A stretch of 64,000 bases of DNA from Thermoanaerobaculia bacterium (GTDB taxonomy: Bacteria > Acidobacteriota > Thermoanaerobaculia > Gp7-AA8), in contig DASYUK010000480.1 in the NCBI GenBank assembly GCA_036001325.1, positions 1,033 to 65,032 on the forward strand, in the 5' to 3' direction. Positions within the stretch are counted from its first letter, which is position 1. The number at the start of each line of letters is the position of its first letter. The translations under genes were made by a program, and so were the position numbers. Below, one piece after another: positions 1 to 64,000 of this stretch. The notes under the pieces are model-generated. The model made no database searches. It had not been told where the DNA came from and saw nothing but the letters and a program-made list of their open reading frames with translations.

Positions 1-217
1 CCACGGCTCGACCATCGGTCAGCTCGAAGAGGAACCGCTGTTCTATCTCCGCTCTCGCGGCATCGGCGAAGAGGATGCGCGCAACCTGCTCGTGTACGCG
101 TTCGCCAGCGAGATCGTCGACAGGATGAAGGTCGAGCCGATTCGCGAACACGTGCGCCGGGCGATGTTCGCGCAGATGCCGGGACGTTTGCCGGAGAGAA
201 GGGAGGGGACGCGATGA
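1..217 (+). CDS. sufD: Fe-S cluster assembly protein SufD, C-terminal fragment (5' end outside window)
   Basis: In-frame translation ...TIGQLEEEPLFYLRSRGIGEEDARNLLVYAFASEIV... matches the conserved SufD C-terminus; stop TGA overlaps sufS ATG (ATGA). Confidence 0.6.
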   Translation, partial: HGSTIGQLEEEPLFYLRSRGIGEEDARNLLVYAFASEIVDRMKVEPIREHVRRAMFAQMPGRLPERREGTR

Positions 218-1470
218 GCCAGGTCGCAGGTCGCAGGTCGCAGGTCGCGGAAGCGTACGACGTCGACGCCATCCGTCGCGATTTCCCGATTCTCTCGCGC
301 ACCGTTCGCGGCAAGCCGCTCGTCTATCTCGATAACGCTGCTACGACCCAGAAACCGCAGCTCGTGATCGATCGGCTCGTCCGTTACTACTCGGACGAGA
401 ACTCGAATGTGCACCGCGGCGTTCACTATCTGAGCGAGATCGCCACGGCCGCCTACGAAGAAGCACGCACGACCGTCAAGCGCTTCATCAACGCGCGATC
501 GGAGAAGGAAATCGTCTTCACGCGCGGAACGACCGAGAGCATCAATCTGGTCATGCAGAGCTGGGGTCGCAAGAACATCAAAGCCGGCGATGAAGTGCTG
601 ATCTCGGCGATCGAGCATCACTCGAACATCGTCCCCTGGCAACTGCTGTGCGAAGAGAAAGGAGCGAAACTCCGCGTCACTCCCGTGAATGATGCCGGCG
701 AGCTCCTCATCGACGAGTTCGCGCGCATGCTCAACGAGCGCGTGAAGATCGTCGCCGTCGGTCATGCCTCGAACGCCCTCGGCACCATCAATCCGGTCAA
801 GAAGATGATCTCGCTCGCGCATGCGAATGGATCGCTGATCGCCATCGACGGCGCGCAAGGCGTGCCGCACATGAATGTCGACGTGCAGGATCTCGACTGC
901 GACTTCTACGCGTTCTCCGGCCACAAGGTCTACGGGCCGACCGGTGTGGGCGTGCTGTACGGACGGGAGAACCTCCTCGAGGAGATGCCGCCGTGGCAGG
1001 GCGGCGGCGACATGATCCTCTCCGTGTCGTTCGAGAAGACGACGTACAACGCGCTGCCTTACAAGTTCGAAGCGGGAACGCCAAACATCGCCGGCGTCAT
1101 CGGTCTCGCGGCTGCTCTGGACTATGTCGGATCGATCGGGCTGGAAAACATCGCGTCGTACGAGCACGACATCCTTCTCTATGCGACGCGCCGGCTGCAG
1201 GAGATCGATGGGCTCCGCATCATCGGCACGGCGGCGAACAAGGCGGCCGTGATCTCATTCGTGCTCGAGGGTGTGCATCCGCACGACATCGGAACGGTGC
1301 TCGATCAACAGGGCATCGCCATTCGCACCGGCCATCACTGCGCGCAACCGCTGATGATGCGCTTCAACGTGCCCGCAACGGGGCGCGCCTCGTTCGGGCT
1401 CTACAACACACGCGAAGAAGCCGATAGCCTGGTCACCGGTCTGCGGAAAGTCATCGAGGTGTTCCGCTGA
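214..1470 (+). CDS. sufS: cysteine desulfurase SufS (class V aminotransferase, PLP)
   Basis: 418 aa; VYLDNAATTQKP N-terminal motif, PLP-lysine region, C-terminal catalytic Cys loop (HHCAQPL); followed by sufU. Confidence 0.95.
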   Translation: MSQVAGRRSQVAEAYDVDAIRRDFPILSRTVRGKPLVYLDNAATTQKPQLVIDRLVRYYSDENSNVHRGVHYLSEIATAAYEEARTTVKRFINARSEKEIVFTRGTTESINLVMQSWGRKNIKAGDEVLISAIEHHSNIVPWQLLCEEKGAKLRVTPVNDAGELLIDEFARMLNERVKIVAVGHASNALGTINPVKKMISLAHANGSLIAIDGAQGVPHMNVDVQDLDCDFYAFSGHKVYGPTGVGVLYGRENLLEEMPPWQGGGDMILSVSFEKTTYNALPYKFEAGTPNIAGVIGLAAALDYVGSIGLENIASYEHDILLYATRRLQEIDGLRIIGTAANKAAVISFVLEGVHPHDIGTVLDQQGIAIRTGHHCAQPLMMRFNVPATGRASFGLYNTREEADSLVTGLRKVIEVFR

Positions 1471-1919
1471 TGTCGGATCTGCGCGAGCTCTATCAGCAGG
1501 TCATCCTCGACCACAACAAGACGCCCCGAAACTTCCGTGAGATCGCGAATCCGACCAGCCGCGTCGAGGGTTACAACCCCCTCTGCGGCGATCACTACAC
1601 CGTTTATCTCCAACTCGACGGCGACACGATCAAGGACGTGAGTTTCACCGGTAGTGGTTGCGCCATCTCCAAAGCCTCCGCGTCAGTGATGAGCTCGACG
1701 GTCAAAGGAAAGTCGAAGGAAGAGGCCGATCGCCTTTTCGGCACCTTTCACAAACTCGTCACTGGTGATACAAGCGGCCTCGACGCGGCAGATCTGGGCC
1801 GGCTGGCCGCGTTCTCAGGGGTGTCGGAGTTTCCGGCGCGCGTGAAGTGCGCGACGCTGGCATGGCACACGCTGCGAACAGCCCTCGATGGTGAGAAAGA
1901 TACGGTGACAACCGAATGA
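1470..1919 (+). CDS. sufU: SufU/IscU-like zinc-dependent sulfur transfer scaffold
   Basis: 149 aa; NPLCGD...GSGCAISKAS motifs of the SufE2/NifU-like family; start overlaps sufS stop. Confidence 0.9.
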   Translation: MSDLRELYQQVILDHNKTPRNFREIANPTSRVEGYNPLCGDHYTVYLQLDGDTIKDVSFTGSGCAISKASASVMSSTVKGKSKEEADRLFGTFHKLVTGDTSGLDAADLGRLAAFSGVSEFPARVKCATLAWHTLRTALDGEKDTVTTE

Positions 1920-2473
1920 ACATGCGAGAAGAAGTCGTCGTCAACCGTAACGCGGAAGCGGTCATGATTCCGAGCGGCGAGAGAGTTCTCGTTCCGCAAG
2001 GCGCTCGCGCGACGATCACGCAGAATCTCGGCGGCACCTACACGATCATCACCGATCGCGGCCTGATGGTGCGCATCTCCGGCCGGGAAGTCGAAGCGAT
2101 CGGCAAGACTCCTGCCGTGGCGCCGCAGGTCGTCGAGGATGAGGATCTGACGATCGAGAAGCTCGAGAAGCTCGTTTGGGAACAGCTCAAGACCTGCTAC
2201 GACCCCGAGATCCCCGTGAACATCGTCGACCTCGGCCTTGTGTATCTCTGCGAGGTCATCGACGCCGAAGGCGGCGGCAAGGACGTCAAGATCAAGATGA
2301 CGCTCACCGCGCCCGGTTGTGGGATGGGCCCCGTGCTCGCCGGCGACGTGAAGCACAAAGTGGAGGCGATCCCCGGCGTGAAGCACGCCGATGTCGAGGT
2401 CGTCTTCGATCCGGTCTGGGACCGCACCATGATGTCCGACGCCGCGAAGCTGCAGCTAGGCATGATGTGGTGA
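1916..2473 (+). CDS. sufT: SUF-associated DUF59 (MIP18/SufT-like) Fe-S assembly protein with N-terminal extension
   Basis: C-terminal half (...CYDPEIPVNIVDLGLVY...MTLTAPGCGMG...) is a canonical DUF59/PaaD-like domain; operon position after sufU. Confidence 0.75.
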   Translation: MNMREEVVVNRNAEAVMIPSGERVLVPQGARATITQNLGGTYTIITDRGLMVRISGREVEAIGKTPAVAPQVVEDEDLTIEKLEKLVWEQLKTCYDPEIPVNIVDLGLVYLCEVIDAEGGGKDVKIKMTLTAPGCGMGPVLAGDVKHKVEAIPGVKHADVEVVFDPVWDRTMMSDAAKLQLGMMW

Positions 2474-2531
2474 TTTCAGTGCGATAGAATTCCTTCCGTT
2501 CTCCCCAAATCGAACAATCGAGGAGTGTGGA

Positions 2532-3116
2532 ATGCCGTTCTGCGCTTACTGCGGTACGCCCGTCGACGCCATCTCGTACGCTCCGTGTCCCTCCTGCGGG
2601 AATCCGCGCAACGGTGCACCGCGTCCGGCGGTGAAGAAGGGCGGAAATGCCGCGATCATCATCGCGGCGGTCGTGATCGGCGGCCTCGTAGTCTTGGCGA
2701 TCGGCGGCATTCTGGCGGCGATTGCGATTCCTAACCTGCTCACTGCCATGCAAAGGACCAGGCAGAAGCGCACGATGGCCGACATGAGCGCGATCGGCAC
2801 TGCGGTCGAAGCGTATGGAAGCGATCAGCACAAGTATCCGACAGCCAGCGAGCTCGATTCGCTCATGCCGAAGTACGTCAGGAACCTTCCGCGCACTGAC
2901 GGGTGGGAGCATCCGTACCTCTACCAGTGCTGGAGCACGCACGGCGGCACCGACTGCGACGCGTACGCGATCGGCAGCGCCGGCAAAGACGGCGTTTTCG
3001 AGCGAAATGACTTGAAGGAGTATCTGGATGGCAGCAGAGCGACGACGAACTTCAACAGCGACATCGTGTTTGCCAATGGCTCGTTCGTTCAGTATCCGGA
3101 AGGAGTGCAACACTGA
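2532..3116 (+). CDS. zinc-ribbon / TM / GspG-type pseudopilin-like domain fusion protein
   Basis: N-terminal CxxC...CxxC ribbon, one TM helix containing the pilin-like ILAAIAIPNL motif, then a domain paralleling T2SS GspG (ADMSAIGTAVEAY, DGWEHPY, SAGKDG) but without a prepilin G/FTLIE cleavage site. Confidence 0.6.
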   Translation: MPFCAYCGTPVDAISYAPCPSCGNPRNGAPRPAVKKGGNAAIIIAAVVIGGLVVLAIGGILAAIAIPNLLTAMQRTRQKRTMADMSAIGTAVEAYGSDQHKYPTASELDSLMPKYVRNLPRTDGWEHPYLYQCWSTHGGTDCDAYAIGSAGKDGVFERNDLKEYLDGSRATTNFNSDIVFANGSFVQYPEGVQH

Positions 3117-3448
3117 TGTTCTGCACGAACTGCGGCCAGCAACTCCCGCCCAACGCGACCGCGTGTCCGAATTGCGCGACGCGTGTTCGCCGCCTTCCGG
3201 CACCGCCACCCGTTCCGAACTACCTCGTGCCGGCGGTGTTCGTCACGTTGTGCTGTTGTCTTCCTTTCGGAATCGTTTCCGTCGTTTACGCAGCGCAGGT
3301 GAACACCAAAGCAGCAGCAGGCGACATCGCCGGAGCGCAGGCGGCGTCGAAGAACGCGAAGATGTGGGCGTGGATCGCGTTCGGAACCGGCATATTACTT
3401 TCGATCCTCGGAGTGCTCGCCAATGTCGCGAACCTCGGCAACCGTTAG
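3116..3448 (+). CDS. zinc-ribbon + CD225/dispanin family small membrane protein
   Basis: CTNCG...CPNC ribbon then CCCLPFGIVSVVYAAQV...AGDIAGAQAASKNAKMWAWIAFG typical of CD225/IFITM-like proteins; ATGA overlap with upstream gene. Confidence 0.7.
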   Translation: MFCTNCGQQLPPNATACPNCATRVRRLPAPPPVPNYLVPAVFVTLCCCLPFGIVSVVYAAQVNTKAAAGDIAGAQAASKNAKMWAWIAFGTGILLSILGVLANVANLGNR

Positions 3449-3815
3449 AGTGTTCGGCGCGGCCGCGGTGACACTCGCTGGCGCGAGCCTGTACGTCGTG
3501 TACGCATTCGATCCGGCAGTCGGGACGTTTTTCCCGCACTGCGCGTTTCACGATCTGACGGGATTGCAGTGCCCCGGATGCGGGACGACTCGAGCTCTTC
3601 ACGCATTCCTGCACGGCCACATCGCCGCCGCGTTTCACTACAACCGTCTGCTCGTCAGTGTCGCTCCGCTGCTCGTCGCTGCGGTGGCCGGTGAAGCTCG
3701 CTCGCGTCTGCTCAGCGAGCCGGCTCCGCGCGTGCTCCGGAACCCATGGACCGGCTGGAGCATTTTCGTCACGCTCGTCCTCTGGTGGATCGTGCGCAAC
3801 GTGATGAACTGGTGA
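3423..3815 (+). CDS. DUF2752 family membrane protein
   Basis: HCAFHDLTGLQCPGCGTTRAL motif characteristic of DUF2752, which is commonly paired with CD225 proteins. Confidence 0.7.
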   Translation: MSRTSATVRVFGAAAVTLAGASLYVVYAFDPAVGTFFPHCAFHDLTGLQCPGCGTTRALHAFLHGHIAAAFHYNRLLVSVAPLLVAAVAGEARSRLLSEPAPRVLRNPWTGWSIFVTLVLWWIVRNVMNW

Positions 3816-3817
3816 GC

Positions 3818-4114
3818 TCAGCGGTGGTTGCGAAACCACGTCCACTGGTCGATCGATTTTCCTTCCTGGAGCTGCTGCGCCTGCAGGTAGCCATCGATTG
3901 CCGTGAAAGCTGCGACGACACCGGACAGCGTTCCGCAACTCGGAGGAAACAGGAAGACCGCGCACACAACGATCGCGATGATTCCTTTCCTCTTTTGTCC
4001 GAGCAGCAGGTAGCCCGCGCCCCCGAGGAACAGATTCAGGATGCAGACGAGTACGGGATCGACTCCGCCTCCCGGCCTGGGCACGGGAGGCGGTGCCTCG
4101 GAGCGATCTACCAC
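3818..4114 (-). CDS. small two-TM membrane protein (TM2-domain-like)
   Basis: 98 aa, GC3-rich codons, LNLFLGGAGYLLLGQKRKG motif; start abuts stop of the downstream DUF4870 gene. Confidence 0.5.
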   Translation of the reverse strand: MVDRSEAPPPVPRPGGGVDPVLVCILNLFLGGAGYLLLGQKRKGIIAIVVCAVFLFPPSCGTLSGVVAAFTAIDGYLQAQQLQEGKSIDQWTWFRNHR

Positions 4115-4533
4115 TTATCAGCCATGTCGCTGATGACGGGCACTCGGAAGCGCTGGCCGCCGACGCCCTTGACGATGCACATGATGCGGATGACGAGAAA
4201 CGCGATCCAGACGACGCACTGAACGGTCGCGATGCCGCAGCCGAGGCCGACGCCTTGGGGCATGAAGAATCCGACACAGGCCAGCACGACCCAGATCACG
4301 ACTTCGGCCACGAGGATGGCCAGGCCGTTCTTCGCATGCCACTGAACTTCGCGATCGTCTTTCTTCGTAAGAAGTGGGATGAGAGCGAGGATCCAGAGGT
4401 ACGACAGCACGACCATCAGCGTGCGGTCGGAACTCGCACCGGGCGCTCCGCCCGGTGGCGGTGGAGGCGGCGGTGTGTACGATCCGCCGGGTGGTGGCGG
4501 AGGGGGCACAGTGGGCGGAGGCATTGCGCTCAT
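4108..4533 (-). CDS. DUF4870 family membrane protein with Pro-rich N-terminus
   Basis: PPPPPPGGSYTPPPPPPPGG low-complexity N-terminus followed by the conserved DUF4870 core (LSYLWILALIPLL...WHAKNGLAIL); start chosen at MSAMPPP. Confidence 0.65.
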   Translation of the reverse strand: MSAMPPPTVPPPPPPGGSYTPPPPPPPGGAPGASSDRTLMVVLSYLWILALIPLLTKKDDREVQWHAKNGLAILVAEVVIWVVLACVGFFMPQGVGLGCGIATVQCVVWIAFLVIRIMCIVKGVGGQRFRVPVISDMADKW

Positions 4534-4576
4534 TCGAACTCCTTCTCCTATCGGATTTCTTTGAACGGGGCTGATT

Positions 4577-6232
4577 CTAGCGACTTTGCTCGAGCCGCGC
4601 GAGACGCCGTTCCGCCGCGGCAAGAGGGACCACGGCGAGAAGGATCGACGCGGTCACGGCAACCGCGATCGGCACGGCTGTGGCGATCCAGGGCCGCTCG
4701 TAACCGACGCGAAAGATCTTCCAGAAGAAGTACAGCATGATCGGCCGCGCCGCGAGCAGCATCATCGCGCCGACGTAAGTCAGCGAAACGGCCATGTAGG
4801 CGAAACCGCCGAGCGAGAGTCCTACCTGCAGCGGATTCTCTGCGTCGAAATTCGGTGAGAGAGCACCCATGCCCACACCGAGGCTCACGAGCGTGAAGGC
4901 GATCATCGCCGCCGCCGGCATCGTGAACGCCCAGACGATCAGCCCGGCCGCCAGGATCGTATTCGCAAACGCCGTTAGAAGAAGGGCGACCAGCGTCAAC
5001 GGGACCCCGTAGACGATCAACTTTACAGCCAGCAACTGCCGGTACGAGACCGGCGACACCTGCAACATCCAGAACGCTTTCCCTTCGGATGAGATGGACG
5101 GATAGGCGAAGCGCAAGCAGATTGCGGCGACCACGAAGCCGGCCATGCCGAGGTTCGCGTAGGCGACGAGCGTCGCGCGCGCATCGCCGCCGAGGGGGAG
5201 CATGCGCACGTTGTAGAGATAGATGAAGAGCAGCGCACCCATCATGAAGAGCTGCGACCACTGCGCGACGTCGCGCGTGAGCGTGCGAATTTCTTTCGCG
5301 ATCAGTGCGCGCACCGGCGGTTGCGCACGCGAGAGCAGCCTGTCGATCGAGCGCGTCAGAGGTTTTGCGCCGATCGCCATCGGGGCCATGCTCTCGCGCG
5401 CGCGAACGAAGGCGGCGAAATACGTGCGTCTCGCCGCAAACGCAAACAACGCGAACCCGATCAGAGCGAGACCAGCGATCCTCGGCGGCAGCGGCGAGGG
5501 ATGCAGAGATACCATCGTGTCGGCGAGCGCGGTGCCCGGATAAAGATCGATCGATGGCAGCTCGATCGCGCGCAGAGCAGCGACGAGATTGTCGGTGCGC
5601 ACTTCCGTGAAGAGCCGCTCCGGCCGGCTGACCCGGAACGCCACAACCGTGACGGTCAGAACGAGGATCGCGATCGTGGCGACGATCTGATGAACACGGC
5701 GCACCGGAAACCAACGGACGAGCAGAACGATGGTCAGACTGGCCAAAGTCACAGGAATCGTCAGCAACAGCGCGAGATTGCCGAGGACGATCGGGTAATA
5801 CGTCCACGGACGTTCGTACTGAAGCGCGAACGCAACGAAGAGCGGAACGAGAAAGGCGAAGACGATCGCCGCGCTTTGCAAGAGCGTCTTCGCCCATCGC
5901 GCGACGACGATGGTTAATTTGCGGCGAGGCGCGGCGTGATAGATATCGAGATCGAGATCAGTGAAGAACGCGCCGATCGCTGCGCTCATTGCCGATGAGA
6001 AGAGCACGATCGTGGCGACGAGAAAGACCATCGCCAGAATGTTGCGCAGGATCGCCAACGCGAAGAAGGGCGACGCCGCTTCAATCTGACCTGTCGCGCG
6101 GAAGAGTCGGCGAAACAGGGCGAAATCGCCATAGAGAAACAGGGCGAACGTGATCGCGACGACGCTGATGCGTGCGACGGCCGCGGCGTTGAGCGGGCGG
6201 AGTTTCGAGAGGGCGATGCGAAGAGACCACAT
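4577..6232 (-). CDS. polytopic membrane protein (putative ABC-exporter/ABC-2 permease-like, no ATPase domain)
   Basis: About 550 aa of almost continuous predicted TM helices. The ORF-track N-terminus (MGRRYRGLSAKRPTAPTTYDLRP) is translation of the intergenic palindrome, so start is placed at MWSL (6232). Confidence 0.5.
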   Translation of the reverse strand: MWSLRIALSKLRPLNAAAVARISVVAITFALFLYGDFALFRRLFRATGQIEAASPFFALAILRNILAMVFLVATIVLFSSAMSAAIGAFFTDLDLDIYHAAPRRKLTIVVARWAKTLLQSAAIVFAFLVPLFVAFALQYERPWTYYPIVLGNLALLLTIPVTLASLTIVLLVRWFPVRRVHQIVATIAILVLTVTVVAFRVSRPERLFTEVRTDNLVAALRAIELPSIDLYPGTALADTMVSLHPSPLPPRIAGLALIGFALFAFAARRTYFAAFVRARESMAPMAIGAKPLTRSIDRLLSRAQPPVRALIAKEIRTLTRDVAQWSQLFMMGALLFIYLYNVRMLPLGGDARATLVAYANLGMAGFVVAAICLRFAYPSISSEGKAFWMLQVSPVSYRQLLAVKLIVYGVPLTLVALLLTAFANTILAAGLIVWAFTMPAAAMIAFTLVSLGVGMGALSPNFDAENPLQVGLSLGGFAYMAVSLTYVGAMMLLAARPIMLYFFWKIFRVGYERPWIATAVPIAVAVTASILLAVVPLAAAERRLARLEQSR

Positions 6233-6238
6233 GATGAT

Positions 6239-6321
6239 GGGTCGTAGGTCGTAGGTCGTAGGTGCCGTGGGCCTTTTGGCGCTGAGGCCCCGATACCTAC
6301 GACCCACGACCTACGACCTAC
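6239..6321. repeat. long imperfect palindrome built from (GTCGTAG)3 ... (CTACGAC)3 arms with an inner GGGCC/GGCCC hairpin
   Basis: Direct reading: gggtcgtaggtcgtaggtcgtaggt...acctacgacccacgacctacgacctac; overlaps the ddl stop codon; sits between two minus-strand genes. Confidence 0.8.
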
Positions 6322-7400
6322 GTAATCCTACGCGCGTTGCGCAGCCACTCGAGCGCGCCGTCGCGCCGGGCGGTACGCGATCGGTGACGCTCCAAACCGA
6401 GCTCGATGAGCATCTCGATCAATTTCGAATATTTGATCTCGGTCGCCTCCCACAGTTTGGGATACATGGAGATGGTCGTGAAGCCCGGGATCGTATTGAT
6501 CTCGTTCACGAGCAGGCGACTGGTTCCCTTCTCCAGAAAAAAGTCGACGCGCGCGTAACCGCTTGCGCCGATCGCGCGAAACGCTCCCACCGCGAGCCGT
6601 CGAATCTCTTCGGTCTTTTCCTTCGGCAGCTTCGCCGGGATGACCAGCGTCGACTTCGCGTCGGCAGCGTATTTGTCCTCATAGTCGTAAAACTCGCGTC
6701 CGGCGATGATCTCGCCAGGCACGGACGCCTGCGGTTGATCGTTGCCGAGGACTGAGACTTCGAGCTCGCGAGCGTCGACGCCGCGCTCGATCAGGATCTT
6801 GTCGTCGAATCGCAGCGCGAATTCCACTGCAGCGGCGAGATCGCCGTCGCTCTTCACCTTCGTTACGCCGATCGATGATCCGCTGTTCGCCGGCTTCACG
6901 AAATAGGGAAGCCGCAACATGTTGATGACGGCGCGCGTGACCCGCTCGCGCTCATCGCTCCACTCAGTCTCGTGCACGAGAACGTATTCGACGGTCGGCA
7001 GCTTCGCCGTCGCGAAGGCGTGCTTCATGTGTCCCTTGTCCATCCCCACCGCCGACGCCGCGACGCCCGAGCCGACATACGGCGCGCCGATCGTCTCGAG
7101 GTAACCCTGCAGAGTGCCGTCCTCCCCACCGGTGCCGTGAATCAGAGGGAAGACGACATCCGCATTGCCGGCGCGCCACCATGAGTCGAACGAGAAATCG
7201 ACATCTCCTGCATCGCTGCTCGCGCCGCCGAGGATCTCCGCACTGCGCTGCGGCGCAATGAAGCGACCATCTTTCGCCACGCAGATCGGGATGATCTCGA
7301 TGCGCGACTTCGGCGCGGCGTTCGCGACAGAACGTGCCGAGAGAATCGAGACGTCGTGCTCGGCGCTCCGGCCGCCGAAGATCAGGGCTGTGCGGATCAT
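6318..7400 (-). CDS. ddl: D-alanine--D-alanine ligase
   Basis: 360 aa; ATP-grasp fold with N-terminal IFGGRSAEHDVS and C-terminal conserved Ddl motifs. Confidence 0.95.
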   Translation of the reverse strand: MIRTALIFGGRSAEHDVSILSARSVANAAPKSRIEIIPICVAKDGRFIAPQRSAEILGGASSDAGDVDFSFDSWWRAGNADVVFPLIHGTGGEDGTLQGYLETIGAPYVGSGVAASAVGMDKGHMKHAFATAKLPTVEYVLVHETEWSDERERVTRAVINMLRLPYFVKPANSGSSIGVTKVKSDGDLAAAVEFALRFDDKILIERGVDARELEVSVLGNDQPQASVPGEIIAGREFYDYEDKYAADAKSTLVIPAKLPKEKTEEIRRLAVGAFRAIGASGYARVDFFLEKGTSRLLVNEINTIPGFTTISMYPKLWEATEIKYSKLIEMLIELGLERHRSRTARRDGALEWLRNARRIT

Positions 7401-7412
7401 GTCTTCAAGGGT

Positions 7413-7497
7413 GTCAGGTCTTCAGTTTTCAGTTTTTTTCTACGACCATTGGATTTTTCCAAGACCGGTAGAAAAAAACTGAAAACTGAAGACCTGA
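7413..7497. terminator. perfect 31-bp inverted repeat (bidirectional terminator-like) with U/A tracts
   Basis: gtcaggtcttcagttttcagtttttttctac ... gtagaaaaaaactgaaaactgaagacctgac; lies between MCE gene stop and ddl start on the minus strand. Confidence 0.75.
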
Positions 7498-7503
7498 CCC
7501 CAT

Positions 7504-9036
7504 TTACTTCCCGATCGGGATGCTTCCGAGCAGATACTTCAAATCGTCGTCGCGCCAGCGGATGCCGCCGCCAATCGTGAAAGCGACGTCATTGAGCGGG
7601 TTGTCGACGCCCGCCGTCACAAAAAGGCGCGGCGTTTTCGGTTTCTCGCGCCGCAGCGTGTACTCGCCATAAGCGCGGAAGTGGGGACTGTTGTCGTAGC
7701 GCTGGCCGAAATCGAACGCTTCGCCGGTGAGCCGTACACGCGGATTGAACTGATAATCCGCGCCGACGCCGCCGGTGTTGTCGATCAGACCGACGCGCAG
7801 GCCGAGGTTATCGAGCAACCATCCCGCCTGCGCGGTGATGCGGAAGTCGCGATCGAATCGCGTCTCGTGCGTGATTGTCGTCGTCGTGATTCCTGTTGCC
7901 GGATTCGTCACGGTGAGAATCGTGTCTTTCTCGCGCTTGCGGCCGCGTGGATCGTCCGCGAGCTCGATGTTGTAGAAGCGGTTCCGATCGACATTCGGAA
8001 TCAATCGAAGCGTGGCCGCCGATCGCGAGCTGCCGCCGAAATTCTTGATTCCGTTCTGTTCCTTGTTGAGACCAGCCATGTAGTCGGCCTTCAGACCGAG
8101 GTCCATGCCGATCTTGCTCACGCGGCCGAGCGTGGTTCTCAGCTCGGTGACGCCCGTATCGACAGAAGCGAGAGCGGACGTGAGCCGCTCGTGCGCTTCG
8201 GGACTGTAGATCAGCTTCCCGACAGTTCCCTGGCCGCTCTTCACCTGGCCGGTGATGTCGTTCAGGTTGGTCGTGGTGATCTTCAAATCGGCGGAGAGCG
8301 TCCGCAGGTTTTCGACGACGCGGCGCAGGTCCTCGCGATTCTCACCGACTGTGCCGCCGATCTGATTGGCCACACGATCGAGCGACGCGGCCAGCTTGGG
8401 GATCTCCATGCGCAGGTCCGCCGTGATCGCGCGCATGTTGCCGACGGTAGCGTCGACGTTCGCGCGGTTCGCGGCGATCAACTCGCGCGTCTCGGCGGTG
8501 ATCAGCCGGACGTTCTCGACGATGTCCTCGAGCCTCTCTTGGCCGCCCGGTCCCGCCATCACGTGCCGCAGAGATTCGGTGATCGCTTTCACGTCGGCGG
8601 CGATGAGTGAGATCTGATTCGTCACGTCATCGATCGATGCCGGCGAGGTTCCTCGCAGCGTCACGGTCACCTGCGGCGGCATCGCCGGCGCGTTCTGCGT
8701 TCCCGGATCGAGCTCGACGTATTTCTCGCCCAGGAGACCGAGGTTCGCGACGTGCGCCGAAGCGTTGCTGCGCATCGGGACGTCGTCATCGATCTCCAGC
8801 GTCACTTCCGCTTTCCCGTTCGGGAGCAGCCGGATCTTCGACACTTTTCCCTTGCGCACGCCGGCCACGCGCACGGCTGATTTCTCATCGAGACCGGCGA
8901 CATTGTCGAAGATCACCTTGACCTGGCGCGTCCCTTTGCCGCGACTGATGTCGATGTCCTCGATCTTCAGGATGAAGTAGCCGAGGATGCCGAGGATGAT
9001 CAGCATGAAGACGCCGACTTTGGCTGCTGGTGACAT
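7504..9036 (-). CDS. MCE/MlaD-family protein with long C-terminal extension
   Basis: N-terminal TM plus MCE domain (VKVIFDNVAGLDEKSAVRVAGVRKGKV); about 350 aa extension ending in beta-strand-rich region with terminal aromatic-rich segment. Confidence 0.8.
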   Translation of the reverse strand: MSPAAKVGVFMLIILGILGYFILKIEDIDISRGKGTRQVKVIFDNVAGLDEKSAVRVAGVRKGKVSKIRLLPNGKAEVTLEIDDDVPMRSNASAHVANLGLLGEKYVELDPGTQNAPAMPPQVTVTLRGTSPASIDDVTNQISLIAADVKAITESLRHVMAGPGGQERLEDIVENVRLITAETRELIAANRANVDATVGNMRAITADLRMEIPKLAASLDRVANQIGGTVGENREDLRRVVENLRTLSADLKITTTNLNDITGQVKSGQGTVGKLIYSPEAHERLTSALASVDTGVTELRTTLGRVSKIGMDLGLKADYMAGLNKEQNGIKNFGGSSRSAATLRLIPNVDRNRFYNIELADDPRGRKREKDTILTVTNPATGITTTTITHETRFDRDFRITAQAGWLLDNLGLRVGLIDNTGGVGADYQFNPRVRLTGEAFDFGQRYDNSPHFRAYGEYTLRREKPKTPRLFVTAGVDNPLNDVAFTIGGGIRWRDDDLKYLLGSIPIGK

Positions 9037-9039
9037 GAT

Positions 9040-9624
9040 TCACTCCGATACGTTCAGCGGATCGATCCCCGCCTTCCTCATCATCTGAAAGAGCAGAGCA
9101 AGAGGCAATCCCACGACGTTCGTATAGCTGCCGTGAATGGAGTCGATAAAAATCGCGCCCACTCCCTGCGCGGCGTAGGCGCCCGCTTTATCGAGCGGCT
9201 CGCCAGTCTTCACATACCACTCGATGTCGCTCTGCGAAAGTGGAAGCATGCGCACCTCCGATTCGGCCACGCGCGTGTCACTGTACTGACGTTCGACGTT
9301 CTGCAACGTCACGCCGGTGTAAACCGTATGCGTGCGGCCGGCGATCGTCGCGAGCATTCGCTTCGCATCGGAGGCATCGACGGGTTTCTCCAGAAGCTGA
9401 TCACCGAGCAGGACGGTCGTGTCGGCGGCGATCACCCAACGCGACGGATGCTGCTTCGCGATCGCTTCCGCCTTTTCACGCGCGAGTCGCGCTACGTACT
9501 CTTCCGGTGCCTCGCCTGCCCGACGTTCTTCGGGAACATGACTCGGCACGACGTCGAATTCCACGCCGATCGATGCGAGAAGCTCGCGTCGCCGCGGTGA
9601 TGATGAGGCGAGGATGAAGCGCAT
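9040..9624 (-). CDS. maf: Maf-like nucleoside triphosphate pyrophosphatase
   Basis: MRFILASSSPRRRELL N-terminus; start ATG overlaps toxin stop (TGATG); ORF-track N-terminal extension is read-through of the toxin gene. Confidence 0.9.
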   Translation of the reverse strand: MRFILASSSPRRRELLASIGVEFDVVPSHVPEERRAGEAPEEYVARLAREKAEAIAKQHPSRWVIAADTTVLLGDQLLEKPVDASDAKRMLATIAGRTHTVYTGVTLQNVERQYSDTRVAESEVRMLPLSQSDIEWYVKTGEPLDKAGAYAAQGVGAIFIDSIHGSYTNVVGLPLALLFQMMRKAGIDPLNVSE

Positions 9625-9896
9625 CACCCGGCCCGGCCGATCGAGAGAATGACAATGAAGCGCGCTTCCGGCATGATCCGATAAAGGATGCGCAGGTGCG
9701 CGACGCGATAGCTCCACAGTCCTTTGAACGGCTCGAATAGCGGCACGCCGGTGATCGGATCCTCGTCGATCGCCTCCAGCGCCTTTCTGACCATCTCCTG
9801 CTCCGCGCTGCTCAGCGACCGCCACTCCGCTTCAACCGACTCCGCGATCCGAAGCCGGTCATTCCACAAAGAGATCCTCCGGCAGGAGCATCGCAT
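9624..9896 (-). CDS. RelE/ParE-family type II toxin
   Basis: About 90 aa; C-terminal ...FKGLWSYRVAHLRILYRIMPEARFIVILSIGRAG matches the RelE/ParE fold signature; overlaps antitoxin 3' end. Confidence 0.75.
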   Translation of the reverse strand: MRCSCRRISLWNDRLRIAESVEAEWRSLSSAEQEMVRKALEAIDEDPITGVPLFEPFKGLWSYRVAHLRILYRIMPEARFIVILSIGRAG

Positions 9897-10119
9897 TGCG
9901 GCGAATCTGCTCGTCGGCCGCGTCGATGCGCTCGCGCAGCACCGTGTCGTTGGCGATATCCACCGTTTCGCGAAGAGCGAGGTATTCGTCGTACGAGGCG
10001 AGAATGGCGACGGCACGGTCGCCTCGAACGAAGAGCGTTCGCTTACCGGTCAGCTCGCACTCGCCGACGAGCGCTCGCACGGCGTCCGGCAGGTCGAGAA
10101 TCTCGAGTCGCTTTTCCAT
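9859..10119 (-). CDS. Phd/YefM-family antitoxin
   Basis: 86 aa; ...AVAILASYDEYLALRETVDI... typical Phd/YefM; immediately upstream of and overlapping the toxin. Confidence 0.8.
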   Translation of the reverse strand: MEKRLEILDLPDAVRALVGECELTGKRTLFVRGDRAVAILASYDEYLALRETVDIANDTVLRERIDAADEQIRRNAMLLPEDLFVE

Positions 10120-10981
10120 TTCCGAAGAGCCCCTGCAGGTACGCGCGGAACTCGGCGCCGACGTCGGGATGATGCAGGGCGAAGTCGACCGTCGCCTTCA
10201 GGTATCCGAGTTTCTCGCCCGCGTCATAGCGATGGCCGTCGAACACGTAGCCGTAGAAGTCACCCTGGCGGACGAGCTCCCGCATCGCATCGGTGAGCTG
10301 GATCTCGCCGCCTGCGCCGCGCTCTGTCTTTGCGAGAAGCGGGAAGATATCCGCCGGCAGGATGTAGCGGCCGATGATCGCGTAGTGAGACGGCGGTTTG
10401 ATCTTCGGCTTCTCCACCATGTCGGTGACTTTGAATCGACGCTTGCCGATCAGCTCCCCGGCGACGATTCCGTAACGCGATGTCTCGCTCGCTGAAACTT
10501 CCATCAGCGCGACCACTGGACGACCGGTTTCTTCGAACACGCGCCGCATCTGAGACAGGCACGGTTCGTCGGACAGGATCACGTCATCGGGCAGCAGCAC
10601 CGCGAAGGGCTCGTTGACGACCGCATCGCGCGCCATGAGCACCGCGTGTCCGAGTCCGAGGGCGTCCTTCTGCCGGATGGAGATGAGGTCGACCATCTTG
10701 CCGGCCGCTTCGACTTCGGCGAGGAGATCGTTCTTGCCGCGCTCGCGGAGTTGCCGTTCGAGACCCGAAGAGCGATCGAAATGGTCGAGGATCGACTCCT
10801 TCCCCTTCGATGTGATGATGATCAGCTTGTCGAAGCCTGAGTCGCGCGCTTCTTCGATCCCATACTGAAGAATCGGCTTATCGACGAGCGGCAGCATCTC
10901 TTTGGGGATGACTTTCGTCGCCGGAAAAAAACGAGTACCGAAACCGGCACACGGAAACACACACGTTCGCAAGTTAGTCAT
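10043..10981 (-). CDS. galU: UTP--glucose-1-phosphate uridylyltransferase
   Basis: FPCAGFGTRFFPATKVIPKEMLPLVDKP N-terminal nucleotidyltransferase motif; C-terminal tail overlaps antitoxin gene by about 77 nt. Confidence 0.9.
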   Translation of the reverse strand: MTNLRTCVFPCAGFGTRFFPATKVIPKEMLPLVDKPILQYGIEEARDSGFDKLIIITSKGKESILDHFDRSSGLERQLRERGKNDLLAEVEAAGKMVDLISIRQKDALGLGHAVLMARDAVVNEPFAVLLPDDVILSDEPCLSQMRRVFEETGRPVVALMEVSASETSRYGIVAGELIGKRRFKVTDMVEKPKIKPPSHYAIIGRYILPADIFPLLAKTERGAGGEIQLTDAMRELVRQGDFYGYVFDGHRYDAGEKLGYLKATVDFALHHPDVGAEFRAYLQGLFGNGKATRDSRPAGRRASARRRVRADR

Positions 10982-10991
10982 GCACAGCAAG

Positions 10992-11015
10992 CATAACCGA
11001 GGACCGAGGACCGAG
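10992..11015. repeat. tandem heptamer (CCGAGGA)x3 immediately upstream of galU start; same 24-mer recurs at 45898-45925
   Basis: aaccgaggaccgaggaccgaggac identical at both loci. Confidence 0.8.
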
Positions 11016-11079
11016 GACTGGTGGTTGACACAGAACTTGCTTTGGCGGAATGACGTACTACTATTCTGAACTGCAGGCG

Positions 11080-13002
11080 ATGCGTAAATCCCTCATTTTT
11101 ATCGGCGTTCTTCTCGTGGCGATTCCGGTTTCGGCGCAATGGCGGCGCGCCGGACTCTTCGGTGCGGACGTTCGCGCGCTGGTTGCCGATCCGGTCGATC
11201 CCGATGTGCTTTATCTCGGCACGAGCGGCGGCGAAGTCTATGTCTCCACCGACGGCGCGAAGAGCTGGAGCAATGCGCGCAACGGCGTTCCCTTCCCCGG
11301 CTACGTCGTCGACAACCTCGTGATCGATCGCAATGGACGTCTGTGGACGGCATGCTGGGGTTTGTGGGGCGGGAGCGTCATCGCGGTCTCTGACGATCGC
11401 GGCAAAACATGGACGCGGCGCGACGCCGGTCTCGAGGACTCTTCGATCCGCGCGATCGCGATCGATCCGAACGATGCCGACTTCGTCATCGTCGGAGGTC
11501 TGGGCGGCGTCTATCGCAGCACGGACGGCGGCGAAACGTGGGAAAAGATCTCGGATCAGGAAAACGTCGAATCGCTGGCCATCGATCCGCGCACGCACGA
11601 TCGCATGTACATCGGTACGTGGCGCCAGGGTTGGCGCACGGACGATGGCGGGCAGACGTGGGTGCGCATCAACAACGGCATGGTGCTCGATACCGACATG
11701 TTCGGGATCACGTTTGACCCGAACGATCCTGACAACATCTGGGTCTCGACCTGCGGCTGGGTTTACAACACCGTGAATCGGGGCGATCAGTGGACGCGCT
11801 ATCGTGACGGCTTCAACAACCGGCGCGTTCACGATGTCGAGATCGATCCGTGCGAACCCGACACGATCTACGCCGGCTCGGTCGGCGGACTCTATCGCTC
11901 CGATGATCGCGGCAAGAGCTGGTACAGCGTCTCGAGCGAGGACCTCGTCGTGACCTCGGTCGTTCTCCATCCGCAGCGTCCCGATCGCATCATCCTCGGC
12001 GTTGAAGGCGATGGCGTGTATGTGTCGGACGATCGCGCCAGGTCGTTCACGCGCTCGTCGGACGGTTTGCACAACTTGCGCATCACTGCGATCGTCCCCG
12101 ATCCGTCGGCAAAGGACGTCGTCTACGCGGCGGTGGCATTCGGTGGCACAGCATCGGGTGTCTACCGCTCCGACGATGGAGCGAAGAGTTGGATGCGCAC
12201 GAGCACCACGCGCATGCCGGAGGTGTTGTCGATCGTCGTCGCTCCGGAAGCGGATGCGGAAGTGAAGTACGTCGCCGGAACGGAGAAGGGATTTTTCTGG
12301 AGCGGCGATGCAGTGGAATGGACGCGAGCCGAGCCTGTGAACTCTCCGGTTCGTGTCAACAAAGTGCTTCGCTTCAATAACACGCGATTGTTCGCCGCGA
12401 CTTCAGAAGGCGTGTTCACGACGCGCGACGCAGGAAAGAGCTGGTATCGCCTCGCCGGATCCGACAGCCGCACGGTCGATATCGCCCTCGGCAACCTCGG
12501 ATCGAACAAGGCGCTGTTCGCATTGACCGCGAATGGCATGACGGTCTTCGACGGCGAGAAGTGGTTGGCCGTGGCCAATTCGCCGGCGACCGGCCGGACG
12601 ATCGCGATCCGCACTGTCGGCGGGGTGCAGTATGTGTTCGTCGCGGGCGCGCAGGGCGTGAAGGCCGGACGCATTACTGACGAGGGCAGCGATTGGATCG
12701 CTTCCGATGCTCCCGATGCGCAATACGCTGCGGTGTACGGCTCCTCGCGCAGGCTGTTTCTCACGTCGCGGCAGCAGCGCGAAATCCTCGTCGGCAGTCC
12801 CGATGATAGCGACTGGCTCCAGATCGTCCTTCCGTCGCAGAACACGGAAGTCACGACGATCGTCCCCGATCCGTTCACCGATCGCTTCTACGTCGGCACG
12901 GTCGGCGAGGGCGTGTTCGTATTCGACGGCAAGATGCAGCGCTACGTCCGGCACGAGCCGGCGCCGGCGACAACCGCGGCAGGTGCGGGCGCCGCGCAGT
13001 AG
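11080..13002 (+). CDS. secreted BNR/Asp-box repeat beta-propeller protein (Ycf48/sialidase-like fold)
   Basis: Signal peptide MRKSLIFIGVLLVAIPVSA; at least 8 S-x-D-x-G-x-(T/S)-W repeats (STDGAKSW, SDDRGKTW, STDGGETW, TDDGGQTW...). Confidence 0.75.
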   Translation: MRKSLIFIGVLLVAIPVSAQWRRAGLFGADVRALVADPVDPDVLYLGTSGGEVYVSTDGAKSWSNARNGVPFPGYVVDNLVIDRNGRLWTACWGLWGGSVIAVSDDRGKTWTRRDAGLEDSSIRAIAIDPNDADFVIVGGLGGVYRSTDGGETWEKISDQENVESLAIDPRTHDRMYIGTWRQGWRTDDGGQTWVRINNGMVLDTDMFGITFDPNDPDNIWVSTCGWVYNTVNRGDQWTRYRDGFNNRRVHDVEIDPCEPDTIYAGSVGGLYRSDDRGKSWYSVSSEDLVVTSVVLHPQRPDRIILGVEGDGVYVSDDRARSFTRSSDGLHNLRITAIVPDPSAKDVVYAAVAFGGTASGVYRSDDGAKSWMRTSTTRMPEVLSIVVAPEADAEVKYVAGTEKGFFWSGDAVEWTRAEPVNSPVRVNKVLRFNNTRLFAATSEGVFTTRDAGKSWYRLAGSDSRTVDIALGNLGSNKALFALTANGMTVFDGEKWLAVANSPATGRTIAIRTVGGVQYVFVAGAQGVKAGRITDEGSDWIASDAPDAQYAAVYGSSRRLFLTSRQQREILVGSPDDSDWLQIVLPSQNTEVTTIVPDPFTDRFYVGTVGEGVFVFDGKMQRYVRHEPAPATTAAGAGAAQ

Positions 13003-13368
13003 CTAAACGAAACACGCAATCACCAGACTCACAGCGGCGACGCCGATCGCGATCGTGGGTACGCGAAACCAATACTTGAGCGCGAGCACTTCGTAGACCG
13101 CGGCGATGAGCGCAAGGATCCACGTCGGCATCGCGGCCATCACACAGACAACGCCGAACACAACGGCGCCGAGGCTGTGACTGAGGTTGAAGCCGAGCCA
13201 CGCATCCCACATGTTCGTGTTGCGGGAGAGGCGAACAGCGGTCGACTTCATGTGCTCCATGACGCGCGGATCGACCGGCGCGAGGCGCTCAAGAAACGTG
13301 AAGAGAGCGTGTAGAAGACCGAGCGCACAGAAAATCACGCCGGCGAAGACGACCAGATAGTGGCTCAA
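13003..13368 (-). CDS. hypothetical 4-TM membrane protein
   Basis: 121 aa ORF with GC3-rich codons; no recognised family. Confidence 0.45.
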   Translation of the reverse strand: MSHYLVVFAGVIFCALGLLHALFTFLERLAPVDPRVMEHMKSTAVRLSRNTNMWDAWLGFNLSHSLGAVVFGVVCVMAAMPTWILALIAAVYEVLALKYWFRVPTIAIGVAAVSLVIACFV

Positions 13369-13838
13369 CGTGATACGGGATCGTAGTAGCGGACGGCCAG
13401 ATATCCGAATCCCTTCTTCCCATAATCCGATTTCGGATCATCGGACAGGACGACCATGATGTTCGGAAGGCGGTCGTCGTAGACCACGATCGAATCCGAT
13501 CGAACGCTGGGCTTCGGATTGCCGTGCTTCTTCTTCAGCAGCGACTTCTGCTCCGCAAAGGCGGCGCGAATTTCGGGAAGGATGGCGAAGAGCTCGAAGC
13601 GAATCGAGCGCAGACGATCGCGATGGAAGTCGAGCGTGAGCGCTTTGTCCTCGCTGTAGTCGACAACCACCTCGTTGTCGTCTTTGCCGCGCTTCACCGT
13701 CCAGCCCGCGTCGCGCAGCGTCCTTTCCGCATCGGCGCGGGTCATGCCGATCGTCAGCCGGAACGACTGTGGCGTCATCCACGACGTTTTGGAATTGGAT
13801 GGGAACGAAGAGACGAGGAGGAGAAGAATGATGGCCAT
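13365..13838 (-). CDS. hypothetical secreted protein
   Basis: N-terminal signal-like MAIILLLLVSSFPS; no recognised family. Confidence 0.45.
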   Translation of the reverse strand: MAIILLLLVSSFPSNSKTSWMTPQSFRLTIGMTRADAERTLRDAGWTVKRGKDDNEVVVDYSEDKALTLDFHRDRLRSIRFELFAILPEIRAAFAEQKSLLKKKHGNPKPSVRSDSIVVYDDRLPNIMVVLSDDPKSDYGKKGFGYLAVRYYDPVSR

Positions 13839-13841
13839 GCG

Positions 13842-14516
13842 TCAATGGACGTAGGTGTCGGTCTGAATGTCCTTTCGCGATTGCACGATCGAAGTCGCCA
13901 GCACGACGCGCCGGCCGATCTCTTCCCACTGTTGCGTGCGAACCAGATCGGGCATCGCGAGAGAAGGACCGAGATTCACAGCGACGCAGCCGGCGTCGAG
14001 GTAGGCATCGATCATGTCCAGCGGCACCGGACCGCCCGCAAGCATGGGGATGTCGCGAATCGGTCCGCGGATCGTGCGGATGTAGTCAGGGCCGCCGAAG
14101 AATTGTGCGGGGTAGACCTTGACGATGTCCGCTCCCGCTTCCCAGGCGCGGATGATCTCGGTCGGCGTTGCCGCGCCGGCGATCGAGAGCAGATCATTCT
14201 CGAGCGCGTACTCGATCACGCGGACGTCCGTGTGCGGCGAGACGATCGCTTTCGCCCCTGCCCGCCGCGCCGACGCGGCGTCATTCGAGCTGCGCACCGT
14301 TCCGGCGGCAACGATGACGTCGTCTCGAGCGTACTTTTGGGCGATGTGGGAGATGAGATCGAAGGCGTCGGGCGAGGTCAGAGTGATCTCGACGATCGAA
14401 ATCCCGTTGCGCGCGTACGCATCGGCGACGGCGCGCGCCGCGGCGGCACTATCCTCTCGTACCACCCCGATAATCTGTTCGGAGCAGACGCGCTCCAGGA
14501 GCTCTTTTCGTGACAT
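13842..14516 (-). CDS. eda: KDPG/KHG aldolase (2-dehydro-3-deoxyphosphogluconate aldolase)
   Basis: TIM-barrel aldolase motifs ...GISIVEITLTSPDA...VAAGTV...KVYPA... Confidence 0.85.
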   Translation of the reverse strand: MSRKELLERVCSEQIIGVVREDSAAAARAVADAYARNGISIVEITLTSPDAFDLISHIAQKYARDDVIVAAGTVRSSNDAASARRAGAKAIVSPHTDVRVIEYALENDLLSIAGAATPTEIIRAWEAGADIVKVYPAQFFGGPDYIRTIRGPIRDIPMLAGGPVPLDMIDAYLDAGCVAVNLGPSLAMPDLVRTQQWEEIGRRVVLATSIVQSRKDIQTDTYVH

Positions 14517-14577
14517 GAAGCGTAATTAGGTTAACACGCGACATGCGCTAAGCTGTTGCCGCCCACGGAGGTCGCTC

Positions 14578-15552
14578 ATGGCCCTGGTCAACAAAGCCAT
14601 CAACGAGGTCACCGTCAAACTGGTCTATTACGGTCCCGGTTTGTGCGGCAAGACCACGAACCTCGAGAAGATTTACGGAAATCCGAAGCTCGAGAACAAG
14701 GGAAAGATGATCTCGATGGCCACCGAGACCGACCGGACGCTCTTCTTCGACTTCATGCCGATGGAGCTCGGCACGGTCGGCGGTCAGAAGGTGCGCGTAC
14801 AGCTCTACACCGTGCCCGGACAGGTCTTTTACGACGCGACGCGCAAGCTGGTGCTGCGCGGCGCGGACGGCGTCGTCTTCGTTGCCGACTCGCAGGACAC
14901 GATGCGCGAGTCGAACCTCGACAGCCTCGAGAACCTGAAGACGAATCTGCGTCTCAATCGCCTCGATCCGGAGAAGGTGGCGATCGTCTTTCAGTACAAC
15001 AAGCGCGATCTGCCGAACGTCGATTCGGTCGATGACATGAACGCATACCTCAATCCGGGAACCGCGCCGGTCGTCGAGGCGGCGGCGATTTCCGGAATGG
15101 GCGTGACGGCGACGCTGCGCGCCGCGATCGCGAAGATTCTCGAGAACCTGAAGCACAACGTCGACACGACACTGCACGATCAGCCGGAGCTTGCCGCACC
15201 GGACATGAAGGCGAAGTCGGGCGTGACGTCCGCTTCGGCCGGAACGCCGAAACTCTCGATGCGGACGGAAGGCGGAACGCGCACCGAAGCGCCGGCCACG
15301 CCGGCCAAGACGCAAGTGGGAACGCGTCCCGTTCCGGCGCCATCGCCGGCATTCGTCGCGCCGGTCCTCGATGAAGAAGATCCGTTCGCCGATGCCGCTC
15401 CCGCGTCTCCGCAGCCGCAGACCGGCAATGGTCGCGCGGACATCGAGTCCATGCTGGCCAGCACCCGCGAGATGATCCGCGCGCTGGAAGTGGCGCTCGA
15501 GAAAGCAAAGCAGAACGAACGATCGCTGGCGGAGAAACTTGGCCGCCTGTAG
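14578..15552 (+). CDS. mglA: MglA-family Ras-like GTPase with ~130-aa Ala/Pro-rich and coiled-coil C-terminal extension
   Basis: N-terminal 190 aa align closely with MglA (KLVYYGPGLCGKTTNL, TETDRTLFFDF, LYTVPGQVFYDA, VFVADSQ, QYNKRDLPN). Confidence 0.85.
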   Translation: MALVNKAINEVTVKLVYYGPGLCGKTTNLEKIYGNPKLENKGKMISMATETDRTLFFDFMPMELGTVGGQKVRVQLYTVPGQVFYDATRKLVLRGADGVVFVADSQDTMRESNLDSLENLKTNLRLNRLDPEKVAIVFQYNKRDLPNVDSVDDMNAYLNPGTAPVVEAAAISGMGVTATLRAAIAKILENLKHNVDTTLHDQPELAAPDMKAKSGVTSASAGTPKLSMRTEGGTRTEAPATPAKTQVGTRPVPAPSPAFVAPVLDEEDPFADAAPASPQPQTGNGRADIESMLASTREMIRALEVALEKAKQNERSLAEKLGRL

Positions 15553-15555
15553 TCG

Positions 15556-17040
15556 ATGACCCTTCGCGTCCCGCTGGAGCATTACCCCGGGTTCAACCGG
15601 TTTGTCATCGACTGGCTTCATGGCGACGCGCGATTTCTTCCGCGCACGGAACACAAAAAACGCGCGCGAATGATCGACGCAACGCTCGTCGAAGCGCTCG
15701 CCGACTCCAACCATCGCTGGGGTCTCTCCGTCAAAGACGATTTGCAACGCTGGGCGCGAGGCCAATCGATCACGATCGTCGGCGGCCAGCAGGTGGGCTT
15801 TGGCGGCGGCCCGCTCTATACGTTGGCGAAGATCGCGTCGCTTCTGAAAATGAAACGCGATCTCGAGCGCAGCGGCACGCCGGCGACCGTGCTGTTCTGG
15901 CTGGCCAACGAAGATCACGACTTCGACGAAGTAGCGCAGCTTTGCGCGCCCGTGCGCAATCGCCAGCTCGATCTTCACTGCATGCGCGCGTCACGGAGCG
16001 GGCAGTCGAAGCTCGCTGTCGGGCGCGTGCCGATTCCTGAGGCGCTCATCACGGAATTTCTCGCCTTCTATGAGATCGAACGGCCATCGTGGCTGCGCGA
16101 AGGAATCGACTTCGGCGATTCGTTCGCCGAGCTGGTCGCGAGCATCTTCGGCAGCGAGATCATCCTCGTCGATGCGCTGCTGCCGGAGCTGCGCCGCGCC
16201 GGGAAACCGTTGTTCGATTCAATCTTCGCGCAATGGCAGGACATCGAGCGAGCGATCGCGAATCGATCGCGCGAACTGATCGACGCCGGGTACTCGCCGC
16301 AGGTGCTGCCGCGCGACGCGGAGTCGTACTCGCTGCTCTTCGAGCTGGACGAGCGTTTCGAGCGTCATCTCGTCGATGGTCCGCGCCAGATCGTGCCTGA
16401 GCGTATCTCCACGACTGCACTGACTCGCCCCTTGCTGCAGGATTTCGTTCTGCAGCCCGACATTTTCATCGGCGGGCCGGCCGAGGTCGCCTATTACGCG
16501 CAGATTGCATCGCTTTACAAAATGCTGAACGTGCCGATGCCGCGCGTGGCGCTGCGCGGGCACACGCTCGTCGCGCCGAAGAGAGTCGTTCGTTTCATGG
16601 AACGATACGAGATCAGGCCGGAAGAGGTCTTCACATCGCCCGATGACCTTCTCGCAGCGCGAGAGCCGGAAGGCGTCACGCAGATCCGGCGCGAAGCGGA
16701 GGCGGCGCGCAAAGATTTGATGAAGCGCATCGAGCGCATCGGCGAGCTCGCGCTTCCGGCCGAGCACGCGCTCGCGCGCGCCATCGCGCGCTCGATCGGC
16801 CACGTCGAGTACCACTTCAACAAACTCGCCGAGCGCGCCATCCGCGGGCTGGTGCGCAAAGACAAAGAACGATACGCTGCGACCAGGGAGCTTCTCGCGA
16901 CCTTGTACCCCGATCGTCATGTGCAGGACCGCGTCGTCGGCTGGTATGCCTACTGGCTCGAGTACGGACAACATCTCGTCGATTCGCTGATCGAAGAGAC
17001 CGAGCCCGATACGGCGTCGTTCAAAATCATCGGTCTATGA
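15556..17040 (+). CDS. bshC: bacillithiol biosynthesis cysteine-adding enzyme BshC
   Basis: 494 aa; conserved BshC/YllA N-terminal ...GGQQVGFGGGPLYTLAKI... region; 4 nt after mglA stop. Confidence 0.85.
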   Translation: MTLRVPLEHYPGFNRFVIDWLHGDARFLPRTEHKKRARMIDATLVEALADSNHRWGLSVKDDLQRWARGQSITIVGGQQVGFGGGPLYTLAKIASLLKMKRDLERSGTPATVLFWLANEDHDFDEVAQLCAPVRNRQLDLHCMRASRSGQSKLAVGRVPIPEALITEFLAFYEIERPSWLREGIDFGDSFAELVASIFGSEIILVDALLPELRRAGKPLFDSIFAQWQDIERAIANRSRELIDAGYSPQVLPRDAESYSLLFELDERFERHLVDGPRQIVPERISTTALTRPLLQDFVLQPDIFIGGPAEVAYYAQIASLYKMLNVPMPRVALRGHTLVAPKRVVRFMERYEIRPEEVFTSPDDLLAAREPEGVTQIRREAEAARKDLMKRIERIGELALPAEHALARAIARSIGHVEYHFNKLAERAIRGLVRKDKERYAATRELLATLYPDRHVQDRVVGWYAYWLEYGQHLVDSLIEETEPDTASFKIIGL

Positions 17041-17759
17041 GCCAGACGGTCGACCTTCTCTTCGTCGCCGCGCATGCCGATGACCTCGAGCTCTCCTGTG
17101 GAGGAACGATCGCCAAAGCGGTGAGCGATGGCACCGCGGTCGGCATGCTGGAGCTGACGCATGGCGAGATGGGAACGCGCGGCACGACGCAGACGCGAAA
17201 GCGCGAGGCGAAGAAGGCCGCGCAGATTCTCGGTGTCGCGTTTCGCGAGCATCTCGATTTCGGCGACGGCGGCCTGCGCACAGGTCGCGACGAGGAGATG
17301 CAGTTGATCGAATTTCTCCGCCGCGCGCGGCCGAAGCTCGTTTTCGCGCCCTGGCCGGATGAGCGCCATCCCGATCACGTGCGCACCGGCAAGATCGTCA
17401 CCGACGCCTCGTTCTACGCCGGTCTGCGGCAGATTCACACGAAGTTCGCCGCGCATCGGCCACAGGCAGTGATCTATTACATGCAGAATTACCTGCTGCA
17501 CCCGTCGTTCGTGATCGACGTGACGGATTCCTGGGAAACGAAGATGAAAGCGATCGGCGCTTTCCAATCGCAGTTCTTCAACTCGAAGTCGAAGGAGCCG
17601 CGAACGTTTGTTTCCGAACAGAGGTTCATGGAGATGATCGACGCCCGCGGCAAACATTTCGGCGGGCTGATCGGCGCCCGGTACGGCGAGGGGTATCTGA
17701 CGAAGCGACCGCCGCGGGTGGATGATGTGATTGCGGCTTATGCGGGACGAGAGGTGTAG
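17037..17759 (+). CDS. bshB: bacillithiol biosynthesis deacetylase BshB (LmbE/PIG-L family)
   Basis: AHADDLELSCGGTIAK...HPDH motifs of LmbE-like deacetylases; ATGA-type overlap with bshC. Confidence 0.85.
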   Translation: MSQTVDLLFVAAHADDLELSCGGTIAKAVSDGTAVGMLELTHGEMGTRGTTQTRKREAKKAAQILGVAFREHLDFGDGGLRTGRDEEMQLIEFLRRARPKLVFAPWPDERHPDHVRTGKIVTDASFYAGLRQIHTKFAAHRPQAVIYYMQNYLLHPSFVIDVTDSWETKMKAIGAFQSQFFNSKSKEPRTFVSEQRFMEMIDARGKHFGGLIGARYGEGYLTKRPPRVDDVIAAYAGREV

Positions 17760-17767
17760 TCGTTTGT

Positions 17768-17818
17768 CGTTGGTCCCTGGTCGTTAGTCAACGACTAACG
17801 ACCAGGGACTAAGGACCA
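17768..17818. promoter_or_regulatory. 15-bp perfect stem-loop with outer stem sequestering the bshA Shine-Dalgarno
   Basis: ccctggtcgttagtc aac gactaacgaccaggg, flanked by tggtcc...ggacca that includes AAGGA 5 nt upstream of bshA ATG. Confidence 0.6.
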
Positions 17819-17819
17819 A

Positions 17820-18983
17820 ATGCGAATCGGCATCACCTGCTACCCCACCTTCGGCGGCTCCGGTGTCATCGCCACGGAGCTCGGCATCGCTCTGGCCCGG
17901 CAGGGCGACGACATCCATTTCATCAGCTACGCACTTCCGTCGCGTCTCAACATCCTGCTGCACGAGCGCGTGCACTTCCATGAAGTGACCGTCACCGCGT
18001 ATCCGCTTTTCGATCCCTATCCGCCGTACACGCTCGCGCTGGCGACGAAGATGGCCGAGGTGGCGGCGTACGAGAAGCTCGATGTACTTCATGTGCATTA
18101 CGCCATCCCTCACGCCATCAGCGCCTATCTCGCCAAACAGATCCTCGGCGCGCGCGATCTCAAAGTGATCACCACGCTGCATGGAACGGACATCACGCTT
18201 GTCGGTCGCGATGAGAGCTATCTCCCGATCACCAAGTTCGGCATCGAAGTGTCCGATGGCGTGACCGCTGTATCGCAGTGGCTGAAGAACGAGACCGCGC
18301 GCAATTTCGGTACGCAGAAACCGATCGAGGTGATCTCGAACTTCGTCGACCCCGATCGCTTTCAGCATCATCGCAGCGCGTTCTGTCACATGTTCGGCGC
18401 ATCGACCGACAAGCTGGTGTGCCACGTCTCCAACTTCCGTCCGGTGAAGCGCGTCATGGATGTGATCAGCATCTTCGAAAAAGTGTCGCGCGTGGTGCCG
18501 AGCCGTTTGATGATGATCGGCGACGGGCCCGATCGCTCGCGCGCCGAGGCCTATTGTCGCGAGCATCGTCTGCGCGATCGCGTCTTCTTCCTCGGCAACG
18601 TTCCCAACCTCGAAGAGATCCTCGGCGGCAGCGATTTGTTTTTGCTTCCGTCGGAATCGGAGTCGTTCGGTATGGCGGCGCTCGAAGCGATGGCGTCCGA
18701 GGTCCCTGTGATCGCTACGCGCGCAGGCGGGTTGCCGGAAGTGATCGAAGACGGAGTGAATGGATATCTTCTTTCGGTCGGCGACGTCGAGGTCATGGCC
18801 GAGCGCGCGATCGAGATCCTTTCGAACGACGACGTCGGGCGGAAAATGGGCGCGGCCGGCCGCGCCATCGCGATCGAGAAGTTCGCCGAAGAAAAGATCG
18901 TGCCGCGGTATCGGGAAATGTACGAACGGGTGCTCGACCTTGAGCCCTCTCCCACCGGGAGAGGGTGGCCGAAGGCCGGGTGA
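17820..18983 (+). CDS. bshA: N-acetyl-alpha-D-glucosaminyl L-malate synthase BshA (GT4)
   Basis: MRIGITCYPTFGGSGVIATELG... strong match to BshA; last ~13 codons are encoded by the repeat element. Confidence 0.85.
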   Translation: MRIGITCYPTFGGSGVIATELGIALARQGDDIHFISYALPSRLNILLHERVHFHEVTVTAYPLFDPYPPYTLALATKMAEVAAYEKLDVLHVHYAIPHAISAYLAKQILGARDLKVITTLHGTDITLVGRDESYLPITKFGIEVSDGVTAVSQWLKNETARNFGTQKPIEVISNFVDPDRFQHHRSAFCHMFGASTDKLVCHVSNFRPVKRVMDVISIFEKVSRVVPSRLMMIGDGPDRSRAEAYCREHRLRDRVFFLGNVPNLEEILGGSDLFLLPSESESFGMAALEAMASEVPVIATRAGGLPEVIEDGVNGYLLSVGDVEVMAERAIEILSNDDVGRKMGAAGRAIAIEKFAEEKIVPRYREMYERVLDLEPSPTGRGWPKAG

Positions 18984-19038
18984 GGGGCGCGCCCCTCATC
19001 CGCCGCTGCGCGGCACCTTCTCCCGCGGCGAGAAGGTT
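18944..19038. repeat. three-hairpin dispersed repeat element, copy A (forward orientation)
   Basis: ccctctcccaccgggagaggg / gggtgaggggcgcgcccctcatcc / caccttctcccgcggcgagaaggt; homologous copies at 23633-23734 and (inverted) 53519-53614. Confidence 0.85.
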
Positions 19039-19043
19039 TCTGC

Positions 19044-21443
19044 TCACGGCTCCGCTCTCAATCCTCCCTGTGGTCCCGCATTGCCGTAGATTTCGTTGTA
19101 GCGACGGTAACTGTTCATCACTTTCCGCACGTAGTCTTTCGTCTCATCGAAGTTGATCGCGGAGAAAAACCAGTCGTCGCCTGCCGCGGGAGCGAGGCGC
19201 AACCAGAGGGCGACCTGTTTCGGCCCGGCATTGTAGGCGGCAGCGGTCCTGTACGAGTTCCCGTCGAATTGTTTCGACAGTTCACTGACGTACTTCGCGC
19301 CGAGCTTGATGATGACGCGCGGATCGTAGAGATCCTCCGGTGCCACGTCGATCAATCCGACGTCGCGGCCGATCTCGCGCGCGGTGGTGATGATGAACTG
19401 CAGCAGACCGCGCGCCGCAGCTTCCGATTTCGCGCGAGGATTGAATCGCGACTCCTCACGCATGATCGCGAGCACGAGCGTCGGGTCGGTGCCGAACTTC
19501 TGCGAATCCTCGACGATGAAGCCGTAGAAGTACCGCGGATAGAGCAACTGCCGCACGATGAGCGGCAGGAGATCGGGCAGATAGTCAGCGGGGGCCGATT
19601 TCATCAACACTTCGACCGCGTAAATCGACTCGCGCGAGGCGCCGCCGCGATTGAAGGCGATCGATTGCGTCAGCGCCGACTTCAGCGGTCGAAGGGGATA
19701 GTGCTGGCGCACCTGATCCGCCGCTTCGTCGTAGAGGCCCAGCGCCATCAGCAGCGTAGCGCGATCGTTCGGGTTGACATTCGGCAGGCGCGGCAGCGGC
19801 TCAGGCTGCAACTCGAGAATGTTTTTGTACGCGGGGGTCTGGCGGTAGATGTCGGCCAGCCGTTGCAGTTCGGGCGAGCGATTGCGCGACGACAGGAGAA
19901 TGCGATCGGTTTCGATCTGCCTGGCCACCGCGAATTGTTTCGATGCGATGAGATTTCTGACCTGCGCTTCCCGGATGATCAATTCCTGTGTGACTCGAGA
20001 TTGCATTGCAGCGCTCTCGAGCCGCTCGCGCGCGAAGTACGCGAAGTGCGTCGAGACAGTCGAGCGCAGGACGCCGAGGTATTCGTTGAATGCGGCGTGA
20101 AGGTCGCGGCTCTCGAGAGCGCGAGCGCGCCAATAGCCATACTCCGGAACGTCAGACTTGTCGAGGAGCTTGCGCGGGACAGAGTTGAGCACAGACAGTG
20201 CTGTGCCACTCTTTCCCGCGCCGAGAACGCCGGACGCGTAGGCAAGCGATCCTTCGACGACCGCGTGATCGTTCGGCGCGATCTTGCGAAGGAGCTGAAG
20301 ATCGGTCGCGGCATCGGCGAATCGCTTCTGCTTCAGGCGCGTGCGAATGCGCTGGGTGAGCGCCGCCGTCGTCGCCGGAAATCGTCCCACGACCGCAATC
20401 GTGGCCGTCATCAAGCGCTCCGCACCGGCGTCGTCGCCGCGAAGCTGCGCCGCCCGCGACGCGTGAAACAGAAAAGTGGCTTTGGCCTTCGCATTGACCG
20501 CCGTGTTCGCGCCGCGCATGTACGTCTGCTGCGCCTCGGCGTATTTCTCGTCGCCGAAGTAGCTGCGCCCGATATCGAAGAGCAGCTCATCGCGCCGAGC
20601 CGGCAAACCGCTCAGCGCAGCATTGAGCAGGACGACGGCGCGATCGAACCGGCGATGGTTCCGCAACGCGTCGCCGATGGTCGCTTTCTGTTCGGCGTTC
20701 ATGCGTGCGACGAGGTCGGAACGATCGAGCGCCCGGCTGACTCGATCCGCCGCGTCGTCCGTGGTTCCGCCTTTGAGAAGCGCAATGCCGCCGGCAAACG
20801 CATTGGCCAACTGGCCGGCGCGGAGTTGCGACTCCACGATGCGAGCGCTCAGCTCGCGACGGCGTGCTGTGCTTGCGGCCGGCGTGACGGCGCGGACGAA
20901 TGCGACGAGAGGCGACGGGTCGCCGAGGGATTGCAGGTAATCCGCTTCTTCGTCGATGGCCTGGTCGCGATAGAAAGCCTGAGGGTATTCCGCGATGAGC
21001 TGCTGGCGAACACGGCTCGCTGCGGCTCGGTCGTCATTGGCCTGATCGATCTCGGCCTGGTGATACAGGGCGAGGTCGCGGAAGGCGCTTTTCGCATCGA
21101 GGAACGGAGCGAGTTTGCGCGCCGCGTCTCGAAGCTCGTTTCGCTCGATGAGCACACGCGCATGCAGATAGCCGAGCGAGTAACGCGCGTATAGATCGGC
21201 ATCGTGCTGTTCGATCTGATCGAGCAGCTCTTCGACCTCAGTGGGCGACAGCCGCTCGAACTCTTCGGTCCACCGCTCGACGGGAGGAATGCCCGCGGGC
21301 GGTTTGGCGCGACGCTCGGCCGGAGCAGCTCGAAACACGCGATGACGTCGCAGGCGCTGCTGTGAGATGACGATGGCGAGAATCGCGATCGCAGCGAGAA
21401 CCGCCGCTCCCGCCCCAACCGATATCCAGAGGCGTTTCCTCAA
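19044..21443 (-). CDS. slt: soluble lytic murein transglycosylase (Slt70-like: TPR-like superhelix + SLT domain)
   Basis: C-terminal SLT catalytic motif ...LAIMREESRFNPRAKSEAAARGLLQF...AAYNAGP...; N-terminal TM anchor. Confidence 0.85.
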   Translation of the reverse strand: MRKRLWISVGAGAAVLAAIAILAIVISQQRLRRHRVFRAAPAERRAKPPAGIPPVERWTEEFERLSPTEVEELLDQIEQHDADLYARYSLGYLHARVLIERNELRDAARKLAPFLDAKSAFRDLALYHQAEIDQANDDRAAASRVRQQLIAEYPQAFYRDQAIDEEADYLQSLGDPSPLVAFVRAVTPAASTARRRELSARIVESQLRAGQLANAFAGGIALLKGGTTDDAADRVSRALDRSDLVARMNAEQKATIGDALRNHRRFDRAVVLLNAALSGLPARRDELLFDIGRSYFGDEKYAEAQQTYMRGANTAVNAKAKATFLFHASRAAQLRGDDAGAERLMTATIAVVGRFPATTAALTQRIRTRLKQKRFADAATDLQLLRKIAPNDHAVVEGSLAYASGVLGAGKSGTALSVLNSVPRKLLDKSDVPEYGYWRARALESRDLHAAFNEYLGVLRSTVSTHFAYFARERLESAAMQSRVTQELIIREAQVRNLIASKQFAVARQIETDRILLSSRNRSPELQRLADIYRQTPAYKNILELQPEPLPRLPNVNPNDRATLLMALGLYDEAADQVRQHYPLRPLKSALTQSIAFNRGGASRESIYAVEVLMKSAPADYLPDLLPLIVRQLLYPRYFYGFIVEDSQKFGTDPTLVLAIMREESRFNPRAKSEAAARGLLQFIITTAREIGRDVGLIDVAPEDLYDPRVIIKLGAKYVSELSKQFDGNSYRTAAAYNAGPKQVALWLRLAPAAGDDWFFSAINFDETKDYVRKVMNSYRRYNEIYGNAGPQGGLRAEP

Positions 21444-21895
21444 GATTGCTCAGGCGCGAGCGTGCCGCTCAGTAACGCATGCGGCGCGCGCCGGAGGATC
21501 TCGGCTCGCGCAATGGCATAGCCAAGGATGGCGTCGACGAGCATGCGCCGTCCGTCGCGCGAGAGAAGAATGAGCACCTTCTGTTTCACCTCGCGGATCT
21601 CGACGATGTCTTCCCACCGCATCCACTGGCTGCGCTTCCCGAACCACGACAACAGCCGGTTCTCGTACATCACGCCGATGTCACTGAAATAGATGTGATC
21701 GCCGTACTGCAGCGCCATCGCCGCCAGCGTGGCGAGGAACAGGAGGATCAGGCCGATGATCGGCAGCGGGCGGATGTCGTCGGCGCTGTTGGCCAGGTAA
21801 GTGAAGAACAAGGCGGCCGAAGCGAACGACGACGCGCAGGAGATGAGGCGTGGAACGGGAGGACGATCGAAAACGAGGATCTGTTTGGTCGTCAT
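21440..21895 (-). CDS. hypothetical 2-TM membrane protein (bacterial PH-like)
   Basis: 151 aa; no strong family match. Confidence 0.45.
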   Translation of the reverse strand: MTTKQILVFDRPPVPRLISCASSFASAALFFTYLANSADDIRPLPIIGLILLFLATLAAMALQYGDHIYFSDIGVMYENRLLSWFGKRSQWMRWEDIVEIREVKQKVLILLSRDGRRMLVDAILGYAIARAEILRRAPHALLSGTLAPEQS

Positions 21896-21931
21896 TCGGG
21901 TCGATGTGTATGATGCCGAGCCTTCATCATC

Positions 21932-23674
21932 ATGCGCTGGTCACGTTACTTCATCAACACCCTTCGCGAAGTTCCGGCGGACGCCGACGTCATCAGTCAG
22001 AAGCTGATGATGCGCGCCGGAATGATCCGCAAAGTCGCGGCAGGAATCTACACCTATCTGCCGCTGGGATTGCGATCGGTGAAGAAGCTGGAGGCCATCG
22101 TCCGCGAGGAGATGAACCGCGCCGGATCGGTCGAGCTGCTCATGCCGGCGGTTCAGCCCGCCGAGCTGTGGATGGAATCGGGCCGCTGGCAGAAATACGG
22201 GAAAGAGCTTCTGCGCATCAAGGATCGCCACGAGCGCGACTTCGTCTTCGCTCCGACGCATGAGGAGGTCATCACCGAGACCGTGCGCGACGCGATCTCG
22301 TCGTACCGGCAGCTCCCGGTGAATCTCTATCAGATCCAGACGAAATTTCGCGATGAAGTGCGTCCACGCTTCGGCCTCATGCGCGGCCGCGAGTTCATCA
22401 TGAAGGACGCGTACTCGTTCCACACCTCGGCCGAATCCCTCGACGAGGTTTACGGAGCGATGCGCGAGGCGTACACGCGCGTCTTTCATCGCTGCGCGCT
22501 CGATCACGTGCCCGTCGAAGCGGACACCGGAGCGATCGGCGGATTGGTGTCGCACGAATTCATGGTGCTCGCGCAGTCGGGCGAAGACGCCGTGGTCAGT
22601 TGTCCGGCGTGCAAATACGGCGCGAACATCGAGAAGGCGACGTCGAAGTTCTTCAGCGACGAGCCCGAGCCGGCGCCGATGCTGGAGATGGCGCCGCTGC
22701 ATACGCCGGGAACGCAGTCGATCGATGACGTCGGCCGCTTTCTGAACAAGCCCACATCGCAACTCGTCAAGACCCTCGTCTTCGAAACGGAGAACGGACC
22801 GGTGATGGTTCTCGTCCGCGGCGACCGCGAAGGCAACCTGGTGAAGATCAAGAACCACCTCGGCGTGGATATGCTGGAGATGTTGCCCGACAGCCGCTTC
22901 GAAGCGGCGACCGGCGCGCCGGTTGGCTACTGCGGTCCGGTCGGAACGAAATGCGCGCGCGTGCTCGCCGACGTATCGCTGAAAAACCGGAAGAACTGGA
23001 TCGTCGGCGGCAATGTCAAAGACACGCACACGTCGAGTGTGAATCCCGGCCGCGATTTTCCGGAACCGGAGTGGGGTGATTTCACCACCGTCTTTGCGGG
23101 CGATCCGTGTCCTCGCTGCGGCACGCCGCTCGAGATTTATCGCGGGATCGAAGTGGGTCACATCTTCAAGCTCGGGACGAAGTACTCCGACTCGATGCAT
23201 TGCGTCTTTCTCGACGAGAAGGGCGAGCGCCAGCCGATGATCATGGGCTGCTACGGACTGGGCATCGGCCGCACTGTCGCCGCCGCCGTCGAGCAGAGTC
23301 ACGATGACGACGGCATCATCTGGCCGATGCCGATCGCTCCGTTCGAGGTGGTCGTCACCGCACTCGGTCGCGAGGAGGCCGTCGTCCGCACTGCCAACGA
23401 CGCGTACGAAAAGTTACTCGCCGCCGGTATCGATGTGCTCTTCGACGATCGCGATGAGCGTCCCGGCGTGAAGTTCAAAGACGCCGATCTCATCGGCTTC
23501 CCGCTGCGCGTTGCCGTCGGGGCGAAGAGCCTGGCCAACGGTCAGATCGAGTGGAGTTGGCGCAAGGACCGGTCAAAACAACTCGGAGCGCCGGAGGATG
23601 TTGTGGCGCGAGTGGTCGAGGAAGTGAAGAAAGCCCTCTCCCACCGGGAGAGGGCGGCGCGGAGCGCCGGGTGA
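21932..23674 (+). CDS. proS: proline--tRNA ligase (bacterial type with editing insertion)
   Basis: 580 aa; class II aaRS motifs and anticodon-binding C-terminus; last codons overlap repeat copy B. Confidence 0.95.
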   Translation: MRWSRYFINTLREVPADADVISQKLMMRAGMIRKVAAGIYTYLPLGLRSVKKLEAIVREEMNRAGSVELLMPAVQPAELWMESGRWQKYGKELLRIKDRHERDFVFAPTHEEVITETVRDAISSYRQLPVNLYQIQTKFRDEVRPRFGLMRGREFIMKDAYSFHTSAESLDEVYGAMREAYTRVFHRCALDHVPVEADTGAIGGLVSHEFMVLAQSGEDAVVSCPACKYGANIEKATSKFFSDEPEPAPMLEMAPLHTPGTQSIDDVGRFLNKPTSQLVKTLVFETENGPVMVLVRGDREGNLVKIKNHLGVDMLEMLPDSRFEAATGAPVGYCGPVGTKCARVLADVSLKNRKNWIVGGNVKDTHTSSVNPGRDFPEPEWGDFTTVFAGDPCPRCGTPLEIYRGIEVGHIFKLGTKYSDSMHCVFLDEKGERQPMIMGCYGLGIGRTVAAAVEQSHDDDGIIWPMPIAPFEVVVTALGREEAVVRTANDAYEKLLAAGIDVLFDDRDERPGVKFKDADLIGFPLRVAVGAKSLANGQIEWSWRKDRSKQLGAPEDVVARVVEEVKKALSHRERAARSAG

Positions 23675-23734
23675 GGGGCTAGCCTCTCGCCCCTCATCTG
23701 CCGCTTCGCGGCACCTTCTCCCGCCGGGAGAAGG
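23633..23734. repeat. three-hairpin dispersed repeat element, copy B
   Basis: gccctctcccaccgggagagggcgg...gggtgaggggctagcctctcgcccctcatc...caccttctcccgccgggagaagg. Confidence 0.85.
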
Positions 23735-23761
23735 CTCTGAGCGGTCTGCTATCCTTTTCTC

Positions 23762-25153
23762 ATGCGCAAATTTCGTCTCATCGCGCTTTGCCTGCTCGCC
23801 GCGACCCCCTTGGCCGCGCAGAACACCGACATCGAGTCGCTCTCCGGCCTTCAATTCAACTTCGGCAATCCCGGCGCACGCTCCCTCGGCATGGGCGGCG
23901 CGTTCCTCGGCCGCGCCGACGATGCCTCGGCAGCCGAGGCGAATCCCGCCGGCTTGACGATTCTGCGGAAGCCGGAGATTTCGGTCGAGGCGCGCAACTA
24001 CGTTGAACAGCAGCTCTTCACCACGACCGGCACATACCCGGATGTGGTTAGAACGCCGTTCACGCACTACAGCGACCGCGTGTCGATCAGCTTCGCCAGC
24101 GCTGTCTATCCGATCAAGAACTTCACGATCGGTCTCTACTTCCACGAGCCGCTGAAGAACGCCGGCGGCGGCATTGTCTTCCCGAAGTTCGATCAGAACA
24201 CCGGCCGCATCGTGACGAAGACACCGAACTTCTATCTGCCGAGCGGGGGCGGCGCGCCGATGAGTCAGGCCGCCTGCGTACAACTTCGCATCGACACAAA
24301 GAATCCGGCTGCTTGCCTCGAGTATCGCGTCGACCCGTTCATTTCCGCGCTCGACGTTCGTCAGCGCACCTGGGGCTTCGCCGCCGGTTGGCAGGTCCTG
24401 CCGAAGCTTTCCGTCGGTGCGAACGTGCGCGCGCAGTTCTTCAAAGAGGGAGCATTCACGAGCCGGTACGACGGCGTAACCTTCGATCTGAAGAACATCT
24501 CCGTGCAAGCCACCGCCCGCGCCAACGGTACGGACGTGGAGCTGACCGAAGAGCGTGACATCACCTTCGGCCTCGGATTCAAATATGCGCCGACGGACAA
24601 AATCAGCGTCGGCGGCGTCTACAAGCAGGGGGCGCGCTTCGACGCGCCGACATTCTTCCTGGGCTCACAAACCGGAGGAGAGTTCCTCAAGGTTGCCGAC
24701 ACCGTCTTTCACAATCCCGACATCGCCGGCGTCGGTATTTCGTATCAGCCAATCCCTGTCCTGACGATCAACGCGGACGCCGACTACGTGAAGTATTCGA
24801 ATCTCGTCGACGATTTCGTCTCGGTCGTCGCCGATGTCTCCAGCCTCAACCAACCATTCGTCGCGAAGAACGTCACCGAACTGCACATCGGCGCGGAGTA
24901 CTTTTTCGCGATCAAGGTGCCCTTCGCGATCCGCGCGGGCTACTGGCACGATCCGGCGCACGCCGTCACATGGAATGGTCCGCTCACGCGCGCCGACTAC
25001 ATCGCCGAGGCGATGCTCTATCCGAAGACGCAGGATCAGAACCATTTCTCGATCGGCGGCGGCTTCGCCTGGCCGAAGTTCCAGATCGATTTCGCGTACG
25101 ACACGGCGAAGTACTACAAGGTTGGATCGCTATCGATGGTGACGCGCTTCTAG
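23762..25153 (+). CDS. outer-membrane beta-barrel protein (FadL/PorV-like)
   Basis: Signal peptide; N-terminal GNPGARSLGMGGAFLGRADDASAAEANPAGL motif; alternating beta-strand pattern; C-terminal ...VTRF. Confidence 0.6.
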   Translation: MRKFRLIALCLLAATPLAAQNTDIESLSGLQFNFGNPGARSLGMGGAFLGRADDASAAEANPAGLTILRKPEISVEARNYVEQQLFTTTGTYPDVVRTPFTHYSDRVSISFASAVYPIKNFTIGLYFHEPLKNAGGGIVFPKFDQNTGRIVTKTPNFYLPSGGGAPMSQAACVQLRIDTKNPAACLEYRVDPFISALDVRQRTWGFAAGWQVLPKLSVGANVRAQFFKEGAFTSRYDGVTFDLKNISVQATARANGTDVELTEERDITFGLGFKYAPTDKISVGGVYKQGARFDAPTFFLGSQTGGEFLKVADTVFHNPDIAGVGISYQPIPVLTINADADYVKYSNLVDDFVSVVADVSSLNQPFVAKNVTELHIGAEYFFAIKVPFAIRAGYWHDPAHAVTWNGPLTRADYIAEAMLYPKTQDQNHFSIGGGFAWPKFQIDFAYDTAKYYKVGSLSMVTRF

Positions 25154-25834
25154 CGCTTCCAAAGATACGTTCATCAACTCGAACCGTTCCCAACTACGAA
25201 AATCGTAATGCCACCACTCGGATGGCAGCGGTTCGAAGCCGTGGCGCGTCATCGTTTCTCGAAGCTTGTCGCGATTGCGCATCGCCACCTCGGGCGCGTC
25301 GAAAAAATCGTGACGTGCCCGGTTGGTGAACTCGTCGTAGCCGCTCGGCATCTTCAGCTCTTCGCCGGTCTTCAGATCGATGAGCGTGAGATCGACCGCG
25401 GCGCCGCGATTGTGGCGTGACCCCTTCGACGGGTCGGCGACAAAGTCGGGATTCTTGATCGGCTCCCACATTCGCTCGGTGATGCTGTACGGGCGATACG
25501 CGTCGAAGATCTTGAGCCCGAGGTTGTCTTTGGCGAGCTCGTTCTCCACATCGTGGAGCGCGACCGCGGCGGGATAGCGCAAATATGCCTTCGCCACCGG
25601 ATAGAGCTGCTGGTGCATGAAGTTGTTCGTCGTCGCGTAGCGGATATCGAGCGCGATGCCGGGGATGAACGACTGCAGGTCGACGAGGTGCTTTTCGGGA
25701 TCGGCCGCAGCGAGCCGCTCGTACGTGGCGAGGTCGGGGACGACCTGTAACCCGTATCGATTCTTCGGAATCGACGGGTTGCTTGCGCAGGCGAGCAGAA
25801 ATGCAAGCGCGGCAAGGTTGAACGCTCGTTTCAT
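25130..25834 (-). CDS. ddpX: D-alanyl-D-alanine dipeptidase (VanX/DdpX, peptidase M15D), lipoprotein
   Basis: SRHNRGAAVDLTL and EWWHYD zinc-binding motifs; lipoprotein-like MKRAFNLAALAFLLACAS; 3' end overlaps the convergent OMP gene by 24 nt. Confidence 0.85.
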   Translation of the reverse strand: MKRAFNLAALAFLLACASNPSIPKNRYGLQVVPDLATYERLAAADPEKHLVDLQSFIPGIALDIRYATTNNFMHQQLYPVAKAYLRYPAAVALHDVENELAKDNLGLKIFDAYRPYSITERMWEPIKNPDFVADPSKGSRHNRGAAVDLTLIDLKTGEELKMPSGYDEFTNRARHDFFDAPEVAMRNRDKLRETMTRHGFEPLPSEWWHYDFRSWERFELMNVSLEALEARHHR

Positions 25835-25856
25835 CTCGCCTACTGTAGTCCGCCTC

Positions 25857-27044
25857 ATGGAGTTCGACATCTTCTTCTCGATCTGTCAGACGGACGTGCA
25901 TGGCTACATGCCGGACGAGAGAAAGATGTTCGAGAACTTCTTCGATCAGGTCGAGGTGGCCGATCAGCTCGGCTTCGGCACGGCGTGGATCGCCGAGAGT
26001 CATCTTTCCACTGAAGTGCAGAAGATGAATCTGGGCGCGGTGATCCCGCACTTCGTGGGCGAGATCGGCCTCAATACCGACATCCTCCAACTTGCGCATC
26101 GCGTGTTTGCACGCACGAAGCGGATCGGCGTCGGATCGGCCATCATGAACATCCTCTGCAATGGCGGTCCGATCGCAGCAGCGGAGCGGATCAAGACGTT
26201 TCTGACTCTGCACGGCCTCGATCCGGAGGAGTCGCGAATCCTGACGATCGGCTTCGCGTCGGGACGATTTCCGTTCATCAACGTCCCTTACGGCATCGTG
26301 CCACGCAACGCGGTGGAGGAGGCAGCCTGGCCGGTCGTCAAAAATAAGATCTTCGAGGAGGCAACGGAGATCTTTCTTCGCCTGCTGAAAGGCGAAGTGC
26401 TCAGTTCCGATCGCGTGGGGCGGCGTACGCTCAAGCGCGAAGACTTTCGATCCGATGCCGACTGGCAACGGGTGCTCGACGCTTACGGATCGCCGGCGAA
26501 TGAGATCGCTCTCGAGCCGCGCTGGTGTTTTCCGAATCTGAAGATCATTCCGCAGGAACCGCGCATGGATCTGCTTCGTCTTTCGATCGGCTCGCACGAT
26601 CCGCACACCCAGATCTTCGCGAACACGTTGATGCCCGTCGGCGTCTTCAATCTGTCGATCACGCCCGGCGATGAGATCGAGAAGACGAACGAACGGATGC
26701 GCGATCGCTATCACCCGGCTGGCGGCCGGTGGCACCGGCGTTTGATGCCGCGCACGGTTCTGGTCTTCATCAATGACGATCCGGCGCGGGCTGCCGTGGA
26801 GGCGCGGGACGCGTTATCGAACTATTGGCGCGCGCTGGAAGGTACACTCGACGAGACGAAGGTGCGCCGGGCCACGGATAACGCGCTCGTCGGCGACGCC
26901 GTCGCCATCGAGCGCCAGATGCGCCAGCGCTTTCACCCGGAGGATCGGCTGATGCTCTGGTTCGATTTCAATAATCATGACTCCGAAAGAGTAACGAAAA
27001 ACATGACCGATTTCATGACACGAGTAGCGCCACGATTCCTGTGA
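25857..27044 (+). CDS. LLM-class (luciferase-like) flavin-dependent oxidoreductase
   Basis: MEFDIFFSICQTD...FGTAWIAESH N-terminal TIM-barrel signature of luciferase-like monooxygenases. Confidence 0.75.
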   Translation: MEFDIFFSICQTDVHGYMPDERKMFENFFDQVEVADQLGFGTAWIAESHLSTEVQKMNLGAVIPHFVGEIGLNTDILQLAHRVFARTKRIGVGSAIMNILCNGGPIAAAERIKTFLTLHGLDPEESRILTIGFASGRFPFINVPYGIVPRNAVEEAAWPVVKNKIFEEATEIFLRLLKGEVLSSDRVGRRTLKREDFRSDADWQRVLDAYGSPANEIALEPRWCFPNLKIIPQEPRMDLLRLSIGSHDPHTQIFANTLMPVGVFNLSITPGDEIEKTNERMRDRYHPAGGRWHRRLMPRTVLVFINDDPARAAVEARDALSNYWRALEGTLDETKVRRATDNALVGDAVAIERQMRQRFHPEDRLMLWFDFNNHDSERVTKNMTDFMTRVAPRFL

Positions 27045-28088
27045 ACGACGAACACGTCCCCGTAAACTTCGCCCGTCCCATGCCGAACTGGCAGCCGCTG
27101 GTCGAGTATCGGCGCAACGGCATCGCCGAGAATACGGTGCACGGAGCAGTGTCGTGGGTTACGGGCAAGAAGCTCATGTATTCGTTTGGTGGCAACGTCG
27201 AGGTCTACGGCCGCTCGATGGTGAAGCCGCTCATGATGAAGGTGTTCGCGAAGGAATTTCGCAACGCGCTCACCGGAGAGCAGCAGGCCATCTCCGTCGC
27301 CTCGCACAACGGCGACACCGAGCACGTTCGCGTCGCGCGCTCGCTCCTGCTCAAGAGCGAGTGGGGCATGATGCAGGCACCGCACGACGTGCCGCTCGTC
27401 CAGTTCGGACGTCAGGTTCGCCGACCGCGGCGCTGGTACCACTGTTGTTCGGGCGAGCATGCCGCGATTCTCCGCGGCTGCAAATTGAAACGCTGGCAGC
27501 GCGCCGGCTACGTTCTGCCGCAACATCCCTTCTTCGTCGAGTACCTGAGCTACGTGCGTCGCGTCCTCGGCGACGACTGGAGCCCTCTCGCCATCGCAAA
27601 GGATGGCTGCGGACTTCCCACGATCGGCATGACGGTCACCGATCTTGCGAAGCTGTTCGCGAATCTCGTGACGGAGAAGAACGATGACTGGATCTGGAAC
27701 GCTATGATCGAGCATCCCGATCTGATCGGCGGCTTCAACCGGCTCGACTCGACGATCCTCAAAGCGTGTCACGGCCATGTCCTCGCCAAAGAAGGTGCCG
27801 ATGGTCTTCTCGGCCTCGCGATCGAGCATCCCGAGTATCCCGAAGGTCTCGGAGTCGTCGTGAAGGTTGCGCACGGCTGGAACCCGCAAGCCTCCTGGTA
27901 CATCGCCCGCTACATTCTCGGCGTCCTCGGATTCGAGTTTCGGAATCCTTACAAGCTTCTCCGACAGAAAGCGTTCATCGTTCCCGAAGTGATTCCGCCG
28001 CATCTGCGCGATCGCATGGCGGCGATCGTGCCGTGGGATTCGTGGGATCCCGACGTCGATCGCTGGGAGTTCGATCCGGAGGAGTTCC

Positions 28089-28102
<14 letters not shown>
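27041..28102 (+). CDS. asparaginase_II (Rhizobium ReAV-type) family amidohydrolase
   Basis: SHNGDTEH, CSGEHAA, DGCGLPT, KEGADG motifs parallel the ReAV-type L-asparaginase family. Confidence 0.7.
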
Positions 28103-30422
<2,320 letters not shown>

Positions 30423-30424
<2 letters not shown>

Positions 30425-30493
30425 TTTTGGATTTGCGATTTTGGATTTTGGATTGAGCCGAATCCAAAATCGAAAATCCAAAATCGAAAATGA
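30423..30493. promoter_or_regulatory. A/U-rich long imperfect inverted repeat of GATTTTG/CAAAATC units spanning the start codon of the downstream gene
   Basis: gattttggatttgcgattttggattttggatt gagccg aatccaaaatcgaaaatccaaaatcgaaaATG; no SD upstream of the ATG. Confidence 0.7.
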
Positions 30494-31809
30494 TTCAACG
30501 AGCCTACATCGTTCCCGGCCAACCGCACATCCTGCTCGCGCCAGACAAGAACGCCGGTTGGGCTTCACTCAAGCGAGCCTACGAGACCGTAGGTCGCGAA
30601 ATCGCGGCGAGCGGTGCCGAGCTTCTCCTGGTCTACTCGACGCAGTGGTTCTCGGTCATCGGCCATCTCTTCCAGGTCGATCCGCGGCCGAAGTGGACGC
30701 TCGTCGATCAGAACTGGTACGAGTTCGGCGAGATCCCTTACGAGTTCCGGATCGATCCGAAGTTCGGTGAGCTCTACTGCCGCATCTGCAAGGAGCACGG
30801 AATGCAGGCGGCCACCGTGAACTACCACGGCTTTCCGATCGACACGGGGACGGTCGTGGCGCTCAAGCTGCTCAATCCGAACAACGCCGTCCCCGCCTCG
30901 ATCGTCTCCTGCAACATCTACGCGGAACGCGAAGAGAGTCGTGCCCTCGGCTTCGCCGCGCGGGCGGCGATCGAGGAGTACGGCAAGAAGACGATCGTCG
31001 TCTGCGTCACGAATCTTTCGAACCGCTACGAAGTCGGCGACATCGATCCCGCGGGCGATCGCATCTCCTCGGCGAAAGACGATGAATGGAACCGCAAACT
31101 CCTGGAGATGTTCGGTGAGGGGAGGCTCGAAGACGTCGCCCAGGTCGCGCGGGAATTCGCGCGCGAAGCAAACGCGGACATGGGATTCAAAGCGATCTGG
31201 TGGCTGGCCTCGCTGATGGGCGAGCACAATCGCTACGACGGAAAAGTGTGGGATTACCAGCCGGTGTGGGGAACGGGCGCGGCGATCGTCGAGCTGACAC
31301 CGTCGGAGAAGGAGCTCGATTTCGAGAAGGAATTCGACGAGGCGCCCGTGCCGGCGTTCGCCGCGACCGGGGGCACGGGGCTGGAAACGCACAACGTCCT
31401 CGCCGAAGCGCCCCATCGCGATGAGCAACAACCGGAGGAAGTGCTGATCACGGAGAAAGCGCCGCGACCAGTCGGCCCCTATCCGCACGCGCGACGAGTC
31501 GGCGAGCTGCTGTTCACTTCGGGAATCGGTCCACGCAAACCCCGTACGAATGAGATCCCTGACGGGATCGAGGCGCAGACGCGGAGTTGTATCGAGAACA
31601 TCAGGATCATTCTCGAAGAGGCGGGAAGCTCGCTGGAGAAGGTCCTCGATGTGACGGTCTATCTCACCGATATGAAGCGCGACTTCGATCGCTTCAACAA
31701 GGTCTATGCCGAATACTTCGGAAAGATCCAGCCAACGCGGACAACCGTCGGTGTCGACTCGCTGCCGACGCCGATCTCGGTCGAGCTGAGGATCATCGCC
31801 GCGAAATGA
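30490..31809 (+). CDS. fusion of LigB-like (AmnA-like alpha subunit) domain and C-terminal RidA/YjgF (2-aminomuconate deaminase-like) domain
   Basis: aa 1-270 LigB-family fold; aa 315-439 canonical RidA (...PVGPYPHARRVGELLFTSG...DVTVYLTDM...TRTTVGV...). Confidence 0.75.
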   Translation: MIQRAYIVPGQPHILLAPDKNAGWASLKRAYETVGREIAASGAELLLVYSTQWFSVIGHLFQVDPRPKWTLVDQNWYEFGEIPYEFRIDPKFGELYCRICKEHGMQAATVNYHGFPIDTGTVVALKLLNPNNAVPASIVSCNIYAEREESRALGFAARAAIEEYGKKTIVVCVTNLSNRYEVGDIDPAGDRISSAKDDEWNRKLLEMFGEGRLEDVAQVAREFAREANADMGFKAIWWLASLMGEHNRYDGKVWDYQPVWGTGAAIVELTPSEKELDFEKEFDEAPVPAFAATGGTGLETHNVLAEAPHRDEQQPEEVLITEKAPRPVGPYPHARRVGELLFTSGIGPRKPRTNEIPDGIEAQTRSCIENIRIILEEAGSSLEKVLDVTVYLTDMKRDFDRFNKVYAEYFGKIQPTRTTVGVDSLPTPISVELRIIAAK

Positions 31810-32435
31810 GTCGCCTCATCGACATCTCTCCTCTCATCGATGCAACGATCAAGGTCTGGCCCGGCGACACGCCGTATTCGCACACGCGCACTCTCGACAT
31901 CGCCGAGGGCGCCAACATCACGTTGTCGGAGATTCGCACAACTGTGCACGTGGGTGCCCATGCTGATGCCCCGAATCACTACATCGCGGGCGGCGAAGAC
32001 ATCGCCGTGCGCCGGCTGGACTATTACGTCGGTCGATGTGCCGTCATTCATGTGGATGGCGTGCGCGGACGACGGATCGTGGCTGACGATGTCAAACGAA
32101 AGGATATCACCGCCCCGCGCGTACTGATTCGCACGAAAACATTTCCCGATCCCCGCAAGTGGAACAACGACTTCGCCAGCCTCTCGCCGGAGCTCGTCGA
32201 TGTGCTCCACAGCCGTGGGGTGATTCTCATCGGTGTCGACACACCGTCGGTCGATCCGTTCGAGTCGAAAGAGCTCGAGGCGCACAAGGCCCTCGCCCGG
32301 CACAACATGGCCAGTCTGGAAGGCCTCGTGCTCGACGACGTCGCAGAAGGGGAGTACGAGCTCATTGCGTTGCCTTTGCGCCTCGCGAACGCAGATGCCA
32401 GTCCGGTTCGCGCCGTCCTGCGAACGCTGAGTTAA
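31806..32435 (+). CDS. kynB: kynurenine formamidase / cyclase-family arylformamidase (also isatin-hydrolase family)
   Basis: About 210 aa; VWPGDTP...HVGAHADAPNHY...GVDTPSVDP motifs of PF04199; ATGA overlap with upstream gene. Confidence 0.8.
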   Translation: MSRLIDISPLIDATIKVWPGDTPYSHTRTLDIAEGANITLSEIRTTVHVGAHADAPNHYIAGGEDIAVRRLDYYVGRCAVIHVDGVRGRRIVADDVKRKDITAPRVLIRTKTFPDPRKWNNDFASLSPELVDVLHSRGVILIGVDTPSVDPFESKELEAHKALARHNMASLEGLVLDDVAEGEYELIALPLRLANADASPVRAVLRTLS

Positions 32436-32473
32436 GCCGGACACTAAGCCTACGCGATAGAATTGATTCAGTT

Positions 32474-32692
32474 ATGGCCAAACTTCTCGAGAAAGCGATC
32501 GCCGAGGCTAGGAAACTGCCAGAAAGCGATCAGGAAGCTATCGGAGCGTTGCTCCTCGCGGAGATCGAGTCCGAGAAACGATGGGACGAACTCTTCGCTC
32601 ATCCGTCGTCCGTTCTCGAAAGAATGGCGGATGATGCTCTGAGGGAGCATGAAGCGGGTCTGACTACCCCGCTCAACCCCGAAGAGTTGTGA
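32474..32692 (+). CDS. small putative addiction-module antitoxin-like protein
   Basis: 72 aa, MAKLLEKAIAEARKLPESDQEAIGALLLAEIESE; followed by GTGA-overlapping 38-codon remnant ORF. Confidence 0.45.
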   Translation: MAKLLEKAIAEARKLPESDQEAIGALLLAEIESEKRWDELFAHPSSVLERMADDALREHEAGLTTPLNPEEL

Positions 32693-32848
32693 AGTCCTCT
32701 ACCAATCCAAATTTCAAGAAGCTGTTCGCCAACCTTCCTGCTGAAGTTCGTCAGCAGGCGCGGACATCAGAGTTGGTCGCAGCTATTGCGCAGTCGGTGT
32801 GCTGAGTATCAAAATCCAAAATTGCCTCGCCGATGAGCGCGAAAACCG

Positions 32849-34885
32849 CTAAGCCGTCGCCGCTTTGCGCTCGCTCATGAACGTCTCGAGCTGATCGACG
32901 GGTAGCGGCTTGCTGAAGAGATAGCCCTGGATGATGTCGCAGCGCTGGCGGGTGAGAAACTCGAGCTGATCCTCGCGCTCCACGCCTTCGGCGACAACCT
33001 TGAGGTTCAGACTATGGGCCATCTGGATGACCGCCGTGACGATCGCGGCGTCGTTGGCGTCGGTGTTGACGTCCTTGATGAACGAGCGGTCGAGCTTGAG
33101 CGTGTCGATCGGAAAACGCTTGAGATAATTCAGCGACGAATACCCTGTACCAAAATCGTCCATTGAAATTCGGACGCCGATGGCCTTCAGCTCACGGAGG
33201 ATGTACATCGTGTGCTCCGCGTTCTGCATGGCGTTGCTCTCCGTGATCTCGACCTCGAGACAGCAAGGTTCAATGCCGGTCTCGTCGATGGCGGAGCGGA
33301 TCATGGCCACCAGGTCCGGCTGCTGGAACTGGCGAGCGGAGAGATTCACGGCCACAGTGATCTCCGGATCGATTTTGCGCTGCCACGTCTTGAGCTGACG
33401 GCAGGCCGTACGGAGGACCCACTCGCCGATGGGAACGATCAGCCCCGACTTCTCCGCAACAGAGATGAAGTGTGCCGGCGCCACCATGCCCATCTCGGGA
33501 TGGCGCCAGCGCACCAGCGCCTCGAGTCCGACGACCGCGCGCGTCGAGGCATCGATCTGCGGCTGGTAGAAGAGAACGAGCTCTTTCTGACTGAGCGCCT
33601 TGCGCAGCATATTCTCGAGCGCGAGACGCTCCACCGCCTGCGCGTTCATCGCCGGCGCATAGAGCTGATAGTTGTCGCGGCCCTGCTCCTTGGCGCGGTA
33701 CATCGCTGTGTCCGCGTTGCGGACGAGCGTCTCCGGATCGGTTCCATCGATCGGATAGAGGCTCACGCCGATGCTCGTGGTGACGAACAGCTCGCGATCG
33801 TTGACGAGGAACGGAATCTTCAGCGTCTCGATGATCTTCTGCGCGATCTTCGCCGCGTCTTCGATGTTCTCGATCTTCGGAATCAGCAGCGTGAACTCGT
33901 CGCCGCCGAAACGCGCCACAGTATCGCCCTCGCGCGTGCAGCGGCGGACGCGTTCCGCCACCCCCTTCAGCAGAGTGTCGCCGACCGTGTGGCCGAGGGA
34001 GTCGTTGATGTCTTTGAATCGATCGAGATCGAGGAAGAACACCGCGAGCTTCTGTTGACCACGATGCGCCTGCGCCAGCGACACGATGAGGCGGTCCATG
34101 AAGAGCGGCCGGTTGGGGAGTCCGGTGAGCTGATCGTGATAGGCGAGATGCTCGATCTCGACGGCCGCGAGCTCAGCGGCCTCGCGCTCGTCTTCGAGAA
34201 CGCAGGCGATCATGCCGATGGCCATCACCGACTGCAGCAGGAAGTCGACGTAACCGATGTAATTCGCATATTGGAACGTGCGGCCGGCGATGGCCCACAT
34301 CAGCGCCAGGCCGAGATTGTGAAGCTGCTCGAGTGCGTAGACGCCGAACGCGGTGCCGAGAACCGTGAAGCCGATGCCGACGCGACGCGCGCGGACACGC
34401 CACAAAACAAATGATGCGACGCCGAATCCGACCGCCGCCGCGAACGACTGCATGCCGTCGCGCGTCAGATAGCGAAGGCTCGGCGCCGACGTTCGCGAAG
34501 CGAACAATAGCGACGTGATGAGACCGAACGCGAAGAGCGCCCAGATGATCCGGCGCGACTCCGCGAGTCTGACGGGACGCCGCCGCACGAGCTCATAAAC
34601 GCCGAACAGCAGCCAGCCGATCTGGAGATAACCCGACACCCCCGCGATCATCGCGACGATCACGGCCACCGGTTCCGATGACGAAACTCTCAGTCCCTGC
34701 GCCAGCCAAAGGCCGACGGCGGTGAAGAGATTGTTGATCGCCAGCGCCGTCCATCCCAGCGTCCAGTGCAGCAGGTACGACTTTCGATACTGGCGATAGA
34801 AGCCGAAGAAGACGAGCGCCATGACCGCCGATGCGATCGTCTGCGCAATCGACGTGAGACTCGCCGCAAGATCAAACTGCGGCAT
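32849..34885 (-). CDS. membrane sensor diguanylate cyclase/phosphodiesterase (multi-TM + GGDEF + EAL)
   Basis: RFGGDEF and EALVRW / DDFGTGYSSL motifs; about 7 N-terminal TM helices. Confidence 0.9.
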   Translation of the reverse strand: MPQFDLAASLTSIAQTIASAVMALVFFGFYRQYRKSYLLHWTLGWTALAINNLFTAVGLWLAQGLRVSSSEPVAVIVAMIAGVSGYLQIGWLLFGVYELVRRRPVRLAESRRIIWALFAFGLITSLLFASRTSAPSLRYLTRDGMQSFAAAVGFGVASFVLWRVRARRVGIGFTVLGTAFGVYALEQLHNLGLALMWAIAGRTFQYANYIGYVDFLLQSVMAIGMIACVLEDEREAAELAAVEIEHLAYHDQLTGLPNRPLFMDRLIVSLAQAHRGQQKLAVFFLDLDRFKDINDSLGHTVGDTLLKGVAERVRRCTREGDTVARFGGDEFTLLIPKIENIEDAAKIAQKIIETLKIPFLVNDRELFVTTSIGVSLYPIDGTDPETLVRNADTAMYRAKEQGRDNYQLYAPAMNAQAVERLALENMLRKALSQKELVLFYQPQIDASTRAVVGLEALVRWRHPEMGMVAPAHFISVAEKSGLIVPIGEWVLRTACRQLKTWQRKIDPEITVAVNLSARQFQQPDLVAMIRSAIDETGIEPCCLEVEITESNAMQNAEHTMYILRELKAIGVRISMDDFGTGYSSLNYLKRFPIDTLKLDRSFIKDVNTDANDAAIVTAVIQMAHSLNLKVVAEGVEREDQLEFLTRQRCDIIQGYLFSKPLPVDQLETFMSERKAATA

Positions 34886-34956
34886 TCTGCTTCTCTTTCA
34901 TGGACCGGATGACTCGATTCTGACGTAACGATTCAACGTTTGCCAAGAGACTATCG

Positions 34957-36027
34957 TCACAGCACCGTCGCATAGGCGTCAATCAGACGACGGGCTGCCT
35001 TCTCATAGCTGAACAGTTGGGCCCGCTGATTTACTTCGTCGCGCAGCCGGCGTCGGTCCTCTTTCAATAGCGCCACGGAGATCGACGCCAGGCTCTCCGG
35101 CGTCGAAGCCCTCGCGCAATGCCTTGCAGTCAGTGCGCCCAGAATCGCAGGCATCCCCTCGATCGGATACGTGGCCGGAGCAACGCCGCATCCCATCGCC
35201 TCGATGACGGCGCGGTGACCCTCGTCGGAACCGGCGGCGGTGAACAGAAAGACATCGGCAGCGCGGTAATGATCGGCGAGATCGTCTTCGTGATATCCCG
35301 CCCAGATCACAGCGTCCGAGATCGTGAGCGAGCGCGCCAACGCTTCGAGCGCCGGTCGATGCTCACCATGGCCGACGATCAGCAGCTTCGAGTTCTCGAT
35401 CGTGCGACGGATGCGTGCGAACGTCTCGAGCACCGCCTCGAAGCCGCGATCCTTCGAGAGTTTCCCGATCGCCGCGAACATCGGCACGTCGGACGCGATA
35501 CCGTATCGGCTGCGCACATTGTCGCCATCGAGCGTGAACTGCTCGACGTCGAGCGGTGGCGGTGTGAACACGACGCTGCGATCGCGCAGGAGTCGAGCGA
35601 GCGCGAGCTCCTCGTTGATGACGAAGATCGCATCCGTACGTTTCACAAGTGAGCGTGTGAACGGGTCGCTCCGCAGCGTGCGGCTCGAATGAAACGTGCG
35701 CGCGATCGCTACGCCGCGCGACCGGCGCGCGACGAAACGCGCCAGCCAGTGATCGTACGTCAGATGAGCGTGCAGAAAAGCGAATTGGTGATTGACGACG
35801 AGCCGGCCGATCGCATCGACCGTGCGCAGAAATGAGATCGGATTCTGCGCCTTGTCGATGATCGCGTGCGCGAAATCGTGACGCGCGAGCTTCGCCTGCA
35901 GCTTGTAACCGCCGGCGTACGCATAATGCGCATCGATCCCGGCTGCGCGCAGCGCCTCGACCTCCGCGAACGCCGGCGCGGCTGCTCCGGTCCAGCGATT
36001 GCCGGCGGCAAGATGCAGGATTTTCAT
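34957..36027 (-). CDS. GT4-family glycosyltransferase
   Basis: 356 aa; GT-B fold with C-terminal E-x7-E region (...EGMPAILGALTA...). Confidence 0.8.
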   Translation of the reverse strand: MKILHLAAGNRWTGAAAPAFAEVEALRAAGIDAHYAYAGGYKLQAKLARHDFAHAIIDKAQNPISFLRTVDAIGRLVVNHQFAFLHAHLTYDHWLARFVARRSRGVAIARTFHSSRTLRSDPFTRSLVKRTDAIFVINEELALARLLRDRSVVFTPPPLDVEQFTLDGDNVRSRYGIASDVPMFAAIGKLSKDRGFEAVLETFARIRRTIENSKLLIVGHGEHRPALEALARSLTISDAVIWAGYHEDDLADHYRAADVFLFTAAGSDEGHRAVIEAMGCGVAPATYPIEGMPAILGALTARHCARASTPESLASISVALLKEDRRRLRDEVNQRAQLFSYEKAARRLIDAYATVL

Positions 36028-36049
36028 CTGTTATAGTGACGCCCCCGAA

Positions 36050-36289
36050 ATGGCCGTCGACCAGGAGCTGCTCGAAATTCTAGCCTGCCCACTCTGCAAG
36101 GAAGAGGTGAAGCTCGTGCCGCTCTCCGAAGGACGGCGGGCCGCCGTTCGCGACAAGTACCGCGAAAAATTTCGCGGTGAGGAACCGGTTGTCGAGCAGG
36201 GCTTGCAATGCGTGAAATGCCGCCGGATTTACCCGATCGTGAGCGACATCCCGGTGATGCTCGTGGACGAAGCGTTCGAGCAGGCATAG
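36050..36289 (+). CDS. Trm112/YcaR-like (UPF0434) small zinc-finger protein
   Basis: ELLEILACPLCKEEV...LQCVKCRRIYPIVSDIPVML. Confidence 0.75.
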   Translation: MAVDQELLEILACPLCKEEVKLVPLSEGRRAAVRDKYREKFRGEEPVVEQGLQCVKCRRIYPIVSDIPVMLVDEAFEQA

Positions 36290-36291
36290 AC

Positions 36292-37470
36292 GCGCTTCCC
36301 ACGGCGACCCGCATCGCCGTTTACTGCTATCTCGCCCACATTCTCCTGCAGGGGAAAATCGCGCTCTCCGAGCTCGGCGTCGCGGCGACCCTGGCCGCCG
36401 TCGGCTGGGCGATCTCGCGACGCGAGCTGCGCCCGTCGTTTCACATCCTCTACTACCCGCTGGTGCTGTACGGCGTCGTCTCCACGCTTTCGGCGCTGGT
36501 GAATCATTCGTCGCGGCATCTGTTCGCGGAAAGCGCGCTGTGGCTGAAGATGCTCATCTTTCCAGCGGCGCTGATTCTTTTTCGCGAGGTACCGCCGCTG
36601 CGCGAGCTCGCGCTGCGCGCGCAGATCGCTTTCGCGACTGCGATCGCGGCGTTTGGCATCTACCAGTACTTCGTTCTGCAGCGACAGGATCTCGAGCATC
36701 GCATCACCGGCCCATCGACTCACGTGATGACGTATTCGGGTTTGCTCCTTCCGGCCTCGCTGCTGCTCGTCGTACTGGCGGTGCGTCGAAAACAGGCGTG
36801 GCTCTACGCGTGCGCGATCGTCGTTTCATTTGCCCTGCTGTTGACATTCACGCGCAGCGTCTGGCTCGGATGGATCGTGGCGATTCTCGCCGTCTTGACG
36901 CTGCGAAAGCCGCGTTGGCTGATCTTTGCCGTTCCGGTCTTGTTGTTCGGGCTGAGCTTCATGCCCGACTCGATGTTCGGTCGACTCGTTTCTTCGTTCG
37001 ACACGCGACAGTCGTCGAATCTCGACCGCATCCGGATGGCCGAAGCGGGTGTGGAGATGATCAAGGACCACCCCGTCTTCGGCGTCGGTCCGGCCAACGT
37101 GAAGGAGATGTATCCGCTCTATCGCCGCGAAGACGCGCCGCGCTTCCGCCCGCCCCACCTCCATAACAACATCATCCAGCTCTGGGCGGAGCGCGGCATC
37201 GGCGCGGTCATCGCCTACATCCTTCTTCTCGCGCTTTTTCTTCGCGAATGCGCGCGCGGCTGGCGCGGGCCGGCGCGCGAATTCGCCGAGGCGGGTGTGG
37301 CCATCACCGTCGGCCTGGCCTATGCGGGCCTGTTCGAGTTCAACTTCGGCGACACCGAAGTGTTTCTGATCATGCTCGAGCTGTTCGCACTCGTGATCGC
37401 CTCCATCGAAGCGGCCCAGCCTGCCACGAATGAACGGCTGCTGGTCATTGTTCCATCGGCGTCGGCGTGA
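36292..37470 (+). CDS. O-antigen ligase/Wzy_C-family polytopic membrane protein (start uncertain)
   Basis: Multiple TM helices and periplasmic loop motif LLTFTRSVWLG...; no ATG before 36550 so a non-ATG start or overlap with Trm112 gene is likely. Confidence 0.65.
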   Translation, partial: ALPTATRIAVYCYLAHILLQGKIALSELGVAATLAAVGWAISRRELRPSFHILYYPLVLYGVVSTLSALVNHSSRHLFAESALWLKMLIFPAALILFREVPPLRELALRAQIAFATAIAAFGIYQYFVLQRQDLEHRITGPSTHVMTYSGLLLPASLLLVVLAVRRKQAWLYACAIVVSFALLLTFTRSVWLGWIVAILAVLTLRKPRWLIFAVPVLLFGLSFMPDSMFGRLVSSFDTRQSSNLDRIRMAEAGVEMIKDHPVFGVGPANVKEMYPLYRREDAPRFRPPHLHNNIIQLWAERGIGAVIAYILLLALFLRECARGWRGPAREFAEAGVAITVGLAYAGLFEFNFGDTEVFLIMLELFALVIASIEAAQPATNERLLVIVPSASA

Positions 37471-37471
37471 A

Positions 37472-37557
37472 GGGTCGTCGGTCGTAGGTCATAGGTATCG
37501 GGGGCCTTATCGCCTGAATGCCCCCAGTACCCACGACCCACGACCCACGACCCAACC
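37472..37557. repeat. imperfect palindrome of (GTCGTAG)-like and (CCACGAC)3 units with inner GGGGGC/GCCCCC hairpin
   Basis: gggtcgtcggtcgtaggtcataggtatcgggggc...gcccccagtacccacgacccacgacccacgaccc; same unit family as 6239-6321. Confidence 0.75.
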
Positions 37558-37575
37558 ACCCGTAACCTTTCCGTC

Positions 37576-38190
37576 ATGACTTCGTCGAAGGGAACAGAAG
37601 CTGGGGAGATGAAACACCTGAGCGATCAGGAGTTGATGCGCCTCGTTCAGGATGGCGATTACTCCCCCGCCTCCGAGATTTACGACCGGTACAGTGCGCG
37701 GATCTACAACTTCGCGTTTCGTTTCTTGAAGAACGCCGAAGCGGCCGAGGACGCGACGCAGGAAGTGTTCGTCAAGATGATGAAGCATGCCAATCAGTTC
37801 CAGGGCGACGCGAAGTTGTCGACCTGGCTGTTCTCGATCGCGGCGAACTGGTGTCGTGACTATCTCCGGAAGGCTGACAACAAAGCGAAGGATTCGGAGG
37901 ACGTGCTGGTCACGCTTCCCGCGCCGAATGAGCTTTCGCCGGAGCGAAGGCTCGAGCAACGTGAAGACGAGCATCGCGTGCAGCGCGCATTGTCGGCGCT
38001 GACGCCGGAACAGAGAGAAGCGATTCTTCTCTCTCGCTACCAGGGGCTGTCGTATGCCGAGATCGCCCAGATCGCAGGCTGCTCCGAGGGCGCGGTAAAG
38101 ACACGCGTGTTCCGGGCGATGGAAACGCTGAAGAAAGCGCTCACCGCAGAGGCGAGCGGAGGGAACCAATGGTCGACTGTCATGCGATGA
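37576..38190 (+). CDS. ECF-type RNA polymerase sigma factor (sigma-70 regions 2 and 4)
   Basis: YNFAFRFLKNAEAAEDATQEVFVKM (region 2) and REAILLSRYQGLSYAEIAQIAGCSEGAVKTRVFRA (region 4). Confidence 0.9.
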   Translation: MTSSKGTEAGEMKHLSDQELMRLVQDGDYSPASEIYDRYSARIYNFAFRFLKNAEAAEDATQEVFVKMMKHANQFQGDAKLSTWLFSIAANWCRDYLRKADNKAKDSEDVLVTLPAPNELSPERRLEQREDEHRVQRALSALTPEQREAILLSRYQGLSYAEIAQIAGCSEGAVKTRVFRAMETLKKALTAEASGGNQWSTVMR

Positions 38191-39146
38191 GAGAGTCGAT
38201 GCCGCTGCTGCTGACCGAGTCACTCGATCACAGCCGCCGCGAGCTGACGCATCAACACATCGAATCGTGCGCGGCCTGCACCGCCGAGTGGAACGCCTAC
38301 AAGGAGAGCTGGAGTCTCCTCGGCGAGCTTCCGGAGGTGGAGGTGCCGTCACGCGTGCGCGAGCGATTCCTGGCGGCGCTCGCGACGCCAACGAACGTCA
38401 TTCCGATGCGCCGGCGTTCGTCGTGGAAATGGCTCGCTCAAGCGGCGGCCGTGGTCATCCTCGTCGCTGGCGCTTATTACGAAGGACATCGCACCGCGCC
38501 CATTCGCCTTGCCGAGACACCAGCGGCCGTGCAGCCATTCTCGATCGCCGAGACGCGCTCGCTGGCCGCCAGCGCGATCAGCCCGAACATCGAAGGCCGC
38601 CCCAATATCCAGAATGTCCAGTTCACCGATGCCGACGCGAGCGATAACAAGATCGGACTCTCGTTCGACGTGACCTCGCGATTCACCGTCACCGGCAGTC
38701 CGACCGACAAGAGCATGGTCCGTCTGCTCTCGTACGTGCTCGAGAACGACAACAGCAGCATGTCGCCATCGCGTTCGCGAACGATCGAGTGGGTGAAGCA
38801 GACGTATTCCGATCCGCAGAACGCGGAGCCGGAGATCGCCAGCGCGCTGGCGAAGGTCCTGCGCAGCGACTCGCATGAAGGCGTGCGCCTCAGTGCGGTC
38901 GAGACTCTGAAGACGCTTCCCGGCGGGAGCGCGCAGACGCGGCTCGCGCTCATCGATGCGCTCAAGAGCGATCCGAATCCCGCCGTGCGCATCAAAGCAG
39001 TCGAGGCGTTGGCGAACATGGCCCGCAGCAGCGGGCAGATGGATCCGGCCATGCTCGACACTCTGCGCGCGAAGGCGGCCCAGGAAGACGAGAACATGTA
39101 TGTCCGCGTCAAAGCGGCCGAGGCATTGAGCATCCGTCAGCAATGA
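38187..39146 (+). CDS. anti-sigma factor (N-terminal zf-HC2-like HxxxCxxC) with C-terminal HEAT repeats
   Basis: HQHIESCAACTAEW motif; one TM; C-terminal AVRIKAVEALANM HEAT-like repeats; ATGA overlap with sigma gene. Confidence 0.7.
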   Translation: MRESMPLLLTESLDHSRRELTHQHIESCAACTAEWNAYKESWSLLGELPEVEVPSRVRERFLAALATPTNVIPMRRRSSWKWLAQAAAVVILVAGAYYEGHRTAPIRLAETPAAVQPFSIAETRSLAASAISPNIEGRPNIQNVQFTDADASDNKIGLSFDVTSRFTVTGSPTDKSMVRLLSYVLENDNSSMSPSRSRTIEWVKQTYSDPQNAEPEIASALAKVLRSDSHEGVRLSAVETLKTLPGGSAQTRLALIDALKSDPNPAVRIKAVEALANMARSSGQMDPAMLDTLRAKAAQEDENMYVRVKAAEALSIRQQ

Positions 39147-40672
39147 TTCTTCGCACCCATATCGCTGCGGCAACGCTGCTCTTGACCTGCGCCCTTCCGG
39201 CGTGGGCGCAATTCGGGTCTAACGAGAGCGTCACGCGCGAGCTGCCGATCCGGATTGGCGGCACCTTCGTGCTCGAGAACACCTCCGGCGATATCGACCT
39301 CGTTGGCACGGACGACACCAAGGTCGTGGTCACGGCGGAGAAGAGCGTGCGCGCTCTCGACAAGGCCTCGCTCGAAGATGGTCGTGATCAAACTCAGTTG
39401 GCCTTCCTCGGCGACGCACGCATCCTCTTCATCAAGACCATCGTTCCTCCGATCCACAGCGGCCGTTGGACCAGCGGAATCAAATACGTTGTCCGCGTGC
39501 CGCGCACGGTCAACATCAAGATCGTGTCGACGAACAATGCCAATCGCATTCACGTCGCCGACATGCGCGGCAACGTCGTCGTGAACAGCTTCAACGGCGT
39601 CATCGTGTTCGATGGTGTGACCGGACCGACAGTCGTCATGAGCGCCAACGGCAACATCTTCTTCAATGCGCCGCAGGCTTTGGCCGACGCAATCCTGTCC
39701 ACCGCCAATGGGAGCATCGAAGTGCGCGCACCGGCTGGTTCGAAATTCCAGTGGGTCGCCGAAACGATCAAGGGCGACGCGCGCACGAACTTCACCGTCA
39801 ACGGTACATACATCGGTCCGCGCTTCCGCGGCAGCGTGAATGGACTGGGAGGACCGACGATCACGACGAAGACGCTCAACGGAAACATCCTCGTGCTGCA
39901 GAGTGGTACTCACGTCGCGTCGGCGCGTTCGTTGCGGACGATTGTGCCGCCGACCGATGAGATGCGGGCCACCGAGGTGCAAAGGATTGAGAAATCGAGC
40001 GTCCGCAGCAACTTTCGATACGTGACGACGCTCGGCGACGTCCTGATCGGCGAGATCCACGGTAACGCCGATATCACGACGGGGGCGGGCGAGGTGCAGC
40101 TCGGCATCGTGTTTGGCGACTGCCAGGTCGTGTCGAAAGGCGGACCGGTGACCCTCGGAGACATCGTGCGCAATCTCACCGCCCACACGGAGGCCGGCGA
40201 CGTCGTCGTGCAATCCGCGCGTGAAGGCGGGACGATCACGACCGGTGGCGGCATCATTCGCCTTCTTTTCACCGGTGGCCCGACGCGCCTGCAGTCGGGA
40301 GGCGGCGATATCGTCGTGCGTCAGGCCGCGGCGCCCATCTATGCCGAGACGCAGTCGGGCGACATCACGATCACGATCGACCCCGCTTCGAAGAGCGAGA
40401 AGGTGACGGCGAAGACGGCGAAGGGAAGCGTTCTTCTCAACGTCACGCCCTCGTTCGCGGCAGAGATCGACGCGACAGTGATCACGTCCGATCCCGACAA
40501 GAACAAGATCCTCTCCGACCTCACGGGATTGTCGTTTCGCCGCGAGCAGATCGGCGGCAAGACGAAGATCCGCGCCACGGGGAGGGTGAACGGCGGCGGA
40601 GAACGCGTCGAGCTGTACGCCGAGGACGGCGGAATTCAGATCAGCACGCGCGGACTGCCGGCGACGCGGTAA
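39143..40672 (+). CDS. DUF4097-type beta-helix 'putative adhesin' (LiaG/YvlB-like)
   Basis: Signal peptide; repeated GDI..(V/I) beta-solenoid rungs (SGDIDLVGTD, GNVVVNSFNGVIVFDG, GDITITIDPAS...). Confidence 0.75.
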   Translation: MILRTHIAAATLLLTCALPAWAQFGSNESVTRELPIRIGGTFVLENTSGDIDLVGTDDTKVVVTAEKSVRALDKASLEDGRDQTQLAFLGDARILFIKTIVPPIHSGRWTSGIKYVVRVPRTVNIKIVSTNNANRIHVADMRGNVVVNSFNGVIVFDGVTGPTVVMSANGNIFFNAPQALADAILSTANGSIEVRAPAGSKFQWVAETIKGDARTNFTVNGTYIGPRFRGSVNGLGGPTITTKTLNGNILVLQSGTHVASARSLRTIVPPTDEMRATEVQRIEKSSVRSNFRYVTTLGDVLIGEIHGNADITTGAGEVQLGIVFGDCQVVSKGGPVTLGDIVRNLTAHTEAGDVVVQSAREGGTITTGGGIIRLLFTGGPTRLQSGGGDIVVRQAAAPIYAETQSGDITITIDPASKSEKVTAKTAKGSVLLNVTPSFAAEIDATVITSDPDKNKILSDLTGLSFRREQIGGKTKIRATGRVNGGGERVELYAEDGGIQISTRGLPATR

Positions 40673-40718
40673 CGCACCTCTGTTACCATCCGCCTCCACA
40701 TCACGAAGGAGGCACGAG

Positions 40719-41408
40719 TTGAGACTCTACTGCTATGCCGTATTGATGCTCGCGATGGTTGCCTGCGCGCAGCAAAAGCAGACCACCGAGACGACGGCGA
40801 CAACCGCGACAACCGAGACCACCACGACTGCGCCAACGGCCACGACTGCGTCGGCGCCGCCGGCCAGTGAGGAGAAACCGATGAGCGATTACGAGGGCAA
40901 GGTCGCCGAATTGCACACGACCGCGGGCGACATCACGATCCGCTTTTTTCCCGACGTCGCTCCGAATCATGTGAAGAATTTCATCGATCTCGCCCAGAAG
41001 GGTTTCTACAACGGGACGAAGTTCCATCGCGTGATCCCCGGATTCATGATCCAGGGCGGCGACCCGAATACGATCTCGGGCGATCCGATGACGTGGGGGA
41101 CGGGCGGTTCGGGGACGAACGTCAAAGCCGAGTTCAACTCGGTCTCGCACAAGCGCGGCATCGTGTCGATGGCTCGGTCGAACGATCCGAACAGCGCGTC
41201 CTCGCAGTTTTTCATCGTCGTGAAAGACTCGCCGTTCCTCGATCGTCAGTACACGGCGTTCGGACAAGTGACAAAGGGGATGGATGTCGCGGACAAGATC
41301 GTCAACGCAGCGCGCGATCCGAACGACCGGCCGAACAATCCGACCTCGATCAAGTCGATCACGATCCGAGCGGCGAACGCCGACGAAAAGGGGCCCACGC
41401 CGAAATGA
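40719..41408 (+). CDS. ppiB: cyclophilin-type peptidyl-prolyl isomerase, lipoprotein with Thr-rich linker
   Basis: HRVIPGFMIQGGDP...SMARS...QFFI motifs. Confidence 0.9.
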   Translation: MRLYCYAVLMLAMVACAQQKQTTETTATTATTETTTTAPTATTASAPPASEEKPMSDYEGKVAELHTTAGDITIRFFPDVAPNHVKNFIDLAQKGFYNGTKFHRVIPGFMIQGGDPNTISGDPMTWGTGGSGTNVKAEFNSVSHKRGIVSMARSNDPNSASSQFFIVVKDSPFLDRQYTAFGQVTKGMDVADKIVNAARDPNDRPNNPTSIKSITIRAANADEKGPTPK

Positions 41409-42391
41409 CGTCGTCACCACTCCCGGCCGAAGCGGAAGCCTTCGTGAGGGAGTGGCTGGGCGAGCGTTGGATGGCGCAGGCGCTTCCGGGCGATGCTTCG
41501 GTACGCGCGTACTTCCGCCTCGTCGCGCCGGACGGCAAGACTTACATGCTGGCGTACTACCCGCCCGAGGTGAGGGCGCAACTACGGCGCTTCATGGCCG
41601 CATACGAGGCCGTTTCACCGCACGGAAGCGTTCCCGAGGTGCTGCGCGCGTCGGATATCGCCGTCATGCAGCGCGACGTCGGCGATCGGACGCTGTTTGA
41701 TCTCGTTCACGATGACCGAGAGGAGGGCGTGCGTCTCTATCGCGCGGCCATCGACCTGCTCGTCGACTTTCAGCGCTCACCGGCTACGGAGATCAATCCT
41801 CCGTTCACGGCCGGCTTCTTTCTCGCCGAGATGGAGATGACTCGCGAGTATTACGTTGAAAAACTGATGGCTGTCGACGACTCCGCGCGATTGGAGCCGT
41901 TCTTTCGAAAGTTATCTGAGAATCTGACACAGCATCCATACATTCTATGTCATCGTGACTTTCATGGCCAGAATATACACGTTAAAAACGATGCTCTTTA
42001 TCTGATCGATTATCAGGACCTGCGTCTGGGCCCTGACACTTACGACCTCGCTTCACTGCTGCGCGACCGTGGTGTGGCTCGACAGCTCGGTGAAGAGACG
42101 GAGATCGAGTTGGTCGATTACTACGCTCGCCGGGCCGATGCGCCGGAGGGTGTTCGCCGCCGCTACTTCGAGACCCTTCTGCAGCGATCGATCAAGATCC
42201 TGGGGACTTTCGCGAAGCAGCCGATCGTCCGCGGCCGATTGCATTACCTCGAATTCATCCCGCCGACGCTGGAGAGCATCTCCCGCTGTCTCGACGAGCT
42301 GCCGGAATTCGGGGCGCTCTCTGACCTCCTGCCGATGGCGTTCTCCATCGAACAGGCGCGCTCGCGAGCGCAATCGTCGAAGGAGACATGA
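41405..42391 (+). CDS. APH/phosphotransferase-family kinase (AmgK-like)
   Basis: ILCHRDFHGQNIHV and LIDYQD Brenner/catalytic motifs; ATGA overlap with ppiB. Confidence 0.7.
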   Translation: MTSSPLPAEAEAFVREWLGERWMAQALPGDASVRAYFRLVAPDGKTYMLAYYPPEVRAQLRRFMAAYEAVSPHGSVPEVLRASDIAVMQRDVGDRTLFDLVHDDREEGVRLYRAAIDLLVDFQRSPATEINPPFTAGFFLAEMEMTREYYVEKLMAVDDSARLEPFFRKLSENLTQHPYILCHRDFHGQNIHVKNDALYLIDYQDLRLGPDTYDLASLLRDRGVARQLGEETEIELVDYYARRADAPEGVRRRYFETLLQRSIKILGTFAKQPIVRGRLHYLEFIPPTLESISRCLDELPEFGALSDLLPMAFSIEQARSRAQSSKET

Positions 42392-42394
42392 GTC

Positions 42395-43423
42395 ATGGCC
42401 AAACACAAGATCACCCTTCTGCCCGGCGATGGCATCGGCCCCGAGGTGACCGCCTCGGTGGTCGCGATCATCGAATGCGCGGGCGTCGACGTGGAGTGGG
42501 AGAAGTATTTCGTCGGCGCCGAGGCGATCTCGCGGTTCGGCGATCCGCTGCCGCAGGAGGTGCTCGACTCCATCCTTCGGAACAAGGTCGCGCTCAAAGG
42601 GCCGGTGACGACTCCCGTGGGTACAGGATTCACCTCGATCAATGTCCGTCTGCGCAAGACGCTCGATCTGTACGCGAACCTGCGGCCGGTGAAGTCGCTG
42701 CCGAACATCAAAACGCGCTACGAGGACATCGACCTGATCGTGGTGCGGGAGAACACCGAGAGCCTCTACGCCGGGCTCGAGCACGAAGTCGTTCCGGGAG
42801 TGGTCGAATCGTTGAAGATCATCACCGAGCGTGCCTCCACGCGCATTGCGAAATTCGCTTTCGAATATGCGCGCCTGAACGGGCGCAAGCGCGTCACGGC
42901 TGTGCACAAAGCGAACATCATGAAGCTCTCGGACGGCCTCTTCCTGAAGTGCTTTCGCGAGGTGGCGAAGCAATATCCGAACATCGTCGCCGACGACAGG
43001 ATCGTCGACAACCTCTGTATGCAGCTCGTCATGAATCCGAATCAGTTCGACGTGCTGCTGCTCGAAAATCTATACGGCGACATCGTCTCCGATCTCACCG
43101 CCGGTCTCGTCGGCGGCCTCGGCGTGGTGGGCGGAGCGAACATCGGCGAAAACGGCGCGGTGTTCGAGGCCGTCCACGGCAGCGCGCCCGACATCGCCGG
43201 CCAGAACAAGGCCAATCCACTGGCGCTGCTGCAGTCAGCGGTGATGATGCTGGTGCACATCGGCGAGGACGGCGCCGCGAAGCGTATCCACGACGCGATC
43301 CTCAAAGTCCTCGCCGCGGGACCGGAGCAGCGGACGCGTGACATCGGAGGTACCGGCACGACGGCCGATTTCACCGGCGCGATCTGCGCCGCGCTGCGGA
43401 AAGGGACGAGAGCGGGGGATTGA
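42395..43423 (+). CDS. NAD-dependent isocitrate/isopropylmalate dehydrogenase family enzyme (IDH3-like)
   Basis: 342 aa; NLYGDIVSDL and GSAPDIAG motifs. Confidence 0.85.
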   Translation: MAKHKITLLPGDGIGPEVTASVVAIIECAGVDVEWEKYFVGAEAISRFGDPLPQEVLDSILRNKVALKGPVTTPVGTGFTSINVRLRKTLDLYANLRPVKSLPNIKTRYEDIDLIVVRENTESLYAGLEHEVVPGVVESLKIITERASTRIAKFAFEYARLNGRKRVTAVHKANIMKLSDGLFLKCFREVAKQYPNIVADDRIVDNLCMQLVMNPNQFDVLLLENLYGDIVSDLTAGLVGGLGVVGGANIGENGAVFEAVHGSAPDIAGQNKANPLALLQSAVMMLVHIGEDGAAKRIHDAILKVLAAGPEQRTRDIGGTGTTADFTGAICAALRKGTRAGD

Positions 43424-43497
43424 GGTTGCGCGGTTCCGCGGTTGCGTGGTTACGCAGTCCTACCGCGCAACCCCGCAACTGCGCAACCCCGCAACCA
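43424..43497. repeat. imperfect palindrome of (GGTTGCGC)-like units facing (GCGCAACC/CCGCAACT) units, 3' arm abuts the ATG of DUF309 gene
   Basis: ggttgcgcggttccgcggttgcgtggttacgcag...ccgcgcaaccccgcaactgcgcaaccccgcaaccaATG. Confidence 0.7.
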
Positions 43498-43914
43498 ATG
43501 TCCAAGCCTGATTTCACACCGGTCTTCCTTCGCGGCGTCCAACATTTCAACCGTCTCGAATTCTGGGACGCCCATGAATCATGGGAAGAGCTCTGGCTCG
43601 TGGCGGAATCCGATCTCGAGCAGTTCCTGCAGGGTCTCATCCAGGTCGCCGCTGCGTACCATCATCTGAAGCGCGGCACATTTCGCGGTGGCATCCGTCT
43701 GTTTGATGCAGGGCTGCGAAGGCTGTCGCACTTTCCCGATCCGTTCTGCGGCATCGATCGCTCGTCGGTCGAGCGCGCAGCGCGAGCTCATCGCGCGTGG
43801 GCCGCGGATCTCGTCGCGCGGGACGCCGATGCACGACTGCGCGACGACGAATACCCGAAGCTAAAACTTGTCAAGTCGAACGATGCTCCGATGCCGCCTT
43901 CATCGGCGTGGTGA
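43498..43914 (+). CDS. DUF309 family protein
   Basis: FNRLEFWDAHESWEELW...LQGLIQVAAAYHHLKRG signature. Confidence 0.7.
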   Translation: MSKPDFTPVFLRGVQHFNRLEFWDAHESWEELWLVAESDLEQFLQGLIQVAAAYHHLKRGTFRGGIRLFDAGLRRLSHFPDPFCGIDRSSVERAARAHRAWAADLVARDADARLRDDEYPKLKLVKSNDAPMPPSSAW

Positions 43915-43999
43915 ATTTGACTCCGCGCGATAAAGATCACGATACAATCTCCGTCGCACTTCACCCGACAAAAAAATACCTCACGGCGGCGAGGAGCAT

Positions 44000-45025
44000 A
44001 TGCAGGACAGCGATGCGCGGGATCGGGAGCTACTGGGTGCTCTGCAGGGAGATGTTCCGCTCGTTTCTACGCCCTTTGCGGTCATCGGTCAGATGATCGA
44101 CATGTCCGAAAAAGAAGTGATCAAGCGCGCCGAGAAGCTGAGGCGCGAGGGCATCGTCCGGCACATCAGCGCGCACTTCGACTTGCGCGCTCTCGGCTAC
44201 CGCTCCTGCCTCGTGGCCGCGCGCGTCAAGCCGGAACGGATCGACGAGGCCGCCGCCGTCGTCAATGCCCATCCCGGCGTAACTCAGAACTACAAGCGGA
44301 ACAACGACTTCAACCTCTGGTTCACGATCGCCGTCGCTCCGACATCGAAACTTGGGCTGGAGCGCACCATCGAGGTGCTCGGCGAAGAGGCCGAGTGCGA
44401 GGTCATTCGTGCGCTGCCGACATTGAAGCTGTACAAGAGCAGCGGATCGGATGGGGCCGAGGTGCACGGGAACGAGAGCGAGCCGCAGTCCGACGTTGCG
44501 CCGCTCACGACGACGGAGATTGAATCGATCCGGCTGCTGCAGCGCGATCTGCCGTTGCAGCCGCGCCCGTTCGATGCGCTGGCGCGCGGCGGCCCAATCC
44601 CGGTCGACGAATTGCTCAGCGCCGCGCGATCGCTGCAGAAACGCGGACAGATACGCCGCTTCGGCGCGGCCATTCAGCCGCGCAAAACCGGTTTCCTGGC
44701 CACGGCCATGGGTGTGTGGATGGTGCCATCCGATCGGGCCGACGAATACGGCGCACAGCTCGCGCAGCATCGCGCCGTCTCGCATTGCTATCTGCGCCCG
44801 ACCTACAGCGATTGGCCATACAACATCTACACAACGGTGCACGGCCGATCCGTCGATGAGTGCGAGTCGATCATCAACGATCTGGCGATCGACACCGGCC
44901 TCACTGAAAAGCAGGCGCTGTATCCGACGAAGGAGTACAAGAAGGTGCGGATCAGCTTCTTCTCGCCGGACGCCGATGAGTGGGAGTCGGTGCGGGCGTC
45001 GCGTCAGACTGCTGCGGCGTCGTGA
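44000..45025 (+). CDS. fused two-module Lrp/AsnC-like protein of the NirDL/AhbAB siroheme-decarboxylase family
   Basis: Two tandem HTH+RAM modules; VTQNYKRNNDFNLWF and VSHCYLRPTYSDWPYNIY resemble the HNYER...NLWF motifs of NirD/NirL/AhbA/AhbB. Confidence 0.55.
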   Translation: MQDSDARDRELLGALQGDVPLVSTPFAVIGQMIDMSEKEVIKRAEKLRREGIVRHISAHFDLRALGYRSCLVAARVKPERIDEAAAVVNAHPGVTQNYKRNNDFNLWFTIAVAPTSKLGLERTIEVLGEEAECEVIRALPTLKLYKSSGSDGAEVHGNESEPQSDVAPLTTTEIESIRLLQRDLPLQPRPFDALARGGPIPVDELLSAARSLQKRGQIRRFGAAIQPRKTGFLATAMGVWMVPSDRADEYGAQLAQHRAVSHCYLRPTYSDWPYNIYTTVHGRSVDECESIINDLAIDTGLTEKQALYPTKEYKKVRISFFSPDADEWESVRASRQTAAAS

Positions 45026-45684
45026 CCTTTCCAACCATCGCCTATACGCGCGAACGGCTCTCACCCGAGAAGTCGATCGCCGCAGCGCGAGAATTTCTCC
45101 GGACGATCCGACAGCGTCGCACGGTGCGCAGCTTTTCCCCCGACCCGGTGCCGGACGAAGTTCTGATCCTCGCGATTCAAGCGGCGGCCTCCGCACCATC
45201 CGGCGCGAATATGCAGCCGTGGAAGTTCGTCATCGTCAAAGATCCCGAGCTCAAACGCCGTATCCGGGTTGCCGCCGAAAAGGAAGAGAAGGCGAACTAT
45301 GAAGGCCGAATGCCGGAAGCGTGGCTGCGCGCTCTGGCGCCGCTGCAGACCGACTGGCACAAGGAGTTCCTGGACATGGCGCCGGCGCTCATCGTTGTTT
45401 TCAAAGAGGATTACGGAGCGGGACCTGATGGCCGTCACATCACGCACTACTACGTGAACGAGTCAGTGGGTATCGCCTGCGGTTTTCTTCTCTGCGCGCT
45501 GAATGCAGCAGGCCTGGTGACGCTGACGCACACACCAAGTCCGATGAACTTCCTGCGCGATATCCTCGATCGTCCGAAAAACGAGAAGGCGTTTCTTCTC
45601 ATCCCAGTGGGGTACCCTGCGAAAAGGTGCCGCGTGCCCGACATTCGCAAGAAGACGCTCGATGAGGTCCTGATCGTCCGCTGA
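45020..45684 (+). CDS. nitroreductase-family flavoprotein (GTG start overlapping upstream stop)
   Basis: RRTVRSFSPDPVP...PSGANMQPWKFVIV FMN-binding signature. Confidence 0.8.
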
Positions 45685-45897
45685 AGCAGAAGATTTTTAC
45701 GCTGCCGTTCCGCGTGCCATTGGCGTAAGCGCATCGGACTGCGTCAGTTGCGCTGATTGGACGCTTCGGAATCGTCGTTGAAGAGAACGGTGGCCATGCA
45801 TGACGACGACTTCATTCTCGATGTGGACGATTCTCGAATGACCGCACCCCGCGAGCTTACGGGGTGGGAGGTGGTGGTCTTCGAAATTGCTGACGAA

Positions 45898-45925
45898 GAA
45901 ACCGAGGACCGAGGACCGAGGACCG
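45898..45925. repeat. tandem heptamer (CCGAGGA)x4; second copy of the 10992-11015 motif
   Basis: aaaccgaggaccgaggaccgaggaccgacgac. Confidence 0.8.
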
Positions 45926-45929
45926 ACGA

Positions 45930-46145
45930 CTAAGGTTTCTTCTCGCTCTCCTGCACTGCGGCGATCGCGCCCTGGAAGCCGATCTTCGAGTGGGTGCCGT
46001 CGCAGAACGGCTTCGTCGTCGATCCACCGCAGCGGCAGAGTTTCGGTTTCTGCACCGGCACTTCCTGCCCCTGCGCGTCGATCAGTTTGAACTCGCCTTG
46101 AACGATGTAGGGACCATTCTCGGCGATCTTGATGGTGATGCTCAT
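45930..46145 (-). CDS. CDGSH-type iron-sulfur domain protein
   Basis: CRCGGSTTKPFCDGTH motif. Confidence 0.8.
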   Translation of the reverse strand: MSITIKIAENGPYIVQGEFKLIDAQGQEVPVQKPKLCRCGGSTTKPFCDGTHSKIGFQGAIAAVQESEKKP

Positions 46146-46157
46146 TCGCGGCGCTCC

Positions 46158-46520
46158 TCAGAAGATCGGATTCTCGGCGTGATGGTGGAAGCTCCAGTTG
46201 TACCTGTAACCGGGGAAGTCGATCGGAACCGTGTACTCGACATCTACGGATATCGTGTTGGCGCCGCGCTTGATGTTGACGTTCTCTTTCGCTACCGGAA
46301 GTTGTTCCTCTTCGGCCTTTTTCAAGATCGCGTACATGATGTTGTCATCGCCGCGCATGCCGGCCGCTTTGGCCTGATCGACGATTTCCTGTCTCAGCTC
46401 TGCCGCGCGCACTTTGACCGGAACGAGCTTGTAAGCGATGAAGATGCCGATGAGCATGAAAACGACGCCGACCAGACACCCGAATTGTCCTTCACCCCGC
46501 TGACGTCGCGAACGCCTCAT
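46158..46520 (-). CDS. hypothetical N-terminally anchored membrane protein
   Basis: MRRSRRQRGEGQFGCLVGVVFMLIGIFIAY TM anchor; no family recognised. Confidence 0.45.
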   Translation of the reverse strand: MRRSRRQRGEGQFGCLVGVVFMLIGIFIAYKLVPVKVRAAELRQEIVDQAKAAGMRGDDNIMYAILKKAEEEQLPVAKENVNIKRGANTISVDVEYTVPIDFPGYRYNWSFHHHAENPIF

Positions 46521-46548
46521 AACGCCTCCGCGCATTGAGAGTAGCAGG

Positions 46549-47133
46549 TCACTCGACGCATTTGAAGATACGGCTGAGTCGAACGGTGCTGGTGCGCCGA
46601 TTTTGGCGTGACATCGTCGACGCCTCCGCGGGATGGTCGCCACCCGCCGATGACCAGAGAACTACGCGCACTCGGCCGATCACCAGGTCTCGAGACAGCG
46701 TTCCCCAGCGTCGGCTGTCGAGGGAATCCTCGCGGTTGTCGCCCATCACGAAGAACGAGTCGGGCGGCACCACTTGCGCGGAGATCGCACCGCTCGCGGC
46801 CTGTTTGAGGAGGTATGGCTCGGGGATCGTATGCTCGCCGATGCGCACGCGGCCGGCGCGGCAGTCGATCAGATCGCCGGGCAGCCCGATCACCCGTTTC
46901 ACCATGAGCTGCGATCCATCCGACGGCGCGCGGAACACGACGACATCGCCACGCGCCGGCGATGACCAGCGATACGGCGTGACGAGGATGTGATCGCCGA
47001 TCTCGAGCGAGGGAAGCATCGATGCCGACGGAATCGAATAGATGCTCACCGCGGCGCGAACGCCGGCGGCGAGCAGCACCGCGATCAGCAGCGGCTCAGA
47101 GACGAGGCGAACGACAGACTTCTGCCTTGGCAT
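46549..47133 (-). CDS. lepB: signal peptidase I
   Basis: SASMLPSL (catalytic Ser), VKRVIGLPGD, GDNREDSLDSR motifs. Confidence 0.9.
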   Translation of the reverse strand: MPRQKSVVRLVSEPLLIAVLLAAGVRAAVSIYSIPSASMLPSLEIGDHILVTPYRWSSPARGDVVVFRAPSDGSQLMVKRVIGLPGDLIDCRAGRVRIGEHTIPEPYLLKQAASGAISAQVVPPDSFFVMGDNREDSLDSRRWGTLSRDLVIGRVRVVLWSSAGGDHPAEASTMSRQNRRTSTVRLSRIFKCVE

Positions 47134-47176
47134 GCAGCTTCATTTAAAACGAGCGAGGGGGCGCGAAAGTTCCGGC

Positions 47177-48838
47177 TCAGCCCGTTGAGGCGTGCAGCGT
47201 GTCGCGAGCGTATTGCCCCTGCGACTCGCCGGCGCCGAGCACGACATGAACGGGCATCTTCTGCTGCAGACCCTTGAGCGCGAACTCGCCGAGGGACTGA
47301 GTTTGGAAGCTGCCGACGATGCGCTCCAGTGTGTTCTGGGAGATCACCAGTTGTCCGGGCTTGGCCACACCGCTCTCGAGGCGCGAAGCGATGTTCACCG
47401 CGCTGCCGAGGACCGTGTAGTCGACGCGCTTCTCGGTGCCGACGTTGCCGACGACCGCCGGACCGCTGTTGACGCCGACGCGGATCAGCACCTTCGGCAA
47501 GCCCTGCTTCTCGCGCTCGGCGTTCCACTCGCCGACAAGCTGCTGCATCATCAGACCGGCAAGCACTGCGCGATCCGCGTGGTCATCCTGCGGAATCGGC
47601 GCACCAAAAAAGGCCATCACCGCGTCGCCGATGAATTTGTCGAGCGTTCCGCCGTAAGCGAAGATCGATTCCACGGCGCATGAGAAGAAGTGCGAAAGGA
47701 ACTCGGCGACTTCTTCCGGTTTCTTTGTTTCGGAGACTGTCGTGAACCCCGAGATGTCGGCGAACAGAATGGACACTTCCCGGCTGCGAATCTCCGTCTC
47801 ACTCGTGGCGACGACCCCCTTCACGATCTCGTCGACGACCGCGGGGGAGTGATAGCGCTCCATCTTCGAACGGATCTTCTGTTCGTGTTCGATCTTCTCG
47901 TTGAGTTGCGCACGCTCGATCGCTACCGCTCCGAAGTTTGCGAGGGCGGTCAGCAGATCGAGATCCTCTTCGGTGAAACGACCGACGTGAATGCGCGAGT
48001 CGACCTGCACGGCGCCGATGACGCGATTGCGGTTCCAGAGCGGCACGCACATCGCCGAGCGGATACCGTGAATGGCGATCGATTTACCACCGAGGAGCCG
48101 AGCGTCCTCGAGCGCGTTGGAGGTCATCAGCGCGACCTGCTGCTCGGCGACCATCTTCAGAATCGTGCGCGAGATCGGGATGTCCTGCGCATCCGCGTCG
48201 TCCATGAACTTCGTCAGCTTCGGCACCGGATTGCCGGCCTCATCGAAGAGGATGATCAGTCCGCGCTCGACCGGCAGGTACTTGAAGATCATGTCCATCA
48301 CGGTCTGGAGAAGCGAGTTGAGGTCCTCGCTCTGCAGCATCGCTTTGGCGACCTGCACGAGCACCTGAAAGATCTTCTCGCGCGTGACGCCGGGCGCCGG
48401 TTTCAGACCGGGCTCGGATGGGACGCGCACTTGCGGCTGCGCCGCCTCGGCCATGTCGAGACCGAACTCGGAATTGAAATCGGAGATCCGCCGGATGACG
48501 GTGCCCGATGCGTTCTCGAACATGGAATCGCCGGAGAAGTCGACGGAGGGGAGCAATTTCACGTCGAGCTGTACTGAACCGACGTGAATCACATCACCCG
48601 AGTTGACCTGCGCCTCGGTGATCAGATTGCCGTTGACCTTCACTCCGTTGGTCGATTTGAGGTCGATGATCCACCAGCGGTTATTGCGTGGCTCGAAGCG
48701 AGCGTGCTTTCTCGAAACGGAAGGGTGATTGAGAATCAGGTCGTTCCCCTCGGTTCTGCCGATCGAAAGGGGAGCCTTCAAATCAGTCACCCGCGGTACG
48801 CCGAGGTCGACGTAATGGACCTGGAGTTGTTCGGTCAT
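47177..48838 (-). CDS. FHA + GAF + class III adenylate/guanylate cyclase
   Basis: FHA (SIGRTEGNDLILNHPSVSRKHARF), GAF, and cyclase (VSILFADISGFT...FIGDAVMAFFGAP) motifs; start at MTEQLQ. Confidence 0.85.
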   Translation of the reverse strand: MTEQLQVHYVDLGVPRVTDLKAPLSIGRTEGNDLILNHPSVSRKHARFEPRNNRWWIIDLKSTNGVKVNGNLITEAQVNSGDVIHVGSVQLDVKLLPSVDFSGDSMFENASGTVIRRISDFNSEFGLDMAEAAQPQVRVPSEPGLKPAPGVTREKIFQVLVQVAKAMLQSEDLNSLLQTVMDMIFKYLPVERGLIILFDEAGNPVPKLTKFMDDADAQDIPISRTILKMVAEQQVALMTSNALEDARLLGGKSIAIHGIRSAMCVPLWNRNRVIGAVQVDSRIHVGRFTEEDLDLLTALANFGAVAIERAQLNEKIEHEQKIRSKMERYHSPAVVDEIVKGVVATSETEIRSREVSILFADISGFTTVSETKKPEEVAEFLSHFFSCAVESIFAYGGTLDKFIGDAVMAFFGAPIPQDDHADRAVLAGLMMQQLVGEWNAEREKQGLPKVLIRVGVNSGPAVVGNVGTEKRVDYTVLGSAVNIASRLESGVAKPGQLVISQNTLERIVGSFQTQSLGEFALKGLQQKMPVHVVLGAGESQGQYARDTLHASTG

Positions 48839-48956
48839 TCGAGACGAAGAATTATATCCGGTAGTAGATGTTAAGCCGCTCGTGGGCGGGGATCGCAATG
48901 CACCGAATAACGTATAATCGCCGTTCGTCCAGCAGATTAGGGATCGTTCCGGAAAA

Positions 48957-50021
48957 ATGAGCGAGCAAGCGACGGCCACAGGTGTCGTTCCCTCAGGGCC
49001 ATTCGTGGTCCGGGCGGTTCTGCGCACGGATGTCGGACGCGTTCGCTCCGAGAACCAGGACTTCGGGACGCTCACGACACCGGCCGAAGACAAGGGCGCG
49101 CATCCGGGCGGGCGGTTGATGATCGTCGCCGATGGCATGGGCGGGCATCGCGGTGGAGCCACGGCGTCGCGCCTCGCCGGCGAGACGATCAAGTCGTATT
49201 ACCTCGGCGGTGGAACCGACGATATCGCCGGCGCGCTTCGCGAGGCGTTGACACGCGCAAACTCGCTGATCTTCGCCGAGGCGCAGACGCATGCGGAATT
49301 GCACGGGATGGGAACGACGACTTCAGCGCTGGTCGTGCGTGGGAATGAAGCCTGGTTTGCGCACGTCGGCGACTCGCGCATCTATCTGATCCGCGGCGAT
49401 GAGATCAATCAGTTGACGGATGATCACTCGCTCGTCGCAACGATGGTCCGCGAAGGGTTGCTTACGGTGAAAGAGGCGGAGAATCATCCGCGACGAAACG
49501 TGCTCCAGAGATCGATAGGCGTCGGTGCGGAGGTGGAAATCGACGTGCGCGGGCCTCTCGAGGTGCAGCAGGGCGACACGTTCGTTCTCTGCAGCGACGG
49601 TTTGCACGGCCTCGTCAAACCGGAAGAGATCAAGGAGATCGTTGCGAACCGGCAGATCGAAGCGGCCGCCGACGATCTGGTCGATCACGCTCTCGAACGC
49701 GGCGCGCCCGACAACGTGACCGTGATCGTTGCGCGAATCGAGCGCGAGGATTTCGACGATGAGCCGACGGTCGTCGACCGCGAGCCTGATCGGGTAGCGT
49801 TCGACGATACGGTGCGGGAGGAGCGTCTCAGTGGAGCGCCGGTGTCCTCACCGGCGGTGCGTGACGCCGGTGAGGACACCGGCGCCCCACCGAGCACCGC
49901 CCCTCCCCGTCGCATCCGTGGATCAACGATCATCAAATGGATGTTGCTCTTCGTGGTCGTGCTCGGTGCGGCCGGCGCGTGGTTGTTCTTTGCCCAGCAG
50001 CAGATGTTTCATATCCGTTAG
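48957..50021 (+). CDS. PP2C-family Ser/Thr phosphatase with C-terminal TM segment
   Basis: RSENQDF, MIVADGMGGHRGG, CSDGL, ERGAPDNVTVIV motifs. Confidence 0.9.
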   Translation: MSEQATATGVVPSGPFVVRAVLRTDVGRVRSENQDFGTLTTPAEDKGAHPGGRLMIVADGMGGHRGGATASRLAGETIKSYYLGGGTDDIAGALREALTRANSLIFAEAQTHAELHGMGTTTSALVVRGNEAWFAHVGDSRIYLIRGDEINQLTDDHSLVATMVREGLLTVKEAENHPRRNVLQRSIGVGAEVEIDVRGPLEVQQGDTFVLCSDGLHGLVKPEEIKEIVANRQIEAAADDLVDHALERGAPDNVTVIVARIEREDFDDEPTVVDREPDRVAFDDTVREERLSGAPVSSPAVRDAGEDTGAPPSTAPPRRIRGSTIIKWMLLFVVVLGAAGAWLFFAQQQMFHIR

Positions 50022-50025
50022 TCAC

Positions 50026-51666
50026 ATGTCCCCGTCTCGCCATCTCCGCCTTTTAGCCATCGTTGCAGTGCTTGTGCTCTCGTGCCGAAACGACGCGGTG
50101 CGGCTCGACGAAGTGCAGAAGATGGCCTACAGCGTGAAGCCGGCCGTTGTGCGCGTGAACGCGCTCGGCACCGCCGAGTTCCGGTACACGAGAAAGTCGA
50201 TCGAATCGGTCGAGCGGCAGCTCCGCAGCGATCGACGAAACGTCACCGCACGGAATCTGCCGGATGGCGAGGCGGCAGTCGATACCGGTGCCGGAGGCTC
50301 AGGCAGCGGCTTCATCATCAATCCGGACGGCTACATCCTGACCAACGGCCACGTCGTCGCTCCGACGAGCGACAATGCCGCGCTCGATCGCGATCTGCGC
50401 CGCAATGGAGCCATCGCCGCGCTCGTCCGCCATTTCCCGGTCGAAGAGCTGCGCGCTCTCTATCGCGATGACGCGCTGGATCATTACATCGACATGCTCG
50501 CCGCCGCGGGTCATCTGTCCGATGTGCGCATCGTCAACGAAGTCGAGCTGTCGAACGGCGAGAAGCTGCCGTTCCGCATCGGACGTTACTCCCCTTCGCT
50601 CAGCGAGCGCGGCGCCGATCTCGCGCTGCTGCAGGTCAACCGGCGCAACTTGCCGGTACTTCGTCTCGGCGATTCAGAGACGGTGGGCGTAGGCGCATCG
50701 ATCTGGTCCGTTGGCTATCCGGCGGTCGCGAGCAGCACCGACGATGTGATCGGCGGATGGCTGTCGCGTGACAGCGATCTCGAAGCGACGTTCAACCCCG
50801 GCACGATCACAGCGATCAAGCGCAACGTCGCCAATGCGACGGTGTTTCAATCGAACGTCGCGATTTATCGCGGCAACTCCGGCGGTCCGGCGGTGAACCG
50901 CGAGGGCGAAGTCATCGGCATCTCCACCTGGGGACACACGAGCGCGGAGCAGATCAAGTTCCTCGTGCCGATCAACGCTGCGAAGTCGTTCGTCGCATCG
51001 GCGCGCGTGAAAGCAAACGTCGAAGGAGAATTCGATCGCTACTACCACGCGGCGCTCGACGCCGCCGCAGCGGGAGAGTGGAAATCGGCGAAGGCCAGTC
51101 TGGCCGATGCCTCGCGCCTCTTCCCGAATTCTCCCGACGTGATTCGCTTCAGCCGCGACGCCGACCGCGCGTTGACGCACGACTCGTCGTGGCCGGCGAA
51201 GTCGATCACCGTCGTCGCGGGTGGGGTCGGTTTCGTCGCCCTGATCGGAACGATCGCATTGGCGGCCGGCAGCAGGCGAACGCGCGTTCCCAAAGACGTC
51301 CTGACGGCGACGACGGTCGTCGAGACGCTCGTCGAGCCGTCCGATTCCACCTCGCGGAAACGAAATGTCATCGGGAAATTCACGATCCTGAATGGCGAGC
51401 GAGCGGGCGAGAAACTGGGCCTGGGCGGCTCGGGAATCCGCATCGGACGGGAGTCGGCGATCTGTGAGATCGTATTGGAGAATCCGAAGGTATCGCGTCT
51501 CCACGCCGAGGTTGTCTCGATCGACGGCAAGGTGATGTTGATCGACAGGAATTCCTCGAACGGAACCTACGTCAACGATGAAAAGATCGATCGGCGATAT
51601 CTCCAGGACGGCGACATCATCCATTTCGGCGGCCGCAACGCCATTGCGGTCGCCTTCCATGCGTGA
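50026..51666 (+). CDS. trypsin-like (S1C) serine protease with TM segment and C-terminal FHA domain
   Basis: GSGFIINPDGYILTNGHVV (His), GNSGGPAV (Ser) protease motifs; C-terminal IGRESAICEIVLENPKVSRLHAEV...SSNGTYVN FHA. Confidence 0.8.
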   Translation: MSPSRHLRLLAIVAVLVLSCRNDAVRLDEVQKMAYSVKPAVVRVNALGTAEFRYTRKSIESVERQLRSDRRNVTARNLPDGEAAVDTGAGGSGSGFIINPDGYILTNGHVVAPTSDNAALDRDLRRNGAIAALVRHFPVEELRALYRDDALDHYIDMLAAAGHLSDVRIVNEVELSNGEKLPFRIGRYSPSLSERGADLALLQVNRRNLPVLRLGDSETVGVGASIWSVGYPAVASSTDDVIGGWLSRDSDLEATFNPGTITAIKRNVANATVFQSNVAIYRGNSGGPAVNREGEVIGISTWGHTSAEQIKFLVPINAAKSFVASARVKANVEGEFDRYYHAALDAAAAGEWKSAKASLADASRLFPNSPDVIRFSRDADRALTHDSSWPAKSITVVAGGVGFVALIGTIALAAGSRRTRVPKDVLTATTVVETLVEPSDSTSRKRNVIGKFTILNGERAGEKLGLGGSGIRIGRESAICEIVLENPKVSRLHAEVVSIDGKVMLIDRNSSNGTYVNDEKIDRRYLQDGDIIHFGGRNAIAVAFHA

Positions 51667-52310
51667 GGGACAAAGTGGCCGATAAACGATGTGAGAACGG
51701 GCACTTTATCGACGAGTCGTGGGACCTCTGTCCTTACTGTCCGGCGGAGAGTGGCGAGCAGGACATCGCCGTCGTTCGTCCCGCGCGTGCCGTTCCTCCT
51801 TCAGCGCCGGCAGTGGAGCCCTCTCGACCGGTGACGGCAGTGCCGGGAGTGCCGCGGCGCCAGACTCCGCAGCCGGTGCAGGCTCCGCCGCCGGTCCAGA
51901 CTCCGCCGATGGAGCGAACGGTCGCGGTTCCGAAGGCCGTCGATCCCGCAGCGCAAACGAAGCGCTATGTCGTGGGCTGGCTCGTCGGCCTCAATGGCAC
52001 GAGCCGTGGCGAATCGTTCGCGATTCGCATCGGCCGCAATGTTCTCGGCCGCGACCGCCGCTCCGACATCGTGGTCAGCGACGATCAGGCATCGTCGCAT
52101 CACGCCGATCTCGTCTTCCGTCCCGAGGAGCGGCGTTTCATTCTGATGGATCACAACTCCACGAACGGGACGTATGTCAACGAAGTCGAAATCGAGCCGC
52201 GCCGCGATCTCATCGGCCAGGACGTCATCCGGATCGGCTCGCAGAAGTTTCTCTTCATGCCGCTGATTCAGGACGGCTTCTACTGGGACGATGAAGGTGC
52301 TCTGAAATGA
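51663..52310 (+). CDS. zinc-ribbon + Pro-rich linker + FHA domain protein
   Basis: CENGHFIDESWDLCPYCP ribbon; C-terminal IGRNVLGRDRRSDIVVSDDQASSHHADL...STNGTYVN FHA; ATGA overlaps on both sides. Confidence 0.75.
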   Translation: MRDKVADKRCENGHFIDESWDLCPYCPAESGEQDIAVVRPARAVPPSAPAVEPSRPVTAVPGVPRRQTPQPVQAPPPVQTPPMERTVAVPKAVDPAAQTKRYVVGWLVGLNGTSRGESFAIRIGRNVLGRDRRSDIVVSDDQASSHHADLVFRPEERRFILMDHNSTNGTYVNEVEIEPRRDLIGQDVIRIGSQKFLFMPLIQDGFYWDDEGALK

Positions 52311-53518
52311 TCGGAAACGTCATCGGCAATTACCGCATCGAGCGCGAGATCGGCGAAGGCGGGATGAGTCACGTCTACGTTGGTCGCACGACGGGGGCGA
52401 CAGAGATCCTGCCCGCGAATTACGAGGTCGTGCTCAAAGTGATGTCCGACGATCTGGCCGGCGAGATCACCGCGCGCAAGCGCTTCGTCAAAGAAGCACA
52501 GATCCTCTCGAAGCTGCGCCATCGCTACATCACGCGGTTCTACGAGTTCATCAACAACGAGAGCGGCGCGGTTCTGATCATGGAGTTCGTCGAAGGGATT
52601 CCGGTGGACCTCTTGATCGCGGAGCAGGGGGCGCTGGCGGTTCGCGACGCCGTTTCGATTGCGCAGTGCATGCTGGAGGCGCTCGTCTACGCTCATGGCA
52701 AAGGCATCGTTCATCGCGATATCAAACCGGCCAATCTGATTCGCGAGAGCTCCGGCGCAGTGAAAGTGACCGACTTCGGCATCGCCAAGATCAAAGAGGG
52801 CGCCGGCGCAACCGGACAGACCGTGCTCACGAAATCGGGATTCCTCCTCGGCACGCCGCATTACATGTCGCCGGAACAGATCCGCGAGCCGAAAGACGCC
52901 GGCGTGAAGTGCGACATCTATTCAGCGGGCGTTGTGCTCTACGAGATGCTCACCGGCGCGCTGCCGTTCAACAGCCGCTCGCTGCCCAAGCTGATCGACG
53001 CGATCTATCGCGGTGAGAAACAGCCGCCCAGCACCGTGCGTCCGGAAGTCGACAAGGAGCTCGAGGCGATTGTTCTCAAATCGATGCATCCGCGTCACGA
53101 GCAGCGTTATGAGACGGCTCGCGAGTTTTACGAGGCGCTCGAGGAGTACAACGCCAAGCAGCCGGTAGCGAGCATGCCGACGGCCCGCGTCGTGGCGCAA
53201 GGAGCGCCGGCGCCCGCGCAGCCGCAGTGGATGCTGGTCCCGGTGAAGAACGACTCGACCGAGAAGCATGCGATCAACGGCCAGAGCGTGATGGTCGGGC
53301 GCGATCGCACATGCTCGATCGTTCTGTCGCATCCGGCGGTGTCACGGCGTCACGCTCGTATCACGCTCAGCGGCACGGCGTGGGTCCTCGAGGATCTGCA
53401 GTCGGCGAACGGGACGTACGTGAACAACACGCGCGTCGACAAGGTGAAGTTGAAAGCCGGAGATGTGGTGCGATTCGGTGCGGACCCGGCGTGTACCTAT
53501 GTATTGAGAGATCACTGA
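52307..53518 (+). CDS. Ser/Thr protein kinase with C-terminal FHA domain
   Basis: Hanks motifs (GEGGMSHVY, HRDIKPANL, DFG, SPE) and FHA (VGRDRTCSIVLSHPAVSRRHARI...SANGTYVN). Confidence 0.9.
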   Translation: MIGNVIGNYRIEREIGEGGMSHVYVGRTTGATEILPANYEVVLKVMSDDLAGEITARKRFVKEAQILSKLRHRYITRFYEFINNESGAVLIMEFVEGIPVDLLIAEQGALAVRDAVSIAQCMLEALVYAHGKGIVHRDIKPANLIRESSGAVKVTDFGIAKIKEGAGATGQTVLTKSGFLLGTPHYMSPEQIREPKDAGVKCDIYSAGVVLYEMLTGALPFNSRSLPKLIDAIYRGEKQPPSTVRPEVDKELEAIVLKSMHPRHEQRYETAREFYEALEEYNAKQPVASMPTARVVAQGAPAPAQPQWMLVPVKNDSTEKHAINGQSVMVGRDRTCSIVLSHPAVSRRHARITLSGTAWVLEDLQSANGTYVNNTRVDKVKLKAGDVVRFGADPACTYVLRDH

Positions 53519-53614
53519 CGCCTTCTCCCCGCGGGAGAAGGTGGCGCGAAGCGCCGGATGACGGGCGTGCCCCTCACCCGGCCGTGCGGCCACCCTCTCC
53601 CGGAGGGAGAGGGA
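53519..53614. repeat. three-hairpin dispersed repeat element, copy C (inverted orientation, middle hairpin degenerate)
   Basis: ccttctccccgcgggagaagg...ggatgacgggcgtgcccctcaccc...caccctctcccggagggagaggg. Confidence 0.8.
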
Positions 53615-53627
53615 ACTTGGAGTAACC

Positions 53628-55388
53628 ATGAGCCAGATAACCCAGATCACCTGCTTACGCTGCAAGCAACCCATCGACTCCGCACTCGATCAATGCCCCG
53701 CCTGCGGCGAACGCGTCACGAGCTTCCAGCGGACGTACTCAGCGCGTCTGATCGACGGCAAGTACCAGATCCTCGATCGGCTCGGCGTCGGCGGAATGGG
53801 CGAGATCTTCAAGGTCCGCCACATTCACCTGAACGAGCTGCGCGTCATCAAGATCATGAGGCCGAACGTCGCCGCCGATGATCAGGGCTTGCATCGTTTC
53901 CTTCAGGAAGCGCGCACCTCCACGACGATCAAGCATCGCAATCTCGCGATGCTCTACGACTTCGCACAGCTCGATGACGGCTCGTACTACATGGTGTGGG
54001 AGTTTATCGACGGCGTGAACATTCAGAAGTGGATCGCGACCAACGGCCCGGCGCCACCGCGGCTTGCGGTCGAAATCGCTGTCCAGGCGCTCACCGGTCT
54101 TGATCACCTCCATTCGATGGGGCTGATCCACCGCGACATCTCGCCCGAGAACATCATGTTGTCGCAGGACCATCACGGAAAACTGCTCGTCAAAGTGATC
54201 GACTTCGGCATCGCCAAGTCGCTCGCCGAGGGTGAAGCGGGTCAGGGGCTGACGCAGACCGGGATGTTCCTCGGCAAACTCAAATACGCATCGCCGGAGC
54301 AAGCGGGATATCTCAAAGAAGGCGAACACCTCGATCCGCGCAGCGATCTCTACTCGTTCGGCATCGTGATGTACGAGATGCTCGCGGGACGCGCGCCGTT
54401 CCAGGCGACCAATCCGCACGGTTACATCCTCAAGCATGTGACAGAGAAGCCGGCGCCGATCGCCGAGACGAATCCGCAGGTGCGCGTGCCGCCGCAACTC
54501 GAGTCGATCATCATGAAATCGCTCGAGAAAAGCCGCGACAATCGCTTCCGCACCGCAGGTGATTTCGCAAACGCGCTGGAAGCGGTGCGCGCTTCGATTC
54601 CTCCCGATCAGAAATATGGCCTCGGCGAGCGGATGGTGACGCTTTCCGCAGCGAAGACTCTTGCCGAACTGCCGAAGTACACCGGCACCGTCGGGACGAT
54701 GGGCAGTCAGCCGACGCAACAAACCTTCGCCGGACAGCAGCAGACGCATCGCACCTCGGTGACACCATCGCAGAACGAAGCGACGATGGTGACGAGTCAG
54801 GTTGCGCAGCAGCGGCCGACGCTCGGCAGCAACGACGCCACGATGGTCGAGCGCCTCGGCACGCAGGGAAGTGCGGCGCCCACCGCTGTCGAGTCGAAGT
54901 TCGGCGCGGCCGAGCCGACGCTCATCGGGCGCCTGTATCCGCAGAAGAAGAACAGGGCTGTCATCGGCGCGATCGCAGCGGCATTGATCATCGCCATCGC
55001 GATCGCCGCCTACGTCGTGACGCGACCGACGACGAAGCCGCCGGTCGTGACCGAGACCGGAGCCACGAGCGGAGCAATCGTGACGTCGACGGCGACCCCG
55101 CCCGTGCCGCGCGACCGCGGCGTGCTCCTGCTTTCGGCATCTCCGTGGGGCGACGTCGAGAAGATCGTGAACATGTCCAATCACAAAGCCGTCGATCTCA
55201 CCGAGGAGAAGCGCTCGACGCCGACCGCCATCGAGCTCGATCCCGGAATGTACTCCGTGACCGTGCGCGGACCGAATGCCAGTAAGACCGTCGACGTGAA
55301 CATCGAGGCCGGCAAGCGGACGCGCCAGCGGATCGAAACCGCAAGCGTGAACTACGACGAGCTCGAAAGGGAAGTGAAGCCCCAATGA
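53628..55388 (+). CDS. Ser/Thr protein kinase with N-terminal zinc ribbon, TM segment and C-terminal PEGA-like domain
   Basis: CLRCKQ...CPACG ribbon; HRDISPENIML, DFGIAK kinase motifs; C-terminal VLLLSASPWGDVEKI PEGA-like. Confidence 0.9.
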   Translation: MSQITQITCLRCKQPIDSALDQCPACGERVTSFQRTYSARLIDGKYQILDRLGVGGMGEIFKVRHIHLNELRVIKIMRPNVAADDQGLHRFLQEARTSTTIKHRNLAMLYDFAQLDDGSYYMVWEFIDGVNIQKWIATNGPAPPRLAVEIAVQALTGLDHLHSMGLIHRDISPENIMLSQDHHGKLLVKVIDFGIAKSLAEGEAGQGLTQTGMFLGKLKYASPEQAGYLKEGEHLDPRSDLYSFGIVMYEMLAGRAPFQATNPHGYILKHVTEKPAPIAETNPQVRVPPQLESIIMKSLEKSRDNRFRTAGDFANALEAVRASIPPDQKYGLGERMVTLSAAKTLAELPKYTGTVGTMGSQPTQQTFAGQQQTHRTSVTPSQNEATMVTSQVAQQRPTLGSNDATMVERLGTQGSAAPTAVESKFGAAEPTLIGRLYPQKKNRAVIGAIAAALIIAIAIAAYVVTRPTTKPPVVTETGATSGAIVTSTATPPVPRDRGVLLLSASPWGDVEKIVNMSNHKAVDLTEEKRSTPTAIELDPGMYSVTVRGPNASKTVDVNIEAGKRTRQRIETASVNYDELEREVKPQ

Positions 55389-56431
55389 AACGCGTGCGAC
55401 TGATCACGATTGCGCTATGCGCGGTCTTGACGGCCGGCGTGGCGCTGGCCTCGTGGTACGACGACTACGACGCGGGACTGAAGGCATTGCACGACGGCCA
55501 ATTTCAGGTCGTGGTGCAGAAAATGACCTCTGCGCTGAGCGGCAATTCGAAAGAGAGCAACAACGCTCGTACGTACGGCGCCATCTTCATCAACTACCAC
55601 CCCTACTACTACCGGGGGGTCGCGTACATGAACCTCGGGAAGTACAAGGAAGCAGAGGCTGATCTGGAAAGGACCAGCGGTCCGGGGGCGGTCGACCGCG
55701 GTTCAGTCGATGCCTTGATGCGAGAAGTGAAGGCGAAGCTTGCCGAGGTGAGCACGCAGCCGCCAGTCACGGAGACAGTTCGACCGGTGCCGACGCAGAC
55801 TGTCGCACCGCCGCCGATCACTCCAGCGATGGACAACGCATTGCGCTCACGCGCAGAGAGAGCGGTCGGCGAAGCTCGATCTCATCTGCAGAGCGCGCAG
55901 CAGCGGAGGGCCACCGCTTCGCCTGAGTACGGAAAAGCGCTCGACCAATTCAGCCAGATGAACACGCGCTTCGCGAACGCGAAATCGAACGACGACCTGA
56001 ACACCGTTATCGCGATGACGGACAACGTGATCATGTACGCCGACTCCGCGCAGGCGGCGGCCGTTGCGGTCACGACGACACAGCCTCCGACGACCTCGAC
56101 CGCGCGCGCGACTTCCGCTACGCAGGCCGTGCTGGGCGACACAACGCGTCGTCTCCGCCGTGCCTTTCAGAATTACTTCAACGGTGATTTCGACGAAGCG
56201 ACACGCGACTTTCAGTCTCTCGCGAACGACATGCCCAAGAACGCCTGGATCTGGGCGTTTCTCGGTGCGTCGCAATATTCGCAGTACGCGTTCGAAGCGG
56301 ACGAGACGTACAAGGCCTCGGCGATCAGCGCGTTCCGCAAAGCGAAGGCGTACGGAAAGTGGAAGGACGGTCTTCCCGAGAAATACTTCTCGAAGAAGAT
56401 CCGCAAAGCCTTCAAAGAAAACGCGGGCTAA
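55385..56431 (+). CDS. hypothetical secreted TPR-like protein
   Basis: Signal peptide; helical repeat composition; ATGA overlap with kinase gene. Confidence 0.45.
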   Translation: MKRVRLITIALCAVLTAGVALASWYDDYDAGLKALHDGQFQVVVQKMTSALSGNSKESNNARTYGAIFINYHPYYYRGVAYMNLGKYKEAEADLERTSGPGAVDRGSVDALMREVKAKLAEVSTQPPVTETVRPVPTQTVAPPPITPAMDNALRSRAERAVGEARSHLQSAQQRRATASPEYGKALDQFSQMNTRFANAKSNDDLNTVIAMTDNVIMYADSAQAAAVAVTTTQPPTTSTARATSATQAVLGDTTRRLRRAFQNYFNGDFDEATRDFQSLANDMPKNAWIWAFLGASQYSQYAFEADETYKASAISAFRKAKAYGKWKDGLPEKYFSKKIRKAFKENAG

Positions 56432-56437
56432 AAAATG

Positions 56438-56463
56438 GAGGACAGGCGATCTCGCCTGTCCTC
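56438..56463. terminator. 11-bp stem bidirectional terminator between convergent genes
   Basis: gaggacaggcg atct cgcctgtcctc. Confidence 0.6.
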
Positions 56464-56471
56464 ACGACTCA

Positions 56472-56882
56472 CTATTCGTAATCCGGACCGCCCATTCCGC
56501 CGGTGCTGCCCCCGCCGGGCTCACCTTCGCCCGTGCGGCTGGGCATCATCCCTCCGACCGATGAGCCGAGGTTGCCGGCGCGCTCTTTGACCTGATCCAC
56601 GACGCGGCTGATGACGCTTCGGGATGGCGGTGTCGTCGCCGTTGCGCCGGCTGGCATCGTTGTCGGAGCCGTGCGCTTGGGAGCGGCCTTGCGTGCCGGC
56701 GCCGAACGCTTCGCCGGACGGCGCGCCGCGGCCTTCCGGCTGCGGCTCTTCGTGCTCTTCCTGCTGGAAGCGCGGCTCTTCGAAGAGCGCTTCTTCGATG
56801 ATTTCCGGGAGGAGCTCCGTCCGCGTTTGCTCGAAGATCTCTTCTTCGAAGATCTGGAGGAGCTCTTCTTCCTTGCGGCCAT
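56472..56882 (-). CDS. histone H1-like / Lys-Ser-Arg-rich basic nucleoid-type protein
   Basis: MAARKKSSSRSSKKRSSSKRGRSSSRKSSKKRSSKSRASSRKSTKSRSRKAAARRPAKRSAPARKAAPKR low-complexity basic repeats. Confidence 0.65.
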   Translation of the reverse strand: MAARKKSSSRSSKKRSSSKRGRSSSRKSSKKRSSKSRASSRKSTKSRSRKAAARRPAKRSAPARKAAPKRTAPTTMPAGATATTPPSRSVISRVVDQVKERAGNLGSSVGGMMPSRTGEGEPGGGSTGGMGGPDYE

Positions 56883-56959
56883 GTGTTGTCTCCTTCTCAA
56901 AGTGTCGGTGTCGGGGGCTGGTGGTGCACGCGTTGCACGGGTGAACAATGTAGACGAAC

Positions 56960-59122
56960 ATGTCGCGATTGTCACGCGTGAGACTGCCGCGTTGGACGCT
57001 CGTCATCGCGGTCATCGCGTTCATCGCGATCGAGTCGTTCTTCGGCTATCTCGCCTTCCTCAATTACCGCCTATCCCGGGAGCTGGTTCACGGGAGTTGG
57101 CGCGATCCCACCGTCGTAGTGTCGGCCGCGGGAAGGCGGGAGCAGGAGGTCATGCGCCTCTACGGCGTCGACTGGAGAGTGACGGCGCCAGTGAGCCTCG
57201 ATTCCCTCCCGCGCTACGTGTCTGAAGCCTTCATCGCCGCCGAGGATGTTCGGTTTCGGCACCATGTGGGCGTCGACCCGATCGGCATCATCCGCGCGCT
57301 CATCGCCAATGTGCGCGGTGGTGGGATCGTCCAGGGCGGCAGCACGATCGATCAGCAGATCATCAAATCGCGCTTCCTGTCACAGGAGAGAACGTGGCGC
57401 CGAAAGTTCGTGGAGTTGTTACTGGCTGTGATTCTCGAGGCGCGATTGAGCAAGGACGAGATCCTCGAGCTCTACCTCAACGAGGTCTACCTCGGCCACT
57501 CCGGCGGCAGCCCGGTTCTCGGCGTCGACGAAGCTTCGCGTCTGTATTTCGCGAAGCCGGCGGAGCGTTTGCGCGTCGACGAAGCGGCGCTCCTGGCCAG
57601 CATCATCCGCGCTCCCAATCGTGACAACCCGCAAAAGCGACCCGATCTCGTGCGTGCCCGGCGCGACGCCATCCTGCGCGTGATGCTCGATCATCGTTGG
57701 ATCGATGACGCGGACTATCGCAGCGCTGTGGCGCGCCCGGTCGACTTCGTCGGCGGCTCAGTGCCCCAACCGCCGTTTCCTTACTACCTGCGCGCAGTGC
57801 GATCGGAGATCGTCAAGCGAATCGGCGTTCGCTCCGTCATCGAAGGCGGGCTGACGATCGTCTGCGAGATCGATCCCGTGGCGCAGCGTGCCGCCGAGCG
57901 CGTGGCCTTGCGCGCGCCGGAGCAGCTCGAGTCGCGATTCTCCTGGATCCGCGCGCAGTCGCGGCAGGAACCGCTGGAGGTGGCGATTCTCTCCGTCGAT
58001 CCGCGCAGCGGAGGCATTCGCGCGCTCGTCGGCGGTCGCGACTTCCGCCTCTCGCCGTTCGATCGCACGACGAACATGCGCCGTCAGCCGGGATCGGCGT
58101 TCAAGACGTTTGCGTACCTTGCCGCGATTGCGTCGCGGCGCGTGACCACGGCGTCGCTGTTGCTCGACGCGCCGGTCAAGATCGAGCTCAATGATCGCGA
58201 ATCGTGGACGCCGCAGAATTACGACGAGCGCTATCGCGGCCGGGTGACTCTGCGCGAAGCATTCGAAGCGTCGCTCAATGTGCCGACCGTGCGCATGACG
58301 CAGCAGGTGGGACTCAGGCGCGTCGTCAACACCGCGGAGAAGTTCGGATTCACCGAAGATCTCGCCGCGATTCCGGCGCTGCCTCTCGGCGTGACCGAAG
58401 TCTCGATGCGCGAGCTCACCGCCGCCTACACACCGTTCCCGAATCTCGGCGTGCGCGTCGAACCGTATCTGCTGACGGAAGTGCGCGACCGGCATGGCCA
58501 GACGCTGTTCCGCAACAAGCCGCAGGAGAAGCGCGTGTGCGAATCGGACGTCGCGTATGTCATGCACTCGCTTCTGCGCGGCGTCGTGCGCCGCGGCACC
58601 GCATCGCGCCTGAAGCGTTATGGCCTCGCGTACGTCGCGGGCAAAACCGGCACGACGAACGATTATCGCGACGCGTGGTTCGTCGGTTACACACCCGACA
58701 TCGTGACGACCGTCTGGGTTGGCTTCGATCACGGCGCACCGCTTCGCCTTTCGTCAGCCGAGGCAGCGATTCCGATCTGGGGAGCGTACATGGCTGCCGT
58801 TCCGCACATTCACGGCGAGCCGAAACCTCCCGCCGGCGTCACATTCCGCGACATCGATCCCGACACGGGCATGCTGTGGGATGAGGGATGTCCTGGTCCG
58901 GTGCATGAGGTTTTTCTCGACGGCACGGCACCGACGCGACATTGCCCGCGCGGCTTCTTCGGCGGCATCATCCGCCGCGTGTTCTTCGACCGCGAGAGCT
59001 TCGACGAACCACCGGCCATCACGTTCGAGAAGTTCCGCGAGTGGGCGAACGAGGTAGATAGGAATCGGAAGGATGTGGAGGGGTTCTTAGGACGACTCAG
59101 GAGAATATTTGGAAAAGATTAG
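56960..59122 (+). CDS. mrcA: bifunctional class A penicillin-binding protein (GT51 transglycosylase + transpeptidase)
   Basis: EDVRFRHHVGVDP, GGSTIDQQ (GT51) and SxxK/SxN/KTG (SAFKTF...KTGTTND) motifs. Confidence 0.9.
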   Translation: MSRLSRVRLPRWTLVIAVIAFIAIESFFGYLAFLNYRLSRELVHGSWRDPTVVVSAAGRREQEVMRLYGVDWRVTAPVSLDSLPRYVSEAFIAAEDVRFRHHVGVDPIGIIRALIANVRGGGIVQGGSTIDQQIIKSRFLSQERTWRRKFVELLLAVILEARLSKDEILELYLNEVYLGHSGGSPVLGVDEASRLYFAKPAERLRVDEAALLASIIRAPNRDNPQKRPDLVRARRDAILRVMLDHRWIDDADYRSAVARPVDFVGGSVPQPPFPYYLRAVRSEIVKRIGVRSVIEGGLTIVCEIDPVAQRAAERVALRAPEQLESRFSWIRAQSRQEPLEVAILSVDPRSGGIRALVGGRDFRLSPFDRTTNMRRQPGSAFKTFAYLAAIASRRVTTASLLLDAPVKIELNDRESWTPQNYDERYRGRVTLREAFEASLNVPTVRMTQQVGLRRVVNTAEKFGFTEDLAAIPALPLGVTEVSMRELTAAYTPFPNLGVRVEPYLLTEVRDRHGQTLFRNKPQEKRVCESDVAYVMHSLLRGVVRRGTASRLKRYGLAYVAGKTGTTNDYRDAWFVGYTPDIVTTVWVGFDHGAPLRLSSAEAAIPIWGAYMAAVPHIHGEPKPPAGVTFRDIDPDTGMLWDEGCPGPVHEVFLDGTAPTRHCPRGFFGGIIRRVFFDRESFDEPPAITFEKFREWANEVDRNRKDVEGFLGRLRRIFGKD

Positions 59123-59136
59123 CCGAAAGGGCCAAT

Positions 59137-59165
59137 TTGACAGTCCAGGTTTGGAGGTCTACATT
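59137..59165 (+). promoter_or_regulatory. sigma-70-like promoter (TTGACA-17 nt-TACATT)
   Basis: Consensus -35 at 59137-59142, 17-nt spacer, -10 TACATT at 59160-59165. Confidence 0.5.
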
Positions 59166-59171
59166 GACCGT

Positions 59172-59240
59172 GCTGGATTGATTTGGGGCCGCTTGCGACC
59201 AGCCTAAAAAAAGCTAAATCGCCGCCGCAGTCGATCGTGA
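59172..59240 (+). promoter_or_regulatory. candidate SAM-II/SAM-V-like riboswitch aptamer in leader of Met-cycle gene
   Basis: GAUUUGGGGCCGCUUGCGACCAGCCUAAAAAAAGCUAAAUC contains the AAAGCUAAA 3' strand typical of SAM-II pseudoknot aptamers (from memory); followed by intrinsic terminator. Confidence 0.35.
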
Positions 59241-59244
59241 CCGG

Positions 59245-59266
59245 CCCCGCTTTGGCGGGGTTTTTT
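59245..59266 (+). terminator. intrinsic terminator (6-bp GC stem + U6) 5 nt upstream of the start codon
   Basis: ccccgc tttg gcgggg tttttt then gtttATG. Confidence 0.55.
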
Positions 59267-59270
59267 GTTT

Positions 59271-61142
<1,872 letters not shown>

Positions 61143-61166
61143 ACCGGCCGGTTGAGAAACCGGCCG

Positions 61167-62273
61167 CTACACCTTTCTGATCACCGCGAGCGTCATGTCG
61201 TCGTCGACCGCTTTTCCGGTCGTAAAGGCGCGCCACTCCGCGACCATCTCGTCGACCAGAGCCTGCGCCGTTCCCGCCGGCTGCCAGCCGGCGATCGCTT
61301 CGACGTACTCATCGCCGAACTCTTTGTCAGTCGCGTTGCGCGCCTCGGTCAAACCGTCGGAATGCAGGAGCAGACGCTCGCCAGGCGAGAGCGTGCCGCA
61401 TCGCTCTTCCCAATGCAGCCCGCTCTTCACGCCGAGGGGATAGGCGCCGGTGCCGATGCGGTCGACGATCTTGCCGGCGATGTCGATCTTCAGAATCTGC
61501 GGATGGCCGGCGAGAGTCGCCACGAATTCGCCGTTCGGCCAGAGCAAAACGTAACAGCAGGAGAAGAACGAGCGCGACGTTCCCGTGCGGCAGAGAATGC
61601 GGTTAAGACTTCCGACGATCGCTGCCGGCGATGGGTCGATATCGAGTTGTGTGCGGAACGCGGCGTGCGCGACGGCCATGACCAATCCGGCGGCCATTCC
61701 GTGGCCCGACGCGTCGCCGAACAATATGGCGATACGGCCGTCGGCGAGCGGAACAAAGTCGTAGATGTCGCCACCGACCGTATTCGCGATGTGATTGAAC
61801 GCGGCGATCTCCCACTCTGCAGTTTTTGGTGGCTGCTTCGGAATCAGGCTGGCCTGCAGCTCGCGCGCGAGCACCAGCTCGTCGCGCATCTTGATCTTGT
61901 CGATCAGCTCCATCGCCAGCAGCAGCATCATGACGATGAATGTAGCCGTGATCTCCGCGAACGTTCGCACTGGCAGCGATTCCATCTTGATCGCCAGGCC
62001 GGCGAGGCAGACAAAGAATGAGATCAGCGAAAGGACGAAGAGCATGCGCCGCAGTGGCGACAGCCGTTTCGCCAGGCCGAAGAGAATGGCGCTTCCTGTT
62101 CGGAACCAACGGCGAACGCGCCGGCGCTCGCCCTCGATCGCCGTGTGATGATCGGCGATGAGAACTTTCTTCGTCTCCGGCCACTCGAGCGCGTAGAGAT
62201 TCGTCAGATCGTCAGCCGTGACTGAATGGATGGTGTTTTTGCCGAGGTCGAACCAGTCGCGGATGCGCGCCAC
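61167..62273 (-). CDS. SpoIIE/RsbU-family PPM phosphatase with 2 N-terminal TM helices
   Basis: GGDIYDF, GDASGHG, HSDGLTEA motifs. Confidence 0.85.
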   Translation of the reverse strand: MARIRDWFDLGKNTIHSVTADDLTNLYALEWPETKKVLIADHHTAIEGERRRVRRWFRTGSAILFGLAKRLSPLRRMLFVLSLISFFVCLAGLAIKMESLPVRTFAEITATFIVMMLLLAMELIDKIKMRDELVLARELQASLIPKQPPKTAEWEIAAFNHIANTVGGDIYDFVPLADGRIAILFGDASGHGMAAGLVMAVAHAAFRTQLDIDPSPAAIVGSLNRILCRTGTSRSFFSCCYVLLWPNGEFVATLAGHPQILKIDIAGKIVDRIGTGAYPLGVKSGLHWEERCGTLSPGERLLLHSDGLTEARNATDKEFGDEYVEAIAGWQPAGTAQALVDEMVAEWRAFTTGKAVDDDMTLAVIRKV

Positions 62274-62395
62274 AAGCGGATTCTACGTGCGCGCGGACGG
62301 CAAGTTGCGTCATGCTGCCCGACCGCGAATGCGACATTGCGCACACAGAGACTCTGACCCACTGGTCAGTTAGCGCTTCCCCCGGAGGAGTGCCG

Positions 62396-62857
62396 CTACC
62401 TTTGTGCAGTCGTCCGGCGCGTCTGCGCGCCGAGGAGACGAGCGGTATCGATGAGCTCCTGAATCGTGGTCTGGTCCTTACCGCTGGCCTGCAATAGGTA
62501 GATGCGAATAGCGCTGCCGACCGGGATGGCCGCGTTGGCCGGGTCGGAGTAGAACCTCTCCAGACCGCTGACCAGCTCGAAGCCGCTGACTTTTCCAGCC
62601 GTAGAGCTCTGGCGCTCTGTTCGGGTTGCGAGGTTCGCGCAGGGCGTGCCAGGACCGGAGCTGATATCGATTTTGCCGAGAGCCTCCTGATAGCCCTGCG
62701 AGTAACCGATGGCCCAGAAGAGCTTTTCGGTGCTGCTCAGCTTCACCCACTCATCGCCGTTCGACGGCGCCGTGATCTCCGGCGCAGCAGGACGATCAGC
62801 CGCAAATCCGACCGTTGCACACAGCAGCAGAAGCACACCCAGGACGGTTTTCTTCAT
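62396..62857 (-). CDS. hypothetical secreted protein
   Basis: Signal peptide MKKTVLGVLLLLCATVGFA; no family recognised. Confidence 0.45.
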   Translation of the reverse strand: MKKTVLGVLLLLCATVGFAADRPAAPEITAPSNGDEWVKLSSTEKLFWAIGYSQGYQEALGKIDISSGPGTPCANLATRTERQSSTAGKVSGFELVSGLERFYSDPANAAIPVGSAIRIYLLQASGKDQTTIQELIDTARLLGAQTRRTTAQR

Positions 62858-62952
62858 GACGCACCTTCTCGAAGAATTGGAGACTCGACTACGACGGAAT
62901 TCCGGTGGATTCTAACGAAAAAGCAATTTGATTGCGATACGATCCGGCGCCG

Positions 62953-64000
62953 GTGAGCAAGAATGTCATTGTCGTCGGCGGCGGCATCGCCGGCCTGGCG
63001 GCCGCCATCTATCTCGCCCGCGGCGGCAGAACCGTCACACTCTTCGAAAAGCGCCGATACCTCGGCGGGCGGGCGATCACACATCTGCGCCATGGGTTCC
63101 GCTTCAACCTCGGCCCGCACACAGTGTTTCGCAAAGGCGCCGGACGGACGGTCTATCGTGAGCTCGGCATTCCGATTCGGGGCGGCCGGGCCAAAACGCG
63201 CGGCGCGGCGATCCTCGGCCGCGAGAGTTACAGGCTGCCCGTGTCGCCGCTCTCGCTTCTCTTCACTTCCCTGCTGAGTGCGAGGGCGAAGATCGAGGCA
63301 GCCGGCCTGCTGATGCGTGTGCGTTCCATGGACACCACCGGCCTGGAATCGATGACCGTTCGGCAGTGGCTCGACACGAATGTCGTCGATGAGCGCCTCC
63401 GCCTGGTCATGGAATCGCTGCTCCGCCTCGCGACGTACTCGTCGGACCTCGAGCAGAGTGCATCCACCGCGCTGCAACAGCTCAAACTGATCCTGCGCGG
63501 CGTTGTCTACATCGATGAAGGATGGCAGAAGATCGTCGATTCGCTGCACAGTCACGCGGTAACCGCGGGGGTGAACTTCGTGACGAGCTCGCGCGTGGTC
63601 CGAGTGGATCACGATGGAGAAGTTCGGGCAGTCGAGCTGGGCGGGCTGGACCTCGAGCAGCGCGACACGACCAACGAGTTCGTGTTCGCCGATCCGACGC
63701 CGAGAGGCGCAAAGGGAGCGCGGCTCGCCGCGGACACCGTGCTGCTGGCCGTCGATCCGGCGACAGCGGGACAGCTCGTGGGCGATGCCGACTTCGCGCG
63801 TGGTTGGCGCGATCTGAAGCCGGTGACCGCGGCCTGCCTCGATATCGCTTTGTCGAAGCTGCCCGAGCCGAAGAACACTCTCGCCATCGGGATCGATCGG
63901 CCGGTCTACTTCGGTGTGCACTCCAGATACGCGCAGCTCACGCCTCGCGGCGGCGCGATGGTGCACCTCGCGAAGTATCAGAGTGAGCCAACGACCATGG
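62953..64000 (+). CDS. FAD/NAD(P)-dependent oxidoreductase (phytoene desaturase/amine oxidase family), GTG start, 3' end outside window
   Basis: Frame starting GTG 62953 encodes KNVIVVGGGIAGLAAAIYLARGGRTVTLFEKRRYLGGRA (GxGxxG + EKR..GGR). Absent from the ORF track only because it runs off the window; the 370-aa minus ORF 62854-63966 is its antisense shadow. Confidence 0.7.
   Translation, partial: MSKNVIVVGGGIAGLAAAIYLARGGRTVTLFEKRRYLGGRAITHLRHGFRFNLGPHTVFRKGAGRTVYRELGIPIRGGRAKTRGAAILGRESYRLPVSPLSLLFTSLLSARAKIEAAGLLMRVRSMDTTGLESMTVRQWLDTNVVDERLRLVMESLLRLATYSSDLEQSASTALQQLKLILRGVVYIDEGWQKIVDSLHSHAVTAGVNFVTSSRVVRVDHDGEVRAVELGGLDLEQRDTTNEFVFADPTPRGAKGARLAADTVLLAVDPATAGQLVGDADFARGWRDLKPVTAACLDIALSKLPEPKNTLAIGIDRPVYFGVHSRYAQLTPRGGAMVHLAKYQSEPTTM

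What the first reader, a model, noticed from the sequence alone, without database searches (positions are those of the whole stretch)
30423..30493. AU-rich tandem-unit hairpin covering the start codon of the LigB-alpha::RidA gene
The 3' arm of the (GATTTTG)n/(CAAAATC)n palindrome runs to the ATG at 30490, and there is no Shine-Dalgarno sequence. The element sits between the two dioxygenase subunit genes of one operon.

It could set alpha:beta stoichiometry by occluding initiation or by acting as an RNase processing site. A related AAAATCCAAAAT motif recurs at 32811-32822, downstream of the operon.
Basis: partly seen in the sequence, partly recalled or inferred. Interest (0 to 1): 0.5.

Follow-up and report, generated by a model that had tools for sequence, protein, structure and literature searches.

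The report
Cargo-less heptamer-repeat hairpin between genes
The hairpin is real, but it is probably not a regulator built for this operon: it looks like the empty closing stem of a widespread insertion (inverted runs of 7-base repeats that in related bacteria enclose a small 'four-helix-bundle' gene, the kind found in ribosomal-RNA intervening sequences), wedged exactly between a stop and a start codon.

Summary
Window 30423-30491 is a 31-bp-arm hairpin of about 4.4 tandem 7-nt units per arm (GATTTTG / CAAAATC). It runs from the TGA of the LigB-beta gene to the ATG of the LigB-alpha::RidA gene. It has 33% GC in a 62% GC window, RNA MFE -43 kcal/mol (z = -6.6), and no Shine-Dalgarno sequence.

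It is not operon-specific. The window holds at least five more 7/8-nt-repeat hairpins, each filling a stop-to-start gap.

At the same beta|alpha junction in 80+ orthologous loci I found four states:
- 12 sites with no element (TTGA stop/start overlap).
- 18 sites with a 420-520-nt cassette: heptamer array, PF05635/TIGR02436 four-helix-bundle gene, inverted heptamer array.
- One internal-deletion remnant in the closest relative.
- ORF-less hairpins whose 7-mer differs in every lineage while the arms stay complementary (20 of 28 pairs covary).

In Terriglobia the window's own unit, GATTTTG, brackets four-helix-bundle genes at unrelated junctions, and the outermost arrays form the closing stem.

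Best reading: a cargo-less member of an IVS-like heptamer cassette family. The stem probably keeps alpha translation coupled to beta termination, and may be an RNase III target. A dedicated stoichiometry device is not supported. This is a new variant of known kinds (23S IVS, heptamer repeats).

The parts
30423..30454 (+). 5' arm: about 4.4 tandem 7-nt units (GATTTTG GATTTGC GATTTTG GATTTTG GATT). It is the T-rich arm and begins inside the beta stop codon.
30455..30460 (+). Loop GAGCCG. This is the position where related cassettes carry [array - four-helix-bundle ORF - array].
   Evidence: comparison
30461..30491 (+). 3' arm: (AATCCAA AATCGAA)x2 AAT. It is the A-rich arm and ends inside the alpha start codon.
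30413..30419 (+). GGGUCAU in the last beta codons. In the MFE fold it pairs with AUGAUUC 30490-30496, extending the stem over the start codon.
30422..30425 (+). TGAT: the beta stop codon TGA plus T. It is a direct repeat of 30491-30494. Deleting one copy and everything between them gives CTTGATTCAA, which is the sequence of the empty orthologous site L125.
   Evidence: inference; could equally be imposed by the need for a stop and a start
30491..30494 (+). TGAT: second copy of the flanking direct repeat, overlapping the alpha start codon ATG 30490-30492.
29510..30424 (+). Upstream gene: LigB-family (AmnB-like beta subunit).
30490..31809 (+). Downstream gene: LigB-family::RidA fusion (AmnA-like alpha + deaminase).
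6240..6322 (-). Same class: (GGTCGTA)n / (ACCTACG)n hairpin. It fills the gap between the stop of the Ddl gene (6318-7400, minus strand) and the start of the next minus-strand gene.
7407..7504 (-). Same class: 37-nt arms, 95% complementary, containing (TTCAGTT)n. It lies between the stop of the MlaD-like gene (7504) and the Ddl start (7400).
17759..17819 (+). Same class: (GTCGTTG)-type hairpin running from the TAG of the PIG-L gene to the ATG (17820) of the glycosyltransferase gene.
37473..37554 (+). Same class: (GGTCGTA)n / (ACCCACG)n hairpin after the stop at 37470. Its loop resembles the reverse complement of the loop of the 6240 copy.
43424..43496 (+). Same class but with period 8: (GGTTGCGC)n / (GCGCAACC)n. 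It runs from the TGA at 43421-43423 to the ATG at 43498.
32811..32823 (+). AAAATCCAAAATT, 1.8 units of the 3'-arm motif. It may be a relic of a second copy, but it is within chance expectation.

Best explanation
The hairpin is a cargo-less (ORF-less) member of a family of intercistronic insertions found in Acidobacteriota. Each is bounded by inverted arrays of 4-5 tandem heptamers. In their full form they enclose a about 120-aa four-helix-bundle gene (PF05635/TIGR02436, the '23S rRNA intervening-sequence protein', Avd-like).

SHOWN
- The beta|alpha junction of this operon is occupied in related Thermoanaerobaculia by such a cassette.
- The closest relative carries an internal-deletion remnant of it.
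- The window's clade carries ORF-less hairpins. Their unit sequence differs in every lineage, yet both arms change together.
- The window's own unit, GATTTTG, forms the closing stem around four-helix-bundle genes at unrelated junctions in Terriglobia.

INFERRED: how it works
- The arrays pair, at least in the polycistronic RNA, into a about 31-bp stem. This loops out whatever lies between them and places the upstream stop codon and the downstream start codon at the base of one helix.
- In the window this replaces the ancestral TTGA stop/start overlap. A ribosome terminating at UGA 30422-30424 covers about 13 nt of the 5' arm, melts the outer half of the stem and frees the otherwise paired, SD-less AUG. 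Alpha translation therefore stays coupled to beta translation, which would explain why the insertion is tolerated only at this exact position.
- A perfect-enough 25-31-bp stem is also a plausible RNase III substrate, as in 23S IVSs.

The element is best seen as selfish or derived DNA with incidental effects on expression, not as a purpose-built stoichiometry controller. How the family spreads is unknown.
For: **Same junction in orthologues**
- Twelve sites are empty.
- Eighteen sites carry array-ORF-array cassettes. Arms are 26-36 nt and 96-100% complementary; loops are 350-430 nt.
- The ORF matches PF05635 at E 5e-15 to 8e-18 and TIGR02436 at E 1e-19 to 2e-23, both above cut-off. Its PDB relative is 2RLD.
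- The ORF is under purifying selection, with median dN/dS 0.21.

**Remnant in the closest relative**
- L001 (94% identity) has AAATTGA arms and a 115-nt remnant. The remnant keeps the ORF's N-terminus (HMM E 9e-6) and its C-terminal TTIVKKSRS.

**Arms change together**
- Eight unit types share the core xxAT(T/G)xx: AAATTGA, GAATTGA, GGATTGA, GAATTGT, GAATGCA, GAATGCT, GAATTTC, and the window's GGATTTT.
- In every element the 5' unit equals the reverse complement of the 3' unit.
- 96.2% of cells are paired and 20/28 pairs change on both sides; 0/500 shuffles reach this, and slid controls give <=57% paired.

**Not neutral decay**
- Host-gene dS within the window clade is 0.66-1.5, yet periodicity and complementarity persist.

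**Same unit as the window, different loci**
- In Terriglobia (RNase J|BacA and PilC|PilB) the layout is: stop, (GATTTTG)4-5..., (CAAAATC)4, FHB ORF, (GATTTTG)3-4..., (CAAAATC)4-5, then 4 nt and the ATG.
- The fold of the 906-nt insert pairs the outermost T-array with the outermost A-array (z = -7.3).

**Solo and gene-bearing copies of one unit type share a contig**
- L214 and L126 each have both forms. L137 has a remnant at the neighbouring junction. L149 has two GAATGCA hairpins.

**Polarity relative to genes, in 120 loci from other genomes**
- The T-rich array starts <=15 nt after a long ORF's stop in 26/125 cases, against 2/125 for the other orientation (random 1.6%; p = 6e-20).
- The A-rich array ends <=15 nt before an ATG in 15/125 against 2/125.

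**Class membership in the window**
- At least 6 such hairpins are present, all filling stop-to-start gaps.

**Precedent**
- The Coxiella 23S IVS has an S23p (PF05635) ORF, a 28-bp terminal stem cut by RNase III, and tandem heptamers whose number varies between strains (PMC4990558).
Against: - No four-helix-bundle gene lies in the 64-kb window (the profile used was narrow).
- At this junction the gene-bearing copies use AAATTGA/GAATTGA/GGATTGA units, not GATTTTG. In-situ decay therefore cannot be told apart from replacement by a different hairpin family.
- All close homologues of the junction's FHB protein (66-97% identity) sit at this same junction. This speaks for long vertical residence rather than active hopping.
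- Among 120 GATTTTG-array loci from other genomes, only one has a detectable FHB gene nearby. Heptamer arrays may therefore exist independently, and the gene could be a secondary insertion into pre-existing hairpins.
- Hairpins of this type also precede tRNA genes, so translational coupling cannot be the general rationale.
- Covariation in a DNA palindrome can be maintained by DNA-level conversion between the arms, without any RNA function. The alignment was also built from windows chosen for complementarity.
- RNase III cleavage, coupling and mobility are all untested.
Confidence: 0.65

Rival explanations
1. Dedicated post-transcriptional regulator. The hairpin evolved in this operon to set the alpha:beta ratio, by masking the alpha start codon or by providing an RNase cleavage site.
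For: The AUG and the 16 nt before it are paired in a -43 kcal/mol stem, and no SD is present. The hairpin is maintained (87-96% complementarity) although host synonymous sites have diverged by dS >= 0.66 from the nearest relatives.
Against: Twelve orthologous operons have no element and the same gene order. Others have a 0.4-0.5-kb gene-bearing cassette, GC-rich palindromes or different 7-mers at the site. Similar hairpins sit at at least five unrelated junctions in the window, and before tRNA genes elsewhere.
Confidence: 0.1
2. Exapted RNA-processing or mRNA-stability element, like REP/BIME, Correia or IVS stems. The stem is cut by RNase III, or blocks 3' exonucleases, splitting the operon mRNA into segments of different stability. 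This is not exclusive of the best explanation.
For: The stem of 25-31 bp is in the range of RNase III substrates. The homologous architecture in 23S rRNA is cut by RNase III in vitro, with ends mapped in the stem (PMC4990558). The same hairpins occur just upstream of tRNA genes, where only RNA processing is relevant. Arrays show strong strand polarity relative to transcription.
Against: There are no transcript data. The stem is AU-rich with 4 mismatches and alternative registers. Presence/absence among orthologues shows that processing is not required for the operon.
Confidence: 0.3
3. Local by-product of replication. A simple-sequence (7-nt) repeat expanded by slippage and was turned into a palindrome by template switching. 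On this view it has no relation to any cassette or gene and no function.
For: Tandem 7-mers vary by whole units between relatives. Alternative registers exist. Heptamer arrays without hairpin partners occur in the window at 220-248, 10996-11018 and 45901-45930.
Against: - The same junction carries gene-bearing cassettes with the same architecture in 18 relatives, and a deletion remnant in the closest one.
- Array length has a mode at 4.5-5.5 units rather than a geometric decay.
- Arrays sit exactly at stop and start codons, with polarity.
- The identical unit recurs around FHB genes in another class of Acidobacteriota.
Confidence: 0.1
4. Intrinsic transcription terminator, attenuator, or assembly artefact.
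For: It is a strong hairpin, and contigs of relatives often break near it (L003, L124, L140, L146, L150).
Against: No U-tract follows the stem, and the terminator scan finds nothing there. The stem is AU-rich. The same architecture is assembled independently in dozens of metagenomes and MAGs. Rfam has only sub-threshold miRNA-hairpin look-alikes.
Confidence: 0.03

Closest known systems
23S rRNA intervening sequences carrying an S23p / PF05635 ORF (Leptospira, Coxiella, Xanthomonas; PMC4990558)
   Same: - Terminal inverted repeats form a about 28-31-bp closing stem around a about 120-aa four-helix-bundle ORF on the host transcript's strand.
- Tandem heptamers lie next to the ORF, and their number varies.
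- The ORF decays in some lineages.
- The insert is looped out of a host RNA whose function must be preserved.
   Different: - The host RNA here is an mRNA, at a stop/start junction, not helix 25/45 of 23S rRNA.
- The arms consist entirely of tandem heptamers.
- The window copy has no ORF at all (6-nt loop).
- RNase III excision has not been shown.
Tandem heptamer repeats next to start codons: cyanobacterial STRR (Mazel 1990, own knowledge), TAACTGA repeats of Beggiatoaceae/Cyanobacteria/Bacteroidetes (PMC4679880), Nostoc TTTTGAA/TTCAAAA repeats (bioRxiv 10.1101/2022.06.06.494920), Geobacter 4x heptanucleotide elements (PMC2700814)
   Same: - 7-nt units in 3-6 copies.
- They are intergenic, end a few nt before start codons that lack an SD, and carry other related heptamers nearby.
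- Indels come in 7-nt steps.
- The taxa overlap: a scan for the window's unit hit 51 cyanobacterial, 30 acidobacterial, 13 Chloroflexota and other loci, and only 1 labelled Proteobacteria.
   Different: Those reports describe mainly direct repeats and propose protein-binding or translational roles. Neither the inverted, stem-forming arrangement spanning stop to start, nor the link to PF05635 cassettes, is described in the papers I could search.
REP/BIME and REPIN elements (PMC3116915; PMC3733652) and Correia elements of Neisseria (own knowledge)
   Same: Short palindromic, multi-copy, intercistronic insertions. They are co-transcribed with operons. They are known to affect mRNA stability, or to be cut by RNase III in the case of Correia elements.
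   Different: There is no GTAG/CGTC tag and no RAYT transposase nearby. The arms are tandem arrays. The sequence is not conserved between copies; only the architecture is.
Hairpin-mediated translational coupling / start-codon masking in polycistronic mRNAs (general principle, own knowledge)
   Same: The downstream start is sequestered by pairing with the end of the upstream ORF. Only a terminating ribosome should expose it.
   Different: Here this is an inferred consequence of an inserted element, not a conserved feature of the operon.
Avd accessory protein of diversity-generating retroelements (PF05635-like; PMC10053308)
   Same: The cargo protein of the full-length cassettes belongs to the same four-helix-bundle superfamily. 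The solved relatives are pentamers.
   Different: No reverse transcriptase, template/variable repeats or target gene lie next to the cassettes.

Membership tests
23S rRNA IVS (S23p-type) | Inserted in helix 25 or 45 of the 23S rRNA gene | tested here: not met
   It lies between two protein-coding genes. There is no rRNA match in Rfam.
23S rRNA IVS (S23p-type) | Terminal inverted repeats forming a long closing stem | tested here: met
   31-nt arms in the window. 26-36-nt arms at 96-100% complementarity in orthologous cassettes. The outer arrays close the 906-nt insert in L236.
23S rRNA IVS (S23p-type) | PF05635 ORF in the loop | tested here: not met
   The window loop is 6 nt. The feature is met in 18 orthologous sites and in the Terriglobia loci.
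23S rRNA IVS (S23p-type) | Excised by RNase III | not testable with these tools
   Needs transcript-end mapping or an in-vitro cleavage assay.
Tandem heptamer repeats (STRR / TAACTGA-type) | At least 3 head-to-tail copies of a 7-nt unit in an intergenic region | tested here: met
   TRF period 7, with 4.3-4.4 copies on each arm.
Tandem heptamer repeats (STRR / TAACTGA-type) | Ends within a few nt of a start codon that lacks an SD | tested here: met
   The 3' arm ends inside the ATG and there is no SD. Across genomes the enrichment is 15/125 against 2/125.
MITE / non-autonomous transposon | Terminal inverted repeats plus a target-site duplication | tested here: inconclusive
   TIRs are present. 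Flanking TGAT/TGA direct repeats occur in the window, L002, L003 and L124, and removing them reconstitutes the empty-site sequence. However, a stop and a start codon are required there in any case.
MITE / non-autonomous transposon | Multiple near-identical copies in one genome, and an autonomous partner encoding a transposase | tested here: not met
   There is only one GATTTTG hairpin in the 64-kb window. The two GGTCGTA copies share similar loops. No transposase is associated, and the FHB protein has no known catalytic activity.
REP / REPIN | 20-40-bp palindrome with a conserved GTAG or CGTC tag, and an associated RAYT gene | tested here: not met
   The sequence has no such tag. RAYT was not searched for beyond the Pfam scans of neighbouring genes.
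Intrinsic terminator | GC-rich stem followed by a U-tract | tested here: not met
   The scan of 27500-33500 finds none at the site. The stem is 33% GC and is followed by AUGAUUCAAC.
Any Rfam family | Score at or above the gathering threshold | tested here: not met
   The best match is mir-2574 at 41 bits against a threshold of 90, on both strands. This is a generic hairpin match.

The most novel reading that the evidence does not exclude
Inverted heptamer arrays plus the pentameric, Avd-like four-helix-bundle protein form a previously unrecognised kind of self-propagating cassette. It settles wherever a host RNA can tolerate a looped-out insert: stop/start junctions of operons, pre-tRNA spacers, and 23S helices 25/45.

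On this reading the protein recognises its own arrays. Two observations fit that:
- The arrays stay sequence-identical over dS > 1.4 when the gene is present, but change unit type freely once it is lost.
- Array length peaks at 4.5-5.5 units, close to one unit per subunit of a pentamer.

ORF-less hairpins such as the one in the window would then be its non-autonomous derivatives. This would tie together three old puzzles: the origin of rRNA IVSs, the function of PF05635, and the origin of STRR-type heptamer repeats in Cyanobacteria, Acidobacteriota, Chloroflexota, Planctomycetota, Verrucomicrobiota and Bacteroidota.
Probability: 0.2. Interest if true: 0.85.

Novelty: new variant of a known kind. 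Interest (0 to 1): 0.6.

Why it matters
Tandem heptamers next to start codons, and the 'intervening-sequence protein' family PF05635, have each been known for about 30 years without a mechanism.

This locus gives a natural series at one orthologous site: empty, gene-bearing cassette, deletion remnant, bare hairpin. The series links the two puzzles and makes several points directly testable:
- Does the stem preserve translational coupling?
- Is the stem an RNase III site?
- Does the four-helix-bundle protein bind its own heptamer arrays?
- How do both arms change in concert?

Practical point: such hairpins break short-read assemblies and mislead start-codon calling. ORFs here are extended through the arrays.

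Tried and rejected
- **Rfam scan of 29000-33500.** Only sub-threshold miRNA-precursor look-alikes, on both strands. Rejected as generic hairpin matches.
- **Terminator/promoter scan.** Nothing at the site.
- **Exact-protein look-up of the alpha::RidA product.** Not on record, so the source genome could not be identified. Relatives point to Thermoanaerobaculia.
- **First attempt at a start-codon proximity test.** It accepted any start codon and ORFs >=80 codons, and was uninformative because random positions scored 28%. It was replaced by ATG-only, >=150-codon ORFs, with the opposite orientation as internal control.
- **Search for FHB genes near GATTTTG arrays in 120 loci from other genomes.** I used a profile built from the junction's ORFs, plus one iteration. 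Only L099 was found. The profile is narrow, so absence in cyanobacterial loci is weak evidence.
- **Hopping-element idea.** It predicted close FHB homologues at many loci. The look-ups instead showed them all at the same junction, so recent mobility of that subfamily is not supported.
- **Stop codons in the arrays.** I considered that the arrays supply stop codons in all frames. This is true for AAATTGA-type units (TGA) but not for GATTTTG or GAATTTC, so it was dropped as a general rule.
- **Literature searches.** No paper in the searchable library links PF05635 cassettes to inverted heptamer arrays at operon junctions. Elhai 2008 and Mazel 1990 are not in the library and are cited from memory.
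Full report
**1. The observation**

The window at 30422-30492 reads TGA-TTTTGGATTTGCGATTTTGGATTTTGGATT-GAGCCG-AATCCAAAATCGAAAATCCAAAATCGAAA-ATG.
- The arms 30424-30454 and 30461-30491 are 31 nt long and 87% complementary, with a 6-nt loop. Because the arms are tandem arrays, a slipped register gives 25-nt arms at 96%.
- TRF finds period 7 with 4.3-4.4 copies on each side.
- As RNA, 30405-30510 folds at -43.2 kcal/mol, against -20.9 +/- 3.4 for shuffles (z = -6.56, 0/200). The stem extends outward so that AUG 30490-30492 pairs with CAU 30417-30419 in the last codons of the upstream gene.
- The hairpin is 33% GC in a 62% GC window. The 25 nt before the ATG have no SD-like motif.
- The upstream ORF 29510-30424 is LigB family. 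The downstream ORF 30490-31809 is LigB + RidA. An aldehyde dehydrogenase gene precedes them and a cyclase-family gene follows, with ATGA-type overlaps at those junctions.
- Relatives of the fusion protein are named 2-aminophenol 1,6-dioxygenase alpha subunit by JGI.

The second motif at 32811 is a single 13-mer match with one mismatch, against 0.54 expected. It lies in a 413-bp stretch (32436-32848) that is absent from L001 and L003, where the cyclase and GGDEF-EAL genes abut.

**2. It is not alone in the window**

TRF and the inverted-repeat search show the same architecture at five other places:
- 6240-6322: GGTCGTA/ACCTACG.
- 7407-7504: 37-nt arms containing TTCAGTT units.
- 17759-17819: GTCGTTG-type.
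- 37473-37554: GGTCGTA/ACCCACG, with a loop resembling the reverse complement of the 6240 copy's loop.
- 43424-43496: period 8, GGTTGCGC.

Each fills the gap between the stop of one gene and the start of the next co-directional gene. The junctions are MlaD-like|Ddl, Ddl|next gene, PIG-L|GT4, and others.

Long inverted repeats of this quality number 5 in the window and 0 in each of 30 Markov simulations. The finding is therefore one member of a genome-wide class, which already argues against a locus-specific purpose.

**3. The same junction in relatives**

The source genome is not in the protein index. The fusion protein has thousands of relatives. I fetched three by exact look-up (L001-L003) and 80 by a metagenome scan (L124-L203), and mapped the beta|alpha junction in each. 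Four states occur.

(a) No element, in 12 loci. The genes are 2 nt apart or overlapping in TTGA/GTGA/ATGA, for example L125 ...GCTTGATTCAAAAG.

(b) A 420-520-nt insert, in 18 loci. It consists of 4-8 copies of AAATTGA, GAATTGA, GGATTGA or GAATTGT, then a about 120-aa ORF on the operon strand, then the reverse-complement array.
- The arms are 26-36 nt and 96-100% complementary.
- The ORF is PF05635 (E 5e-15 and 8e-18; cut-off 33.8 bits) and TIGR02436 'four helix bundle protein'. It is related to PDB 2RLD.
- It evolves under purifying selection, with median dN/dS 0.21.

(c) ORF-less heptamer hairpins: the window (GGATTTT/CGATTTT), L002 (GAATTTC), L003 (GAATGCT) and L124 (GAATGCA/GAATTCA). L149 has GAATGCA behind a different upstream gene.
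- L001, the closest relative (94%), has AAATTGA arms around a 115-nt loop. The loop retains the N-terminus of the ORF (GKGSDLRERAFEFAC; profile E 9e-6) and its C-terminal TTIVKKSRS. It is an internal-deletion derivative.

(d) Unrelated GC-rich palindromes (L130, L142, L203), and one 1.4-kb insertion (L133).

**4. The arms co-vary**

Put in a common register, the units share the core xxAT(T/G)xx and differ by one or two steps from each other. In every element the consensus 5' unit equals the reverse complement of the 3' unit.

On an alignment of 17 elements (28 pairs):
- 96.2% of cells are standard pairs.
- 20 of 28 pairs show changes on both sides.
- No shuffle out of 500 reaches the observed values, and sliding the partner by one column drops pairing to 44-57%.

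Caveats: the windows were chosen for complementarity, and a DNA palindrome can be homogenised by conversion between its arms. The result shows that pairing is maintained. It does not show that RNA is the level of selection.

Host-gene dS within the window's clade is 0.66-1.5. This is the same range as among loci that all keep AAATTGA arms around the gene (0.55-2.4). The cassette ORFs themselves have dS of about 1.4-2.

Two things follow. The arrays are conserved far beyond synonymous sites when the gene is present. They change unit type, but keep periodicity and complementarity, when the gene is gone. Neutral decay is excluded. Whether the window's unit arose in situ or by replacement cannot be decided.

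**5. The window's own unit, elsewhere**

- 51 Cyanobacteria
- 30 Acidobacteriota
- 13 Chloroflexota
- 6 Verrucomicrobiota
- 6 Bacteroidota
- 5 Planctomycetota
- 3 Latescibacterota
- 6 others, of which one is labelled Proteobacteria

None is from Firmicutes or Actinobacteria. Many are hairpins ending at an ATG (L009, L017, L041, L101, L103, L116, L123).

The arrays are polar with respect to genes:
- The T-rich orientation begins within 15 nt after the stop of a long ORF in 26/125 cases, against 2/125 for the other orientation (random 1.6%; p = 6e-20).
- The A-rich orientation ends within 15 nt before an ATG in 15/125 cases against 2/125 (p = 0.002).

This is exactly the arrangement in the window.

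Only one of these loci (L099, Acidobacteriota) had a detectable four-helix-bundle gene. Using that protein as query gave >8000 relatives, mostly Terriglobia. Look-ups placed them between RNase J and BacA and between PilC and PilB.

There the layout is: stop-TGA, (GATTTTG)4-5, spacer, (CAAAATC)4, about 25 nt, FHB ORF, (GATTTTG)3-4, spacer, (CAAAATC)4-5, 4 nt, ATG of the next gene. In the predicted fold of the 906-nt insert of L236, the outermost T-array pairs with the outermost A-array, closing the whole insert (z = -7.3).

The window hairpin is this closing stem with a 6-nt loop. A deletion between the two directly repeated T-arrays would produce it.

**6. Signs of duplication, but not of recent hopping**

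- L214 and L126 carry an ORF-less AAATTGA hairpin at the Aldedh|beta junction, in addition to the gene-bearing AAATTGA cassette at beta|alpha.
- L137 has a deletion remnant at Aldedh|beta and an empty beta|alpha site.
- L149 has two GAATGCA hairpins.

So unit types are shared between copies within a genome.

On the other hand, all close homologues of the junction's protein sit at this same junction, which indicates long vertical residence.

Flanking direct repeats exist: TGAT in the window and L003, TGA in L002, ATGA in L124. Removing one copy plus the insert from the window gives CTTGATTCAA, the L125 empty-site sequence. But a stop and a start codon are needed there in any case, so a target-site duplication is only suggested.

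**7. How it most likely works**

Shown: the architecture, its position, its maintenance, and its kinship with gene-bearing cassettes.

Inferred: the arrays pair and loop out the insert, so the upstream stop and the downstream start lie at the base of one helix.
- In the window the ancestral TTGA overlap is replaced by UGA...AUG across the stem.
- A ribosome terminating at 30422-30424 should melt roughly 30413-30436 and free 30474-30496. This exposes an A-rich, SD-less initiation region.
- That would preserve translational coupling. It would also explain why surviving insertions sit exactly at stop/start junctions.

The stem is also a plausible RNase III substrate, by analogy with the Coxiella 23S IVS. 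That IVS has an S23p/PF05635 ORF, a 28-bp terminal stem cleaved by RNase III, and tandem GACAGAT heptamers whose number differs between strains (PMC4990558).

Hairpins of the same kind immediately precede tRNA genes in L094 and L028. A purely translational rationale therefore cannot be general, and an RNA-processing or DNA-level property must also be involved.

**8. Comparison with what is known**

- Heptamer repeats abutting SD-less start codons are described for Beggiatoaceae, Cyanobacteria and Bacteroidetes (PMC4679880), Nostoc (bioRxiv 10.1101/2022.06.06.494920) and Geobacter (PMC2700814). In all cases the function is unresolved.
- PF05635 proteins are known from rRNA IVSs and as relatives of the DGR accessory protein Avd (PMC10053308).
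- In the searchable library I found no description of PF05635 cassettes bounded by inverted heptamer arrays at operon junctions, or of their ORF-less hairpin derivatives.

I therefore file the window element as a new variant of known kinds. It works like an IVS closing stem or a palindromic intercistronic insertion. It fails two defining features of the 23S IVS family: location in 23S, and an ORF in the loop.

**9. Verdict**

- The best explanation is a cargo-less member of an IVS-like heptamer cassette family (confidence 0.65).
- Interest is 0.6. The single hairpin is modest, but the orthologous series it opens links two long-unexplained features of bacterial genomes.

Noticed in passing
window 220-248; 10996-11018; 45901-45930: Single-arm heptamer arrays with no inverted partner nearby. 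(CAGGTCG)x4 lies just after the ATG of ORF 214-1470, so the true start may be downstream. (ACCGAGG)x3.3 and x4.3, the same unit, occur at two sites 35 kb apart.
   Followed up: no
window 49827-49894 and 61123-61172: GC-rich palindromes that are not heptamer-based: 30-nt arms at 93%, and 29-nt overlapping arms. Different GC-rich palindromes occupy the beta|alpha junction in L130, L142 and L203. This suggests a second family of junction-filling palindromes.
   Followed up: no
window 32436-32848: A 413-bp segment that is absent from L001 and L003, where the cyclase and GGDEF-EAL genes abut. It contains a 59-72-aa ORF (MAKLLEKAIAEARKLPESDQ...) with no Pfam match, a short truncated ORF, and the AAAATCCAAAAT motif. 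It may be a decayed toxin-antitoxin-like insertion.
   Followed up: partly
L094 380-450 and 1105-1145; L028 267-461: Heptamer hairpins and arrays of the GATTTTG family lie within tRNA gene clusters. They end a few nt before mature tRNA 5' ends (tRNA-Met at 453, tRNA-Asn at 1160 in L094). So the elements also live in non-coding RNA precursors.
   Followed up: partly
all fetched loci: Heptamer array length is not geometrically distributed. Apart from chance 2.5-unit matches, it has a mode at 4.5-5.5 units (31-38 nt) in three independent sets of loci. The solved PF05635 relatives are pentamers, but this may be coincidence or may reflect a stem-length constraint.
   Followed up: partly
L129 2180-2500: The 3' end of the cassette (last about 30 codons of the FHB ORF plus the TTTTCAA array) and the first about 20 codons of the alpha gene are tandemly duplicated. 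This points to recombination between arrays.
   Followed up: no
L115 4315-4430: Three (GATTTTG)x4.5 arrays in direct orientation, separated by 8-9-nt spacers and followed by a (CACGCCT)-type array. This is a higher-order repeat of arrays in an Anaerolineae MAG.
   Followed up: no
L133 2501 upstream (1.4-kb gap): At the beta|alpha junction this locus has a 1.4-kb insertion that appears to encode a protein on the opposite strand. It was not analysed.
   Followed up: no
L126, L138, L139 etc. (5' arm): In gene-bearing cassettes the upstream beta ORF reads into the first heptamers and terminates at the TGA supplied by the AAATTGA/GAATTGA unit. With period 7 the array offers TGA in all three frames. 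GGATTGA arrays also contain GAGGA just upstream of the cassette ORF.
   Followed up: partly
window 30490-31809 and relatives: The LigB-alpha::RidA fusion is widespread: 3000 hits at E<=1e-20 among the candidates scored. In more distant relatives the upstream neighbour is a different gene (ending ...YVH*) instead of the LigB-beta gene.
   Followed up: no
L210-L212: Here the beta gene is reduced to a 51-aa ORF, while the FHB cassette and the alpha::RidA gene persist. The cassette therefore outlives its upstream neighbour.
   Followed up: no

Follow-up and report, generated by a model that had tools for sequence, protein, structure and literature searches.

An FHA-tailed, HtrA-like protease in a Ser/Thr kinase and phosphatase operon of Thermoanaerobaculia: a candidate for control of periplasmic proteolysis from the cytoplasm

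Introduction

Can proteolysis outside the bacterial cytoplasm be controlled by threonine phosphorylation inside it? The question is raised by a locus in a 64-kb Thermoanaerobaculia window (the whole stretch of DNA that was analyzed). At nt 47177-56431, the gene of an FHA-GAF-adenylate cyclase adjoins a divergent six-gene operon that encodes, in this order, a membrane-anchored PP2C phosphatase, a protease-FHA protein, a Zn-ribbon-FHA protein, a soluble kinase-FHA protein, a bitopic Zn-ribbon kinase (STK2), and a secreted TPR-like protein. A sequence-only reading of this DNA had proposed that the protease is recruited or regulated by phosphothreonine (pThr) marks from the neighboring kinases and had called such an arrangement uncommon.

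Organization of the locus

The gene and domain placements of that reading were borne out by the gene calls and Pfam matches (Table 1), and no other FHA, kinase, PP2C, or family-type protease matches were found in the window beyond these genes. The base composition does not shift at the locus. The ATGA overlaps that were thought to run through the operon occur at 52307 and 55385 only, and two others that had been claimed were not confirmed. The PP2C stop and the protease start are 4 nt apart, and the Zn-ribbon-FHA gene begins either at GTG 51675 (8 nt past the protease stop) or at GTG 51663 (in a GTGA overlap), the former probably being the conserved start. The hairpin pattern of the inter-kinase gap occurs five times in the window, where 0.05 occurrences would be expected, and the REP-like palindromic repeat there can be aligned with two copies, one at 23.6 kb and one at 18.9 kb. 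The transcription unit probably ends at the hairpin downstream of the last gene.

Table 1. Coordinates of the locus and its predicted features
Feature	Position (nt)	Strand	Remarks
FHA-GAF-class III adenylate cyclase, 553 aa	47177..48838	-	start ATG 48838, not the start of the 671-aa ORF
Cyclase domain	47240-47785	-	
GAF domain	47918-48325	-	
FHA domain of cyclase protein	48578-48766	-	
Divergent intergenic region, 118 bp	48839..48956		perfect TATAAT on each strand: 48913-48918 (+), 48851-48856 (-)
PP2C Ser/Thr phosphatase	48957..50021	+	catalytic part ~49026-49733; C-terminal TM anchor ~49929-49994
Bitopic HtrA-like S1 protease with cytoplasmic FHA, 546 aa	50026..51666	+	from Pfam, AF2, Foldseek
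Lipobox signal peptide	50026-50088	+	Cys21
Protease domain	50110-51000	+	His109 (50350), Asp198 (50617), Ser285 (50878)
Helical insert within protease domain	aa 108-161		~55 aa between His and Asp
TPR-like hairpin of protease	51028-51183	+	
Protease TM helix	51196-51267	+	aa 391-414 in AF2 model
Disordered linker	51268-51366	+	contains RRTRVPK and TATTVVETLVEP
FHA tail	51367-51660	+	
Zn ribbon/Pro-rich linker/FHA adaptor	51675..52310	+	alternative start GTG 51663
Adaptor Zn ribbon	51690-51740	+	CENGH...CPYC
Adaptor Thr islands	51912-51929; 51957-51980	+	ERTVAV; TKRYVVGW
Adaptor FHA	52041-52238	+	Pfam 61.4 bits
Soluble Hanks-type kinase-FHA	52307..53518	+	kinase 52331-53113; FHA 53291-53479; ATGA overlap with upstream gene
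Inter-kinase gap, 109 bp	53519..53627		dispersed REP-like element, two hairpins CCYTCTCCC-NNN-GGGAGARGG
Bitopic receptor-type kinase STK2	53628..55388	+	Pkinase 150.8 bits
STK2 Zn ribbon	53652-53705	+	
STK2 kinase domain	53763-54548	+	atypical HRDISPEN catalytic loop
STK2 juxtamembrane repeats (n=3)	54777-54791; 54834-54848; 54912-54926	+	[DE]-A/P-T-hydrophobic, cytoplasmic linker
STK2 TM	54963-55019	+	
STK2 beta-rich ectodomain	55119-55385	+	
Secreted TPR-like protein	55385..56431	+	signal peptide aa 1-22 (...VALA/SW); ATGA overlap with upstream gene
Hairpin, 11-bp stem	56438..56463		terminator-like scan; 6 nt past last stop codon of operon
Class A PBP	56960..59122		TIGR02074 542 bits vs cut-off 509

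In the divergent intergenic region, a consensus scan detected no full -35/-10 pair. Besides its FHA domain, the protein on its left matches GAF (59.7 bits) and Guanylate_cyc (PF00211, 99.7 bits) and carries the motifs FADISGFT, DKF, GDA, DYT, and NIASR. With the substrate residues assigned by motif only, it is a class III cyclase of the adenylate type (metal Asp pair, Asn/Arg, and a Lys/Asp pair for adenine). Of 46 related loci, only 18 have the cyclase gene beside the operon, and none of the five closest relatives has it within 8 kb; on this comparison, the cyclase is an optional neighbor outside the operon core. The gene that had been read as linking pThr signaling to cyclic nucleotides is present, and the link itself is weak.

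The protease-FHA protein

The second operon gene encodes a protein with Pfam matches to Trypsin_2 (94.7 bits) and FHA. In its single-chain AF2 model (pLDDT 89), a signal helix and the protease precede a helical hairpin, which leads into a TM helix, a disordered linker, and the FHA domain. The best Foldseek matches for the protease fold are the protease domains of HtrA1, DegP, and MucD (TM-score of ~0.8 normalized to the target; E = 1e-15 against HtrA1), and the PDB sequence matches are HtrA/DegP. The His-Asp-Ser triad (H109/D198/S285) and a GNSGGP motif are present. HtrA family models nevertheless stay below their cut-offs (TIGR02037 98.6 vs 416.2 and DegS 51 vs 423), and no PDZ domain was detected at E<=0.01 in the Pfam search; the hairpin, TM helix, and FHA domain come after the protease domain in the model. 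Among 44 divergent members of the family (25-60% identity), H109, D198, S285, G474, R475, S490, H493, and N512 are invariant or near-invariant.

As the sequence-only reading had supposed, the topology places the protease in the periplasm and the FHA domain in the cytoplasm, and the RRTRVPK stretch directly past the TM helix fits the positive-inside rule. The possibility that the open reading frame is really two genes fails, as the fusion is conserved as one gene in 41 related loci, each of which aligns by tblastn in a single segment over 95% or more of the query.

All four FHA domains of the locus score 61-83 bits against PF00498 (cut-off 20.7), namely 70.8 for the cyclase, 68.8 for the protease, 61.4 for the Zn-ribbon-FHA protein, and 82.6 for the kinase-FHA protein. 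The pThr-contact residues (GR...SRKH/SRLH/SSHH/SRRH...NG) occur in each of them, including the Arg and Ser expected to bind pThr, and by these residues the four domains are of the canonical pThr-binding type.

The module of protease, insert, hairpin, and TM helix is also found with other cytoplasmic tails. In other lineages, it is followed by a rhodanese and a cNMP_binding domain (with an intact GE.AL...RSA cassette) or by a double Zn ribbon, and the protease-TM module gives a single HMM match of 220-445 bits, compared with ~40+90 bits for ordinary HtrA proteins. These cNMP-binding- or Zn-ribbon-tailed proteases have no adjoining kinase. Because the alternative tails are ligand-binding input domains, the protease is most simply the output, which suggests that the cytoplasmic tail acts as input and the periplasmic protease as output.

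Phosphatase, adaptor, kinases, and secreted protein

The PP2C exceeds the cut-off of the NCBIfam Stp1/IreP model (NF033484; 248.3 vs 230 bits), matches Pfam PP2C_2 and PP2C, and has the motifs DGMGG, GDSR, DG, and DNVT; its C-terminal TM anchor is kept in orthologs. In an alignment of 38 orthologs of the adaptor, conservation of at least 90% is confined to the Zn ribbon, RTVA, RYVV.WL, and the FHA domain, and full-length orthologs occur in the distant cassettes L052, L055, L058, and L060 (E 1e-23 to 1e-28).

The soluble kinase-FHA protein matches Pkinase (PF00069, 162.5 bits), possesses all of GEGGMS, VVLK, HRDIKPAN, DFG, and SPE, and retains its catalytic loop in 41 sequences. STK2 carries GVGGMG, VIK, DFG, and SPE, with the catalytic-loop Lys replaced by Ser, which leaves its kinase activity uncertain; an HRD(I/V)SPEN loop is found in 36 of 36 STK2 sequences. 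Its juxtamembrane repeats and ectodomain motifs are conserved among 35 orthologs. The description of STK2 as a PEGA kinase did not hold, since the isolated ectodomain gave no PEGA match (PF08308) at E<=10, the best match being CarboxypepD_reg (E=0.044). The conserved ectodomain motif SASPWGD...TP...L.PG.Y..T bears a mere resemblance to PEGA.

The secreted protein has a hydrophobic N-terminus and falls below the TPR cut-offs (narrowly for TPR_1, 27.0 vs 27.8; TPR_2 23.2 vs 27), with a single repeat at aa 74-96. It is the fastest-evolving product of the operon, with 32-61% identity among orthologs against 59-83% for the protease, and a lipoprotein replaces it in other lineages. In ortholog alignments, conservation within the otherwise variable cytoplasmic linkers is limited to islands that contain Thr; the +3 residue of these candidate motifs varies (V, E, A, F/Y).

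Conservation and distribution

The order PP2C/protease-FHA/Zn-ribbon-FHA/kinase-FHA/STK2/TPR-like protein is kept in ~46 Thermoanaerobaculia species genomes, all relatives compared being MAG or metagenome sequences. At 90% identity, 870 clusters match the protease-family profile. Of 86 long representatives of clusters at 50% identity, at least 81 carry both Trypsin_2 and FHA, and the clusters with this architecture come from several phyla. The fusion is hence not the uncommon arrangement it had been taken for. Genes of protease-TM-FHA proteins often lie beside those of a PP2C, a kinase, and a small FHA protein with a Zn ribbon. Geobacteraceae, Ca. Eisenbacteria, and other lineages likewise combine the protease-FHA gene with genes of a Pkinase, a small (Zn-ribbon) FHA protein, and a TM-anchored PP2C, in a different order and with different flanks. 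Operon linkage is frequent and not obligatory, because of 17 distant FHA-type loci, four lack any kinase, PP2C, or FHA gene in the flanks that could be inspected, and in two others a kinase is the sole such neighbor. No published description of the protease-TM-FHA architecture was found, and the combination with kinase and PP2C looks like a widespread yet undescribed way to control extracytoplasmic proteolysis from inside the cell.

Proposed mechanism and alternative explanations

We give a probability of roughly 0.5 to the reading that the operon encodes a self-contained, membrane-embedded pThr signaling module whose effector would be the periplasmic protease, controlled from inside. Apart from the kinases and the phosphatase, the protease is the only enzyme of the conserved core, and no DNA-binding output is encoded. 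The proposed coupling of the protease to the pThr marks of its neighbors is supported by the canonical cytoplasmic FHA domain, the intact periplasmic triad, the synteny with kinase and PP2C genes, and the conserved Thr motifs of the linkers, all of them matters of comparison. STK2, aided by the soluble kinase-FHA protein, would phosphorylate conserved Thr motifs in the cytoplasmic linkers; putative sites are three [DE]ATVMER-type repeats by the STK2 TM helix, ERTVAV in the adaptor, and T-VET in the protease linker. The FHA tail of the protease would then dock on these marks, and the HtrA-like domains may thereby be gathered or re-oriented across the membrane, switching periplasmic proteolysis from the cytoplasm. 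The clustering step, by which a monomeric TM helix might pass a binding event on to the protease domain, is an assumption borrowed from the biology of HtrA oligomers. The membrane-anchored PP2C would reset the system, and the Zn-ribbon-FHA protein may be an adaptor that competes or bridges, perhaps as a phospho-switch of the GarA kind. The protease would probably act on the STK2 ectodomain or the secreted TPR-like protein, and other envelope proteins are possible targets. Where present, the FHA-GAF-adenylate cyclase could likewise be a client of these kinases, the second one with an FHA domain.

The signal may also pass in the opposite direction. The protease would then be an upstream modulator instead of the output, clipping the STK2 ectodomain or the secreted TPR-like or lipoprotein partner and so turning the receptor kinase on or off, its FHA domain serving as a tether to the phosphorylated (active) receptor, for example in negative-feedback shedding. 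FHA proteins dock on kinases, as in PknB/GarA and PpkA/Fha1; in every cassette, a bitopic kinase whose extracytoplasmic part is specific to the lineage and a secreted protein or lipoprotein offer obvious local substrates, and it is the TPR-like protein that evolves fastest. However, the kinase-free versions with cNMP-binding or Zn-ribbon tails imply that tethering to a kinase is not a general role, although the FHA subgroup is unaffected by this argument, and we consider such outside-in signaling possible and rather on the unlikely side. Clearly unlikely in our estimate is a role in envelope housekeeping with a set of phospho-regulated partners, in which the locus would be a counterpart of the actinobacterial FhaA/FhaB-PstP-PknA/PknB cell-wall cluster, the protease would serve envelope quality control, and the FHA domain would localize it (e.g., to the division site) rather than switch it. 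A class A PBP gene lies 3' of the operon in 27 related loci, a signal peptidase I gene adjoins that of the cyclase, and an RlpA-like DPBB+SPOR gene comes after the Geobacteraceae cassette. Outside Thermoanaerobaculia, however, the flanks are unrelated, synteny within one class can reflect mere common descent, and the PBP appears to form a separate transcription unit because it lies ~0.5 kb beyond a strong hairpin.

It is very improbable that there is no functional coupling, with the FHA tail binding unrelated partners or working phosphate-free (as in the YscD type of the T3SS) and the clustering with kinases being incidental. Yop-YscD_cpl does match the tail (49.5 bits) and four distant loci are orphans, but PF00498 scores higher, the canonical pThr-binding residues are invariant, and the same four-gene set recurs in shuffled order across phyla. 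Slightly less credible still is a kinase-based anti-phage or conflict system (as PD-T4-6, Stk2, or MADS) with the protease as its effector. In PADLOC, the domains of the kinases, the cyclase, and the protease are matched by models for PD-T4-6/mad6 kinases, the Pycsar cyclase, and RT-protease; these matches are generic, however, and would be obtained with every Hanks kinase or class III cyclase. None of the defining partner genes of the known PADLOC systems was found, and the Zn-ribbon-FHA and TPR-like proteins had no match at all. Moreover, a MetH-like gene and PBP1A are constant neighbors of the operon in dozens of species genomes, the unshifted base composition speaks against this role as well, and the protease faces the periplasm whereas phages replicate in the cytoplasm.

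Relation to known systems

In sequence and fold, the protease is closest to HtrA/DegP/DegS (S1C), with which it shares the chymotrypsin fold, the His-Asp-Ser triad, GNSGGP, and the periplasmic location. It differs from them in having no PDZ domain, in its low TIGR02037 score, in the helical insert between His and Asp, and in the added TPR-like hairpin, C-terminal TM helix, and cytoplasmic FHA domain; regulation would here come from the cytoplasm and not from periplasmic peptides on a PDZ domain. Only one published mention was found of a bacterial protein that combines FHA with trypsin domains, in a 2008 protease survey that lists NP_811686.1 of Bacteroides thetaiotaomicron as FHA-FHA-Trypsin (PMC2605481). 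There the order is reversed (N-terminal FHA-FHA), and the protein is a catalog entry that gives neither its gene neighborhood nor its topology or function.

Deinococcus radiodurans has a comparable set of four genes, in which a kinase, a small FHA adaptor, and a PP2C are joined by one extra component. DRA0331-0334 encode a vWA protein, a TM kinase, a FraH-like FHA protein, and a PP2C, the FHA protein and the PP2C having been shown to act antagonistically on kinase phosphorylation (bioRxiv 10.64898/2026.01.23.701218). The extra component is the vWA protein there and the protease-TM-FHA protein here, and the PP2C has a KI-FHA there and a TM anchor here.

In the actinobacterial FhaA-FhaB-PstP-(RodA-PbpA)-PknA-PknB cluster, a PP2C with a TM anchor occurs together with Hanks kinases, among them a bitopic receptor kinase, and with FHA proteins that dock on pThr. 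The present locus resembles it in its TM-anchored PP2C, bitopic kinase, FHA proteins, and nearby peptidoglycan synthase. It differs in joining one FHA domain to a periplasmic protease, an enzyme missing from the actinobacterial cluster, and a second one to a kinase. PASTA domains are absent from STK2, and scores with the FhaB equivalog model reach only 48-69 bits, the cut-off being 125. In Pseudomonas aeruginosa, PpkA-PppA-Fha1 and TagQRST (a bitopic Hanks kinase, a PP2C, an FHA protein, and periplasmic or lipoprotein factors) switch a trans-envelope machine, the T6SS, post-translationally. The components are alike, but the output there is T6SS assembly via a soluble FHA scaffold; no T6SS genes occur at our locus, and the TagH model stays far under its cut-off. 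Membrane effectors and phospho-switches with FHA domains are known as well. Rv1747 of M. tuberculosis is an ABC transporter with cytoplasmic FHA domains under the control of a Hanks kinase. Of the GarA/OdhI pair, GarA is a small FHA protein whose N-terminal T-x-V-F-type phospho-acceptor folds back on its own FHA domain, and we presume that the adaptor linker motifs ERTVAV, GKTVVF, and ATRIF resemble this acceptor. In those cases the effector is a transporter or a metabolic regulator, whereas here it would be a protease.

Gene content and layout of the locus

Seven genes were defined by ORF listing, start-codon inspection, and Pfam/NCBIfam scans: a cyclase gene and, across a 118-bp gap (48839..48956), six divergently oriented genes encoding a PP2C phosphatase, the protease-FHA protein, a Zn-ribbon-FHA adaptor (ZnR-FHA), two kinases, and a TPR-like protein, whose TPR score lies slightly under the threshold. 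A hairpin with an 11-bp stem follows the last operon gene. Four FHA domains lie within 6.3 kb. This local concentration, which the sequence-only reading had also noted, is genuine: HMMs built from these proteins found no other FHA domain in the 64-kb window; nor did they find another kinase, PP2C, or protease of this family there. Rfam and tRNA scans of the whole window were empty.

Features of the locus and of the protease-FHA protein (nucleotide positions in the window unless marked aa)
Feature	Position	Strand	Remarks
Signal peptidase I	46549-47133	-	44 bp downstream of cyclase
FHA-GAF-class III cyclase	47177..48838	-	553 aa counted from ATG 48838
TATAAT hexamer, cyclase side	48851-48856	-	perfect; ends 12 nt ahead of ATG
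TATAAT hexamer, operon side	48913-48918	+	perfect
PP2C (Stp1/IreP)	48957..50021	+	248 bits, cut-off 230; C-terminal TM anchor
Trypsin_2 + FHA protein (protease-FHA)	50026..51666	+	546 aa
N-terminal hydrophobic helix			first element of protease-FHA; AF2 model
Two-barrel protease	aa 29-325		AF2 model
Helical insert	aa 108-161; 50350-50510		~55 aa, between catalytic His and Asp; AF2 model
TPR-like hairpin	aa 335-386		three helices; AF2 model
TM helix	aa 391-414		AF2 model
Disordered linker	between TM helix and FHA		~30 aa; AF2 model
FHA beta-sandwich	aa 448-545		AF2 model
Zn-ribbon / Pro-rich / FHA protein (ZnR-FHA)	51663 or 51675..52310	+
Hanks kinase with C-terminal FHA (STK-FHA)	52307..53518	+	soluble
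REP/MITE-like element	53519-53627; also 23623-23745, 18947-18963		~100 bp
Zn-ribbon kinase (STK2)	53628..55388	+	single TM helix, beta-rich ectodomain of ~90 aa
STK2 catalytic loop	54129-54152 (aa 168-175)	+	HRDISPEN
TPR-like protein	55385..56431	+	signal peptide
Class A PBP (PBP1A)	56960-59122	+	downstream of operon

ATGA overlaps, on which the sequence-only reading had based a translationally coupled operon, are found at two junctions only (52307 and 55385). The PP2C and protease genes are separated by 4 nt, and ZnR-FHA probably starts at GTG 51675, preceded by GAGGGA, because conservation in the orthologue alignment begins at VADKRC. The 109-bp gap between the kinase genes is one copy of a dispersed palindromic repeat, a REP/MITE-like element of two hairpins (CCYTCTCCC-NNN-GGGAGARGG) around GGCGCGRAGCGCCGG, whose core palindrome occurs at 5 sites in the window against 0.05 expected. 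The divergent region carries two TATAAT hexamers, and a consensus promoter scan of this region gave no match; the spacing between hexamer and ATG on the cyclase side suggests that the cyclase leader is very short or absent. A PEGA domain, which had been assigned to the second kinase, was discarded for want of profile support.

Architecture of the protease-FHA protein

The AF2 model of protease-FHA, computed with 44 divergent homologues as input, is confident (mean pLDDT 89). The protease is predicted to be extracytoplasmic and the FHA domain cytoplasmic, with or without signal cleavage. In Thermoanaerobaculia the N-terminal segment ends in a conserved lipobox Cys21, whereas distant members have ordinary signal peptides; the TM helix is followed by RRTRVPK. 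Sequence and fold searches placed HtrA1, DegP, DegQ, and MucD nearest to the protease. The protein has no Pfam match to PDZ and scores far under the Do-family cut-off. The helical insert, predicted with high confidence and conserved throughout the family, occupies the place of the regulatory LA loop of DegP.

H109, D198, and S285 of the protease as well as G474, R475, S490, H493, and N512 of the FHA domain are invariant or nearly so among members at 25-60% identity. The pThr-binding residues are thus retained, and a degenerate, phospho-independent FHA domain was rejected. A two-gene or frameshift artefact was likewise rejected, as the ORF is continuous and aligns as a single segment in 41 loci. 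Neither of the two findings that the sequence-only reading had named as refuting it was therefore obtained.

Conservation and genomic context

In Thermoanaerobaculia, the best relative is 93% identical at the protein level, and 45 additional loci were recovered, all from Thermoanaerobaculia/Acidobacteriota MAGs; the order of the six genes is retained in the 46 loci as far as the contigs reach. The observation is real, and conservation is better than the sequence-only reading had assumed. That reading had also tied the cyclase to pThr signalling. It does face the operon in the window, but the cyclase, itself flanked by signal peptidase I, lies beside the operon in only 18 of 46 loci, and no cyclase is present within 8 kb of it in the five closest relatives, so that the cyclase was rejected as a core component and its link to the operon is optional. 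Signal peptidase I accompanies the cyclase across related loci, and a class A PBP lies 0.5-2.5 kb downstream of the operon in 27 of them; both are envelope functions whose linkage was seen within this class only.

In the closest relative (L001, DASXRT010000250.1), the cyclase is replaced upstream by TPR, GT2, GH26, and GGDEF-EAL genes. Its identity to the window is a mosaic: 100% for the TPR-like protein and PBP1A, 99% for both kinases, 93% for the protease, 84% for PP2C, and 80% for ZnR-FHA, with wholly different upstream genes and no cyclase. This pattern points to a recombination breakpoint within the operon or to a chimeric MAG contig.

The arrangement had been called uncommon, which the database searches contradict. 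A word-indexed search returned >120 full-length relatives (65-93% identity), each combining Trypsin_2 and FHA in one protein. When 1.84 billion cluster representatives were searched exhaustively, 152 matched at E<1e-30. Among the long representatives scanned, Trypsin_2 was found in 85/86 and FHA in 82/86. A profile from distant members retrieved 870 clusters at 90% identity (E<=1e-20), with source names including Geobacteraceae, Deltaproteobacteria, Ca. Eisenbacteria, and 'bacterium HR13'. Uncultured bacteria thus carry this architecture widely. Full-text literature searches turned up no account of a Trypsin-TM-FHA protein or of its operon; the sole mention found was a 2008 catalogue entry of a reversed FHA-FHA-Trypsin protein from Bacteroides (PMC2605481).

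Distant context was examined in six loci with precomputed Pfam labels and in 11 further FHA-type metagenome loci. The protease-FHA gene shares an operon with Pkinase, a small FHA protein (often with a Zn-ribbon), and PP2C in all six, where gene order differs and the flanks are unrelated. Among the 11, a count that omits L067 as too short for judging, the cassette was full or truncated in five, reduced to the kinase in two, and absent nearby in four. Full-length orthologues of the window's ZnR-FHA occur in four distant cassettes (E 1e-23 to 1e-28). The C-terminal TM anchor of PP2C is present in the distant loci L051-L053 and absent from the shorter PP2C of L055. The Ca. Eisenbacteria locus (L052:7001-10187) has two tandem protease-TM-FHA paralogues with kinase, PP2C, and ZnR-FHA.

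Geobacteraceae-type cassettes (L051:8637-10435, L053:8641-10778, L054:8638-10426, L056:8676-10714) encode a bitopic kinase with a long, low-complexity extracytoplasmic tail that terminates in a conserved W-K-I-[DKR]-[KR]. Directly after it follows a conserved, beta-rich lipoprotein of ~170-180 aa with a lipobox Cys and no Pfam match. The kinase tail and the lipoprotein may each be a ligand or substrate for the periplasmic protease.

Candidate phosphorylation sites and kinases

Across the 35-41 orthologues aligned, little is conserved in the cytoplasmic linkers save for short Thr-containing islands: ERTVAV and KRYVVGWL in ZnR-FHA (G[KR]TV[VI][FY], ATRIF, KTRLE, and RKTVLL in distant cassettes), three [DE]ATVMER-type repeats and PTQQT between kinase domain and TM helix of STK2, and T(T)-VET-V-P in the protease linker close inside the membrane. 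The activation loops of both kinases are also Thr-rich (LTQTG, TVLTKSG). Islands and loops are natural candidates for FHA docking sites.

The catalytic loop of STK2 reads HRD(I/V)SPEN in 36/36 sequences, with Ser at the position where Hanks kinases have Lys; the kinases read from distant cassettes (L051, L053-L056) show the usual HRDIKP.N. STK2 may therefore be weakly active or serve mainly as a phospho-scaffold.

Alternative tails and direction of signalling

An HMM covering protease, insert, and hairpin matches family members once, at 220-445 bits, whereas ordinary HtrA proteins give two fragments of ~40 and 90 bits. Family members differ in the tail that follows the TM helix. Besides FHA, it is rhodanese plus cNMP_binding in six complete loci (L066, L071, L074, L077, L079, and L082) and a double zinc ribbon on the same protease-hairpin-TM module in L085; in L064 rhodanese is present and the sequence stops ahead of any cNMP domain. 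Pairwise alignments extend over the protease and on into the TM region without a break (26-29% identity, E 2e-22 and 3e-27). The cNMP domain of L077 has a typical phosphate-binding cassette (GE.AL...RSA). No cyclase was found beside the cNMP-tailed relatives in the two loci inspected (L071 and L077).

The main alternative to a protease controlled from the cytoplasm is that it acts upstream, on the receptor ectodomain or its partner, with FHA as a tether. cNMP-binding domains are inputs that sense ligand, and the simplest general reading makes the cytoplasmic tail the input and the periplasmic protease the output. Neither a transcription factor nor another effector enzyme belongs to the core cassette. 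Only the neighbouring PBP1A, RlpA-like, and LepB genes suggest a cell-wall role, and this linkage is not conserved beyond the Thermoanaerobaculia class. A role in defence was rejected, since the PADLOC domain matches are generic ones and the stable chromosomal context is at odds with it.

With the protease as output, the receptor kinase would respond via its variable ectodomain, possibly together with the secreted TPR-like protein, and Thr motifs on STK2, the adaptor, or the protease tail would be phosphorylated. Docking of FHA to pThr could then gather protease molecules or free an autoinhibited tail, thereby altering periplasmic proteolysis, and the membrane PP2C would reverse the process. 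The other FHA proteins (the adaptor, the kinase-FHA, and the FHA-cyclase in loci that have it) may compete for these marks or extend them. Comparative evidence supports regulated proteolysis by pThr, as initially proposed, as a plausible reading.

We tentatively propose, with a probability of roughly one in three, that the window protein represents a class of bitopic periplasmic proteases, widespread but so far undescribed, whose activity is set from the cytoplasm by interchangeable tails (FHA for pThr, cNMP-binding plus rhodanese for cyclic nucleotides, and zinc ribbons), the FHA subgroup being the first proteolytic effector dedicated to Hanks-type kinases in bacteria. To our knowledge, the downstream effector is unknown for most of these kinases; if the proposal is true, they would gain an output that crosses the inner membrane directly and does not depend on transcription. 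The cNMP-tailed sister group could tie cyclic-nucleotide signalling to periplasmic proteolysis. With its short list of parts (a protease, one or two kinases, a phosphatase, an adaptor, and brief candidate phospho-motifs), the proposal is directly testable. The finding also provides a functional entry point into a little-studied class of soil Acidobacteria.

The system extends known STK/PP2C/FHA signalling and HtrA-like proteases by a further variant. Known control of periplasmic HtrA proteases is exerted from the periplasmic side, by PDZ domains and unfolded-protein peptides. A regulatory domain placed across the membrane from its protease, reading the marks of an operon-encoded kinase and phosphatase, would be a new route for cytoplasmic signals to reshape the envelope.

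Follow-up and report, generated by a model that had tools for sequence, protein, structure and literature searches.

The yitJ-like gene in the DNA considered here, a 64,000-nucleotide stretch of a Thermoanaerobaculia contig (the window), is preceded by a short leader that combines a promoter, an aptamer-like segment, and a terminator. Is this leader a SAM riboswitch, to which class does it belong, and in which direction would it act? Thermoanaerobaculia-type Acidobacteriota are common soil bacteria, and the leader is best understood as a real member of the SAM-II class in a lineage and a sequence variant missed by current models; it is an ordinary kind of switch. Its most probable function, to which a probability of roughly 0.8 is assigned, is that of a SAM-II-class SAM riboswitch that turns the yitJ-like gene OFF by transcription termination. 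The aptamer core is an already known one; what is new is the lineage, together with a specific expression-platform model.

Gene, promoter, and dimensions of the leader

The intergenic space upstream of the yitJ-like gene comprises 148 nt (59123-59270), and its elements are collected in Table 1. An earlier note on this DNA had called the gene a homocysteine methyltransferase/MTHFR gene, an assignment that holds: both Pfam domains are present, and the protein scores 735.8 bits against the NCBIfam equivalog NF006396, for which the cut-off is 453. The ATG lies at 59271, the −35 element begins 134 nt ahead of it, and the transcribed leader measures ~99 nt if transcription starts near 59172. The length of 143 nt previously given for the leader fits none of these measures.

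The near-consensus sigma-70 promoter (TTGACA-17-TACATT) is located exactly where it had been placed before, and it is the one promoter-like site found in 58500-60000, against 0.1 expected from shuffles. A TTGNNN-16..18-TANNNT element is present in 61 of 75 related leaders, and in most of them the −10 ends 6-8 nt upstream of P1, which places the aptamer at the 5′ end of the transcript. In the window, transcription would start at ~59171-59173, i.e., with the first nucleotide of P1. The lack of an SD sequence had been noticed as well: no AGGAGG-like sequence occurs upstream of the ATG, and the one purine run there, GGGG in the 3′ arm of the terminator, lies at a distance of 10 nt.

Table 1. Elements of the yitJ-like locus, numbered from the first letter of the window.
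Feature	Position	Strand	Description
Class-A penicillin-binding protein gene	56960-59122		Transgly and Transpeptidase domains; 5′ neighbor of the spacer
Sigma-70-type promoter	59137..59165	+	−35 TTGACA 59137-59142; 17-nt spacer; −10 TACATT 59160-59165
P1 5′ strand GCUGG	59172..59176	+	Pairs with 59199-59203
Putative third strand GAUUU (L1) of SAM-binding triple helix	59180..59184	+	Aligns to the conserved GAUUUG of RF01726 and RF00521
Candidate switching segment GGGGCCG in the P1 loop	59185..59191	+	G59187, G59188, and C59189 as predicted P2a 5′ strand; 59184-59191 as predicted antiterminator 5′ strand
P2b descending strand UUGC (predicted)	59193..59196	+	U59193:A59217, U59194:A59216, G59195:C59214, C59196:G59213
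P1 3′ strand CCAGC	59199..59203	+	Pairs with 59172-59176
L3 CUAAAAAAA, A-rich strand	59204..59212	+	A-run aligns to the A-run of RF01726
P2b ascending strand GCUAAA (predicted)	59213..59218	+	Invariant in all 75 leaders and all 20 wider-family sequences
Proximal P2a 3′ strand GCC (predicted)	59221..59223	+	Would pair with G59187, G59188, and C59189
Variable linker, aptamer to terminator arm	59224..59241	+	18 nt here, usually 20-30 nt; spacer
Antiterminator 3′ strand CGGCCCCG (predicted)	59242..59249	+	Pairs with 59184-59191; overlaps the terminator 5′ arm
Intrinsic terminator (predicted)	59243..59270	+	Stem GGCCCCGC/GCGGGGUU 59243-59262, loop UUUG, then UUUUUUGUUU
yitJ-like gene	59271..61142	+	Bifunctional homocysteine S-methyltransferase / methylenetetrahydrofolate reductase, 623 aa; Pfam PF02574 (S-methyl_trans) and PF02219 (MTHFR)

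The aptamer core and its wider family

When the whole 64-kb window is searched against 4227 Rfam families at gathering thresholds, no match is obtained, and Rfam and pattern searches find no second copy of the leader in the window. Below threshold, the best match in the leader is a full-length one to RF01726 (“SAM-II long loop”), which scores 33 bits against a threshold of 44, with E-values of 1e-4 in a 301-nt local search and 0.021 for the whole window and 4227 families. RF00521 follows with 19.2 bits, its threshold being 36. These SAM-II models are the only riboswitch families matched in the leader, the remaining matches being to the terminator hairpin only, and SAM-V (RF01826), SAM-I (RF00162), and SAM/SAH (RF01727) give no match at E up to 10 in 59050-59350. 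Given these SAM-II-specific sub-threshold matches, missing the Rfam gathering threshold does not amount to absence of a riboswitch. The earlier note had named an Rfam search among its checks and counted a lack of hits above threshold among the signs against a SAM-II-type aptamer; such a lack is what was found, and the comparative evidence shows this yardstick to be too strict. Orthologous leaders behave similarly, with 17 of the 18 tested below the Rfam thresholds and a single one (L071) passing, at 36.6 versus 36 bits for RF00521. A pattern built on the core of the aptamer-like segment GATTTGGGGCCGCTTGCGACCAGCCTAAAAAAAGCTAAATC (59180-59220) matches once in the 64-kb window and not at all in 100 shuffles.

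Orthologs of the yitJ-like protein were drawn from 80 species-level Thermoanaerobaculia/Acidobacteriota MAGs (81-96% identity). The motif is found upstream of the ortholog in 74 of the 80 loci; among the other six, four are cut by contig ends or have no upstream sequence, and two (L055 and L061) are leaderless. In the clade alignment of 75 leaders the aptamer is near-invariant (GCUGG-A-U-GAUUU-GGGG..G.UUGC.ACCAG...AAAAAA.GCUAAA..GCCG); outside it, the 5′ flank and the linker vary freely, as does the loop of the terminator. Across 93 leaders, no change occurs at the nucleotides known from solved structures to contact SAM, while neighboring positions drift, and the invariant core coincides with the SAM-pocket nucleotides of SAM-II/SAM-V structures, i.e., the U's of the third strand, UUGC, the U that is bulged, and AAA (PMC6061858). 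The whole-leader fold is not more stable than that of shuffled sequence (z = −0.28). Applied to the clade alignment, RNAalifold finds the terminator again; among the invariant aptamer columns its pairs are arbitrary, and it is uninformative for the pseudoknot.

The inner four pairs of P1 are invariant within the clade, and 18 of 94 leaders have a G/G mismatch at the outermost position. P1 covaries in the 20-sequence alignment of the wider family, where the pair types are CG13/GC7, UA18/AU2, and GC7/CG5/AU1/UG1; this covariation score is reached by 0 of 500 shuffles, and slid controls collapse.

GAUUU, which is invariant in the 75 leaders and in the 20 wider-family sequences, is the probable third strand of a SAM triplex by analogy with SAM-V/SAM-II structures (PMC6061858). 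The A-run of L3 is invariant in the same two sets, forms a continuous A7 in the window, and is expected in the minor groove of P1. For P2b, the pairing scheme is taken from the description of the SAM-V structure (PMC6061858); UUGC is invariant, and all four pairs are formable in 100% of sequences and never vary, as would suit a fixed ligand pocket. Read against the same structures, with U47 and A48-A50 of SAM-V as reference, U59215 would be the bulged U that pairs with the SAM adenine, A59216 and A59217 would sit in U:A.U triples, and A59218 may be the counterpart of the A that anchors SAM by its amino-acid end (PMC6061858).

As to the conserved pseudoknot strand proposed earlier, the 3′ strand GC-U-AAA stands, whereas its likely partner is UUGC, GAUUU being the putative triplex third strand and not a partner of AAAUC. 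GAUUU:AAAUC pairing is not conserved, and the two bases after GCUAAA vary (UC, UU, UA, GA, AG, GG, CC). An alternative pseudoknot, GCUU:AAGC, was dropped in favor of UUGC with GC-U-AA on account of the SAM-V/SAM-II structure description (PMC6061858) and of the GAUU that stands there in L068 and in RF01726.

The GCC two nucleotides past GCUAAA is present in 72 of 74 distinct leaders, at the register that P2a occupies in the alignment to RF00521. GG(C/U):GCC pairing can form in 99% of cells, and its changes are one-sided only (C/U opposite G), so that P2a is a predicted pairing without covariation support. Being limited to G59187-G59188-C59189 with G59221-C59222-C59223, it would measure 3 bp. 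Within the clade, both P2b and P2a rest on conservation and analogy, not on covariation.

The wider family was collected in a single metagenome scan with the core pattern, which returned 120 loci; many AT-rich chance matches were ignored, and only loci with a P1 stem and a Met/SAM context were used. Three groups are informative: (i) further copies of the same leader, (ii) GC-rich metH copies, and (iii) AT-rich relatives. The GC-rich copies have a P1 of CCUGG/CCAGG and precede metH (NF007024, 1803 bits versus a cut-off of 1497). None of the seven GC-rich metagenome copies tested passes any Rfam threshold. In the AT-rich copies, P1 reads GGUGG/CCAC or GAGG/CCUC; five of them lie upstream of metK, and the RF01726 scores of all seven (48-66 bits) exceed the threshold of 44. 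The motif occurs in three Met/SAM gene contexts (the yitJ-like fusion, metH, and metK), and the two-sided changes at three core pairs of P1 across the groups make the leader a divergent GC-rich branch of the SAM-II/long-loop class. The earlier proposal of a SAM-II-type aptamer with a terminator before a methionine-synthesis gene is borne out by the specific sub-threshold Rfam match, the conserved core, the covariation of P1, the gene contexts, and the RF01726 relatives taken together.

Proposed expression platform and direction of switching

A GC-stem/U6 terminator had been described as ending 5 nt before the ATG; the hairpin and the T6 are present, and the gap is 4 nt. At the DNA level, the element reads GGCCCCGC-TTTG-GCGGGGTT (59243-59262), with T6 at 59261-59266 followed by GTTT and the ATG. 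The predicted stem consists of eight pairs, six of them GC, and carries a 4-nt loop, with T6 directly 3′. None of the related leaders lacks the terminator, and one of its stem pairs shows compensatory AU/GC changes.

A segment of the P1 loop, (U)GGGG-X1-X2-(G), is the complement of the terminator 5′ arm, Y-Y-CCCC-(A/G). The duplex UGGGGCCG:CGGCCCCG has a calculated energy of −16.4 kcal/mol in the window, and the loop:arm helix is the minimum-energy fold of a transcript ending at 59250. For the full-length leader, the terminator fold is calculated at −34.4 versus −26.0 kcal/mol for the antiterminator fold, i.e., the two are ~8 kcal/mol apart. That the terminator fold is the more stable once its 3′ arm has been made points to read-through under kinetic control.

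The two strands of the loop:arm helix change together. In the first alignment, 86.8% of the loop:arm cells are paired, versus 39.7-64.2% with a slid partner, and the pair at columns 29-95 occurs as CG52, GC11, AU5, and GU3. Because column 95 is not part of the terminator stem, this pattern is not accounted for by the terminator. Across 93 distinct leaders, metagenome copies included, the X2:Y2 pair types are CG66, GC11, AU5, GU3, and UA3, with 5 mismatches; the leader sequences are related, and counts of covarying cells therefore overstate the number of independent events. In 68 of these 93 leaders the helix runs without interruption over 7-8 bp, and its maximum is 12 bp. The metH-type loops with an extra GC (GCGGGGCUG) face arms reading CAGCCCCGC, and arms of a loop's own class are bound at least as strongly as those of other classes in nearly all cases (mean of −15.9 versus −13.8 kcal/mol). 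We read the loop:arm helix as the antiterminator of the SAM-free state.

The linker is treated as a spacer. Many relatives have a weak UCGAA...UUCGA hairpin there (mean of −3.5 versus −3.0 kcal/mol for shuffles; p ~0.01, the sequences not being independent), which is weakly supported as a conserved element and from which the window, at −1.4 kcal/mol, is essentially free. An “anti-aptamer” helix between GAUUGAUU (59176-59184) and the linker segment AGUCGAUC appears in the minimum-energy fold of the leader and is peculiar to the window, and third-strand:linker duplexes across 82 linkers are no better than shuffles (−4.00 versus −4.03 kcal/mol, p = 0.99). Pairing of the tail GCCG with a CGGC just 5′ of the terminator arm fits the CC-loop class only, not the CG class, and was likewise set aside.

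In the proposed mechanism, transcription would start at ~59172, directly at P1 (GCUGG/CCAGC). In the presence of SAM, the H-type pseudoknot would close, with UUGC pairing to GC-AA and GAUUU lying in the major groove around SAM, and the loop G-G-C would pair with the proximal GCC to form the 3-bp P2a, thereby burying the switching segment. The terminator 5′ arm would be left without a partner, the hairpin and U-tract would form ~20-30 nt later, and the polymerase would stop 4 nt before the ATG. In the absence of SAM, the loop would remain free, and the newly made arm CGGCCCCG would pair with UGGGGCCG over 7-8 bp, blocking the terminator and allowing read-through. The 18-30 nt linker would set the time window for ligand binding. 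We infer SAM binding, the OFF direction, and the role of the 3-bp P2a; the direction is suggested by the strong ligand-independent helix, the otherwise unexplained invariance of GCC, the biosynthetic function of the genes, and the precedent of SAM-II, SAM-V, and B. subtilis yitJ.

In the main explanation, one loop strand has two possible partners, the proximal 3-bp one and, as a decoy, the terminator arm; this is much more likely than a switch that SAM turns ON. In such a switch, the helix of loop GGGGCC with arm GGCCCC would be the extended P2a of the bound fold, split by a ~30-nt insertion and stacked on the SAM triplex, and SAM would stabilize the antiterminator. The helix does occupy the P2a position of SAM-II, where P2a is usually 5 bp long and GC-rich (PMC6061858), on the loop strand it lies just one unpaired nucleotide away from P2b, and it is this long-range helix that covaries, whereas the proximal 3-bp P2a does not. 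However, 7-8 bp of GC helix at about −16 kcal/mol would form even without ligand, the near-invariant GCC at the canonical P2a register would be left without a role, and the yitJ-like and metH genes make methionine, comparable genes being SAM-repressed. Activation by SAM is accordingly rated as quite unlikely; if true, it would constitute the first ON-type member of SAM-II/V, activated by SAM before methionine-synthase genes.

It is also unlikely that control is mainly translational, with the terminator 3′ arm GCGGGG serving as a ribosome-binding site that SAM-dependent refolding exposes or hides and with termination being secondary. No other SD-like sequence is present, GCGGGG ends 10 nt before the ATG, the ATG follows the stem at SD distance (7-12 nt) in 33 of 72 related loci, and both SAM-V and the metX SAM-II riboswitch act by SD sequestration (PMC6061858). 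Yet 39 of the 72 loci have a spacer of 17-135 nt, across which the arm cannot be an SD, and keep the hairpin and U-tract anyway; moreover, the hairpin looks in every respect like an intrinsic terminator, GGGG would be no more than a weak SD, and translational control could add to termination rather than replace it. The sub-threshold Rfam scores would agree with a leader conserved for a non-SAM reason, such as a constitutive attenuator, a protein-binding site, or a small RNA, its SAM-II likeness being superficial. This is very improbable in light of the SAM-contacting nucleotides that stay invariant across the 93 leaders as their neighbors drift, the tie of the motif to three different Met/SAM genes, its gradation into above-threshold RF01726 members, and a core pattern with 0 chance matches in shuffles.

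Relation to known SAM riboswitches

With the leader read as a SAM-II-class OFF switch acting by termination, an annotation gap is closed: the yitJ-like and metH genes of Thermoanaerobaculia-type Acidobacteriota come under predicted SAM-II-class control that lies below Rfam thresholds. The natural variation (93 distinct leaders with five pair types at one position) amounts to a concrete expression-platform model for transcriptional SAM-II riboswitches, the mechanism of which has been described as not experimentally established (PMC2258182). On the main explanation, the clade would provide the first sequence-resolved model of transcriptional SAM-II toggling. Knowledge of SAM sensing is unchanged, the aptamer core being the known one.

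The coupling of a SAM-II-type aptamer to a terminator had been regarded as atypical, which the literature contradicts. Transcriptional control prevails among SAM-II riboswitches (PMC6061858), most of which are OFF-switch candidates; in many, a terminator lies between P2 and the ORF (PMC1273637; PMC2258182), and SAM-II is the class most often linked to terminators in Proteobacteria (PMC2258182). The remark that the lineage is non-proteobacterial was to the point, as the leader goes beyond the published SAM-II distribution, which covers alpha-, beta-, and gamma-Proteobacteria and Bacteroidetes (PMC1273637; PMC2258182). A literature search for a link between SAM-II and Acidobacteria found none, which, with its incomplete coverage, is weak negative evidence.

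RF01726, the SAM-II “long loop” family, was reportedly described by Weinberg et al. in 2010 from Bacteroidetes and marine metagenomes. It shares with the acidobacterial leaders the arrangement GGA-N-U-GAUUUG...G(C/A)UUGCAACC...A-run...GCUAAA and a position before Met/SAM genes, metK being the gene found after above-threshold members in the scan. In one above-threshold member (L136), the loop GGGCAG is complementary to the terminator 5′ arm CUGCCC, so loop:arm complementarity is not unique to the acidobacterial clade. In contrast to RF01726, the window and the GC-rich acidobacterial copies tested score below 44 bits, the acidobacterial loop has a fixed GGGG(N)2 segment, the P2a partner is GCC instead of CAG, the host belongs to the Acidobacteriota, and the genes are yitJ-like and metH.

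Classical SAM-II (the metA motif, RF00521 “SAM_alpha”; Corbino et al. 2005) has the H-type pseudoknot plan that is predicted for the acidobacterial leaders. Its published representatives also have a promoter a few nucleotides before P1, as in the acidobacterial leaders, a terminator between P2 and the ORF, and methionine genes downstream (Corbino et al.; PMC1273637). The leaders differ in P2a, which would be 3 bp here versus 5 bp in 60% of SAM-II riboswitches, where it tends to C-G pairs (PMC6061858). Further differences are the continuous A7 run of L3 in the window and a host outside the Proteobacteria and Bacteroidetes.

SAM-V (RF01826) is known from metY of “Ca. Pelagibacter ubique”. In contrast to SAM-V, L3 in the window has no P3 hairpin and is an uninterrupted A-run, and whereas SAM-V is translational, with the SD inside P2a, the window has a terminator and no SD beside GCUAAA. 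The logic of the predicted binding site is nevertheless alike, with third-strand U's, UUGC, a bulged U, AAA, and a short, bistable P2a that requires SAM (PMC6061858).

The analogy to B. subtilis yitJ drawn in the earlier note is sound in that this gene is controlled by a SAM-I (S-box) riboswitch that acts by transcription termination (PMC8603990). The S-box has an unrelated four-way-junction aptamer, and no SAM-I match occurs in the leader, but the two systems share the same bifunctional enzyme, would share the same ligand, and, if the output proposed here is correct, share SAM-induced termination through terminator/antiterminator competition.

Terminator 3′ arm and conserved guanine

In the window and in 33 of the 72 orthologous loci, the ATG lies 7–12 nt past the terminator stem and has no other Shine-Dalgarno sequence, which places the G-rich 3′ arm of the terminator (GCGGGG or GUGGGG) at Shine-Dalgarno distance. 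This arm would be unpaired only when the RNA is antiterminated, and could thereby provide an extra layer of translational control on top of termination. G59224, the residue that follows the proximal GCC of the aptamer (GCCG; column 63 of the leader alignment A1), is retained in at least 90% of leaders and is without a pairing partner in either proposed riboswitch state.

Possible duplication and absence of the leader

One and the same unusual, strong linker hairpin, GUCGUCCCGCGCGGCGGGACGA, occurs in the leader L197 of metH and in the yitJ-type leaders L014 and L046. This sharing points to duplication of the riboswitch leader between metH and the yitJ-type gene within one lineage. Two orthologues, L055 and L061, lack the leader, which was either lost or never present; in both, a short spacer precedes the gene and the upstream neighbor is divergently oriented. 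The ATG of L061 is only ~40 nt downstream of a TTGACA promoter.

Repeats in the window and the orthologous loci

Three long intergenic inverted repeats occur in the window; a relaxed Rfam search picked them up through microRNA-precursor models, which they matched below threshold. Bidirectional termination is one possible role for them, membership in a family of repeat elements another possible explanation.

Coordinates and properties of the window and orthologue features
Feature	Locus	Position	Description
Terminator 3′ arm to ATG	Window	59255-59273	
Inverted repeat	Window	7407-7504	Arms 37 nt, 95% complementary; flanked by two minus-strand ORFs
Inverted repeat	Window	30423-30491	Arms 25-31 nt, tandem GATTTTG-like heptamers
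Inverted repeat	Window	49827-49894	Arms 30 nt, GC-rich
Leader with linker hairpin	L197	4512-4631	metH
Leader with linker hairpin	L014	2881-3000	yitJ-type
Leader with linker hairpin	L046	2462-2580	yitJ-type
Leader absent	L055	2740-3000	
Leader absent	L061	2740-3000	
Tandem repeats, terminator to ATG	L015, L062, L029, L038, L047, L121, L010		
Tandem repeats	L004	1-147	

Several orthologous loci carry insertions of short tandem repeats, 20–135 nt long, that separate the riboswitch terminator from the start codon; the repeat units are 7–8 nt, such as GGTTGCC, GGTTTTC, and AGCAACCC. Some of these then run into their own complement, an arrangement that resembles the heptamer-repeat hairpins of the window.
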